This document shows, piece by piece, positions 1 through 64,000 of a stretch of DNA of 64,000 nt. The DNA is from Takakia lepidozioides (taxonomy: Eukaryota; Plantae; Bryophyta): the NCBI GenBank assembly GCA_030704615.1, contig CM060731.1, positions 68,324,001 through 68,388,000 on the forward strand, written 5' to 3'. The first letter of the stretch is position 1. Every line of letters begins with the position of its first letter. Under the pieces are notes generated by a model. That model did not search any database, was not told the DNA's origin, and saw only the letters and a list, made by a program, of their open reading frames with translations. The position numbers were made by a program, and so were the translations under genes.

Positions 1-765
1 GGCCATGCGCGAACTTCGTTGGGACATATACAATGACCCCAACATTCTTGCGGAACCAGGTTGGGAAGTTTGGAAGTTGGGGCAGCGGTGGTTCTTGGTG
101 ACTGCGTTTGTGGCTGCTGTCAAAGCCACGTCCGATTCCAAGTCCACATACACAATCTCTGCTACGGGCCATTTTCGATCACTATAGTTGCATTATCAGG
201 GCGTTGTCGCTGAGTTTGATTCCCAACTCCTCCGAGTTATCGCGATCTCCGCACAGAATTGCTAAAAGAGGCTATGTCTGACCTTACCCAAAAGGTGAAT
301 GAAAAGACAGGTGATTCTCTCCGGAAATATGGAAGCACTATATGATTGTTGCCTCAATGGTCTGGTCCGTACAAGTGTTGGCGTTCAATTGGGTGTTGCT
401 CCTGACCCACCGGGTTCTCTACGAACAGTAGACGCCTCGCAAGAATACCCCTGGGTACAACTCTGAGGGACAGTTTGATTCGAACCTGGAGTGTTTGGCT
501 CAGAAGCCGCGGCCACATCAAGAGACGGTGAGATATTGCCTCCACATTGGGCAAAGTGGGCTTTCACTCACATGGAGGCTTTTGGGCACAAACTAACCCC
601 TGCATTCTTCCCATCTCTGTAACCGAGGTGATATAACATGCGATCTTTGCGACCCGCCAGCTTCAATGCACAAAGATTGCATTGAACACCGTTTTTTTTG
701 TGCGGGTCTATGGTGAACCAAGGGATCCACTCCCCCCTCATCCTCACACCCAAAACCTTAATCAC
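1..765 (-). pseudogene. hAT transposase N-terminus with BED zinc finger (disrupted, partial)
   Basis: ORF 568..765 reads W-F...VQCNLC...RMLYHL...VSLCP, the BED-finger pattern typical of plant hAT transposases; the frame is broken downstream. Confidence 0.6.
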
Positions 766-1160
766 AGGCTTAAGGTTGAACGAATAACACTAGTGTACTT
801 GGTAGATTTGTGAAGAGCAATAGAAGTTAGAACAGAATGCGATGGCCCAACACTACGGCATCAATCCAAGTGGATCAATGCACCATGTAATATTGTGCTT
901 TTCGACAATTTGCTGCAGTGGCTCTGGTGGAAGCCACAACAGCAAAAAGTCCGCACCCTCCTCTTGGGCTTACACTCTTGCTCAAGGAATAGAGAACATT
1001 CACTTGCCACAAAAGTGTTTGCCACAAAAGAAGTGATGGGCATTGAGACCACCTTATATACCCTGCAGCCTCCAAGCCTCACACGCTCGACGAATCAGAT
1101 CCAATGTTACGACCGCTCCAGGTCGCACGAGGAAGTCGCATGTTTTTTTTAAAAAAAAAC

Positions 1161-1765
1161 TGCTGCGACCACCCTCATGCTGGTGGTCGCACCTGTTAAA
1201 AAAAAGAAAAATGTTGCGACCACCCCCATGCTCGTGGTCACAGAGATTATTTAAAAAATAAATAAATAAAAATAAAAATTGCTGCGACCACCCCCCTGCT
1301 GGTGGTCGCACCTATTAAAAAAACAGAAAATTTATGTGACCCCCCCCTGTTGGCGGTCGCACCTATTAAACAAATAGAAAATTTCTACGACCACCCCCAT
1401 GCTGGTGCTCGCACCTATTAAAAAAAATAAAAAATGATGCGACCACCCCCATGCTCGTGGTCACAGAGAATATTTTTTAAAAACAAAAAACAAAAAATAA
1501 AAAATTATGCGACCACCCCCTTGCTGGTGGTCGCACCTATTAAAAAAACAAAAAAATGCTGCGACCACCCCCATGCTGGTGGTCGCAGATATTAAAAAAT
1601 AAAAAAATACTGTTTAAGAAAAGAAAAAAAATGCGATCACCCCTGCTAGTGGTCGCATCTATTTAAAAAAAACAAAAAATGTTGCGACAACCCCTTTGTT
1701 GGTGGTTGCAACTATTAAAAAATAAGATAAATTCCGCGACCACCACCATTTGGAGGTCCCACCAA
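1161..1765. repeat. Tandem array of ~11 units (~58 bp), each a hairpin TGCGACCACC-N8-GGTGGTCGCA followed by an A-rich spacer; hAT subterminal repeats
   Basis: Directly visible repeats such as tgcgaccacccccatgctggtggtcgcacctattaaaaaa. Confidence 0.9.
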
Positions 1766-1987
1766 TTTAACAATAATGATTTAAAAATGACCTCAACTAT
1801 TGGTGGATGGAGTAATTTATAAAACAATTCATTCACTTGCCAATGTGTCGCTTGGAATACAACGTGTCCACCTACGTGGCATATTTTTCACCTAACTCAT
1901 GTTTTACTGATTTTCCAGCAAAACTGACGTGACGTTGGTCGCGTCAGCGTCAGGTCCGACGTGACGTCACTGACGTGTGCAACCCTG

Positions 1988-2204
1988 ATGTGTCGTACTT
2001 CATAATATGATAATAGATGACGAGTGAGACACTGCTTTTGAAGGCCAATTTGATGAGCACCCAGTAGTGCCCGTTCGCAGAGGTCTCAGTTTTGAATCTT
2101 ATCGTCTAGGTACTCTATAAATTGAGAATTTTGAGCAGTACCACAGATTGAGAAATGACCTCATTGAACACCAATGGGAGTTGAAAGGTGCCACAATGTT
2201 TTGA
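1988..2204 (+). pseudogene. PIF/Harbinger DDE transposase C-terminal fragment
   Basis: Reads CVVLHNMIIDDE*...YHRLRNDLIEHQWELK, the characteristic Harbinger C-terminal motifs (LHNMIxEDE ... LRNDLIEHxW), with in-frame stops. Confidence 0.8.
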
Positions 2205-2319
2205 TTGTACTCTATCAATAAAGTATGTTACTTCATGTGCTTGACATGCATAAAGGATTCAGTTATGAATTATAAAATGTCTAAGTGGAATATCTTACGT
2301 TTTGTGAGGCATATTCACA

Positions 2320-3085
2320 AATGGGGCCATACCTTCATGCCAACAAATGAGAATGGCATGTGGGAGGGCTCTACACATTGGTAGTGAGGCCCCCCACCTA
2401 CTGCAGCCCTGAATTTGCACTAAGAACATCATGAAGATTGAATTCTATGATGCTAAGAATCATTTTCTAGGTTTTGGAACAGATTTTCACAATTTGGGGC
2501 ATATCTTCATGCCAACAAATGAGAATGGCATGTGGGAGGGCTCTACACATTGGTAGTGAGGGCCCCCACCTACTGCAGCCCTGAATTTGCACTGAAAACA
2601 TCATGAAGATTGAATTCTATTATGCTAGGACTCATTTTTTAGGTTTTGGAACAGATATTCACAATTTGGATATATTTTCATGCCAACAAATGAGAATGGC
2701 ATGTGGGAGGGCTCTACACAATGGTAGTGAGGCCCCCCACCTACTGCAACCCTTAGTTTTCACCAAAAACATCTCAAATGTTGAATGTATGATGCTAAGG
2801 CTCATTTTCCAAGTTTTGGATGGCATCTTCACAAATTGGGCCATATCTTCATGCCAACAAATGAGAATGGAATGTGAGAGGGCTCCACACATTTCCAGTG
2901 AAGTCCCCCACGTACTGTAGTCCTGAATTCTCACAAAAAAATTCAAATACATAGGATGATATGATGCTAAGTTGACACATTGTGGTTTTCAAAGACATAC
3001 TCACAAACTGGGGCATATATTGATGCCAAAAAATGAGAATGGCATGGGGGAGGGCTCCACACATTCCTCGTGCGGCCCCCCACCT
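2320..3085. repeat. Tandem repeat, ~172-bp unit x ~4.5 copies, downstream of the Harbinger transposase
   Basis: Core cttcatgccaacaaatgagaatggcatgtgggagggctctacaca recurs near 2333, 2506, 2677, 2848 and 3021. Confidence 0.9.
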
Positions 3086-3415
3086 ATCAAGCCACACCAT
3101 AAGAAAAACTAACCAATGGGTGCGATGGTAGGGTTGTCTGAGTGCCAGTATGTACGAAAACACAAACAAGTAATTTCAGATGTGCTTGGGGCCTGTCCAC
3201 AATGTATTAAAAAAATGTTAGGCTTTGGAGGCCTTGATACAATCGTCATAGCACTTGTTAGGAATCTATGAAGCCACACTACATGCAAATTGAACCAATT
3301 TTTGCAATGGTAGGGCTGTTTGAGTGCTAGTCAATCTCATTCGAATATGCAATCCACCCTATATTCTGAATCCTCTCCTTGTGACTCATCAAGGTCTGGG
3401 CGATTGCCAGCCTCC

Positions 3416-5650
3416 TGTTGGAATTATGGCGCGGGGGTGTAGAATTGATCATCAACACGACGGGGAGGAATAAATTGGTTCGCGGGTTTGAATGCCTCAC
3501 TTCTGCTCTCTACTGGCTTGAAATACTCTTGGTATGGACAGAAAGAACCTTGGTTTTCTGCAAAGAACAATTTTGTCATGGTTTTAGTCATGGTTATCTA
3601 GAATTACCTACTTCTAGTTAACTAGGACATTTTAGATATTTATATTTATATTTTGCGTGTTGGGACTTCATTGGGTCTCACATGCCAAGTGAGGTGTCGA
3701 GCCTCACTTGGGACATGGGGATAGGTTTTCCCCTTGTGAAGATGGAGGAGGCTCAACTTCTTGTAGTTGAGCCTCCATGAGCCTCTCCCACCTCCATAGC
3801 TCTAGGTATTGAGAGGGAGTGTGGTGAGGGCTTTGTAGGGTGGATTCCTTTAGCAAAGGTGCCCTTGGCTTGACTTAGTTTATGTGATTGAGTGGATTCA
3901 TGAGTGGAGTGTTTCCATTGTGTGTTCACTTTCATTATCACTACAAGAAGATCACCTTATGCTTGTGAGTGCGGAGTGTAAGGATTAGTTTTAGCACTTG
4001 TGTTGGTGTACATCAAGGAGTGAGAGAGCTAGGAAAGCTCAAGTATCTCACAAGGCTTGCAAGGAGGAGCGTTTTTGCATTGCATCAAAGAGGTGGAGAG
4101 CTCAAGGAGAGAGCTCTTGAGTTACAAGACTTTGTAGAGGTGGAGAGCTTAAGGAGAGAGCTCTTGTATCACAAAGCTTGCCTGGTTTTGCAAGGTAAGT
4201 GCTTGTATGTGCACTAAAGGTTTGAGAGCTTGGAAAAAAACTCTTGCATCACAAGAGAAGCGTCTTGTGTGTGGAGAAGATAGACACTAGGGTTTCAAGA
4301 GCAAACTCTAGTACTTGTTCATGGTGTGAAAGAGAAGCCAAAGAGCGGCACATGCTTGGGTTGGAAACACCATAGAAGGAGTACAACAAGGGTAGCTTGA
4401 GGAGAATTGAGTAGCTCAAGAGAAGCTAAGAAGTGGTTGTTCTATCAATGGTGAAATGAAGCCAAGTGGGGTTTCATTTGGTTGACAAACAAGCAAGCGA
4501 AGGCGGCGCTAGAAGGGAGTGTTTTTGCTAGTTCTATGAGTTCTTGGATTGCTCTTGGTGAAGCAAGTGGTTGACCACGCAAGTGGCGCATGTGTGGAGC
4601 ATGCTTTCCAAGTGTGGCTTCCAATTCAAGCTTGAGGAGAGCTAGAAGGTGAAGTGAGCAAGTTCATTCCTTGTGTATGAGGTGGTGTATGTTGTGGAAG
4701 AAAAGCCAAGGAGCTACATAGGCTAGGGCTTGAAGACCACAAAAGCAACCACTTGGAGAGCATCAAGAAGTTCAAGATGACTCCAAAGATAAGCATGTGG
4801 GTGAGAATTCTATCCATGATGATGTGAAACCAAGCCTAGAGTATTGAAGAGCTTGGAGCACATGTGGGAGATCATTGGAGGTGGTCTTCATGAAGAAAAG
4901 AGATTGTGGCTCACGACATGCATAACAACTTCAACCATACATTAGCATGTGACAAGACAAGGAAGGGGAAGGTGAAGCTCATGTATTCATTCCCTTTTTG
5001 CTTAAGTTTTGTGGTGGATGGTTGATCAAGCAAGTGATGCTTATGTGGAGCAAGCTCTTTAAGGCTTGTGACTTCAAGTTTGAGAAGATGAGCTTTTGAA
5101 TAGAGGTGTGGATACACATTATGATGAATGAAGACAACACCTAGGTCAAGAGGTGGAAGTGTGTGTGACTAGCCCATGCACGGGAAAGCACATGGAAGAT
5201 GGCATACAAAATTCAAATTCAAGCAAGGCTTGGCGCTTGTCATTGGGCACATTAGCTTGCTATGAGTTCCAAGGAGATCAAGAGGAACTTGTCAATTTCG
5301 TATGAATGCATTGCAAATTAAGATAATGCAATCTTGCATGCATGTTAGGGGGGGAGATACCATGAAGAAGGTGTTTCTTACTATACTCTACAAACCCTAG
5401 TCTCCATACTCTTCAAGAAACTGAGTATGGGCTCCCTCTGCCCATCATACACTTTTGTGAACAAAGTATGGAACCCCTCTGCCCAACATACACTAATGTG
5501 AACAAGGTATGGGCCCCCTCTGCCCAACATACGTTTTTGTGAACAGAGTATGGGCTCCCTCTGCCCCACCATACTCTTTTGTGATCAGTGTATGGATACA
5601 AGTGGAGAGACTTGGCCTACCATACGTTGTCATTAAAAGTGTATGACATC
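3416..5650 (+). mobile_element. Degenerate LTR-retrotransposon-like remnant (no recognisable protein)
   Basis: Starts TGTTGGAA at an abrupt compositional junction; purine-rich internal sequence; AGGGGGGGAG tract near 5347 followed by a tandem array. No second LTR or TSD found. Confidence 0.3.
5421..5600. repeat. Tandem repeat, ~41-bp unit x ~4-5
   Basis: gtatgggctccctctgcccaacatacacttttgtgaaca repeated. Confidence 0.85.
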
Positions 5651-6618
5651 TATGGTGTATCTGGAGGAGTATTGCCTTTGGAGGATCTTTGGGGGGTCAT
5701 TTGAGGAGCTTCTGTAAGACACTTGAAGAGCTCTTGAAGGGATGTTTGGAGGACTGTTTGGAGGATTATTGGGGGTCCTTGAAGACCAATATTTGGCAAA
5801 CATTTGGAGCCTTTGGAGGGCTATTTGGAGGACTATTTTGGGGTCCTTGGAGGCTAATATTTGGCGAGCTTAAAGAGTCTTTGGCGACTTGTCTGAAGGA
5901 CTTTTTGGGGTCCTTGAGGGCCAAGATTTGGCAGGCTTTGGGGGCCTTAGTGAGATTGTTTGAGAGACATCTTGAGGGCTCTTGGAGAGTTATTTGAGAG
6001 ACCCTGGAAGGTAGTTCTGTCTGTTGGTCATGAGCAAGAGCGTTTAGAGATAGGGGGAGTCTAGTGGGATGAGAGCATTTTGGGATCAGGAATTGCTTTA
6101 GTTTCTCTTCCCCGCAGTCTTCCACTCTCTATGTAGGCCAAAACCTTTCCGTAAGCGGAGGCAAGAGTCAGTCCGGGTCTGGGCTAGGGTGTCCTTGCAG
6201 GAGCGACACTGTGGAGTGTTTTTTTTGGTGTGGAGGAGTTACTGTCTTGATTTTTTTGTGTTTGGATCCCCACCACACCTGCATGCTTGACTGTGCGCCA
6301 TGTCAGTTTTGTGTGGGCGCTTGTTTTCATAGGAGGTTGGTCCGGATTTGATCACCGGCCAACCCTAGAGCGTGCTGTCGGTGGTGAGGCTGGGGTGATG
6401 ACCAGTCAGACCATCATTGTTTCTCTTATGGTGAGGCTAGGTTGATGACCAGCAGACCATATGAGTGCTTGCGGTGGATGCAAGTGCAGGTGTAGGTTTA
6501 TGTTACGAACGTAGTACTAGTCTAAGCCATAGGCCGCAACAAGTTCACTACCCGGTTACCTTGTAGAAAGTGGGGATTAGATACAGATTGACAACCGGTT
6601 GGGTTGTGAGTTTTCATC

Positions 6619-7420
6619 ATGGAGGTGCCACCAGTTGCTGAGGGGAGTGCCGGTACGAGCACCATCGATACTAGTGGGTACATAAGACAAGGTGTGCGGT
6701 TTAGGCCACCTTCATCTTCAGTGTCTTCTGAGGAAGGTTCAGACTCGGAATCAGGAGGATTCTCGCCGAGAGTGCAAGCCATTTCCGTGCCATTGCTGTG
6801 GAACACGAGGGAGGAGATGTATGGAGCTACCAAGGGGCCACGTAGGTACTCTGGAGCTGTGGGCACCATCGAGCTTGATGACTTCATACAAGACTTTGAC
6901 AGTTAGTATGATTTGCAGCAAATGCGCAATCCACAACTGTTTATGCCCTTCATGGCGTGGAAGGGGCTATTCCAGCGGCTTGAGGGGCCGCCCATGGATG
7001 ATTACCATGAATTTAGGTAGGGACATGTGGTGGAGATTGAGGAGTGGCGAGAGTATTGGTCACCTAACTATGTCTCCATCACTAGAGGCACAAGGGCAGC
7101 GGTGACACCAGCAGCTACACAAACATCTCCAACTGCAAGCACTAGTAGTGGGACAAGTGGTACAGGAGCTGGGAAATCCACTCAAGCTCCTGCTGCAGCA
7201 CCAGCACCCGTGTCTGCCTTTAACCCAGTTGTGGAGTTCTTCGAGGAGTTGAGGAGAAACTACCAAGGAATAAGGATTGAGAAGTTGTGGAGCTTGCAAG
7301 AGTTCCAACGAAGGTCTACTGAGAGTTTGAGGGAGGCTTATACTCGCATGAGGCGCTTGATAAACGTAACCCAAGGGGTTACAGAAGCTCAGGCAGTCCA
7401 GTTCTGGTATGGGATCCTGG
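6619..7420 (+). pseudogene. Element A gag, N-terminal part
   Basis: One frame with stops at ~6904 and ~7018; ...LQEFQRRSTESLREAYTRMRRL...QAVQFWYGIL is the retrotransposon gag pattern. Confidence 0.75.
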
Positions 7421-8400
7421 TGTTAGAGAACTGTCTGGGACTTAGACACTTATACGGGATCTGTAGGGTACCCTTAATTTTTGCACAGACTGAGACCAAC
7501 AGGAGCCTTAGGGGTGACAGCAGCACACTTGAGAGGGGAGTTACACAGCCCGTCACAGCCGACACAGCCACACAGCCAGTAACAGCCCGACACAGCCAAA
7601 CACAGCCCATCACAGCCAACACAGCCTGACACAGCCACATAGCCAGTCACAGCCCGACACAGCTCGACACAGCCCAACACAGTCGCACAGCCAGTCACAG
7701 CTCGTCACAGTTTCACACAACCAGTCACAGCTTGACACAACTGTCACGACCATAGGGAACGGATAGCAGGATAGGGAACGACTGAGGGGAACAACATCTA
7801 CGAATGGAACATGTAGTTCAAGGGGGACGGTTAGTGAGGAAAACGGTTAGAACAACGGGTAGGAAAATAAAGCGAGGAGCGAGGACAGGAAGGGGGGATT
7901 TTTCGGGAGAGGATGGGGCGAGGGGACTTGGGGGTGATGCATGAGAGGGGATCGGGCGGAGATCAAGAACGGAAGCAAAGATGGAGAGCACGGTGAAGGA
8001 GGAGAGATGATTAGTAGATGCTTGTGATATGCAAAGCTGTAGTGATATTGTAGAGCAGATTAGAGACACAATGGCTTCGGCCTGATACCTGATAAATAAT
8101 CTGATACTTATACGATACAATCACACTGTGTAGAGAGATCTGAGTGAAGCTGTGGAATGAATGGATGAGTTGATGGAATCCGATAGATTGATGAAGCAAA
8201 CTGATACTTAATTATCAATAGCCAGGTAGCTAACATGAATGCGGAAAGGAAAACAAATAGGAAACACCCCCATGATACACTAGCTGTAGGTCATGACTGA
8301 TTGTTCTGAGCGGGCTGAGTACTTAGAGATTTCCAACTCTTCTATCTTGGAGTTTCCGCCTCGGATAGCGAAGGGATGGGTGAGTAAAAGCCGCGCGACA
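7421..8400 (+). repeat. 5' LTR of element B (980 bp), containing an ACAGCC-based tandem array
   Basis: TGTTAGAG...GCGCGACA; near-identical to 19571-20561. Confidence 0.97.
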
Positions 8401-8415
8401 TTTGGCGACCGTACT
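8401..8415 (+). other. Primer-binding site of element B (TT-TGGCGACCGT..., candidate tRNA-Arg primer)
   Basis: A TGG-starting motif 2 nt after the 5' LTR, complementary to a tRNA ending GGUCG-CCA; the tRNA identity is inferred. Confidence 0.65.
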
Positions 8416-9249
8416 GGACTGAGTCATGAACAACCAGATGTGACAGGCATCTGGTGGGATCATGGTGGTTGGACCATTAAAGAATTTGAAGTGAATCAAA
8501 TTCCCTGTGGAACGAAGGAAGAAAGATTGTCCAAACAATTCTTTCAAAGGTTCTTGGAATTGCCAGACGGTTGTAAAGAAAATATTCTTAAGCGAGTGCA
8601 TGATGCTGATCCGGAATGGGGTCTGGAGAAAGGAGTGATAAAGATTTATCAGGTAGCCTGTAGAGGAAGAGCACGTTGGTTACCAACATTGGTTTATGTG
8701 ATAGCATTGCTATCCATTAAGCGAGTAGAGTTTGAAGGCTGGGAGGAAAGAATGTGAATGTTTATACTCATATGCATGAAGAGCTTATACTGGTAAAGAA
8801 TTGGATTCCAAAGGATATTTTGTGGATCAAACTCACACCAAGAACAGCTTTTCAGACTTGTTTGCCATATGGTTATATGGTAACGGAGACTTCAAGTATA
8901 GCCAAGGGTGCATTGAAGCTTGAAAGAAACCCAGGCATATACGAGAGATATTACAGGAGAGAGTTTTGGTTATTGCCACATTAAAAAGAAATGAAAGACA
9001 TGGGACATGAGTGATGAAAGAGAAGCTAGACACCAGAGATATTCAGCAAAAAGAGAAAGCTATCTGAAAGCTAATTATCCATATCTTTGGGAGAGAGGAA
9101 TAGACATAGGGGAATCATCTGGACCTCTCACACCATTAAGATCAAAGAGTACATCACCCATACCGGAAGAACTAGAGTTGGATGCCACTCCTTCTGTTTC
9201 TTTGCAAGAAAGATTAAGGGAATTGATACGGAAAGAAGATCAATCATGA
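8401..9249 (+). pseudogene. Extra ORF upstream of gag in element B, unknown function (frameshifted)
   Basis: Consecutive open segments 8293-8757, 8754-8984 and 9007-9249 with globular, aromatic-rich composition, lying between the PBS and gag. Confidence 0.45.
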
Positions 9250-9285
9250 GGTGAAAGATCTGAGGTACATCCCTGGATAAAAGAT

Positions 9286-11356
9286 TTGACAGAAATCTTT
9301 GATAAGAGTTGGCATGGAACACCAAAAGCAGGAACTCCAGTTTCTGAAGCGGAAGGTGAAGAAGGAGGAGAGGATGTGGCAGAGCCAACGGAGAGTTCAG
9401 GCTCTCCAACACCATTGCAGTTGAGTTACATGAGTGAAGAAGAAACCCAAGGACAGAACTTGGAGGATGAAAACAGGGAGAAGAAATTGGAAGAGGAAGA
9501 GTATGAAGAAGTAGACCCAACAGCTGAGGTTGAGACTACAACCAGGACATCCCAACCCGTTGGACCTGGATCAAGTGGAGCACTTGGATCACAGGCCAAC
9601 GAAGGTGTCGGCTCAGGGGGATCAGGCGGGCGGCCTGGATCTGGCTCTGGGGGGACAGGGAGTGTGGGAAGTAGTGCAACTGAAGCTGGGAATACTGTGA
9701 ATATCGTGGGGCCAGTAGCAGGGAGTGCTCAAGGGCCACCACTTGGTGGAAGATCCACCACAAAAACAACAGGTCCAGAAGGACCAGCACCAGCAAGGGT
9801 GCCAGCACCTGTCAGTGGGCAGAAGGTAGGGCCACAGATGGCGTTACAACCAACACGGGCAAAACCACCCTTTCCAATATATTCAGGAAAAGGGGATCCC
9901 GATGTACACATTAGCCAATTTGAGCACATGTGTATAGTGAACAATGAGAATGGCGATGATGCCAAGATGAGATTGTTTCCTTGTTCACTTATCAAGAAAG
10001 CAAGTGAATGGTATGCAAGATTCCCTGATAATCATTTCCTACAACAGTTTCAAAGCAAAAGAAGCATGAAACTGTTGAGGAGTATATGGAAAAGATGGAA
10101 TTGATGATGAAAAAGCTGGCTGCAGTACCAGCACCCGGTTTACAGAAGACTTGGTTTGTGAGTGGACTAAGACCAGAGTTGCAAAAGAAAGTGGATATGT
10201 TACCCCATAATACAGTGGAGGAGGCATTTGAAACTGCAAACAGAATTGAGCAATTGGGAATGCTCAGGAGAGAGAAAAGGGATGATGAGGACTCTGAGGA
10301 TGAGTCAGATGAAGAAGAAGAGCAAGAACTAAAAAGGAAGAGTAAGAGAAAGGAGAAGTTGAAGAGGGATAACTATGAAAAAATTGGAAGAAATCTTGAA
10401 GAAGTATGCCACAGAGGCTGCAACACATTGGAGGAAGGGTGTATGGTGTGCAAAGTGCCAGAATGAAGGCCATACCACCACAGAATGCCACATGAAGGAG
10501 AAACACTGTACTATCTGTAAAATGGATAACCATTCTACTGAGAATTGTTACTACAACAGAAGGACAGCTGCAAGAGAACCTAGGCAAGTAAGGGTGCATC
10601 AGGTGCAGCCCCAGCCAAGAAGAAACAATGATCAGGACCACTATGGTAGGTCTGGTGGTTATAACAATGGCATGGAAGGGAGAGGTAATTCAAGAGGGAA
10701 TTACCAAGGAAATTCCAGAGGCAACTATCAGGGTAATCCAAGGGGGAATTACCAGCCCGGGAATCAGGATTACAGAAATAATCCAAGAACAGACCAAGGG
10801 CGAGGACCCAATGGTGAAGAACTATGTTACTATTGTAATCAGCCAGGACATCGCAAGGCAGCCTGTTCATTCTGGATAAGACACCAGAATGAGATGAGAG
10901 CTCCTGTGAATGAGGGCCCAGTGGTGGCAGCTCACATGGTTAGGCCATGTGTTGTACCAGAAGTAAGTACAATGATAGTAACAGAAGCAAAGCCAAACTA
11001 ATACCTCCAGTAGTGAGGAAGATGATGATAATGAAGGTGGCAGTGATATGCCTGAAGATGAAGAGACTTGGAAAGATGAGAAGGAACTGCACAAGGAAGT
11101 GGCAGATACCATAAGGGAAATGCAGAAGAGTACTGATATTCCTGTGGCAGATTCCTCTGATTCTGATGGAGAAGAAGAAGTGAGTGAGGATGAAAGGAAG
11201 AAAGAAGATGCAGACATGCAAAGTAATGAAGAGACTTTGGCTGAAGTAATATGCCAGACCAAAGCAGAGATTACCATTGGACAGCTATTGGCTGTGGCAC
11301 CTTATTGTAGGCACAGGCTGTATCAAGCAATCAATCGAATTGCCCAGGAGACATGA
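9286..11356 (+). pseudogene. Element B gag (retrotransposon gag domain plus CCHC zinc knuckles)
   Basis: FPIYSGKGDPDVHISQFE...RLFPCSLIKKASEWY; knuckles CAKCQNEGHTTTEC, CTICKMDNHSTENC and CYYCNQPGHRKAAC. Confidence 0.85.
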
Positions 11357-11399
11357 AACACAGACCTGATAGCATGACCAGTTATAATGTGAAGCCGGA

Positions 11400-14300
11400 A
11401 GGGCGAGAAACAGTCATGGACTTTGATGATCTATGCAGTAATCCATGAGAATTGGAAGCACAGAACTAAACTGATTACTGATAGATGGAGGTTCTGGAGT
11501 AAATATCATGACAGACCAATTAAGAAGAGCTTGGTCTAAGAGAGTAACATGAAACCAGCCCCATTTACAGTAACAATGGCAGATCAACGGAAGTGTAAGG
11601 CAGCCATGGGATTAATAAGAGAGAGTTAAGATACAGATACAGAAGATGAACTTTATGATCACAGTAACTGTATTGAAGATGGATGAAGTCATGGAGGCTT
11701 ACTCCTTATTATTGGGACGTCGTGGCCCTGAACAAGGCCAGGGTTATTCCATGACTGGAATTCTCAGTACTAACTGTGCATAATGGGATACACAATATAC
11801 AAATTACCACAATAGAAGCTAGTAGATTACCTGCTACGAGAAGACATCGAGGAGTCAGAGAGTATACTGAAAGGAGGACTGGATGAGAGCAGGAGGCTAA
11901 CCCTATTTGCTGCACACCCAGAGGGGAGCAGATTGCAGAGATGCGGCTGAAGCCTAAGTTGTTTAAGAGGTATCTGCTGTGGGGTAGTGACAGCAACACC
12001 AACGAAGAGGAAACCAGCAGTACCCATCACATTTATATGAAGAAAGAGAAGGAGAAATGGAAATCCTAGAGGAACCAGCCACTAGTGAGCTTACAGGATG
12101 AAGTAGTGACGGGTTGGACAATCACAGCTGAGGAGCAGGTGAGGGAAGTGAATGTGGGAACTAAAGAGGAACCGAGGATGGTGAAGTTAGGAGCTGATTT
12201 GGAGCCGGAATTCTTTGAAGAAGCTAAAGCTTGCTTCCATCAAATACAGAGATGTATTTGCTTGGAGCTATGAGGATCTAAAAGGGATACCACCTGAAGT
12301 CTGTCAGCATAAGATATGAACTGGAACCAGGGTCAGTATCAATCAAGCAGGCGAGGTACAGAATGAATCCCAACTACGCCCACATAGGTTGGAGAAGAGA
12401 TTAAGAAGTTGGCTGAGGCTAGTTTATATACCCAATGAGTATACAACTTGTTGTCACCCATTGTTATAGTTCCCAAGAAGAATGGTAAACTAAGAGTATG
12501 TGTGAACTACAAGAAGCTGAATGCTTGTACGAAGAAAAGATCCTTTCCCTTTGCCATTCACAGAAGCAGTATTGGACACTGTGGCAGCCATGAGATGTAC
12601 TCATTCATGGATGGGTTCAGTGGTTATAATCAAGTGCAAGTGGCAGAAGAAAATCAAGGAAAGACAGCTTTCATCACAGACTGGGTGCTATGCATACAAA
12701 GTCATGCCCCTTTGGACTTTTGTAATGCACCAGCAACCTTTCAGAGAGTATAAGTGAATCTTTTCATGAGTATCTGGATGATTTCATGCAGGTGTTCTTG
12801 GATGATTTCAGTGTGTACAGCTCTAAGAATGAGCACTTGCATTAAATTGGAGTTATGTCTGGCCAGATGCAGGATGAGAGGTCTGGGCTTGAATCCAGAG
12901 AAGTGTACTTTGTGTGTGTAACTCAGGGGTGCTTCTGGGACCATTGTGTGTAAGAAGGGACTTGTGGATCCTGGAAGACAGAGGCCATTAAAGCCTCTCC
13001 ACCACCAGTGAATGTTAAGAGTTTAAGGAGAGATTCCTTGGGCAAACCAGTTATTACAGAAGATTTGTCAAAAGGTATACACAAATAGCAGCACCATTGA
13101 GCAAGCTTCTGAAGAAAGATGCAGTGTTTGCCTGGACAGCTGAATGTCAACAGGCGTTGAGGAACTTACACTGTCAGTAACAACTACACCTGTGCTGATT
13201 AACCCCAGTGGCATGTAGTATTTCATGTTCACTGCGATACATCAGGAGAAGCGTTGGGAGCGGTGTTAGCCCAGAATGTTACAGGAAATATAGATTCACC
13301 TGTGTACTATGCTAGCAGTTGATGAATAGTGCTGAAGGAACTATAGCACAATTGAAAGAGAAGCACTGGCAATGATTTATGCAGTCAAGAAATTCAGGCA
13401 TTACCTATTGGGAAGAAAGTTTATGTTTTATGTGGATCACCAGGCTCTGATATATCTGGTGAACAAACCTTTGATAAGTGAAGGATAGCGTGGGTTTAAT
13501 AATCTTGCATGAGTTTGAGTTCGAGGTTTTTACAAGCCTGGCCGTTTGCATCTTGTAGCAGATCATTTGTCACGACTAACAACAGGAGAGGCCGCCACAG
13601 GATGGACGATCAGTTACCTGATGCGAGTTCATTTATAATGGAGGTGCAAGGAAGTGCAGATAATGGTTAGATTGGCAGTGGCCAATCAGATTACTACTTA
13701 CTCATGGTTAAATGCCCACCTAGTTATGGTAAGGAGCAGAGGAAGAGATCGCTATCAAAGCTTACCCTTATACTATGGTAGGAAGCAGAATGTATAGCTA
13801 GGACCTGATGGATTACTAAAACGATGCTTGACCACCATGAAGTAAATAAGGTTTTGGAAGAAGTTCATAAAGGAGTGGCTGGAGGTCTTTTGGAGAAGAG
13901 ACTACCAGTAGGAAGATACCACTCGCAGGTTACTGGTGGCCTACTTTGTTCAAAGATGTACACGAGTATTGTCAGAGTTGTGATGAATGTCAGAGGCTAG
14001 GACCTTTGCAAGATCTAGAAGGATGGCCTTGCATCCTACAATGCCTACGGAACCATTTCAGAAATGGGGACTAGACTTTGTTGGACCGATTAACCCACCA
14101 GCCAAGAATACATGGAACAGGTACATAATTACAAGCCACTGATTATACTACGAAGTGGGTGGAAGCTAAAGCTTTGAGGGACAACACAGCTAAGTCCACA
14201 GCAAGTTCCTGTATGAGAACATACTTACACGATTTGGCTGTCCCTTAGAATTTATTCAGTGATCAGGGTGAAGTCACTTCATAAATGAGACCATTGAATT

Positions 14301-14927
14301 ATTGACTAAAGAATTCATGATTGTGCATAGAAAGAGTACAACACATTACCCACAGGGAATGGACAGACAGAGGCTACCAACAAAATACTATGTACTATTG
14401 GCTAAGATAGTCAATGCAAACAGAACGGATTGGGATACAAAGCTGCTGACAGCTTTGTGGTCATACAGGACTTCATATAAAGTCACCACTAAGTATACCA
14501 CACCATTCCAATTAGTTTATGTATGGAAGCTTTACCTAGTGGAATTCCTGTTACCTCCCAGAGAACGGAGTGGGGAAGAAGAATGGAATTGCAAGATTCC
14601 TTAAGGTCAGAAACATGAATTATACCATGTGGAAGAAGTACGTGCTGATGCAGCTGATAATATGACCAGGAATTCAGATGAAGAGGAAGGAACAGTTTGA
14701 CGAAAACAAGTTCAAAATTTTTAAGACGGGAGATTTGGTTCTATGGTTGCAGAAGAAGGGAAAAATTAAAGCTTCTAAGCTTAAATCACCATGGAAAAGA
14801 CCTTATGTCATACAAAAGATGTATGATACAACCCCGCCATGTTACAAACATTAACAAAGAAATGCTGGGAAGAGTCAATGCCAATAAGTTAAAGGGATAC
14901 AGTGGTATCCATGACAAACCATTGTAG
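11400..14927 (+). pseudogene. Element B pol: protease, RT, RNase H, integrase (many frameshifts)
   Basis: LIDGGSGVNI (~11478); KKNGKLRVCVNY, SFMDGFSGYNQ and FLDDF (~12795); RNase [19 protein letters not shown]; integrase WWPTLFKD..CQSCDECQ, KWGLDFVGP and SDQG. Confidence 0.92.
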
Positions 14928-15048
14928 CATGATTTGCATGTTGAAACGCAAGAGCAGTCACGGGCTGCGCCAGTGTTACCAACGGAGTATGGAGCACTTG
15001 TCGCTAGGCCAAGCAGCATATATGACCAAGGCGGGCAGAACAAGCGTG

Positions 15049-15270
15049 ACACAGCCTATCACAGCCTATCAAGGCAAAACACAGCCTATCACAACCCATC
15101 ACAATGTGACACAGCCTATCACAGCCCAGCACGGCGCAACACAGCCTATCACAACCTACACCCGCAAGCCTGTCACAAAACACCTATCACAACACACTTA
15201 CCACAGTGCATCACAGCCTATCACAGCATACCACAGTATGACACAGCCTGTCACAGCTCAACACAGCCTA
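15049..15270 (+). repeat. Internal ACAGCC(TATC)-based tandem array after the integrase of element B, same motif as in its LTR
   Basis: acacagcctatcacagcc... repeated. Confidence 0.85.
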
Positions 15271-15561
15271 CTAGGGTTACACGATCCATAGAAACAGTGA
15301 CAGGTGGGCGCACAATAACTTCAGGAAAATGGCTGACGGAAGAAAGACGAAACCAGTTTAAAAATAGACACGTGGAAGTCAGGGTGCGACACACAGCTGA
15401 GAAGGAAGTGCCAAGAACAGGTGTCATCAAGAAAAGAGACAAAGATGGCCTTCAGTACCTACTTAGCGCGTGTCAATTCGGATGAATGGCGGGCCCATTA
15501 ATGAATACGGAAAAAGGGGAACGGAACAAACAACAAGTACAGAAAGCGAAATTCTTGTCAC

Positions 15562-18500
15562 ATGTGTGATCCTAGTGGACAATCCAGCAGGGAAAGCCCA
15601 CTAAAGAAAATTAAATTTAAAATCCAGTCACAACGGTTACAGCCAATCGAAAACAAAAAAAAAGATCAAGAAATTAGAGGGAATTTAAGCGCAAGAGTCG
15701 GCGTCGTTCTAAGTAAACGGCGTCGTCTCGACGGGACAGACCATCAACGCTATAGCTTGAAACTATGGAGGAACTAACAGACTATACGCTCGCAATATTA
15801 CTACGCAGTGCATAGACACGAAAGAACAGAGCGGAGCTTTTCTCTTGATCGATGCTTGCAAGCTCCACAGGCTTACAAGAAATTATCCATAGCTTTTTGT
15901 GGCAACCATACGTTTATGCTTTGTGCACTACAGGCATTTCTTCAATTGTTACAGCCAAAACAGTTCTGTGGTCTAGAAGAAGAGAGTGAGAGGAATGGAG
16001 GAAATCGGGGTGAAGAGCACCACAATTCTGCAAAAACAAACAATTGCTACCCACACGCGATGTAGATACTGAAGGAGCTGAGATTGCAAGGATTGCAAAG
16101 CAAAGATTGGACATTGCACCATAAACAGTACATGTTACAATTTTTACAGAACTTTGAGCCAAGGACAGGAGCAACAACGGTGAAGGGAGTTGAATTAGTA
16201 ATTACTCCCCTATACCTACAGCAATTGTTTCGATTGCCAGCAGGGCAGGTGCATGTGGAGGAGCACAGGGCAAGACTGCAAATAGGGACTTATTCCAAGA
16301 AGGGAGTTTCTTTAAAACTCAGGGTTATGCTTGTACCAAGGCCGTGTACCCAGGGCTTAAGGAGGTAGGCCAGGTATTGAACGTTCTGTTTGCCATGAAA
16401 CAGAACCAACAGTATTTGAGCAGATCCTTCAAGAGGAAATACTCAAAGCCCTGAGGGAGAAGAGGTAGAATGGGCGGACATATGTACAACGCACTGGTAG
16501 AGGAGATGAAAAGATTACAGGTACTGCCGCAAAGTCTCCTATCATAGTGTCTGGCCCAATCATGCTCAAATAATTCTTGATTCTGGCATACTTGATGCGC
16601 AAGAAAGAAAGGAGATGGGAGTGTTTGAGCCAGAAACCACTGCAATGGAAGAGCAAGGCTCTTCACACAGTGAGGGTGGACTAGCAGGGCAGCCCGAGAT
16701 AAGAGGCAGACCAGACGGGGAAAGACTGTAGTGGCGGATCCACTGGCTTCACGGATTCCGCATGATAATTTTCCCAAGCTCATGTGTAGGAAGGGGCACA
16801 GCAGCACAGAGAACTGCTATTACTGGAAGCAGGACCTTTAGAGAGGGGAAGAGGAAGTTACTTCAGTATCACAGCCATCACAGCCAGATGAGCGGCTTGT
16901 CACAAGGTACAAGTTGTCCATGCAGCTCAACCAGAAATAATTGATTTGGAAAAAGAAGGGTTAGATATTCCAACTACAGAACAGATAGTGGCAGAAATTG
17001 AGAAGGGGGACCTTCTCTATGAATATTCTGGTCAGGTCAAGGAGACAGAGATTCCAGAGGTGCAACAGTTGCCCAGGAAAATCCTGAGGTGCATATAATA
17101 CACACACATGTGTCGGAGTGTACCACAGGTAGAATATCAGACACTGCAAGCAGCACCGTGAGGATGAAATGGTTCAGGAAGAAAATCCGGTGGACAATGG
17201 CCTGAGTGGTTCGTGAGACATCACACGGTTGAGGATCAGGAGGAGAACAGCAGCAAACCTCACCATGATGACCCTCAACAGGCAATGCTGATGAGTTCCA
17301 TAGGCAGGACACTTAATTTGTTGGGGACTTATGTCAAATCCCATGTTCCAACTACCCAATTAACAGCCTTGAGAGAGGAACTCAATAAGGAGTTTGAGGC
17401 TCGACTAGCCACTGAGTGTGCAAACAAGGTCGATGAGGAGGTCACTCTCAAGATGCAGCAAGACTTGGAGAATACAGAAGCGGCTTTGCAATTGGCCAAG
17501 GAACAATTTTGAGGCAGGCCTCGCGCAAGACCAGTTGCACGAAGCACATAAGCAACAGCTATACCAAATGCAGGTGCAGCATGAAGCAAGTTGCAAGAAG
17601 TGAATGCAAAACATACGGAGTTGCAGACAGTGCATGACAGGATGGCCATACAATGTGCTACACTCACAACTATGCTTGACCAAACTACAAAAGAAATAAA
17701 CAGTCAAGCAGAAAAAAATATGAAGGCAGAAGCAGAGAATGTTGAGCAAATGAAACTCATTGTCGACATGAAGAATACAATCTGTCGCCATGAGGATACT
17801 TTCAAGCAATACAGGCAGATTGAAGCTGATCAAGAGAAGCACATCGTGGAGTTGCAACAAACGATCATGGCCAATAGAAATGAAATCTCGGTCAATAACA
17901 AGGCTTGGAAGGAAGCCAATAATCTACTTGCTGCCTATGCGAATTTGGTTGAACCTCATGCGAAGCGCATGGAGGCTTTAATACAGCAATTGGATGTGTA
18001 CAAACTAAGAGAGGAACACACTCTCAGAGGAATCACAAGCAACTTGGTGGATAACCACCTTATGCAGGTCTAGTTAGCACAAGGGCCAGTGGAGGGCAAA
18101 GCACCACGAAAGCTCACCCAAAGCGAGATGAATGAGCTCAGATTGCAAGTGCAGAACATTGCCACAACTACTATAGACAATGTCTATAGTAGAATAGCGG
18201 AGTTACAGGAGGATGTAGATGGACTGCAGACTCAAGTGGAGGACCTCACTTCAAATATCGACAAAAGAGTCTATATCCCTCAGGAACAGCTAAGGGCTTC
18301 TTATTTGCAAGCCAGAACTTTGGTTTTTCAGTCTTCACAGGAGGTGCAGGAGATGCCAATGATGCAAGAGCCAGTACCACCAACACCACAACAAGTCACT
18401 GTACGAGTAGCTGAACCTGTTGTTACTACAACCACACCACAGCCACCACAACCGGAGGTATGGGGTAATGCTGCTTTTAACCCACCTAAAACTCCAGCTG

Positions 18501-19532
18501 CAAGAGAGTACAATAGGGCTATGATTATGCCCTTCAACCAAATTCCCATCATGTTGGATTTGGCTTGGAAAGAATTTAGTCCTCCACAGTCATTCGCACA
18601 TTACTACCAAATCATGCGTATTTGGCTGCCAGTGGCAACTAGGACTAAAGTTCTTCCGAACAATCGACATATTGAGGATCATCACTTTGCACAATACTGG
18701 CATGAAGCAAGTACAATGTTGAAGGAATTAATTGCCTTCCAAGTTGTACATGGATTCATTTATACCAAGACCAAGGAGGTAGCAAGTGTTGTCATGGGAT
18801 GCGGGTTATACTACGTTGCTTGTTTTCTGGTACGTTATCACATTGAGCAGCACAAGATGCAATCGCGCTTTCTGAGTTATTCCAATGGGGAAAATTGGGT
18901 CTTACCTTCAGTGCCACCTCATATGTACCTATATGAGGCAAAAGTTATGATGCAAAAGGATTCTCAAATTCGTTCATGGTTTCAAGCGGCCTGGAACAAT
19001 TTGTCAACACAGAAATTCGGCATTGATGATATTTTCTATAAATGACATGTGGCATGGAAATACTTGCACGGTGCACAAGTAATTGGTACCCCACTCACCT
19101 CACCTGGACAGACAAGGAGCTCAGTGTCTTCACCCAATTTTGCTGTTCAGCGTTTACAGCAAGTTTAAAATATAAACTTCCAGACATGGTAGGACAACAT
19201 TGTATGCCCCAGAGGATTCCACAAAAGTTCGACAATTAAAACACTTGAGAGCGATGAGGATTCTGATACAACTAACTGTTTCTTCAACGGATTCTTTTGA
19301 CATGGGAGAAGACTATGCAATTCAGATGGCAGAGAAGAAGCGACGGGGGTCTCCTATGCCTGAAAGGTTACCTCGATATCAGCCTCCAGAGGGCCTCACT
19401 TATCCGGGTAGTGTTCAAACATCTCCGTCAACCAGTGACAGACCTCGGGCTCGTACACACAGTCCGCCACAAAACTCTCAACAACGTCAGAAAGGTGCTC
19501 ACTCACAAGGGTTTGCTAATCGCAATCAGTAA
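15562..19532 (+). pseudogene. Long extra sense ORF 3' of pol in element B (putative plant-transposon-protein domain, coiled coil, unknown C-terminal domain), frameshifted
   Basis: Chain of same-strand ORFs: LQFLQNFEPRTGATTVKGVELVITPLYLQQLFRLP (16084-), heptad-rich 17213-18300, aromatic-rich 18500-19250; ends just before the PPT. Confidence 0.6.
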
Positions 19533-19553
19533 ACCGTGAGGACACGGCTTTTT

Positions 19554-19570
19554 GAGAGAGGAAGGGGTAA
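19554..19570 (+). other. Polypurine tract of element B
   Basis: GAGAGAGGAAGGGGTAA immediately before the 3' LTR. Confidence 0.85.
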
Positions 19571-20561
19571 TGTTAGAGGATTGTCTGGGACTTAGACACT
19601 TATACGGGATCTGTAGGGTACCCTTAATTTTTGCACAGATTGAGACCAACAGGAGCCTTAGAGGTGACAACAGCACACTTGAGAGGGGAGTTACACAGCC
19701 CGTCACAGCCGACACAGCCACACAGCCAGTAACACAGCCCCACACAGCCAACACACAGCCATCACAGCCAACACAGCCACACAGCCCGAAGCCCGACACC
19801 AGCCACACAACCAGTCCCAGCCAGTCACAGCCCAACACAGTCGCGCAGCCAGTCACAGCCCGTCACAGTTTCACACAGCTAGTCACAGCTTGACATAGCT
19901 GTCACAACCATAGGGAACGGATAGCAGGACAAGGAACGACTGAGGGGAACAACATCTACGAATGGAACATGTAGTTCAAGGGGGACGGTTAGTGAGGAAA
20001 ACGGTTAGAACAACGGGTAGGAAAATAAAGCGAGGAGCAAGGACAGGAAGGGGGGATTTTTCGGGAGAGGACGGGGCGAGGGAACTTGGGGGTGATGCAT
20101 GAGAGGGGATCGGGCGGAGAGCAAGAACGGAAGCAAAGATGGAGAGCACGGTGAAGGAGGAGAGATGATTAGTAGATGCTTGTGATATGCAAAGCTGTAG
20201 TGATATTGTAGAGCAGATTAGAGACACAATGGCTTCGGCCTGATACCTGATAAATCATAATCTGATACTTATACGATACAATCACACCGTGTAGAGAGAT
20301 CTGAGTGAAGCTGTGGAATGAATGGATGAGTTGATGGAATCCGATAGATTGATGAAGCAAACTGATACTTAATTATCAATAGCCAGGTAGCTAACATGAA
20401 TGCGGAAAGGAAAACAAATAGGAAACACCCCCATGATACACTAGCTGTAGGACATGACTGATTGTTCTGAGCGGGCTGAGTACTTAGAGATTTCCAACTC
20501 TTCTATCTTGGAGTTTCCGCCTCGGATAGCGAAGGGATGGGTGAGTAAAAGCCGCGCGACA
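19571..20561 (+). repeat. 3' LTR of element B (991 bp)
   Basis: TGTTAGAG...GCGCGACA followed by the TSD CCTGG. Confidence 0.97.
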
Positions 20562-21554
20562 CCTGGACAAGGAGCTGAGGAGAAGGGTGCATCTCTCCTA
20601 CAAGTAGCCCAACCCACCTTAACAAATGCGTTTTTGCTGGCAGAGCGGATAGAACAGCGGGTGATCATGGTGGGATTTGGCAAGGAGACACAACGAAGTG
20701 GAGTTCCTAGCCAACAACAACCAACTCCCCAACGTGCTCAAGGCAACAAGGGGGCTCAGATGAAGCCTAGGGAAGGCCATAGAGGATCTCAGATTCAGAG
20801 GTCTCTCCCTTCATTCTCAGGCCAGCAACAGACGAGTGTGTCATGTTGGGATAGTGGAGGACCCCATGTCAAGAAGGATTGCCCGGAGAGAGGCAAAGGG
20901 CCGGCACAGGCACAGTCTACACAATTACAGTGTGGGCATTGTGGAAAATATGGGCATGAGGAGGCCCATTGTTATGGCTTGCATCTTGAGCTACGGCCAG
21001 GCCAGTTCCAAGGAAACAATGGTGGCCAAGGACGAGGCAATGTAGTCCAGAGAGGTAGAGGAGGCAGAGATCGGGGTGGAGTTCATAACCAAAACGAAGG
21101 AGCACAGGGTCAGGGTCAAGGTCATGACCAAGGCATGGTGGATAGACTTGCCCAGCTAGAGCAACGTCTTGCTGCCATGGCCACTACTCATGTTGCACCA
21201 GCTCCAAGGCTTGAGGTTCAAGCCCGGCCACCTGCACAACCTCCTATGCCTAGGGAAGATCAAATTGGTATGGGCTTCATGTGTGGAGCCGCACTTGCAG
21301 GGCCATTGCATGTATTGGACTCTGCTGCTGCTGTCACTCGAGCAGCAACGCGTGCTCCTAAGCCAAGAGGAGCGGATGTGGATTTTGATCCACAAAGGGG
21401 GGAAACAAGTCATCAGACAAGGCTTCCACAGTCCTTTACATTGGCTGAGACAGTGCCACCTACGCCATCAATGACACCCATTCGCCCAAGTGTGTCAGAG
21501 GTAGAGCCACGAGTGACATTGGGAGAGTTGGTATGGCTCAGGAAATGCCAGTAG
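20562..21554 (+). pseudogene. Element A gag, C-terminal part with zinc knuckles
   Basis: CWDSGGPHVKKDC and CGHCGKYGHEEAHC knuckles; RGRGG-rich tail. Confidence 0.85.
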
Positions 21555-22660
21555 GTGGTATTGCAAAGCAAGGTGCAGCCAGTACATTGTTGGGGGCGAC
21601 TATGGCAATTTGCCAAACTCCATTGTTTTCTGCCACGACAATTACAATGCCGGGGATGCGGCCAGCTGCAGTGTTTAGACTGGCAGTTGCACTCTGTGAG
21701 AGTGGTGATGCATCGGTACTATCTGTGGGGATAGCGGATCAGGTACAGTGCATAGATGCCTTGGATTCAAGGGTGACGACAGCCACAGCTGCGCCATGGC
21801 AAGCGGCAGCTGCAAGGTTGCAGGAGTTGCCAGCTAGATTAGCCATTGAGCGTAGTATGGTAACTCCTGGGGTAGTCCTGGTGGACAATCAGGATGATGT
21901 GTTTCAGTTGGGTGGCCCAGCCGGGAGGAGGTATAGGCCACTGCGGGTCTTGTTGGACTCGGGAGCACAACCATTGATGTTGGGGAGAGTAGCAATTGCA
22001 AGCTTGAGCCTTACAGAGGCGGATTTGGAGCCTTGTCCTTTCCAAATTCAAACATCTTTGGGCGGTTCAGAGAAGGCACGATGGATTACATGCCATGAGC
22101 TCTTCATTCGATTGCAGCCAGATCATCTTACAGATGGCTCTGTCATGAGAGCTAAAGCCATTGTTACGGACGGGATGTCTTATGATGTGCTTGTTGGTGG
22201 GGCTGTGTTATACCCGATGGGCCTTACTTTGGACTTTTGGGAGGAAACGGCATCCTACAGGCCGGAATGGCAGTCAGGGGATGGTCGACGTGCACTGCTC
22301 CCAGTGCGGTTTATTGGGAATGTAGCGGTGGATCATAGGAACATGATGCCCACATTGGCTGCATTCTCAGGGGTGGTGGCTTGGGGTGGTGAGCTCTTGG
22401 AGGGCAATAGTCATGCAGATGATAGGCCACCACCTGATGAGAACAAACAATTGGCATACAAGGCTGATTTGCTTCCTCATGTGTCTATTCATATCCCATT
22501 GTGGGGTACAGTTGGGAATTTGCATCGAGTAGCGTGTGTGCACCAAGCATGGCAGGAGGCCTATCCATTGGTGAGTGAGGGGAGTTCAGTGATATCACCC
22601 GGACCTCCTCAGTTAGCTCCTTTGGACATAATGCCCATTACCTGGCAACCACTTGACTCA
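21533..22660 (+). pseudogene. Element A pol N-terminus with aspartic protease
   Basis: RVLLDSGAQPLML (~21950) and YDVLVGGAVL, the retropepsin motifs. Confidence 0.85.
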
Positions 22661-22663
22661 GGG

Positions 22664-23610
22664 ATTTGTTTGCTAGACATGTTTGGATGCATGAGCACTG
22701 GGCTTGCAAGAGTGTTGCAAGCAGGGATTGAAGTACGCAAGTACTTGTATGTGGAGAAGGATGAGATAGCTTGACATATTTCTATGCACCACATCGCCTT
22801 GCTCACACACCCGTATCCTGAGTTTTTGTCTCTCTCAGCAATTCAATGGTATCAAAAGGCCTTGCTAGCAGACATTAATTTGCTGGGGGCGGATGATTTG
22901 GACCGGCATGGTGCCATTGACTTGGTGATAGCTGGATGGCCTTGCCAATGACACTCTCCCGCAGGTCATGGGAATGGCTTGCATGATGCACGATTGCATT
23001 TGTTTTGGGAGATGTTGAGAGTGTTGCGTGACTTGCAGATGAGGCAAGTGCAACCTCTAGCCTATATCTTGGAGAATGTTCCTCTTATAGGGGACTTTCG
23101 GACCAGGGTTATAGCCAGTGTGCATCAGGTGCAGTCTTGGATTGGATCGGTGGTGCTATTGGATGCAGCAGTGGTGGGATCACAAGCGCATCGACCTCGA
23201 TTATGGTGGACCAATCTTGCACCACCTGAGCTGCTCAAGAGAGCATACGATTCCATGCAACGGCCACCCAATCTCAAAGTTGAGGGCATTTTGGACCAAG
23301 GGAGGCAACCACAGAGGGTGCGACATGATGACCGTCCACCTTTAGCAGTGGTAAATCGAGTGGGGCAGCCACGTGCAGCCTTGCCTACTCTCATGAGCTT
23401 TCCCTCGTCTCATGCTTTTTGAGACAATGGTCCTAGGTTGATTTGGGACAGTGTGCTACAGCAATTGGCGGAGCCCAATGCGGATGAGCAAGAGCTGGGC
23501 AATGGGATTTGCCACGGGCACTACAGCTGTGTCAGCTCTGTCAGAGGCATCACGACGCCAGGTGTTGGGTCAGGAAATGGATCTCAATTGCTTGACATGG
23601 GTCATTGGCT
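22664..23610 (+). pseudogene. DNMT3-like C5-cytosine DNA methyltransferase domain embedded in the pol of element A
   Basis: Ordered C5-MTase motifs in the protease frame: I ICLLDMFGCMSTG, II KYLYVEKD, IV IDLVIAGWPCQ (PCQ 22940-22948), VI YILENV (ENV 23072-23080), VIII SQAHRPRLWWTNL. IX/X follow after a frameshift (E..ELAMGF..G.T...RRQVLGQEMD). Three in-frame stops. Confidence 0.92.
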
Positions 23611-24146
23611 TGTGCATGGTTGAGCAACGGAGATTGCAAACATTGGTGGCTACTTCTGCACTTCCATTGGATATTGCACCATCTCTGCCAACCGGGACGG
23701 TGGAGGCAGTGAGTGGGGGCGAGCACAAGATCATTGGGTGCAAACACCCATGGCAGATATGGGATGAGATGCGCAAAGAAAGAGTCATTGGATCTCTCAA
23801 GCAGCAGTATGAGGAGTGAGGAGAGCCATACACTGAGGATCAGTTGGAGGCCAAGGTGGCCAATGTTTTTGAAGAGGTTGAGAGTGTTTCTTCCCCAGAG
23901 GATGTTCTCAAGGTGACTATGGCGGAGCAAGTGGAGGCTACGCCACGGTCAGGGTGGGCGGATAAAGCCCAAGAGGTTGCTATCTAGAAACCAAAGGATG
24001 CGTCTCCTACTTCCAAGCCTGGTGTACCCAAGGTTGTAGTCACTGAGGACAACTGGGAACCAGATGTTGGACCTACAGTCATTGGAGGAGAGAGACGGAG
24101 GATCCAGCGATTTCTAAGGGCTTATAGAAATTGCTTTGCCTTCGGT

Positions 24147-24846
24147 TTGAAGGATTTGGGGAGTTTGAAGGGCCAGGAGATTCGTATTGATTTGGCAAGT
24201 GACACGCCAATTTTTCGAAGGCCCTATAGGTATAGTGATATAGAGAGGTCTTTGATCCAGTCACAGGCTATGGAGTTGTTCGAAGCTAGATTGGTAGAGT
24301 TGTTAGTCGGGGAGTATGTCTTGGCAACGGTGATGCCAGCTAAGAAGGATATCTATGGCAATTGGACAGAAAGGAGGATGTGTGGGGACTACCGTCCTAT
24401 GAACCGTCAGACTAAGCCCGATAGATATGCCATGCCAACATCAGAGGAGATATTTGATGCCATTGGGCATGCAAAGGTGTGACAAGCAAAAGACGGCATT
24501 CTGGGGGATTGACCAACATGGGAAGGATTGCTTGTACCAATGGCGGTTCGTACCGTTTGGGTTGAAGAATGCTCCTACAGAGTTTCAGAGGGTCATGGAT
24601 AGGATTCTTGTGGGGCTAGAATTCGCCCGGTGCTACATTGATGACATCATCATCTTAAGTGCTACAATTGAGGAGCACGAGAGACACCTTCAGATGGTGT
24701 TTGAGCGCTTGAGAGCGCATGGGTTGAAATTGCACCCTGGGGAGTGCAAGTTCTTCCACAACCAGATTGAGTATCTGGGCCACATGATATACCTTCGAGG
24801 ATTGGGTATTCAAAAGACGAAGGTGGAGGCCATTGCATGCATTCCA
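24147..24846 (+). pseudogene. Element A reverse transcriptase (first part)
   Basis: RRMCGDYRPMN, PFGLKNAPTEFQR, CYIDDII (~24634); a short deletion at ~24480 removes the LDLxxGYHQ motif. Confidence 0.92.
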
Positions 24847-25039
24847 GGGATGCCTCGGCGTGAGCCTGGTCACGTGAGCGCAACTGCGCTCACGCCACGT
24901 CACCTTGCGCCAATGCCACGTCACGGGGCTCACTCCACGTCATCACACGTGAAGGCCGCGTCACCACGCGCCCAGAAAGAAGTGGAGTGTATTCCCGCGG
25001 ATTGGCAACCCTTTACCGCGGAAACAAGCTGGACGATAT

Positions 25040-25400
25040 AATAAAGGCATTGAATAAAGGATGGATGAATGTACTGTTGGATGATAAATAGATGGATGAG
25101 TGTGAAAAATGAATGTAGATGGATGAATGAGGGATGGATAAGAGTAAAATGGATGAATGTATAATGGATGTTGAGCAATGACAAAAATTCATGAAAGGAA
25201 GATGCATGACCAAAACTTTTGACGAATGCACAACGTATATGAAATGAGTGTGGAAGGTTTGTGGGGGGATTAAAGAGTACAGAGGATGAATGTACAATGG
25301 ATGTTGAACAAAGGAAAAAATTCATGAATGGAGCACGCATGAATACACTGTAGATGAATGCACAATGGATATGAGAAGAGTCAGGGAGGTTTGTGAGATG
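25040..25400. repeat. Low-complexity (ATGG/ATGA)-rich repeat region in the left arm of element C
   Basis: Recurrent atggatgaatg motifs, plus a longer duplicated unit (aaaattcatgaa..gaa..tgcatga). Confidence 0.6.
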
Positions 25401-25535
25401 GATTCATACATATTGTAATTTAAAAATGAAAGTTGATTCTGTGATTATTATTTGTTCTAAAGGAACAACTACGGTGGAGGAAGGGGATTCAACGTTTTCT
25501 AGATAGTATGAAAATGAATATTAAAAGAATATAGT

Positions 25536-28500
25536 TCAGTCTGACTCAGAGTCAGTACAATGTATCCCCACTTCCTCAGCATCTAAGTCTAAGTATTTTA
25601 GAACACCGGATCCACGCTGGATACACCTACGGCTGGGCAGTAAAGTCAGGGGATAGGGACTCGGCCGCGTGAAGTGTCGTTGCTTCGGCATAAACAGGAA
25701 GCAGAAAATTGGAAAGGGGCTGTTGAAAACAGACTCGCCAGAAATGACTGTATCTCCTGAAGATCCACCGCTGCCTTTCCTGAAAGACAGCCTGAAAAAG
25801 TTATTACTGTAACTTTGATGTTATTGAGAAATTGAGTATGGCTCCCAAAGAGGGTTTAGCACTTACTCACATGAAAAGTCGTTGTCGACTTGCTTATCTT
25901 CGGGATCGTCATCATTTCGAATTTGAATCCAATCAGTCTGTGTGCCTAAAGTGGAGCCAGACAAAAGGGGGAGGAGCACTGTGTTGTAGAGGTCAGAATC
26001 ACCCTCCATGCCAAAAAAGGCTTCTTCCGCCTGCCTTGCATGCATGGTAAGTTGCTCCTGCACCAGACATGAGGACATGAACAGTTTGGTGGGGGGGATT
26101 TAAGCAGATGAAACTGTTGAAAGAAAACCAATTCGGAAGGGAAAGAACGAACCTGTGGACACAGAAAGATCGACCACCCGTGCAGAGTGGTGGCTGCATG
26201 ACTCCAGCAGTATTTGCATGAACGCTGGGGACTTTTCCTTTGCACCTCTCCAGGGAGTGCCATCTGGTCTCTTCAGAGTCTCACTGGACTGCATGAAGTT
26301 GTACAAAATGTCATCGACATGGGGCTCATAGGGGGGGTTGACGAAACAACCCTGGTCAGAAATCTCAAAGCTGCGGATGGAGGATGGTGTCTTGGAGGTG
26401 CGAATCCTGCGCAGGCAAATCGCCTCGAACATCCTCGTCTGCCAAAGATAGCAGGTTAGTGTGGTTGACAGCAGCGCACTTTAGGGGGGGGGGGTTACAC
26501 AGCCCATCACAGTCCGACACAGCCCGTCACAGCCAACACAGGAAGTGTGTACATCGGCTATTCAGAACTCAGACACAAAAAAATCATTTTTATCACGAAT
26601 CGGTGATGATCGGTGTCGATCATAACAGATTCTACTAGAGTGGAGCTGCAAAGAACATTGAAACTCATCATGAAAGCACAAGTAGAAGGGAGACGGCATA
26701 CCAGCTGACCAGGGAAACCCCCTTTCACAAGGTAGAGGTGGTTCACACAATTCCATATGCGCAAAACTTCAAACCCTGAAGACTTGAGGTATGATGCCAA
26801 TGCTCGACGACTATCATTGTCACATGACTGAAAAAGCAGAAGTGTCCCTGCATCAGAGAGGAAGTTATTACAGAACCCGAACACCCAACTCCAGTAGTTG
26901 TCCTCGAATTTGTTCCAGCCTGGCGTCTTGCCCTTTGGAAGAACTTCTGGCACAGCCTGGCCATCCGGGATGTCGAGAATGACAATGTCGGCCGCATAAG
27001 TTTTCTGCACACCGCACACGAAGGTGGGACCTGTGCTCACCTGCAACAGACATGTTTTTTATAAGAACGATGGCAAGAATGTTTTCAAAGAACGAGACTG
27101 AAATTTTGCCAACGAAACTTTCAGAGAAAAAGGAAAGAAACTAGAATTCTCACCAGATTGAGGAATGAGATTATATTGTCCTAGGTAGGCGAAGGCACCC
27201 CAGTGTATCCTCTCTTTCAACTCTGCATCATCGACAGCCAACCCTCATTAACAATTTTTATCTCTCCTGCCGAATCAGAACGGGAAGGGTGTGGCTTGGC
27301 ATCGAACACGCACTGAACAGTGCGGGTATATCTTCCAGCAGTAAAGTCCTGCCCACTCTCCAACTCCTTTTCTTTCTCCTTCCCCTTGTCCTTTTCCTTC
27401 TCTTTGGACTTGTCTTTGTCCTTTGGCTTTGCTGGTGAGATGGCTATGACATCAACAACCTTGTCTTTTGGTTTGCGGCCCGCCTTCTTTCCCTTCTGCG
27501 GCGTTCCCTGAGCATCAGGCTCCTTGGCAGCCAATGTTGCTATGTTTCGTTGGTACTCTTCGTCAGTCAAAGGCGCCAACATCTCAGCGTTATTGTTCAA
27601 GTATTTCATATGTTGTTCTTGAAAAGTCGTGTGCTCCGGTGGGCAGTCAAGGTACCACCCACAGTCTCTGAAGTGAGAAGGACTCCAGTCCTTCAATATC
27701 CCTGCAATATACATGGTTGGATCGTTTGTAGGGTCCGACCACATGTCAAGATAGTCTGGAATTCCGCTCAGGTGATTTCCTTCCATAAGCACATATTTCG
27801 TGTACCTGAAAAAAATGAGATAAATCCCAACCCACCAAAGCGCTTAGTGAGTAAGATGCAAGTAGAACAGAATGAAAAAAACATAGAATGAAATGGCTCT
27901 GAGAACTGCTCCAAGGACCTTTCAGGACCACACGACTGCTCCAGATGTGAATGTTGTCAACGCCATTCAAAACATTCCATTCAATGATACTGTAAATACA
28001 CCCTAATCCAGGTGAATGCAAACTATCGTTTTGGAATGACACAGACATAGAAGTGAATGTCGTCAACGACATTCACTTTGGATTTGTGAATACACTCCTA
28101 ATCAAGCCTAATTATTCCTCAAATGAAGCAAAATCAAAGGATGGAAATCATAAACTCGAGTAAGGAACCCTCCCGGAAAACTCAATGCACATTCATAACG
28201 AACATATCACTGAGGACCTCACAACAACACTGTATGTGAATGACGTCAACGCCATTCACAAAAATACCAACAAAGAACCAATTACTTAGCTCCCAATCCA
28301 TGTAAATTCAAATTGTCGCTGGTGAATAATACAGACACAGAAGTGAATGTTGTCAACGACATTCACTTTGGATTTCTCATAACAAAGCTTATCAAGCCTC
28401 CAGATTCCTTGCAAGAGGCAAAAACAATGCAGAACAACTGAATGTCTGCATTGACATTCAGCAAAATGAAGTGAGGAACCCTCACTGTAAACTCTATGGA

Positions 28501-30426
28501 CATTACAAAAATTTACATAACTCTGAGGACCTCTCAACAACTCCGGATGTGAATGTCGTCAACACCATTCAAGGACATTATCAATTCTAATCAGGGACAC
28601 TATAATTACACCCTTAGATCCTAACCAGGTGAATTCATATACTCGCTTAAGAATGACTCAGACAAAGAAGTGAATGTCGTCAACGACATTCAATCTGGAT
28701 CTATGATTACAATCCTTATGAAGCCACATTTTTTCCCAAAAAAAGCAGTAGAGTTTCAAGTATGACATTGCACTTGTACACAACTCGCATCATGGCCCAC
28801 TCTCCTCCAACCTGACTGTCAAAGTCGTTGGACCGTAAAATGTTACCATCTTTGGAGAACTCCCGGAAAAAACAGTATCTCCAGGTGAGACCTCTCCACT
28901 TCCTTATGTATGCCTCCAATGACATTTGGGGAGGGGAAACAATCGAAATGTTCAGGTCCTTCAAAGTCTGATCCAGCACATGACAGCGCGCTTTTCGAGC
29001 TGCAAATTGTATATTTGTCAGAATTGCAAATAAGATACTCATCACATACTTGAAGAGAAGAAAACGGCATGTTTGAATACACACCTGACTCCAAAATGTA
29101 GCCTTGTGGAGCCAGTTATCAAACACCAAATCACTGATTCCTTCCACCTTTGTGCCAGGCTGTATGGTGCTCTTTGGGAACTGATTCAAGTCCTTTACTG
29201 TTTGATCTGAGTTCCATATCTCCAGCCACCTTATTTTTGTTTGTGGGTCGACCATCGATATGGCCAGCTGGTGCAATTTCTCCTGCTGCATCTCCGGATG
29301 CACATGCTTGTCATAGTGTGTTTTGATCTGCTGAAGGAACTCAGAACCAAGTCCAGGATCTACTATTCTAAGCTGCTTTCCGAAGGCGGACATCAATTTG
29401 GTTCTTCGCATTTCAAACTCCTTCTTTATTGCAGCTTCCACACCCTTTGATGTCCTTAGTTCCTCTGGTGTAGTGCGGTAATATTCGGATTTTCCCTTCT
29501 CAGCTGTCTCTGCCTGTTCTTGCTGCATTACTCCAGAAACGCCTCTCGTGTCAAAGAATACCAAGTGTCTGCAGCTCTTCCTGTTTCGCACTTCTTGATT
29601 ATATTGGGTGGGAGTACTGTCCAAAAATCATCCAGCTTCATCAGACCAATCCTCTGAATTCGGAATAGTGTGTGGACCAAGCTTGTTGTCACATGCGATT
29701 TCTCTGTCAATCTGCAAAAACATTGGAAACATTGCATTCCTTAACACTGTTTTTTGGGGATTAATAAGACAATACAGAGGGAATGAAATCTCCTGGATGA
29801 CTTACTTGTTCACATCGTGCATAGCTGTAAGAAGCCTAGCGATGTCGTTTCCAGGATCCAAAACCATTGCCTCCACAACAACATGCTTGTCTTTGTCTTT
29901 CGCATGGTGTTTCTGAATGTATCCCATCCATGCCAGCAATCGGTGGTTGCCGTCCCAGACGTAGAACATGTGGTTGCAGAATTGTTGGGTGTTCTTTCCC
30001 ATCATGAGCCCAACTCGAACTCCTCATTGGCATCTTCCAGCACTCATCCCAGTTATCACTGATCTCTGGAGACACTAATGTGTTTTTCCCATTTATATCC
30101 GTCAGTGACACATAAAAAACTTGTGCACCAAGTCCATATCCATGCACAAAATCACTCTCCAATTTTGTTATGTCATGGGAAAGAGGTGGACGCACAACAA
30201 GCATAGATATCATCCGGCACAGAGGGATGTCCAGACGCCCTCCAGATACGAGCATGTCCTTAATAACCTCCTGAGAGTTTACCTTCTGGAATGACATGAG
30301 TTCTTTCACCTTGTCAAGGTAGTGCACTTCAGATTCATCTGCTTCATCTGTATTCTTTGAGCTTTTTCCGGACTCGTCCCCATCTCCAGATCCTTTCCCC
30401 TCTGATCCTGTAGGCTTCGACCTCAT
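25536..30426 (-). pseudogene. Spliced gene: N-terminal ParB/Sulfiredoxin-like domain plus C-terminal beta-class N4-cytosine/N6-adenine DNA methyltransferase-like domain (a few frameshifts)
   Basis: FYVWDGNHRLLAW (DGNHR 29940-29954). MTase motifs in beta order: ADIVILDIPDG (motif IV position, DIPDG 26960-26974), FLSDAGTLLLF, then WRGAKEKSPAFMQILLESCSHHSARVVDLSVSTG|ATYHACKAGGRSLF-GMEGD (motifs X-I-II; compare HPTxKP..L...I..ss..gd.VLDPFxGSGTT..AA...GR..IG.E.D). GT-AG introns that restore frame: 29712-29805, 27806-28773, 26439-26701, 26058-26152; others less certain. Confidence 0.8.
27947..28693. repeat. Six copies of a 24-bp palindrome GTGAATGTCGT-CA-ACGACATTCAC in the long intron of the ParB-MTase gene
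   Basis: Copies start at 27947, 28053 (perfect arms), 28236, 28343, 28549 and 28670, two per ~300-bp higher-order unit. Confidence 0.92.
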
Positions 30427-30474
30427 AGTTTTCTACACGATGCCATTCAATTCTGACTGAGTAATTTGCAAATA

Positions 30475-31034
30475 GTGAACGGCGGTAACGACCATCACTC
30501 TGTCTCCAAGAAACTCACTATGAATGGTGTGAAACGATTCAGCACATCTACACAAGCAAAGCTGATCCTGCCGTATTCAAAACAAAAGCGAGAGCGATAG
30601 CGAACGGCGTTAACGACAATCACAAAGATAAGGACCTGCTGGATCGGTGTTGTGTAATGACATCTATGTGTAAGTGATTGGCGGCAATGACATTCAGTAT
30701 AGTTTAGGGTGGACAGTAAGTGCAGATTATTCAGATTGACTCCATTGTGATTACCGTTGCCAGCATGGGAAGAGGAAGAACTGCTTGAAAGGCAATCAGA
30801 CAGACTGTATGATCTGAACAACGATGATTGACGGTATGCCGACCCTCACTCTCTCTTCAAACACATAGGTACATAAATCTCACGAGGAGAATCGAATGGC
30901 GTTAACGACGCTCGCAATTCAGTAGACTTCAATCACATGTTCCTGCTAAAGAAGGGAAGAGGAAGGACTCCTTGAAAGGCAATCAAACATACTGTATGAT
31001 CTGAACAACAGTGAATGACAGTACCGATAGTCAC
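30475..31034. promoter_or_regulatory. Divergent intergenic region with ~5 degenerate copies of the same 24-bp palindrome
   Basis: GTGAACGGCGGTAACGACCATCAC (30475), GCGAACGGCGTTAACGACAATCAC (30600), ~30824, TCGAATGGCGTTAACGACGCTCGC (30892), GTGAATGACAGTACCGATAGTCAC (31011); a ~70-bp direct repeat at 30767 and 30954. A regulatory role is inferred. Confidence 0.55.
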
Positions 31035-31103
31035 CCACTCATTGTGCGGTAAACCCTTAGCAGAGGAGTAGCAAGCAAAACACCAAATCCAGTCCTTCCT
31101 ACT

Positions 31104-34100
31104 GTGGTTGGAGAAGCTGATGAAGAAGAGATTTGTAGTGTCATTCCAAAATTGCGGGCGATGGGAGGAATGGCTGGATTCAAAAGTGAGTTGCGGGGAA
31201 TTGATTGGGAATCTTTGAAGCAGGTGCTTGTGAATTTCTTGCCGTCGACTTTTGATGGCGATATCCTATTTGAGTTGCCTCCTCCTCCGCGAGTTGGAGG
31301 TGTAACAATCATGATGCATGGAATGGACAAGAAACACGACGGGCACCCGTGGTGCAGAACAAAAACATCCAATATTCAGAATGATGACAAGCTTGTTTTC
31401 AGGAGGACAGTTTGCAATGGACACCTTAGGTGTGATAATTTGAATTGCAGACACTTTCTTCAGTCTGGGGTTTATAATCAAAGCGAATGGGAGGGTCTGG
31501 CGGAAAATCCATTTCAGCCTGGGACTGCCCCTCCACCGGCAAACACTTTTGTCTGCAAATTCTGCAAACTTGTGCCATCCTGCTTGGCGCTCTGCGGAGT
31601 AAGAATGTACTATGTTGTCCACCGTTTGAAAACAATGACAAGAGCTTGTGTGCATTTTGGATTCCATAACCATCTTGTCTCGAAGGGGGATTACAGGGAG
31701 AGTGTTGAGACAGTATCGAGGTTGATTAAACAGGAGTTTGGGAGAAACCCATCCGCAACAACATCTGCAATTGCTCTTGGCGCAAGCAAGTCCTTCTTGG
31801 AAAGCCATATTTTGAGTGAAGGGGATTCTGTGGGGACTAAACTTGACGGTGCAGCATTGGACCTGGTCATGGATCATTTCTCCACTTTAAGTTCACCTAA
31901 CATTCAGCATCAGATCAATGCATTGAGAATGGGCTCTGGGATCAGAGGCTACATAGACAACATTTTGGAATTGAAACGAGTGAGCAAGTACGATTACATC
32001 CAGGACAATGTATTCCCAGGTCCAGGTGCCATCAAAGTTTTTCTTTTCAAAATGTCGATTGTTGGGGAGGGCAGTGGGGTTAGCCTCGTGAAGCGGATGC
32101 AGAAGACTGGGGACTTGCAGAACTATTTTCTTATGTTTGATCATGTGAAACGAGTGAAGGATTGGACAACAATGGCTTGTCATGTCTACGATCCAGTGTA
32201 CCAACGAGTTATGACAATTGCAGTTTGTGACATGCAATCCGAGGATACGGAGTTGGGGTTGTCTTGCAAGGGAAAAACCTGCCTCCTCCAGCATTTCAAT
32301 CTCCTGAAAGCTCAGATGTGTTCCCACCTTCACGGGCCAAACGGTTGGAGGAGATGGCTTCATCACTACGGAAGGACGCATAGTTCCATGCACACATCTG
32401 GCACAATCATCTGCGCAGAACCAGAACTTGTGGTTCTTGGCTTCTGGTTGACCGTATGGACCGTGAAAGTCGGAGCAGGAGTTCGGGCACCACCTCTGGA
32501 TATAGATGAAGTGCACTTCTTGAATTAGTTGCCCTGATCGCTGTACATTTCACACGAGACCCTACACTTGTGCGTTCTATGTGCCAAACGTGATCGGGGC
32601 ATGCGGACTCAAGCACATCAAGGGGGTTGTTTCTCTCCTGCACCATTTCCGTGGCACTGTTTGATGCTGGAGCTTGCCGTTGTGTTGGAGGTTCCGGACA
32701 TGGAGCTGTCATGGGGAACACGAGGCTTCGAGAAGTTATCACGGTCTGCCCTGTGGGAATCTGAATCCGAACCAGGTGGAGTGTTCAATTTCCTCTTACA
32801 GGAGCTGAATCTCTCCTCCCCTTCAAGATGTGGAACTCTAGAAACAAGTGGCGTTCCCTGGGCATACATGCTCACCGCCCGTGCTATCTTGATTGGATCC
32901 CCAGATCTGTTTGCAGCACGCAACATCAACTCCCATTTGTCCGGATCCTTGCCACCAACCCCACCTCGTAAGAAATCACGGTATCGGGTTTGTTGTTGCA
33001 AGGCATGTATCAAATCATCTGTTGTTGCCACATACAAATCCCGACCTCGTTTTCCAGACTGCTGCAACCATGCGTTGTGCACAGTTTCTGCCAAATTGCA
33101 AGATGGCATGTCCGCCATTTCCTCAATGGACATGTTTTGCAAAGTGCAGAACCACACTTCAAAACAGTGAACAGAAAACAACATAAAGAAAGCGAGGACA
33201 CAATAAAATGGAAAGCAAATGTATGAATAAAGCAATAAATATAAGCCTCGTACCAATGGCATGGCTGCTCCCCACTGTCTATACCGGAAGTGCCAAAACG
33301 CCAGCCAATCTTCCGATGCTCTCATACTCTCAAGTGATGCAGCTCCAGAAGAGAACCACCAGGCACGAATTGTCTGGAACAAAGTATTCGCCTCCTTCAT
33401 TGTTCTAGCATCTTTGTACTCTTTGCACAATTTACGGTGCTGAGTCTGCATCTCTGGTTTGATGTCCGACTTTGTATGTTTTTCCAGAGATTGTGTCCAA
33501 TGGAATAGACATGTACGCTCTCTTCCTGGCATAGGCACTTTTGGGTCGCCCGATTCGAAGACAATACGAGCAGCATTGAAATTTGCTTCAGCACTATCCG
33601 CCATGAAACCTGCAAAATTTGGAGATGGCAGCCCATGACACGTATCAGGGAATTCCACATGTCTAAGTAAGGAGGCAACCACACCTACCATGCTTTATAC
33701 TACCACTGACATTGTGTAATATATTGAGCTCTGTGCTACTACTTCTGCGTCCTCCCGGGTCCCCCCGACAAATCCTGACTTGTGGCCAACCAAACGAGAT
33801 GGAAAGCTCGTTCGGCGTTTCCCTCCAACCGCTGAACACTTTGGCAAAGTGGAGTCCGCAAGAATGCTCCAAGCTCGTGTTGGAAGCACCACAGAAGTAC
33901 CCAATCCAGGATATGGTCGGGTATTCACAATCATCACTTCCACATCTGCTGTTCATGACAGGACCTACGACATCACGGTTTCCAATTTCCCCAATTGCAC
34001 ATGTTCTAATTTTGTGAATATGCTATCAACCAGTTTGGGCAAGAGAGGTAAATTCATACCCTGCAATCATTTGTATTTCATATTTTTGAAGAGGATGGTT

Positions 34101-34193
34101 TGCGATCCCAAACGTGACAACTTCATTTACCAGGCCACTATGAGTTTCAATGAGGTCGATACTCTTTTGCAGCGGGATACAACACATGGGTAG
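31104..34193 (+). pseudogene. GCM-MULE-SWIM transposase of element C, broken by an internal inversion (~32250-33700)
   Basis: GCM-like DGHPWCRTKTSN..FRRTVCNGHLRCDNLNC..CKFC..C...HFGFHNH; first catalytic D in FDHVKR (+). FMADSAEANFNA..RTCLFHW and CNLAETVHN lie on the minus strand (32618-33691). SWIM YDITV..CTC...CNHL is on + (33960-34080). Confidence 0.85.
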
Positions 34194-34828
34194 CATCAAC
34201 TATGCAATGTGGTATGTGGACGACCATGATTTGAAATGTGTAATTCACATCAATTCGTCGGCGGTGCAATGATATGGCCTCCAACTATACGGAGTGAGCT
34301 CTGAGTGACAACTTTTAGGTAGTGCACATTTGTCATTGCACCGTTCGAAGTCTACATGTCTTGCTGTCGCTATGCACTACAATCATCTTTTGAAGATGAT
34401 CCTAACTCTCATTGTTATTTGAGGAGGGAGGAAGGTCTTCCCGTGGCAGCCTTTATGGCGCACACTTTGTGAGGATATTTTTTCGTCCTCGTAATTGTAA
34501 AAGTGAAACAAGCATTTGTAATTGTACAATGTTGGATGCTGCAATTGTAGGCCTCAACGCTCATCTTGATTCTATTTAGGCAAGATTCCTTGCATTAATT
34601 CCACGGTCATAGGACCATCCACGGTTATAGGCGGCGCATGTTAATGCTGACGTGGCAGATGACGGAGAGTGCCACGTCATCATTTACCGCCACATCAGCA
34701 TGCTGACATGACGCTCACGCCACGTCAGCGTGTGTGCAGGCTCACGCCACGTCAGCTGGCGTGAGCGTACGCTCACGCCACGTCACTCCTGCGTGAGCGT
34801 ACGCTCGCGCGCTCACGCCATTGCGTCG

Positions 34829-36915
34829 TTGCATGCATTCCACGCCCCATCGATGTTAGCAGAGTTCGTGCTTTCATGGGACTGACAAACTACTATTGAC
34901 GGTTTGTCAAGGGATTTAGCAGCATTGCAAAGGCTCTTACCAAGTTGACCAAGGTGAGTCAGGAGCGGCATTGGGAGGAGGAGCAGGAGGAAGCCTTTGA
35001 GGAACTCAAGGCTCGATTGACTTCTGCGCCTATTCTGAGGCGGCCTATTCGGGGGCGGTCTTTCCAGCTACATACGGATTGGAGTATGTTGGAGCAGTGC
35101 TCACACATGTGGATGATGAGGGAAGAGAGTTCGTAGTGGCATATGCTAGCCGCTCGAACAATGATGCCGAAGCGAAGTATAGTTCCTATGAAGGGAAGTG
35201 TCTAGCTGCAGTATGGGCAGTGACACATTTTAGATGCTACCTCTATGGCAATCTCTTCACCTTTGTCACGGATCACCAACCATTGAAGTGGTTGATGGAG
35301 TCAGACAAGCTTACAGGGAAGCTTGCACGGTGGGCATTTATGCTTCAAGAATACGACTTCTAGGTGGTGCATCGAGCCGGTATAGTCAATCGGGATGCAG
35401 ATGGGTTGAGTCGTAATCCATGCACGAGCAAGCATGATGATACTGGAGCTCGGTGGCATGGTGAGACGAATGAGGAGATGGTGCCAGGATGGTACGCATC
35501 TGCCTTTTTATGCATTCTAGCAATGGGAGCTCAAGCTGGTCCGTCCCATGCGATTGGTCATAGAGATAGTGTGCATGACGATCCAGAGATCAGTGAGGAG
35601 CTTGGTGGTACTAAGGATGTACATGAAGATGCAGCAGTGTTGGCCTACCTTCGTACTAGAGAGATAACAGCCAGTGTGACTGCTAAGGAGAGAGATCGGA
35701 TCCTACAACAAGCCAAGAGGTTCAAGTGGTAGGGGACTCACCTACTCCAAGTATGGGAAGATGGACGAGTGATGATTGTGCCTCATCCAACACAACGAGC
35801 GCGATTGGTACGCCATGCCCATGAGGAGTTGGGACATTTTGGGGTGCGGCGCACTAATAATTTGTTGCAAGGACAATATTGGTGGCGGGGCATGCACACG
35901 GATGTGCAACAGTTAGTGGCAAGGTGCATGGTGTGTGATAGAGTGCGGGCTTCTTTCAATGCACCTACTCCACAATTGCATCATTTACCCATTATGGGTT
36001 TGGGCTATCATTGGAGTCTTGACTTCGCAGGCCCATTGCCACTAACAATTCGCCATAACAAATATGTGCTGGTGATGGTGGAACATTTCTCCAAATGGAT
36101 TGAACTGGTGGCATTGCCTGACAAGGCAAGTGAGAGGGCTGCATATGCATTCTTAGATCGAGTGCTTAGCCAATTTGGTGCTCCAGCCGAGGTACCAACG
36201 GACTAGGGGAGAGAGTTCTTGGGGGAGTTTTTGGCTTTGTGTGAACAAGCCTTGATAGATCACCGCACTACTTCTCGGAATCCTCCTGAGGCTGATGGCT
36301 TGGCCGAGAGGGTTGTGCAAACAGTCAAACGAGGCTTGCGCAAGTATGGCTTGTAGAAAGGACACTTGGGAGATTGGGACCTTCAGCTACCTTGGTTTGC
36401 CATGGGTTACAGGTTTAGCAAACAAGCATCACTTGCCTCGTTCTCGCCTTATTTCCTTCTCTTTGGCCGAGAGCCAGATTTGTCTGCATCTATTCGAAGG
36501 GAGATTGCAGTAGTCCTCAACCTTGATGATCCGGATGTGTGGACACAAGCATGTGCCCAACGGGCACAGTTGTTCAAGAGTCATGCCTATGGCTTTTGAG
36601 AACCTTGCTATTGCCCAACACCGAGACACATTGAGGTATGCCACTATACGTGGAGGGGGATATCGGCCAGGTGTTCGGCGTTTCCATCCTGGGGACTATG
36701 TGTATTTGCAGTAGACAACGCCTACGACCTTGGATGTCACAGCAGGTCATGTGATTCTAAGGGTCCGGGAGGTGTTGCCTTCAAGAGTGTTGATTCCGGA
36801 GGGTCGAGATGATATGGTATGGAAGGACCATGTGCGCAATTGTGCGCCATGTCACCTTCCACATGTGGATGGGAGGATAGATCCCAACCTTGCAGTGGTA
36901 CCTGCAGGGCTGCGT
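34829..36915 (+). pseudogene. Element A RT end, RNase H and integrase
   Basis: VRAFMGLTNYY*RFVKGF; LHTDWS, VAYASR, YSSYEGKCLAAVWA, TDHQPL; HEELGHFG..YWW..CMVC; WSLDFAGP, TD*G, ADGLAERVVQTVK. Confidence 0.93.
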
Positions 36916-37065
36916 TGCATGCTATGTGGGCATGCTGGTGGTGCCGCGACCATGTTGGTGTGTGACAAATGCTCAAGGGGGTGGCACATGGGGTGCTTGA
37001 CACCGCCACTTGAGGAGGTTCATAGTGGAGAATGGTTGTGTCCACGATGCCTTGGACAGAGATAG
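36916..37065 (+). pseudogene. PHD finger at the C-terminus of element A integrase
   Basis: CMLCGHAGGAATMLVCDKCSRGWHMGCLTPPLEEVHSGEWLCPRC, a complete C4HC3 PHD, in frame with the integrase tail. Confidence 0.93.
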
Positions 37066-37261
37066 TGGGGCATGACAGTGGCGAGGTTGACAAGTGATCC
37101 AAGGTCTAGCTAACGAGAGTTCGATGCCATGGACACCCAATTGAAGCCATGGATTGTAGGAAGGCGAGTAACGATGGGGCTACTTTTGCACCCGGCCTCT
37201 TGATCTATTGACTTCAGATACTGGGACTTGGGCGATTGATGACCAAACAATGAACTTATTG

Positions 37262-37811
37262 GAAGCTACTCGCTTCTCTCTCTAATCATCCTTCGCAGCC
37301 TTTGCACCTTGAGGGCGATTGGGAAAACCTCTATTTGAAGCGGCTGCAGGCTATTCATTCCCCAAGGCATCTGCATCGTTCTCCATCATATGGATGTCGT
37401 CCACCTCACATGAGGGAAGCGGCAACTTTCTTTTCATTTCTGGAGTCTTCTTGCAATCGTCAAAGGCGCAGCTCTGCCCAACACGGCACTTAAGATCTCC
37501 CAACATTGGAGAAACACAAACGAATGGTTTTTAGGGTGTTTGTCCACATAGAGTTTCAACGCCTTTTGCATTTGGTCGTCCTCTGAAGTGTCACTCTCTC
37601 TCAATGCCACTACCTGCCCATACACTCCTACCCATTTGCTCACGTCGTGGCAAATCGTTTGCCACTTTGATTCCAGGCTCTGATATGGCCGCTCAGGCAA
37701 ACCATCATGGCACTTGCAGTTGAAATGAAAACCAACAGTTTTCCAAAATGCTTCGGATTTTTGGCCGTTGCCAGTAATCGGGTCTTGTGACACAGCCAGA
37801 AACGATCTACA
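37262..37811 (-). pseudogene. Harbinger ORF2 (Myb/SANT-like plus NAM-associated), downstream part
   Basis: CRSFLAVSQDPITGNGQKSEAFWKTV..RPYQSLESKWQTI..FVFLQCWEIL..RPQGAKAAK; joins in frame to 49655+ across the CACTA. Confidence 0.85.
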
Positions 37812-38492
37812 CACTAGAAGAAAAACGCAGAATAATCACTGGCCCTTTAACCACAACTGTCTTTTTCCACTCTATAAACCACTAGTAACCACTTGCCAGT
37901 GGTTAATCCCAATGAAATGCCACGGTGGCATCACAGATAGTGGTTGGAAGTGGTTTCAACCACTCAGTAGTCCATGTGTAATAATTTGTTTTTATTTATT
38001 ATTATTTATTTAGTAATACATTTTAATTAATAAATATAAAATTCGACGTGGACGAGTGCAGTGGTAAATTGTGAGTGGTTATAGACACCTCAGTGATGGG
38101 AAGTGGTTGAAACCACTTGCTACTCCACGTGTAATAATTCAAATTTTATTTGTGATTTATGATTTGGAAATATATTTTAATTCATAGATATAATATTCCA
38201 CGTGGACGGGGACAGTGCACGTTGATCTTGAGTGGTTAAAGACACCTCATTGATTTGTACCACTTTGACAGTGGTGGAGAGTGGGTGGTGAAAGATACTG
38301 CAGTAATTGGAACCACTATTCTAGTGGTTGCTCATGAGTGGTTGCCTACAGACAAGTGATTGGTACCACTTTTTGGGTGATACATGAAAAATTTTAAGTG
38401 GTTTGTGCAGCTGTGACAGACTTTGAAAAACAGACAAGTGGCCAGACCATTGTGGCATGATGATATTGAACAAATGGTTCCAACAATAAACT

Positions 38493-41400
38493 TTATTCTG
38501 AATCTGAAACATATTCGTCACCCACTGAATCACTTTGCTCAATTGAAATAGCGGTTGGTTGCACAAACGCCGCTTGAATGGTAGCCAACATAGCCAGGTC
38601 TTCTTTATTTAGAGCCGTGGCACCATCTAATGACCTAGGTATTGGCTGATCTGATAAGGTGGACGGTGCCTGAAGGCCATCGAAATCTGCATTTTCGCCA
38701 ATGTCACATTGATCTATGTCCGCCACAATCTTTTTTGCTCTTGGATCCTTCCGAAGGCCTACCTTCCACTCCGAACTTGGGGACTCATCCGAAAAGAACA
38801 CCTGTTCAACTTGAGATGGAAAGATGAACGGCTGATCATTGGCGGGTAACATCCTCCCAAAATTTGCAAGTAGAAAACCATACGAATCCCGCTTCATTGT
38901 AGCATTTTGTCCAACGAGGTTGGCCCTCACCCAGGCACAACGAAATACAATGGGGTGTACTCATCCATAATCCAATTTGAAGATCTCATTGATGACCCCA
39001 ACGTACTCTAATGGTGACATGGCTGGATTTCTATCACGCACACTATTTCTGCTCTGTTGCTGGAAGACGGATGCAACTCCGGAATCAAAAGAGACAAGAA
39101 GGCGACTCTCTGTGTCATCCACTCAATAATGATTTCCATACGCCTTCAGGCCACGAAATGAAGCTGATCTCAATGAGGGGGGAGTAGACAAATGAATTAC
39201 ATCTGTATCCTCAATACCATGCTCAGAGACATGGGCCTGGACTGCATGGCGTATCCATACCGGTAGGGGTGGAAACTCCAACAAATGGGGAGGGTATGGC
39301 ACTGGAAGGCGGCAGTGACGTCGACGTTTGGCACGCCACTCACGAGCACATGCCTCTCTGTCTGCAGTGAACTGTGCCTTCTCTGTTGCATACTTTCTGT
39401 CACAAAATGGCAACAAGAATGACACATGTTAGCAATGAAGTGTTGCATTACTTTGCAAAAAATACCTAGCATGAATGATACTTTGAAAACCACTGGATGA
39501 GTGAGCAGAATGACTTGTAAATGAATATGCTCTTCCAAAAAGTCACTCACTTGGACATTCAACATCATCACGCAATGAATCTATTTCATTAGGGTCCCAT
39601 ACTTTGGCACAAATCCGGCAGAAAATGCGACTCACACGCATAATGACCCCACGTGGGCCCCCCACCATGCAATGACGAATACACACAGATAAAATCTGTT
39701 GCATTAAAACGTGATAATCATGGGACTTCATACTCGTCAAATGTTTCCTAGACGGGTGTATGTGTTTCTGAAATGCACCTGCAAATCCCGAAGGAGTTTT
39801 GATAGCCCCCAAAGTATCAAGAAATATCGTGATTTCAGCGGGAGTGAGAACATACGGTGCTGCTGGTTTCATGATACGTGAAGGGTTCTGTGGGTCAGGC
39901 CGAAGCCACAAATGACGTCTGATGCCGATTACCTCCATGTCGTTCCTCACCTTCACCGTGTCCTTCCGTCCGAAAATCGTCTTCAACAAGTTTTCACAAA
40001 AATTCTTTTCGCAATGCATGGGATCCAGTAAGTAGCATTGCAACAGATCCTGCAATTGGTGACACCATTTCAGGAACATTCCGACAGATTGCAGTCCTAT
40101 ACAAATCAGATTCCTTTATAAGCACTATATACTTCCATGTCTAAAGTGGCTGTGATGCATGACAATCCCTCCTCAGTGGTTCAAACAACTCCTTTAATGC
40201 ATTATTAGCCTCTCAAGTGATGTCAACAATTTCCTGAGCATCATGGATACTACCTTTTACCACTCCACGAGTTATTAATGTGAAGTCCAAATTATATGCA
40301 GTACTGTTATTTTACCACTCGGAAAGTAAGAAGTAACCACTACAGGGGCACTACCTTTTCCATTTACAAAGAACATTGAACTCAAACAAGTACAAGTGCA
40401 GGGGGTACCTTCCAGTATGGTAAATCCCATAGGTAGCTACGCCTTTTGATACCATGAACCTTGGCTGGATGAACTTCAGCATCAGGAAAAGCACGGGGGT
40501 CAAGGTCATAACCTTCAGCCTCAACACCAGCGGCCTCTTGTTCAACCGGTGTGAACGGATGTGGCTTCGCACGCATCTCCACCTGTCCATTGAAGTGTAT
40601 GCGGTTCCTGCGGTATGGATGGGCCTGAGGGAGGAACCTGCGGTGACCTTGGTAGACAGTTTTGCCCATAACTTTTGAATGTCTTGCATCTACATGAGGA
40701 CCGTATACTAGACACCCTTTGTAGCCTTTTGTGACACATCTTGCAAGTAGGCCATAAGCAGGAAAATCATGGATGCTCCACAGTAGTATGGCGCGTAGTA
40801 TGAAGGTTCTCTCACCAACAGGTTTACATATGTCATATGCCCGAACCCCCCTCCACAAAACAAGTAACTCCTCCATCAGTGGTGCTAAGTACACATCTAT
40901 GTGCTCACTTGTAACTGACTGTTTTCCTAGAATCAAGAGAGTAAGCATGACAAAGAACTTCTTTGTAGTGAGCCAGGGAGGTAGGTTGTATACCAACGTC
41001 AACACTGGCCATATTGACCAGCAATTGTTCTTATCACCAAACGGGTTGACTCCATCGAAGGAAAAACCAAGCCTTACATTGCGAGGCTCTGCTGCAAAGT
41101 CGGGCCAAGTAGCATCAATGTGTTTCCAAGCCTTTGAATCAGCTGCATGGCGCACAAGGCCATCGTTGCTTGCATTCCGACTGTGCCATGTCATTAATTT
41201 TGCAATAGAAGAACATCTATACATACGCAAAAGGCGTGGTATCAATGGAAAATGGCGAAGCACCTTAACAGGTACCTTGGATCTCCCCACATTTTTGAAT
41301 CGGGCGCTTTGACACTTGGGGCAACTCTCTGAAGTTTTCAAGTCCCCCCTAAACAACACACACCCCTTTGGGCAAGCATCAATCTTCTCATAAGCAAGCC

Positions 41401-42099
41401 CAAGCTTGCTCACCATGGTCTTTGCATGGTAGAAAGATGTGGGTAGTACGTTTGGTTGTGGCAACAAGGTTTTCTGCAGCAAAGAGAACATTTCATCCGC
41501 AAAGCCATTTGTAACCCCATGTGTTGCGCATAGATTCATTATAAGCATGGTGGATGCAAGCTTAGAGGATTTACAGCCTTCATACAAAGGTAGACATGCC
41601 TCTTCCAATGAGATGGGATCATCAGTGTGAAAGTCCCCACCCGCAACCGGGTCATGGGCTAAGGAAGGGATGTTCATGTCACCGGGAACATCTAGGTCAT
41701 CTAATTCCACTTCTGCCCCATTTCCAGTTTCAGGTGTGTCTATGATCTGAAAGGTCTCTTGGATCTGCGCTATACCTCAACATTTCTGTCCAATTCTCCC
41801 TGTGTCCGATGATTTGCTAAAGCTACGTCGTCACCAACCACCACGGCCGTGTTTTCCCATTCATCGTCAGAAGCATGCCTCCTTGCTCCTCTCCAGGATC
41901 TGAACGCAGGGGATCTATGATTGGCCATTAGATGTTTTCTCACTCTCTCTATAGAGACCGGTCGTCCACCCTTACAGTGATTGCAAGGGCATCTTAACTT
42001 GTTGAGACCATACTCTCGACACCGCGCAACCTTACGCTGAAAAAGAGCATCGTTGCGCTGTTGTAATCTCAGCACGGCAGCTGCTCTGTTAGGCTCCAT
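38493..42099 (-). pseudogene. CACTA TnpD-like transposase (transposase-associated domain, Transposase_21, DUF4218/DUF4216-like parts)
   Basis: RCPCNHCKG; KIDACPKGCVLF, HFPLIPRL, HAADSKAWK, RNVRLGFSFDGVNPF, IHDFPAYG, LDPMHCEKN, MKSHDYHV, QPFIFPSQVEQVFF; stops and an internal deletion. Confidence 0.92.
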
Positions 42100-42616
42100 G
42101 ATGCTAAGGAATTCCTTTCCTGGTATGAGAGGAGAATCAAGATTAATATACCAAGTCCCAAAAAGCAAGAATTTCAATAATCTATTGTACATCTCTACTC
42201 ATAGAGTTGTAAGGTACCACTTTCTGAGTGGTTGTTTCACACCTCATATTTCAATTTAGAACTACAAAAAGAGTGAGTATGACTCTGAGAGTGTAGAAAA
42301 TGGAAAAAGTTGTCTCTTGTCATCTACAAACCACCTTCTTAGTAATATTCAGAGTGGATTGAATCACTACATGGTGACCTAGCAGACCTTACTTCTAGGT
42401 ACAAGCTATAGTGCTTTAAGATAGGATGTCTTGAAGGTTGTGAGCAGTAGCCCAGCCCATCATATGCATTTGTAGTTAGCACGAAGCCGTTAGCTCGTCT
42501 GTTGTCATGTGCTTATATCTACAGCCTCCTCCATCGCTCAATCTGAATGTGCACTTGTAGGGTTTAGTTAGGCTTAGTCTCTTTTCAATTTTGCTGAAGG
42601 AGAGTGCAGGTTCTAT

Positions 42617-45600
42617 GGCAAAGAGTGAACGCAGCCCAAAACATTTGAACGACGATGGCACTGGAGGCGATTGGGCAAGAGCACCTGGTTCAGCAGAGAG
42701 CGAAAGTGGAGGAGAAGAGGAGTCACTTACCCCAGGAGAATGCGAAGGGATGGTGGAATATGAACGGTATCGTGCTATCAGGGTAGCTGAAAACAAAGCT
42801 TGGTTGTTGGATTGGAGCTCCAAGGGCACTGCATTGTAAGTCGCTGTCTCCCTGCTCGAATACTGTTCATGCGATGATTCCTTCCCTCCTTCATTGCATT
42901 GTTCCCTCCTTCCCTGCACTTGCAATGCGATCGCAACACCTGAGCCGAGAGATGGCCTCCCTTGCGTTGCTTCCACGCAAAATTACGTCTGTTTCATGAA
43001 AGGTAGTTGAGGTCCCAAGAGCCCCTAGAAGACTGCCATGTCAGCAGGATGTAGTGGTTATGGACACTAGTGTAGTGGTTAATATGTACCCTAATTTGTT
43101 TTTAAAAAAAAAACGACGTGTCCACATCCCATCTCCGCCATTGGATGGACGTGGACGGTCGGATGCTGCGCGGCACTTGGACAACCTCATGTCTCTCACG
43201 CGAGCGTACTAAGTGTGTGTGCTTTGCTTTTTGATCTTCCTGGGCTTGTGAGGGCGTTTTGTTGTGAGTGACCCGGGCGATTGTGGGAGAGTAGAGAGAA
43301 AGAGAGACCCCTGCGTACTGCCCGCTATGTGTGGAACGGCCCAGTGCAAAGGAGTACTCGTTTGAGGGAGAGGAGTCTTGTTCACATGGGGGTGGCGGAG
43401 AAGGAGTCCAACGACTTGGAGACCAACCCGGGGGAGGATAGTGGAGCGACTCCTAGTGCTGACTACTCAGCAGAGAGCGAGAGCACGGACGAGGAGGAAG
43501 ACCAGAGTGCTAAGAAGATCGTCGTTCGCATGACTCCTTCCAAGCGGCCCTTAAGGACATCCACCCCAACCAAGGAGGGTAACAAGCTGGCGGTGGGATC
43601 CCTAAGATCCCTTCTGTCTCTGTCTCTATCTCTCTCCCTCTCTCACCCTTAGTTCACATAGTTGTGTCACTATTAACGGACAGAAGTCCAACTTCTTTGA
43701 CATAGACCAAGGTGTAGCTCAAGGATGTACTCTCTCCCCTCTGCTCTTCAATGTTTTCATCAATCAACTCCTCGAGGATGTGGAAAGTGAGGGATTTAGG
43801 GTTAAGGGTGGGTGATACCACCATACCAGCCCTTATGTTTGCGGATGACTTCGCAGGCATAGGAGAGACTCCAACCAATCTCTAGGAGTTGATTGATTGC
43901 GCGAAGAGATACTTTGAACTTTGGGGGCTAGAGGCTAATGTCAGCAAATGTGCAGTGGTAGCATTCAACGACAGAGGAGAGGGAGGAAGTGATCTTAAGT
44001 GGCAGTGGGATACCCAAGAGATCCCGGTCCACCCTAAACCCTACACTTACCTGGGCGTTCAGTTTTCCTCCAATTGTAATTGGGATGCACATATCCGGAA
44101 AGTTGTTCAAACTGGCAAAGGCAAAGGTCTGGGGCTCACTAAATTTTTCCACTGCATAGGGGTCAACTCTGAGGTTTAAAAAACCATGCTTTGTTACGTT
44201 ATTAGACCTGCATGGAAGTACGAATCTGCTATATGGGTTGATAACTCCAACCAGGCTAAGTCTGTAGAATCCATTCAAGTGGGGGTGCTTAAGGAGTGTA
44301 TGTCAGCATGCTCCAAAACAGCCAATGTGGCTGTTCGGGGTGAGTTTGGCATTCCGTCCTTAAGCTCCCGACGACATGAATTCAAGGTCAGATGGTGGGG
44401 TCAGCTGCAACATATGCCCAAGACCAGATATCCTAAGTTAATCGACTCTATATCTTGGAAACAGGACCGCCCTGTCAAACAGGCTAAGTCCTGGTAGAAG
44501 AGAGTAGAAGAGATTCTCAAGGACCTGGACCTGGATCCCCAAGTCTTGACCCTGCTGGATAAATCTGACTTAGAGGCTGTAGTGTCCAAAGCCATGTCTG
44601 TTGCCATGAGATTGTCTGATGAGAATGAAGTTAGGCAGAGAAAACTTCCCTGAATTTGTTTCCAGTCAGTGACATGGGGGAAGACATCTTGGATGACCTC
44701 AAGGGTCTACCCACTCTCGGCACTAGACTGAAATTTAAACTCAGGGCAGGAAGCCTACCTTTGAACAGCTAACAGAAGCAGAGAGGAAAGGGAGAGTGCA
44801 ATTGTCTGTTGTGTGGGCAATCTGAAGACAATATTCATTTTCTGATACACTGTCCGGGGTTCTCTCACCAAAGAGACGCTCTCTTCAAATCTATTAAGGG
44901 AATTGTGCCTGTACCCCTGTTTACCAACTTTGAAAGTCTCGAGGCTGAGCCAAAAGCCCAGGCCCTCCTGAGGCCTAGTTTTTGGGCAAATCACACACAG
45001 CAGATTGATGCTTGTGTGAAGGGATTTCTAGAGGATATCTGGAAAACCCAGATTAATTCTTTATATGAAGGTAAGTCTTACTACCAACGTCAGCCCCTGA
45101 CACAAGTAGGTTCTGTTCCTTTTGTTCCCGCTCAAACTGGGCGCGGGGGTCAATGGCCACAAGGCTACGGCAAACAACGTCTTTTGAGTACAATCTCACC
45201 CTTGAGATCCAGGTTTTGAGCCTGGTTCCGGAGATTTATCTCCAGACCTACAATCAGCTTTTGTGATGAGTTTACAATCTGCATATATGGTGGTAAATGT
45301 TATATATCAAACCTTGGTTCTTTCCTAAATGTGAATGACTTGGAAACTTTGTTAGAAAGATGAATGGCTTACGAGTTGGACTATGTATGGCTTGACTGCT
45401 GGATTAAATTTCAAAGGGTTAGAACATGTGTTAGGGTTTTATACTGAATGGATGTGGGACATTGCTAGGGCGCCAGAGCATGACATTCCATACATTCACG
45501 CCATTGGATGCCAAACTTTTCTTGGCACGTTGGGCCAAGGTTTGTATGCGTTCATGAACTGCCGACCTTGCTCGTTGCCCGGTTGGCCTTATTTTCCATC

Positions 45601-48572
45601 ATTGCTAACTTTGTGGGGTGGAGGGGCTTGTGTTAGGCTGCATCAAAGCGCGCAAAGGAAGGGGGGACTGAGGCTGTGGCGAATGCTACTGGTCCACCTA
45701 CGAGATGGGTGCAACAAGGCCCGAATGGCCCATGGGTGCAATCCAGAGGTGGGCAAACGTGGCTGCAGCAAGGAGCACCTACCTGGCAGCAGCCCATGGC
45801 CTCTCCACAGACGACGAACACGTGGTCATGGATTCCAAGTGGGTCCAATGGAGGACCCCAAGGAGCTTGGGTACAAGGAGGTGCCCAAACTTGGGGCCCT
45901 CCATGCAACGCCGCTGGTGGGCAGTGGGCAGGCCCCCCTTTTAATGGTGCTGCTCCTCCATTCACCCCCCCTGCTGGTGATGATCAAGATTCCACACAGC
46001 AAGGGGATGTGGCGTCACAGGCTGCAAACAAAAAAAGACAAAAAAGGCTGGCTGCAAAGGAACATGAAACTGATGCGAAAGCCGGCAAATCTGTTGGGCT
46101 GAAGCCGCACAAGGTAGTAGACCAGGGGTGTGAGGGGAAGGATTACTGGCAGAGCTCTTTGCGGGGACTCTGCATCAGATATCTTGATCCTAGCATTTTG
46201 CTAGCAGACAAGCAGGAACCCAGTGACATGGCCAAGGTTAAGGAATCCATGGACGCGGATTTTGAGTACTATCCTAAACTTATGAGCGTTTACAAGTTCC
46301 AGAAAGCATGTGGGAGGATTATAAAAGTACACCGCCAAAAGTTAAAGCTGGTGTGGTTGGCTGGAGGTCCATGCCCTCCGAGTGTAGAGTCCTGCCATTG
46401 GGATGCATTGGTGAAGTACTGGGATTCCCCCAAGGGCAAGAAAGAGAGTGAGAACATGAAGAGAGCACGATCCAATGTTACCAACCCATCGAGGGTTGGA
46501 AGAGTAGGGTTGGCCGGACAGGCCCGACGCTTGGTAATATGAATATCTGCACCGCATTTTAGTATATATATACATCTATATGTATGTACATATATACACA
46601 TGCATGTGATGGAGTAGGATACCATCTCTGCCCTGTGAGGTAGTTGCAAACTGTCACTACAGTCATGCCTCTGTAAACGCCCCATTTGTTTGGATGAATA
46701 GGGGCTAATTTTTTTTTTGTTGTGGCCCTGGCAGAAGAAAGAGAGAGCACGAAGTCCAAGCATCACTGAGCTGGCACACGCATTGAAGACGGACAAGGGT
46801 TTAGGCTCCCATTCAATTGGAGGTGCACAGGTAAATGGCGTGGGGGTATTTTTTTTTGGTTGCATTCATTTTGCTGGAGCAGTAGCCAGGCCATGCGGGC
46901 TGATAATGTGTCTTTCTTTGGCTGTATAGGGAGGAGGCAGTGTGATGCAGTCTCGACTGTCGTCCCTTGAGGACAGTGTGCTTGCCTTGGCAGACGTTCA
47001 GATCCCGACGATTGAGGGCGAATTGGCCACTATAAAAGCAGAAGTTGCTAAGGCTTATGCGGACAATAGCAAAAAACTGGATGCATTGATGGCAATGATG
47101 TTGGGAATGTCAGCAACCGCCCCTCCTCCAACTACTATCCCAATATGTACTATTATTGAACCTTGCGATTCTGACGCAGGCTTGGGAGGCAAGACTGCTA
47201 CGGAGAAGGTGGTTTGTGCACCTTCACCCCAACTTATTTTTGTGGTTGTCATCCATTCAGTGTTAGTTGACTTTGAAGTTTACTGCTCTGGTATGTTTTG
47301 CTTGGGTGCAGGGAGAACCTCTTGAGGTTGGGGAAAAGCCAAAGTCATCTGCCATTGAGGACCTTGTGGTGACCCAAGTAAAATTGGGGCGCAAGGGAAT
47401 TCCTGATAAATTGCCATGTAAGAAGGGAGGTGGAGTTGGCGGGACAACAATATTGGCTACTGGTGAGGACGTCTGCTCCACCGAGAGTGCTGGTAAGGGT
47501 GACAGTAGGGGGTTGGCAGATCAGCATGTGAAGCCAACTTCCCCACAGAAAGAGGTACGCCCTCAAAGACTTTGTCTTGGTTCCTGTCCTTGGGCTTTCT
47601 GTTTTTGACTTTGAAAACATTTCATGAATGATCTATTTATTGGTGTGTGCCATGAATTCTATGCATCAGGTATGGTAAGACATACTCATGTACTATACCT
47701 TGTTGTTTTGTTGGCATGTAGAAGGGGACTAAAGCAGAGGACCCTGCCCCAGCCATCGTGAAGAGAGCTGAGAAGAAGTACATGCGAAAAGGAGAGCGTG
47801 TAACCAGAGGCACTGCTGCCAAAGGCACAAAGTCCTTGACTGATGCAAATGGTGACATAACACCAAGTTCTAGCGGGAGTAAGAGTCAGGTGGGCCTTCA
47901 GGAGGCACCTCTCCATGCAACAGTTTCCGTACTAGAGGTGAGCATGCATGCACCTGTTGGCTATCAGTTCTGTACAATGTGGCCATTTACATGTTGGGTA
48001 CTTCAAACTATTAGTAGATGCATTGCTAAATGAAACTGCTAAGGGGTGTTGGGCGTGATGTGTGCAGGCTGAGAAAGCCGCTCTTGATACTGCCACTGAC
48101 AGTGCACCAACTGCGGCGCCTTCAAAGGCAACCCCCAAATATCAACCCCCGGCCACAGTGGCAGATATTCTTATGCTACCAAAAGTACTCTACACTTTCA
48201 GTGATTGCGTATACTGGGCGGTCCTCATTATCTAGTTTTCAATGTACATGTATGTCTTCATGGGTTGATTAATGTGGGTTTTATGGTGGGTGCTGTGTGC
48301 AGTTTAAGTTGAAGGACAAAATCAGCCTGTATGATCCTCATTTACCACGACACAGGGCTGCCAGTGGAATTGTCATTGGTGTGCCTGGCAAAGATACATG
48401 TCACTGCCGTGTTATACCTGAGGGATTGTGGCGGGTTGAGGTAAATGATATCTATATTGCCAATTGTGTCTTGCCTCACCCTAACGAGGAAGAGGTCCCA
48501 CCGCAAACAATGTTGGAGGATGTCGTTGGTCTGAATTGTCTTTGGCCAGAGAAGAACATGAAGAGGGCTTAG
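42617..48572 (+). pseudogene. CACTA second gene (TnpA/Ptta-like), multi-exon, interrupted by a LINE
   Basis: EYERYRAIRVAEN (42591 ORF); CPPSVESCHWDALVKYWDSPKGKKESENMKRARSNV..GRVG (Transposase_24-like); C-terminal GLWRVEV...LPHPNEE..LEDVVG..LWP. Exon structure only partly resolved. Confidence 0.65.
43651..45193 (+). mobile_element. 5'-truncated LINE (RT C-terminal half plus CCHC finger) in a TC microsatellite
   Basis: LSPLLFNVFI, LMFADD, YTYLGVQF, CLLCG..EDNIHFLIHC; 10-bp TSD TCTCACCCTT (43641-43650 and 45194-45203). Confidence 0.9.
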
Positions 48573-49654
48573 ATTTCGTTCGCCCGGGCATAGACATTGC
48601 TGGCAGTGAGAAGAAGGCATGAAAGCAGTTCAATGTTCCTAGCATGCATGCGGAGACGCCGTGTACAAGTTAGGCTTAGTGCTTTTATCATGGCTGGATT
48701 TTGTTGACAGTGTTCCAGCACTTAACTCTCTGGGATTGTATTCTATTTTGTGGAGCTTGAATCCCCAATGGTACTTCTTTAAATACTACACTAGGGGTAT
48801 GTGTTCCTCTAGTCATGTTCATAATCACTTGCACATCACTGTAATAGTGGTATAATTTAAAACTGTGGGAGTAGCCAAATGCACACAATTGCCTACATTA
48901 CCACTTATATAGTGGTATAAGTAGTCACATATATATTACTGTACTAGTGGTATGAATTCCTCCAGTGGTATTCCTAATCACTTACACACCACTCTGTTAG
49001 TAATGACTCCAATCCATAGTTCCCACTTAGAGAGACACCATGAATGACTCAAATAGCTTACACACCACTCTATGGGTAATCATTCCAATGACCTGCTGAG
49101 AGACATCATCCACTCACATAACCACTATGTGAGTGATATTGTATATTCTCAGTTTTCATAGAATGACTCTATGAGTCATTTTGTGGTCACTCAACAAGTG
49201 GTTTCGGAAGTCATTGAATGTTTCACTCCATCCATTTCGTAGCACTGACACACGACACGTGTCCATGCTGAGAGCGTCGCCATGTGTCGACATAATCTCC
49301 AATATCATCCACGGACCACCGGCTTACACGTCTCCACTACAAAACGGAAGTGGTTACTTTACCACTATGACACGTCAGTTTACCACTGTGACACGTCATA
49401 AGTGGTTGGTTTACCTCAGTGACACGTCATTGACATGTCACAATGGTTAATTTACCACTGTGACACGTCAGCTAACAGGTGGACCCGGACGTGAGTGGTT
49501 TGAACCACTGTCCTTAACCACCGGTGCCACGTAATGTCTTTTACCACTCACTTGTCCTAATGCTTCATCACTCTGGGGCCAGAGTGGTTTAGTGTCTTTT
49601 ACCACTCAAAGTGAGTGGTTAACAGAGTGGTTATTCCGCGTTTTTCTTCTAGTG

Positions 49655-49865
49655 ACATAGTTGCCGCTCCTCTTCCACCAAGAAATTCTTCACCTTCGAG
49701 TGTTTGGTAGGAGCAGGTAGAGCCAATGGAATGCAAATGGTGGAAAGCTGCGAGAGCGCTCCAGAGGTTGTCATCCTGCTGATGAGGCATGTTCTGTTGC
49801 TTGTTCAGCGCACTGAAAGAAGTACGATTATTCTGTGTGCGGAACCATTTTCCGTGCCCATACAT
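49655..49865 (-). pseudogene. Harbinger ORF2, upstream part
   Basis: KHSKVKNFLVEEERQLC continues directly into RSFLAVSQDP at 37808 once the CACTA and one TSD copy are removed; the start position is uncertain. Confidence 0.75.
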
Positions 49866-50793
49866 TACGGGATTTACAGTTCCTTACAAAGGGTGGGGTG
49901 CCGTTTGTGTCCAAAATGGCACTGAAAATGGCCCTTTGGCGTTGGCGGGAGGTATTCCGCGTGAGGGTGGAGATGCTCTAAGGGGGCTTGCTTGCAAAGC
50001 CCACCAAAGGGAGCCAGAAGAAACCTTGTAAAATAAATACCCCTTACCCTCTTTATATACTCTCTTAAGGCGGCGGTGGAGCCTTCTAGAAGGGCCCACC
50101 CCCTCATCCTCCTTATGGAAAGCTCTAGAAGTAGAAGGAGGGCCCACCCTCCTACTTCTATGCTAGTGTGGGCATACTCATGTTTACATGCAGTCAAGCC
50201 ACTTCATTCCTCTCCAACCCTCCCACGATCCCATGCGATTGGCTGTCCCCATATCCGGTTTTCCGACCTTCCCAAACTCCCCAAATGAAAGGGATACATA
50301 GTCTCTTCTCTTGGGTTCACACGGCATGCTTGCGGTGTGTATGCTTTATGGCTCTATTCGGGTTTTATTTTTCCCCGTATTTAACAAGCCTAAAACGGCG
50401 ACGGGAACTCTTGCTTTGGCAAAACACAAGAGAAAGGTGAGAGTAATTAGGGGCATTTTTTTTTGTTTTTTTTTAAAACAATTTAAGGGGCATGATGCAG
50501 CACAATCAGACCAATAGGAGCCTTGACACAGTGTTAGGTCCATTTATCACATTTTCTCCATTGACTTGAACATATTGCAAAGTCTATCTATGCAAGAGAG
50601 CCAATAAAATGCTGGAGGACCAATGTCCAATTTGGGACGAATCAGCCAATGCCACCGCATCTTTAGGTTCCCTGTCCAAGACTTCAAATGGCACACCTAT
50701 GTTATAGCCTGCAAGCCTAGGATATTTGGAGCCGTAGCCCAGAAGGGCTAAGGGTTTGGGAGCTCCTCTGGCTACCCGGCCATGCTTTCATGG

Positions 50794-51375
50794 GCCTCTC
50801 ATTTCTGAATAATTGGGAGTTTATGTCTGACGTGTGGGCCAGGGAGCCCGCGACCGCCCGGTGGGTCTGCTGGCGTCCAACGGTCTGCTCCCGGGTCCGG
50901 GTTTGCTGGTGTCCAATGGCGGGTCCGGGTCTACTCTCGTCTAATGTAGGGTGTGCAGCCGGAGACCCGCCGCAGACCACTCCGCCATCTCGGGACTTAG
51001 AAACTTTTCCAGGACTCGCCTGTAAAAAAATCATCATTAATGCACTGCACATCACTAAATCCACCACAGCGCCAGTCAGATTTGAACCTGCAACCTCATG
51101 GACACCATCCACAACACCCAACCACCACACTATCCACTGTTGGCTACTACTCCATCTGTTTTTTATTTGGTTATAATAGAAAAGGGGAGCTGTCAGCCCC
51201 AACGTGGCCTAGGAGGAGGGTGGACCCTACCTGAGCAGACCCTCACAGGGTCAGGGGCAGCAGACCCTTGAGCAGACCCCGCGGGGCTCTGGGGGACTTG
51301 AGGCGTCCGTGCGTGGGGCCCGTTGCCTGGTGCACACGTGATCCTTAAACTCCCAATTATTCAACAATGAGAAGC
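50794..51375. mobile_element. MULE-type MITE, copy 1
   Basis: TIRs GC(C/T)TCTCATT..TGAATAATTGGGAGTTTA; 9-bp TSD CTTTCATGG (50785-50793 and 51376-51384). Confidence 0.9.
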
Positions 51376-52016
51376 CTTTCATGGGCCACTCCAACCCTCA
51401 ACCCTATCAAACCCCTGCCCTAGGTTTGGCCCACCCCTCATCGGAGTGTTTCTCGAGCCGCTCAAGCCGCGAGCTCTGCCGCCATCGCGGCTCCACTTCC
51501 TCTAGCCCCCTGCTATGAGCCCATGGTGTTGGCCGGAGCTGCCATCGCCGTCGATCTCAGGCTAGGGCGCAGGCCTGGGAATACCCAGACCGCCATACCC
51601 CTGTGGAGCAATCAATGGGTTTGGGAAGCGTGCCGCCCATCCCTTTATGGAGTATCATACATTCACCCAACCTGACCGCAGTTGCCATGTCAGCAACTTG
51701 GGCAGGTTACGGGTGCCAAAATGGCCTCAAAAAGCTGAGTTGGCCCCCTTCCAATTGGTCTAGACCCCTACCCCTTCAGGCATTGACCAATTGGCCAATG
51801 CCATATAAAGGGGGCCCGATTATCTGTCGATTGAGCCCAAAAAAAGGGCCAATCAGCCTCAACCACAGGAAGTTATGGCTGGTTAAGCTAACCCAACCGG
51901 CGCAAAACGGGTCGGTTTGACACTTAAGGGTTAAGAGAATAAAAAAAAGAAAAAAAGAAGAAAAAAAAGTAAAAGAAGTGGCCAACATGTCATAAAGTCA
52001 TGAATGAGCTCTTAAA

Positions 52017-52786
52017 GCCTCTCATTTTTGAATAATTGGGAATTTAAGGCGCACGTGCATGCCAAGCAGCGGGCCCATGCACGGACGTCGGGCGCCCCCG
52101 CGACCACCCGGAGGGTCCGGGTCTGCTCGCAGGTTGGGTCTGTTGGCAGGTCGGGTCTGCTGACAGGTCGGGTCGGGTCTGCTCACTGCTCAGTGCTCGC
52201 AGGTCGGGTCTCCTCGTGGGTCTTGGGTCCAACTGAATGGTCTGCTCGTCGCGCCGCAGCCCGCCCGCGGGACTTAGAAATTTTTGCAGGAAAACTCGCC
52301 CATCAAAAAGAGGGTCATTAATACACGTGCAACGCCAGCCGAAACCATCATTAACACACATTTGGGGCAACCAGATTTCACACAATTTCATAGGTACCAC
52401 TCATGCCCAACCACCACACTACCCACTGCTTGCTGATACCCTAACATTTTTTTTCTCTCTTAACCTACAAAACAACCGCAGTCAGCCCCAACGCCACCTA
52501 GGGTCAGGGCCTGCGGACCCTACCTCGCGAGAGACCCACCCGAGCTGAGTCTCGCCTAGGGTCAGGGCTTGTGGACCCTACCTAGCGGCAGACCATACCT
52601 GGTGGCAGACCCACTCTTGTGGCAGACCCACCCGGGCCTAGTCTCGCGGCGGACCCATCCTCGTGGCAGACCCACCCGGGCCGGGTCATTGGTCGCGGCG
52701 GGGCCACCCAAAAGAGCCCCACACGTCTGTGCGTGGGGCCCGCTGTGTGTGAGCCTTAAACTCCCAATTATTCAACAATGAGAATC
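52017..52786. mobile_element. MULE-type MITE, copy 2 (same family)
   Basis: Same TIRs; 9-bp TSD GCTCTTAAA (52008-52016 and 52787-52795); internal GCAGACCC repeats. Confidence 0.9.
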
Positions 52787-53164
52787 GCTCTTAAATACAA
52801 AAAAACTGATGTTATCTTAGATTAAAGAATATTCTTATGCAGTCGTTACGTATTGTTTGAGGTCCATAGTATATTGGAATCGTTTACAGAATGGCTTATT
52901 TCGGCTTCCGTACTGGTGTAACGTGTTACGTACTGGGCTGCGTACTAAATGTGCTGCTACTCAATGCTTACGTCCAGCAATGATCCATGCTTACGTCCTT
53001 CCATGGATCGGCTGCTAAAGGCGGGCCAACTCAGAACTGTAAAATCCATGCACAGAGCATTTGAATACATATGTCAAAGCCTGTCACGCGCGCCTGGCAT
53101 CTGCAAGATCTGCAAGCCCGCTTTTTGTTCATTTAAATGAGCGTGCAAACGAGGCTGCTGCTAC

Positions 53165-53330
53165 TTATGGAGCTCCTTAACTTAGCGCTGGTTCGGGTAT
53201 ACATGCACAGGTCTACTGATTAGATTGTGCGAGTTTAAGTGAAGACCGAAGCTGCAGGAGTTATGGAGCTCCTTAAGTTAGCGCTAGTTCGGGTATACAT
53301 GTCACAGGTAGACTGATTAGATTGTAAGTG
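53165..53330. repeat. Two-copy direct duplication (~97-bp period) just upstream of the P450
   Basis: ttatggagctccttaa(c/g)ttagcgct(g/a)gttcgggtatacatg...actgattagattgt occurs twice. Confidence 0.8.
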
Positions 53331-53410
53331 AAGAGACTGAGATTGAAGCTGCAGGGCTTGAGAAGGGTTGATGAGTGGATTCTAGATATTGGAGGGCTCC
53401 GTGTGTAGGT

Positions 53411-56400
53411 ATGACAAACTTGGTTGGGATCGACAGACTGTGGCAAGTGTATACGGGAACAGTGATCAGAAATGGGGTCGCTTCGGGTTCACTCTTTGCA
53501 CTGCTGTTTGGCACTCTGGTGTTGTGGCTGGTTTTCCGGATTATTCCTTCGCAATCAGAGAAGAATCGGCTCAAAGGCCGGCCCCCACTTCCACCGGGTC
53601 GATTCGGGCTTCCAGTCATTGGGGAGACACTTAGCTTCCTCTCAGCGATGCGCATGAACAGACCCGAAGATTTCTATCAGGCAATCCCAAGGACGCGCGA
53701 CTAGATCATGAATGCAGCTTGTTTAGATGCTTACACTAGACTTACGTGAACTCGAATGATGGAGGTCTTGTTATATATGCGGGAGCTATGTTATTGGAAA
53801 CCTCGGATGTCATGAAGGGAACATGAAGACGTAGTGGGTGTGATTCACATGGGTAAGGGCGGAGTGTTGAACAGACGAAGCGATTCTGGAGCATCAATCA
53901 CCCACTTCCGTTCTCTTGCATGTCGACGTCAGCTTAGCGTGCCAGCTGTTGCGATCCAATTTGGAAGGAAAAGTTCTGCCACGGGCAGCTGAGCTATTAT
54001 ATTAGTTTTGAGATCCGTGGCAATCGTCTGCCAATTCTTTGGATCCACTTAGCGATCATCCGGGTAGCATGAATGAGATACGGTGTCCACAATAGGTCAA
54101 TTTCGAAGTCGCAACACTGTGATATGAAATTCTGCCAAATGATCTCATGGTTTGATCTGGTCGCAGACTCGGGCGGAGAAATATGGAAGGGTGTTCAAAA
54201 CATCGCTGATGGGTGACCAGACTGTATGCATGCCCGCGCCCGATAGAAACAAGTTCGTGTTTGCCAATGAGAACAAACTGGTTCGAGTTTGCGTGCCCAG
54301 CTCATTTGTCATCTTTCTTGGAAAGGAGGTCTATACCTTCAGCACGCCTGAATATCACAGGTAAATAATACTCCTTGTTCAAATGATTGTCTTTTGAAAT
54401 GGACAAACTTGTCAATTGATGACACTGGACAAAAACAGTGAACGATTAGTTTTACAAGCTTCCTTCGAACTGGTACCTATTTCAACGATGTTCAGCCGTA
54501 GAACTTACAAGTTCCAGATCCTGTTACTTGGTCTTGATCCTCCCAGTGCTTGGATATGTGGGCAGCTGCCAATGCCTCCACTCTTGGCACAAAGCTCTGA
54601 ATCGATTCAGGATTGAGGAAGGTCATGAGGACGCGGCGGGTGCTTCTGCGCAATGATTTTCGTTAAGATTAGTTCAAAGCAGCAGTGCTCATTGCGCTCA
54701 CTTGTAACAACCTTTAGGAATTCTTATCGGGCGTCGCATTGTCTGACAATGGCAAGGTCGAGTACGTGCACATTGTTTGGATGGCAAGCTTGTTGGAAGT
54801 TGATGATTTCTTCCTACATGCAGTCTTACTTGTCTTTCTGAATCCTAAGTAGAGCAGTGATCATCATACCACACGACATGTGGTCATGTAAGTAACAGAC
54901 ATACGAGACTATCCGCTTTAGAAAACGGAACCCTCAACAGACTTTTGGATGCATTCAACACTATGGTGGAAGGCCTCATGGACTTTCCCATCGATATCCC
55001 GGGCACTCGTTTCTGGAAAGCTAAACGTGCTCGTCAGACCCTCCTCAGCAGCCTCGGCGCCATCACTACAAGAAGGCGCCAGGTAACGAGAACCTCTTGT
55101 ACACTCAAAGCTGGATCCACCATATAATCTCCCAGGTGCTAGTACACTTGCTACATATTGCAATTCAAGCTCATGAGCTGGATGACCGTTTTTGATGAGA
55201 TCTTTGGCGAAGCAGATGATGTACTTGACTCGGGTCAATAATCTACACCTCCTCCGAGATTTTTTCTATGCTTTGAACAGTTGTTGTCTTTCTTTCTTTT
55301 CAAAGATCAGGGAGTGGTCAAGCATTGTTATGACCATGGATGCTCTGTACCATGGCAGGAACTCAAAGACAAACGCGCATCGCCGCATCAAGACCTTCTG
55401 TCGGTGCTCCTGACGACGCCGGACGAGAATGGACAGTTCCTCAGCGAGGAAGCCATCCAAGACAACCTCATCCTGGTCATGTTTGCTGGCCATGACACCA
55501 CTGCCGTCACCCTTTCCATGACGTTGCGCCTCTTGGCTGAAAATCCGACCTGCGTGAACGAGATTTTGGAAGGTAGCCTTCATCTCACGTACATTGTCCG
55601 AAGTACCTTTCCTGTGACATCATTGATATGGGAGATGGCATGACGAAAGTGGGTGAGGCTGCTTCCCAGTGTGCACAGCGTGTGAGGTTGAGGCCAACCT
55701 GCCCTGTCATCAAGTGGTAGATTGAACACACTGCGAAGATGAAGTTGTTTGAATAATTTGCGACAAGCAAATTGACCAGCACACTAGAAAGATGAGAATT
55801 ACATTTAAAGGCTCACCTCCCAACCACAGAAGATGCTTCGATGGTGCTCAGTGCTTACAGGCCGAGCTCAGTCTCAATATATAATCATGAAGTCGCTAGT
55901 ATACCAGCAAACTGTCATAACATGGGCTAAGAAAGAAGTGAAACAACTTAGAACTTACTCTAGAGCTCTATTAACTTATCTCTTCACATTCTACTGGGCT
56001 TACTTGCTTCAGCAGGAGCTGACCTTCTTTTCTTCTTCTCTTTCCAGTAGAAGTGCAAGCTTACTGATCATTCTGTACTAGTTGCCAGAGCTAAGACAGA
56101 TTGAGGCAGAGAGGGAACCTGGAGCAGTACTGAATTGGACGGACACGAGGCACATGAAGTACACATGGCGCGTAATCCAAGAAAGTATGCGCATACTACC
56201 AGTGGTGCCACTCATCTTTCGGGAGGCGATTACCGATTTTGAATTCGACGGCTTTACAATTCCCAAGGGCTGGAAGGTACATCCTGCTCGGATCCACCCA
56301 CTAGCATCTACTTCTCACTTTGTCCCTCTTCAATATTGGGCTCCAATGCTCCAAGCACGAGATTTTATTGTCATGGGCTTCATCGATCAAAACCACTTAA

Positions 56401-56905
56401 CCTCATGTCAATAACTCGTCGAAAACAATCAGCATTGTCGGATATCACAGTAACTCGCATGATCTGCTCACACTTTCTAAGAACTAGGCCTAAGAAAATC
56501 ATAGATTCACAACTCTCGATTGAAGAAAGCTTGAATTCTGAAGCCAGAGATCTTACTCATCAGTATGTCAACTGTATCACTATGTCGCAGGTGATATATT
56601 CATCATATCGCTCCAACATGGTCCCAGAGTACTTTCCTGAGCCACGCAAATTCGACCCCTCCCGATTTGAAGGCACGGGACCTCCTCAGTACACGTTTGT
56701 ACCATTTGGAGGAGGTATACACAGCTGCCCTGGCTATGAGTTGGCCCGGTTGGTGATGTTGGTGTTTCTGGATCAGTTTGTTAGACGCTTACAATGGTCG
56801 CTTGTTCACCCCAATGAGGAAGTCACCGTCGACCCCATCCCACGTCTGAAAAAGGGCCTGCTCTTGAAAGTTGCAAAGAGTACCAACGTGAAGAACACTA
56901 CTTAG
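53411..56905 (+). pseudogene. Cytochrome P450, CYP85 clan (CYP716-like), exon 3 inverted
   Basis: TM anchor plus PPLPPGRFGLPVIGETLSF; KYGRVFKTSLMG; I-helix FAGHDTT; ExxR QESMR; FDPSRF; heme motif FGGGIHSCPG. Exons ~53411-53680 (GC donor), 54167-54360, [54509-54645 on minus strand], ~54915-55082, 55359-55572, 56089-56276, 56591-56905. Confidence 0.85.
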
Positions 56906-58107
56906 TGTAGCTGACCTTATTGCACACTACCGTTCTCGAGATTGGGTTGTCTACTGCGTCCCTCGTATCTCTTCCCACAAGTTTATCCCGTGCGTGCAAA
57001 ATCGTGCGTGGTCACTCTTACAAACTCTTTTTGTGGAACAAGCAAGGGTTAGATTTGATACAAATGCGCTTCAGGCATGTAGAAGAATCCATGGTGAGAA
57101 TCGACACCGGTCTGTAAGTAAATTTTTTGTAGAAACGATTGACACGACCTGGATAAACTGGTGAGTACGGCTTTTCAGGACTGGCAGTCAGGATTTCGAA
57201 GAAGCGTGCTCGGCACTGCACATGAATGTTCTGAGCTATGCTTTGACAACCGCCCAAACCAAATGCTGCAATGTGCCTGCCATCTTCTGTGTTTGACGGC
57301 TAGATAACCTCCAGCGGATTTAAAGAAGGCACATGGTGAAGAATTGAATCCAGGGACCAGGATCACCTGGCTATGCACGGGGCACACACAAGCGACCATT
57401 GCGCTGCGAAAGAAAGAAAGAATCGGGTTTCAAATTACAAAAGTTGTATAGTGAAAGAACTGGAAACGAAGGTCTGTCAAGTTTTGCTTTGCAGAAAAAT
57501 CGGTGTTTCGTGCAAAACTTTGCTGATCAGTGGACGCGGCGACGCGAGTTGGAAGGGACAAGAGACGAGACAGAGAGTGAGGCTCCAGTTGGCGCAATAT
57601 GCGTGCCATCGGATGCTTGAGAATCGTGGAGCTCCGTGGCGCCTCGGACTTAGTGGCCCACGGCTAGTCTTGGAGTTATCCCTCCCAATTTGGGGGCTCG
57701 CGTTCCAGTTTCCTAACCTGGAGAGACGGCCTAGTTGCGCTTGGAGGAAGGGACAAATCCTCAGTGCACGAGCATGCTGGGAATTTAACTCTTCGATGCG
57801 GTGAATGCCCGATTGATGGTTAGAAAGGAATGGAATTCAGGTTGCAATCCTTTTCATCAAGCATACAATGGATGGCTGTTGCTGCTGGGAATGTCAACTT
57901 CTTCGTTATATCGATCAGTTGTTCTAAAAAGGGTGCACGGGAAGCCACAGTGGTTTTTCACTCTGGAGTGCTGATTCCCTAGGCTGTCTCTCTCTGGCAC
58001 AGAGAAATCCGTGGAAATTCAGTATCTCTCTGTTTCTCCCTTATCATTGGTGCCGCACGCTTTCTGGCAGGCCAACCCAGCACCTCCTGTCCCGTTTTCC
58101 CTCAGAG

Positions 58108-62726
<4,619 letters not shown>

Positions 62727-63101
62727 GAGGCAGTAACTTATTCATTTGCGAGGGGAGCTAAGGACCAACAAACCAATGGTATCTGAATGATTTGGGCTAG
62801 TTGATTTTTAGTTACCTTGGACATATACTGGCAATAGTGATTTTTGTAAAAGAGTTTGAGATGTTATGGTGATAAGTGTTAGAATGTAGTATATGTTGTC
62901 AAAACATAGGGACAATATGGTGATTTGCTTACTACATAGGTTTAGTGGGTTATTGCAATACTGTACATTCAACTCTCATGGAAAGTGTGAAATGTAACAT
63001 CCAACAATTTCCCTTGTAACAGTACAGAAGCTAACTATTAAGACTTTGTTAACAAACTGTCAAGATTTGTCCATCAAACTATGTTACTTTTTTCAGAGAC
63101 T

Positions 63102-64000
63102 TCATACTTTTCCCTCTTGATATGAAGTTTGAACACTTGACTCAAAATTTTCTTCTTCGCCTCTGATATTTTCCTCGGTACTTCTCACTTGCTCCTGCAA
63201 CTCTGCTGCTTCTTGTGCTTTTCTGACGGTGGTCTCGTGACCTCGGATAGCCCCCTTGTGCTTCTCAACTTCAACGCCAACATGCTTGAGCTGTTCTTCA
63301 AGCTCACCGTCTCTCTCACTGAGACATTGTAGCTCATTTTGCAGCTGTTCAATTTTCACTTCCAGCTCTTTCACCCTGCATGCAGAAGAGGAAAGGTCAA
63401 GGTACAATATGTGGTATGATTGTACCAAGGATCCAACAATCTGTAACTGCAGCCAACATATCTTAGTTGCTTGTACTAGAATACTATAGGGACAGTAGGT
63501 TATGGAGATGCTTGCTGGGCTCCAACACATCCATTTTTTGCTCACTCTCTTATTCCTTTAGCTGCATTGGTATAACTGAAACAAAAATACATTGAAAGCT
63601 CACCTCCGATCCTTTTCTGCAGCCGACTCCAGTGCTTCATCTCGTTCCAAGAGTGCGTTATTTAGCTCAATTCCCAAACCCACAATCCCCTCACTTGCCC
63701 GTTGCAAGTCCTCACCCAATTTCCCAACCTCTACCTCTTTCTCCTGCAATACCTCAGCAACACTCTCTCCAACTTTAGCCTTTGCCTTGGCAGCCTCTAG
63801 CTCAGTTGAGAGAGCTTTGTGTGTCTGTCTATACTCCCTCAACTTTTCTTTCTCCGAGGCTATCAGACATTCACGCTCCTCATTTTTCTCTTTTACCATC
63901 TCAGCTTCTTCAGCCTTAGCTTTGGCAGTATCCTCCTCTCCTTCTGCCTTGGAGAAGGCACCCATAAACTTCTTCGTCAAATCCTCTATGGTTGACAGCA
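63102..64000 (-). CDS. Coiled-coil protein, last two exons (gene continues beyond the window)
   Basis: E/K/A-rich heptads; exons 63604->64000 and 63102-63375 joined in frame by the GT-AG intron 63376-63603. Confidence 0.7.

Follow-up and report, generated by a model that had tools for sequence, protein, structure and literature searches.

What kind of element carries a cytosine methyltransferase within its pol region in the bryophyte Takakia lepidozioides, and how might it put the enzyme to use? The window, that is, the whole stretch of 64,000 nucleotides that was analysed (GCA_030704615.1, contig CM060731.1, positions 68,324,001 to 68,388,000), holds a decayed copy of a Ty3/gypsy element. 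Its polyprotein order, gag-PR-DNMT-RT-RH-IN-PHD, is a family trait, as seen in metagenome loci and in named proteins from Marchantia, Calypogeia and Sphagnum. The original prediction of a gypsy element with a DNMT and a PHD finger is confirmed, but the span it gave, 21533..37065, was too small: the copy extends from 3574 to about 37262 and harbours two nested insertions (Table 1). A depth step near 6116 had been considered as the 5' end and was dropped on finding the repeat A1 at 3574. The 3' end is missing; the copy is truncated at about 37262, where depth drops, so that the polypurine tract, B1, A2 and B2 are absent, and no copy of A2 or B was found anywhere in the window.

Table 1. Features of the window copy, in window positions
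Feature	Position	Strand	Remarks
5' repeat A1 (TGTCATG...TTATCA), RT-defined LTR without B part	3574..3940	+	Start word as in A of two other families; 367 nt versus 339 and 359
Predicted RNA 5' end / self-primer, within hairpin	3757..3767	+	11-nt exact complement to 3940-3950
Predicted primer-binding site, self-complementary rather than tRNA-type	3940..3950	+	
Long 5' leader	3941..6810	+	Short motif 6342-6370 common to distant element L081
gag 5' part, 2 stops	6811..7420	+	58% identity to Marchantia P0013 residues 2-217
Nested LTR retrotransposon B, foreign to the system	7421..20556	+	LTRs ~1 kb, 95% identical; target duplication CCTGG
gag 3' part, two Cys/His knuckle-like motifs	20562..21554	+	
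Aspartic protease, DSG at 21956	21866..22276	+	DSG motif and alignment to Marchantia P0013/P0009
DNMT3-like C5 cytosine methyltransferase; motifs I-X unrearranged; interrupted by 3 stops and 1 frameshift	22664..23621	+	
In-frame TAG where the family has its conserved stop; readthrough predicted	23985..23987	+	Context TAG AAA CCA
Reverse transcriptase; small deletion and frameshift near 24480	24030..24846	+	Pfam
Nested DNA transposon C, foreign to the system	24847..34828	.	14-bp direct repeats 24833-24846 and 34829-34842
RT connection and RNase H	34843..35420	+	Pfam
Integrase: H2C2 zinc finger, DDE core, C-terminal region	35787..36860	+	Pfam
PHD finger (C4HC3) and pol stop	36916..37065	+	Pfam
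Conserved 3' non-coding motif	37161..37198	+	32/38 nt common to L081; present in L062 too

The order PR-RT-RH-IN with a DDE integrase is that of Ty3/gypsy elements, and the window ORFs match the Pfam families RVT_1 (1e-22), RT_RNaseH (7e-30), Integrase_H2C2 (5e-17), rve (1e-8) and, behind the integrase as predicted, PHD (6e-11). For the protease, Pfam gives no match in the window; the relative P0003 shows a weak match to Asp_protease_2. Other copies read straight through the insertion site of nested element B (loose end at 7415), and pol picks up in register after nested transposon C. The adjoining genes belong, at the family level, to the SSF and P450 families. No Rfam match was obtained at 37000-37400, with a single chance match in L062, and neither the conserved 3' motif nor the region after the in-frame stop folds better than its shuffles (z -1.3 to +1.3).

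What supports the identity of the methyltransferase? The motifs expected between protease and RT, mostly in the protease frame, are indeed seen there: a single frame, 21449-23518, interrupted by three stops, contains the protease DSG and then DMFG (22676), GWPCQ (22934), ENV (23072) and AHRPRLWWTNL (23186), with motifs IX/X beyond the frameshift near 23500. Pfam DNA_methylase recovers a 156-aa fragment at E 1.5e-4 and 21.7 bits, marginally below the cut-off of 22. The best relatives in the PDB are DNMT3A/B (E 2e-19), followed by DRM2 (8e-9) and M.HhaI, a ranking by which the enzyme is, at the sequence level, DNMT3-like, as originally proposed; Foldseek matches of an AlphaFold model to DNMT3A/B add little, the model being of low confidence (pLDDT 49.6). 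The catalytic Cys and Glu are kept in all 149 full-length DNMT domains, and RxR in 148 of them, by column count. Between families, dN/dS is 0.12-0.20 for the DNMT and 0.17-0.33 for the protease, at dS values near saturation, as opposed to about 0.9-1.0 for the DNMT among near-identical dead copies. By these substitution patterns the DNMT is under purifying selection, and it is conserved as a trait of the family.

Could a host DNMT3 nevertheless have been captured once, or become nested, in the window copy only? The two other nested insertions in this copy might invite such a reading, yet the DNMT is no separate insertion with its own target duplication, and it holds the same position in liverwort, peat moss and algal relatives. 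Among 80 loci retrieved by the DNMT, none has it at another position, the PHD finger is also reached in 21, and ten show the whole order. L081, which was found via RT/RNase H patterns rather than by its DNMT, is an intact relative with two ORFs, of the kind that a search for intact copies was meant to find; together with the named proteins it already refutes a one-off capture. Moreover, the RT and DNMT trees both group the window copy with the same relatives. In the RT tree, built from 33 rows of the family plus 15 gypsy RTs from outside it under LG+G4 without a mixture model, with long branches flagged, the window copy falls into one clade with elements of Klebsormidium, Closterium and Tetraselmis (100/100). 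We therefore give a single capture practically no credence. Since the order is a family trait and the RT groups with algal elements, the window element is, by sequence, land-plant kin of KnitGypsy-Dnmt3 from Klebsormidium nitens. Persistence of the lineage into land plants, as suggested from this locus, is borne out by the Marchantia, Calypogeia and Sphagnum proteins; it also occurs in Closterium, Coleochaete and Tetraselmis. In a Scenedesmus sub-clade the DNMT has relocated behind RNase H, and across the lineage it occupies two polyprotein positions, before RT or between RNase H and integrase. Viral contigs yielded no relative by DNMT or P0051, and an RT-profile scan of them gave distant RTs only.

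KnitGypsy-Dnmt3, as described in PMC5890265, likewise has an unrearranged DNMT3-like domain in gypsy pol under purifying selection, and the window element corresponds to it in its intron-less, unrearranged domain in the polyprotein region. With K. nitens P0107 the window DNMT shares 41% identity, and the RTs fall into a common clade. While that report, in its main text, deals with K. nitens alone, the family is found here in land plants and further algae; PHD finger, target duplications, priming and stop codon are not mentioned for KnitGypsy-Dnmt3 in that text. Its figure legend speaks of DIRS-like repeats, and the relatives examined here have DIRS-like split repeats too.

How are the two halves of the polyprotein produced? 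In the window, DNMT and RT lie in frame with a stop between them, while K. nitens P0107 is a fused gene model. The stop site reads TAG or TAA in 54 of the 56 loci spanning it, with TAC in two (one insertion). As 55 of these loci represent one close family, the site is sampled independently in that family, in L035, in L081 and in the window. Not every relative has the stop: the more distant P0070, P0084, P0101, P0102 and P0204 fuse DNMT and RT without it. Directly after the stop, three families have CAA, and the CAR-YYA context is matched exactly by L035 and by L081 (TAG CAA TCA between two intact ORFs), CARYYA being described as a readthrough signal (PMC3441728); the window context AAA CCA is unlike it. 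We consider it likely that the stop is read through, which would supply the DNMT at the abundance of Gag and keep RT, integrase and PHD finger rare. Reinitiation or splicing would be the other way to make the pol ORF. Reinitiation is possible in the peat-moss-like family, which has an ATG two codons beyond the stop, and the three post-stop regions tested contain no stable hairpin. However, L035, L081 and the window lack such an ATG, and this explanation does not sit well with the CAA in three families or the exact CAR-YYA in L035 and L081, so that we regard it as unlikely overall. Under readthrough, a DNMT packaged at Gag level may methylate the cDNA, which would then resemble host DNA or enter the genome pre-silenced, a proposal to which we give about even chances. 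The same element might instead employ its DNMT in the nucleus, on chromatin or as a DNA-binding or decoy protein directed at integrated copies, rival transposons or host genes. Expression at Gag level would indeed provide enzyme well beyond the needs of a few cDNAs; the Klebsormidium DNMT showed no de novo methylation in a yeast test, which its authors rate as inconclusive, and their text leaves host benefit and other roles open (de Mendoza et al.; PMC5890265). Against a nuclear role, the DNMT is kept within the particle polyprotein at both of its positions, and so stays with the cDNA, and its catalytic residues are invariant; we find this use improbable.

For priming, self-complements of 11, 17 and 13 nt, three different sequences, are present in three families including the window, lying 176-184 nt away from where A ends; of the 5164 CA sites in the window, only 2 have such a match. 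In all three families the primer-binding site is thus able to pair with the predicted RNA 5' end, and this covariation makes Tf1-like self-priming of reverse transcription very probable. Tf1/Tj1 (PMC4600332) and the plant Tcn1 clade (PMC6317226) are described with the same complementarity to the RNA 5' end, but these have ordinary LTRs and no DNMT, whereas in the window family the LTR is split at integration.

This split is seen at the ends of the relatives; with only A1 left and the 3' end lost in the window, the layout is demonstrated solely in them. They have the form A-ORF-B-xx-A-B, starting with A and finishing with B between 4-bp target duplications, which are exact in seven of nine two-ended copies and have one mismatch in the other two. 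The polypurine tract lies upstream of B and the primer site downstream of A, which makes B-xx-A the LTR as defined by RT, and the split repeats together with the duplications point to a palindrome within the LTR as the likely cutting site of the DDE integrase. The joint GACA-GC/AT-TGTC is shared without change by two families with 50% identity between their DNMTs. The A2|B2 joint consists of 1 nt in three copies, while two others have fillers of 16 and 21 nt, of which one opens with 9 nt from the primer-binding site, whereas the end of the other resembles the polypurine tract. A short form, A-ORF-B, arises after insertion, as shown once by L070 (long) and L027 (short), which occupy the same insertion site; the single B of L027 offers no clean crossover point. 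We lean slightly towards a route in which the cDNA ends are joined at A2|B2 and the integrase then cuts the GACA-xx-TGTC joint. However, from a circle that has two equal joints one would expect A-B-xx-A-ORF-B as well, and the absence of this form from 24 5' ends (20 distinct), compared with B-xx-A at 5 of 22 3' ends, counts against it. Alternatively, the split repeats could be copied from RNA as proposed for PAT and Ngaro, with a transcript reaching into B2, an inherited A2|B2 and a linear or templated circular cDNA, so that cellular end-joining is dispensed with. This would account for B-xx-A-B on the 3' side only, and for the 1-nt joints (three of five), which could be merely inherited; PAT and Ngaro, moreover, are described with an A1-B1-A2-B2 layout (PMC4157794). 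The two filler joints fit joined cDNA ends better, although L052, one of them, is rearranged, and RNA copying seems to us possible but doubtful. Joined cDNA ends opened by the integrase would also have a precedent in HIV-1, whose integrase cleaves the palindromic 2-LTR junction (PMC1905944); there, as described, the cDNA end joint is cut as a side activity, whereas here the joint lies within the LTR and is apparently the normal attachment site. The likeness to PAT/TOC1/Ngaro, for which A1-ORFs-B1-A2-B2 split direct repeats are reported (PMC4157794), ends at the DDE integrase, the TG...CA ends and the 4-bp target duplications: among 21 long relatives, Pfam detects rve in 19 and a tyrosine recombinase in none, nor is one seen in the scanned window ORFs.

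What, then, would the PHD finger contribute? Its nearest solved structures are CHD4, KDM5 PHD1, BHC80 and AIRE. PHD fingers that read H3K4me3 carry an aromatic-cage Trp two residues ahead of the zinc His. By column count, this Trp occurs in just one of 123 family members, in which Gly stands two before the His in 110 and Asp follows Cys3 in 110. This pattern suggests, with reasonable probability, that the finger binds the unmethylated H3 tail and would steer integration away from H3K4me3 promoters. As the Klebsormidium integrase P0124 carries a PHD finger too, it is no land-plant novelty. The proposal of a writer-plus-reader element holds insofar as both domains are present; separated by a conserved stop, though, they probably do not form a single unit. 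Chromoviruses and CopiaMBD (PMC6673714) are likewise described with a chromatin reader on the integrase polyprotein, a chromodomain or MBD that is replaced here by the PHD finger, and PHDs are stated there to occur in many retrotransposons. The elements are no chromoviruses, having a PHD finger in place of the chromodomain and RTs that are separate from P0159 and lie outside the group with a Tarenaya chromovirus.

Taken together, the reading that we narrowly favour is a gypsy element with gag-PR-DNMT3-like, a likely readthrough stop and RT-RH-IN-PHD, likely self-primed, with a palindrome-opened, probably circular cDNA that it methylates. More tentatively, such elements may form a Ty3/gypsy clade throughout the green lineage, passed from charophytes to liverworts and mosses by inheritance, in which self-priming, joined cDNA ends, a mid-LTR palindrome opened by a DDE integrase, a leaky stop yielding Gag-level DNMT3 that pre-methylates the cDNA and a PHD finger directed to chromatin with unmethylated H3K4 would make up a route undescribed for LTR retrotransposons. 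A literature search, largely excluding subscription papers, found none naming these elements in bryophytes or accounting for their ends. In the portions available, a 2026 preprint and PMC12344493 speak of 'streptophytes' and do not name land plants, and a 2019 opinion paper (PMC6338049) has methylase-encoding transposons absent from 'land plants, such as tracheophytes'. The in-frame stop, followed by CAA in relatives and likely read through, the self-priming match of 11-17 nt and the split repeats go beyond the literature searched. The supplements to PMC5890265 and to the bioRxiv papers may show PHD fingers or land-plant copies.

Cytosine methylation ordinarily silences transposons, and yet an intact methyltransferase has been maintained in this lineage from chlorophytes to bryophytes. 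With copies in the model liverwort Marchantia and the intact L081, three questions become testable: which DNA a transposon DNMT targets, whether insertion from an internal joint is normal for a DDE integrase, and whether LTR-type integration can be targeted by a PHD finger. Annotation tools that look for LTR pairs would probably overlook these elements, owing to their split ends, and several Marchantia copies are annotated as ordinary DNMT or PHD genes.

Was the methyltransferase in this retrotransposon captured once, or is it a standing part of a family? A search with the methyltransferase (DNMT) fragment returned 25 longer proteins, including gag-protease-DNMT records from Marchantia, Calypogeia and Sphagnum, and one with the PHD piece returned 38, five of which carry reverse transcriptase (RT), RNase H, integrase and PHD as a single open reading frame (ORF). 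Among 80 metagenome loci fetched by DNMT, 21 extend to the PHD and 10 carry every part in the full order, and in no locus does the DNMT lie elsewhere; having been selected in this way, the loci are unable to reveal DNMT-less copies. An unbiased case is L081, an intact metagenome locus retrieved by RT/RNase H patterns and the sole close relative long enough for testing among 39 loci, which carries the DNMT. The one-off capture envisaged as an alternative in the original prediction is thus not borne out, and the comparison of these sequences points to a family. Some of its members sit in databases under other names: L081 and L084 (GTDB record CADCWO01) are an intact plant-type retrotransposon mis-binned in a cyanobacterial MAG, its pol being deposited as cyanobacterial protein CAA9586175.1, and the Marchantia gene models Mp8g17980, Mp2g13720 and Mp1g18210, among others, are element pieces labelled as DNA methyltransferases or PHD-domain proteins of the host.

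The window copy itself is dead and 3'-truncated, with at least 12 premature stops, about five frameshifts, and a sharp drop of related-contig coverage at ~37262, the junction to unrelated sequence. The element originally predicted is real, but its extent was set too small, as gag begins near 6811. Six-frame reading places methyltransferase motifs I, IV, VI and VIII in a single frame with the protease motif, interrupted by three stops, and motifs IX/X past a frameshift. RT, RNase H and integrase follow, and then the PHD, a complete C4HC3 finger, confirming both the predicted position of the methyltransferase between protease and RT, mostly in the protease frame, and the full PHD after the integrase. 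All domains are supported by Pfam except the protease, the methyltransferase fragment lying slightly below cut-off.

In an RT-RNase H tree of 36 rows retained from a 103-row set (L081 included) plus 12 added outgroups, 33 family rows form a single clade against 15 other gypsy RTs (support 100/100). Marchantia and Calypogeia are nearest to the window copy (100/98), Coleochaete branches just outside (96/90), and the DNMT tree (58 rows, post-RNase H rows thinned to 32) gives the window copy identical neighbours. In one sub-clade, grouped together in both trees, the DNMT lies after RNase H and ahead of the integrase rather than before RT (P0262/P0341 from Scenedesmus; 73 of 160 full-length DNMT hits); two of its members additionally have a G-patch. 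The pol search extends to Klebsormidium, Closterium, Coleochaete, Tetraselmis and Riccia, and the DNMT profile search to 397 clusters at E<1e-30, one of them Scenedesmus. Named matches from Marchantia, Calypogeia, Sphagnum and Riccia support the proposed persistence into land plants, and the host is itself probably a bryophyte; no vascular-plant member occurs among the named sequence-search matches, a weak argument for absence.

The solved structures closest to the DNMT profile are DNMT3A/B/C (E 2e-19 to 1e-13), followed by DRM2 (1e-8) and then bacterial enzymes, so that the enzyme is DNMT3-like, as had been proposed. All 149 distinct full-length domains keep the catalytic Cys and Glu, and 148 of them have RxR. 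Comparisons between families give a dN/dS of 0.12-0.20, at a dS close to saturation; near-identical dead copies give about 0.9-1.0, the value that decay would produce. The available part of PMC5890265 reports no activity observed for the Klebsormidium domain in yeast.

An in-frame TAG or TAA separates DNMT from RT in 54 of 56 loci, mostly of one family, and is nearly always followed by CAA CCN. The contexts TAG CAA CCA in locus L035 and TAG CAA TCA in L081 both fit CARYYA, a readthrough signal (PMC3441728, in excerpt); the window copy has TAG AAA CCA at the equivalent site. Readthrough would leave DNMT at the level of Gag and RT, integrase and PHD scarce. Some distant relatives lack this stop, which counts against generality.

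The structures nearest to the element PHD are the fingers of CHD4, KDM5 PHD1, BHC80, AIRE and UHRF1, which we take to be readers of the unmethylated H3 N-terminus; the element PHDs lack the cage Trp that marks H3K4me3 readers. As Klebsormidium P0124 shares the finger (45% identity over 106 residues), the PHD is ancestral. Its location beyond the stop makes a predicted role in guiding integration more likely than one in guiding the DNMT.

The relatives lack an ordinary LTR pair. Their terminal repeat is split into parts A and B, with a spacer xx, in the layout A1-ORFs-B1-xx-A2-B2 or A1-ORFs-B, where A begins with TGTCA and B terminates in GACA; exact 4-bp target duplications flank seven of the nine copies having both ends. 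The sequence immediately 3' of A1 is complementary to a site ~180 nt upstream within A; in L062 and L081 a TATA-like word precedes this site. Three families have three different complementary pairs, a covariation in favour of the predicted Tf1-like self-priming. Searching with these end rules located A1 of the window copy, whose 11-nt complementary match is a level reached by just 2 of 5164 CA sites. The only other 11-nt CA-anchored complement in the window, of nearly the same spacing (183 nt), lies within nested element B and may be due to chance. Together with a purine tract immediately upstream of B1, the complementary site suggests that RT would build the LTR as B-xx-A. The integrase attachment site would then be the mid-LTR palindrome GACA-GC/AT-TGTC, which is kept between two distant families; HIV-1 integrase provides a precedent for cutting at a palindromic joint (PMC1905944, in part).

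The A2|B2 joint is variable and in two copies holds primer-site-like or purine-tract-like remnants, which fits joined cDNA ends, as in a circle model in which integrase would cut inside the LTR. However, the mirror form A-B-xx-A-ORF-B was not seen among 24 5' ends, an absence for which RNA templating, with repeats copied from the transcript, would account and the circle model does not. L070 (long) and L027 (short) have a flank of >5 kb in common, so on this one case the short form can arise after insertion by B1-B2 recombination. A 38-nt non-coding motif that follows pol is conserved across three families (L062, about 10107-10145; L081, about 6749-6786; and the window copy); it matches nothing in Rfam and shows no strong fold.

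The element is a real and testable extension of a described lineage, the window family being land-plant kin of the algal Gypsy-DNMT3 elements. The K. nitens element was described by de Mendoza et al., with DIRS-like repeats noted in a legend (PMC5890265, in part); PHD, priming, stop and target-site analysis are absent from its available text and the searched supplements, and the REXdb paper mentions neither PHD, methyltransferase, Marchantia nor Klebsormidium. A 2019 opinion stated that land plants such as tracheophytes lack elements of this kind (PMC6338049, in part); later papers, including the part of PMC12344493 available, use the wording 'streptophytes'. The mechanistic features set out above were not found in the literature searched but are probably shared with the algal elements.

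Features of the window (positions in nt)
Feature	Position	Remark
A1 of the window copy	3574-3940	
Nested element B (LTR element)	7421-20556	interrupts gag
11-nt complement within element B	16038-16220	
Extra ORFs of element B	17585-19045	no Pfam match
Nested element C (DNA transposon, 10-kb)	24847-34828	interrupts RT
N4/N6 methyltransferase-like end, element C	26103-27058	
Palindrome repeats, element C	28051-28692; 30476-30917	palindrome of about 25 bp
38-nt motif	37161-37198	3' of pol
CACTA element	37812-49654	terminal inverted repeats, Transposase_21 and Transposase_24
One end of remnant enclosing CACTA element	49968-49978	
Host P450 gene	54300-56905	intron-containing
Host SSF-family gene (urea transporter-like)	59647-62726	intron-containing

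One ORF of element C is transposase-like and matches SWIM weakly (E 0.62). The opposite strand of this element carries a spliced gene containing the word YVWDGNHR near 29960, which we take to be ParB-like. The methyltransferase-like end of this gene, with a strong Atlas lead to PF01555 clusters and no Pfam or PDB support, is a candidate methylase, which would make element C a second methylase-carrying transposon within the first. Its accessory gene resembles that of Ectocarpus Sola1-1 (PMC12477816, in part). Element B carries 10-bp tandem repeats in its LTRs. The remnant around the CACTA element is presumably Harbinger-like. The predicted DUR3 and CYP716-like neighbours hold at the level of the SSF and P450 families.
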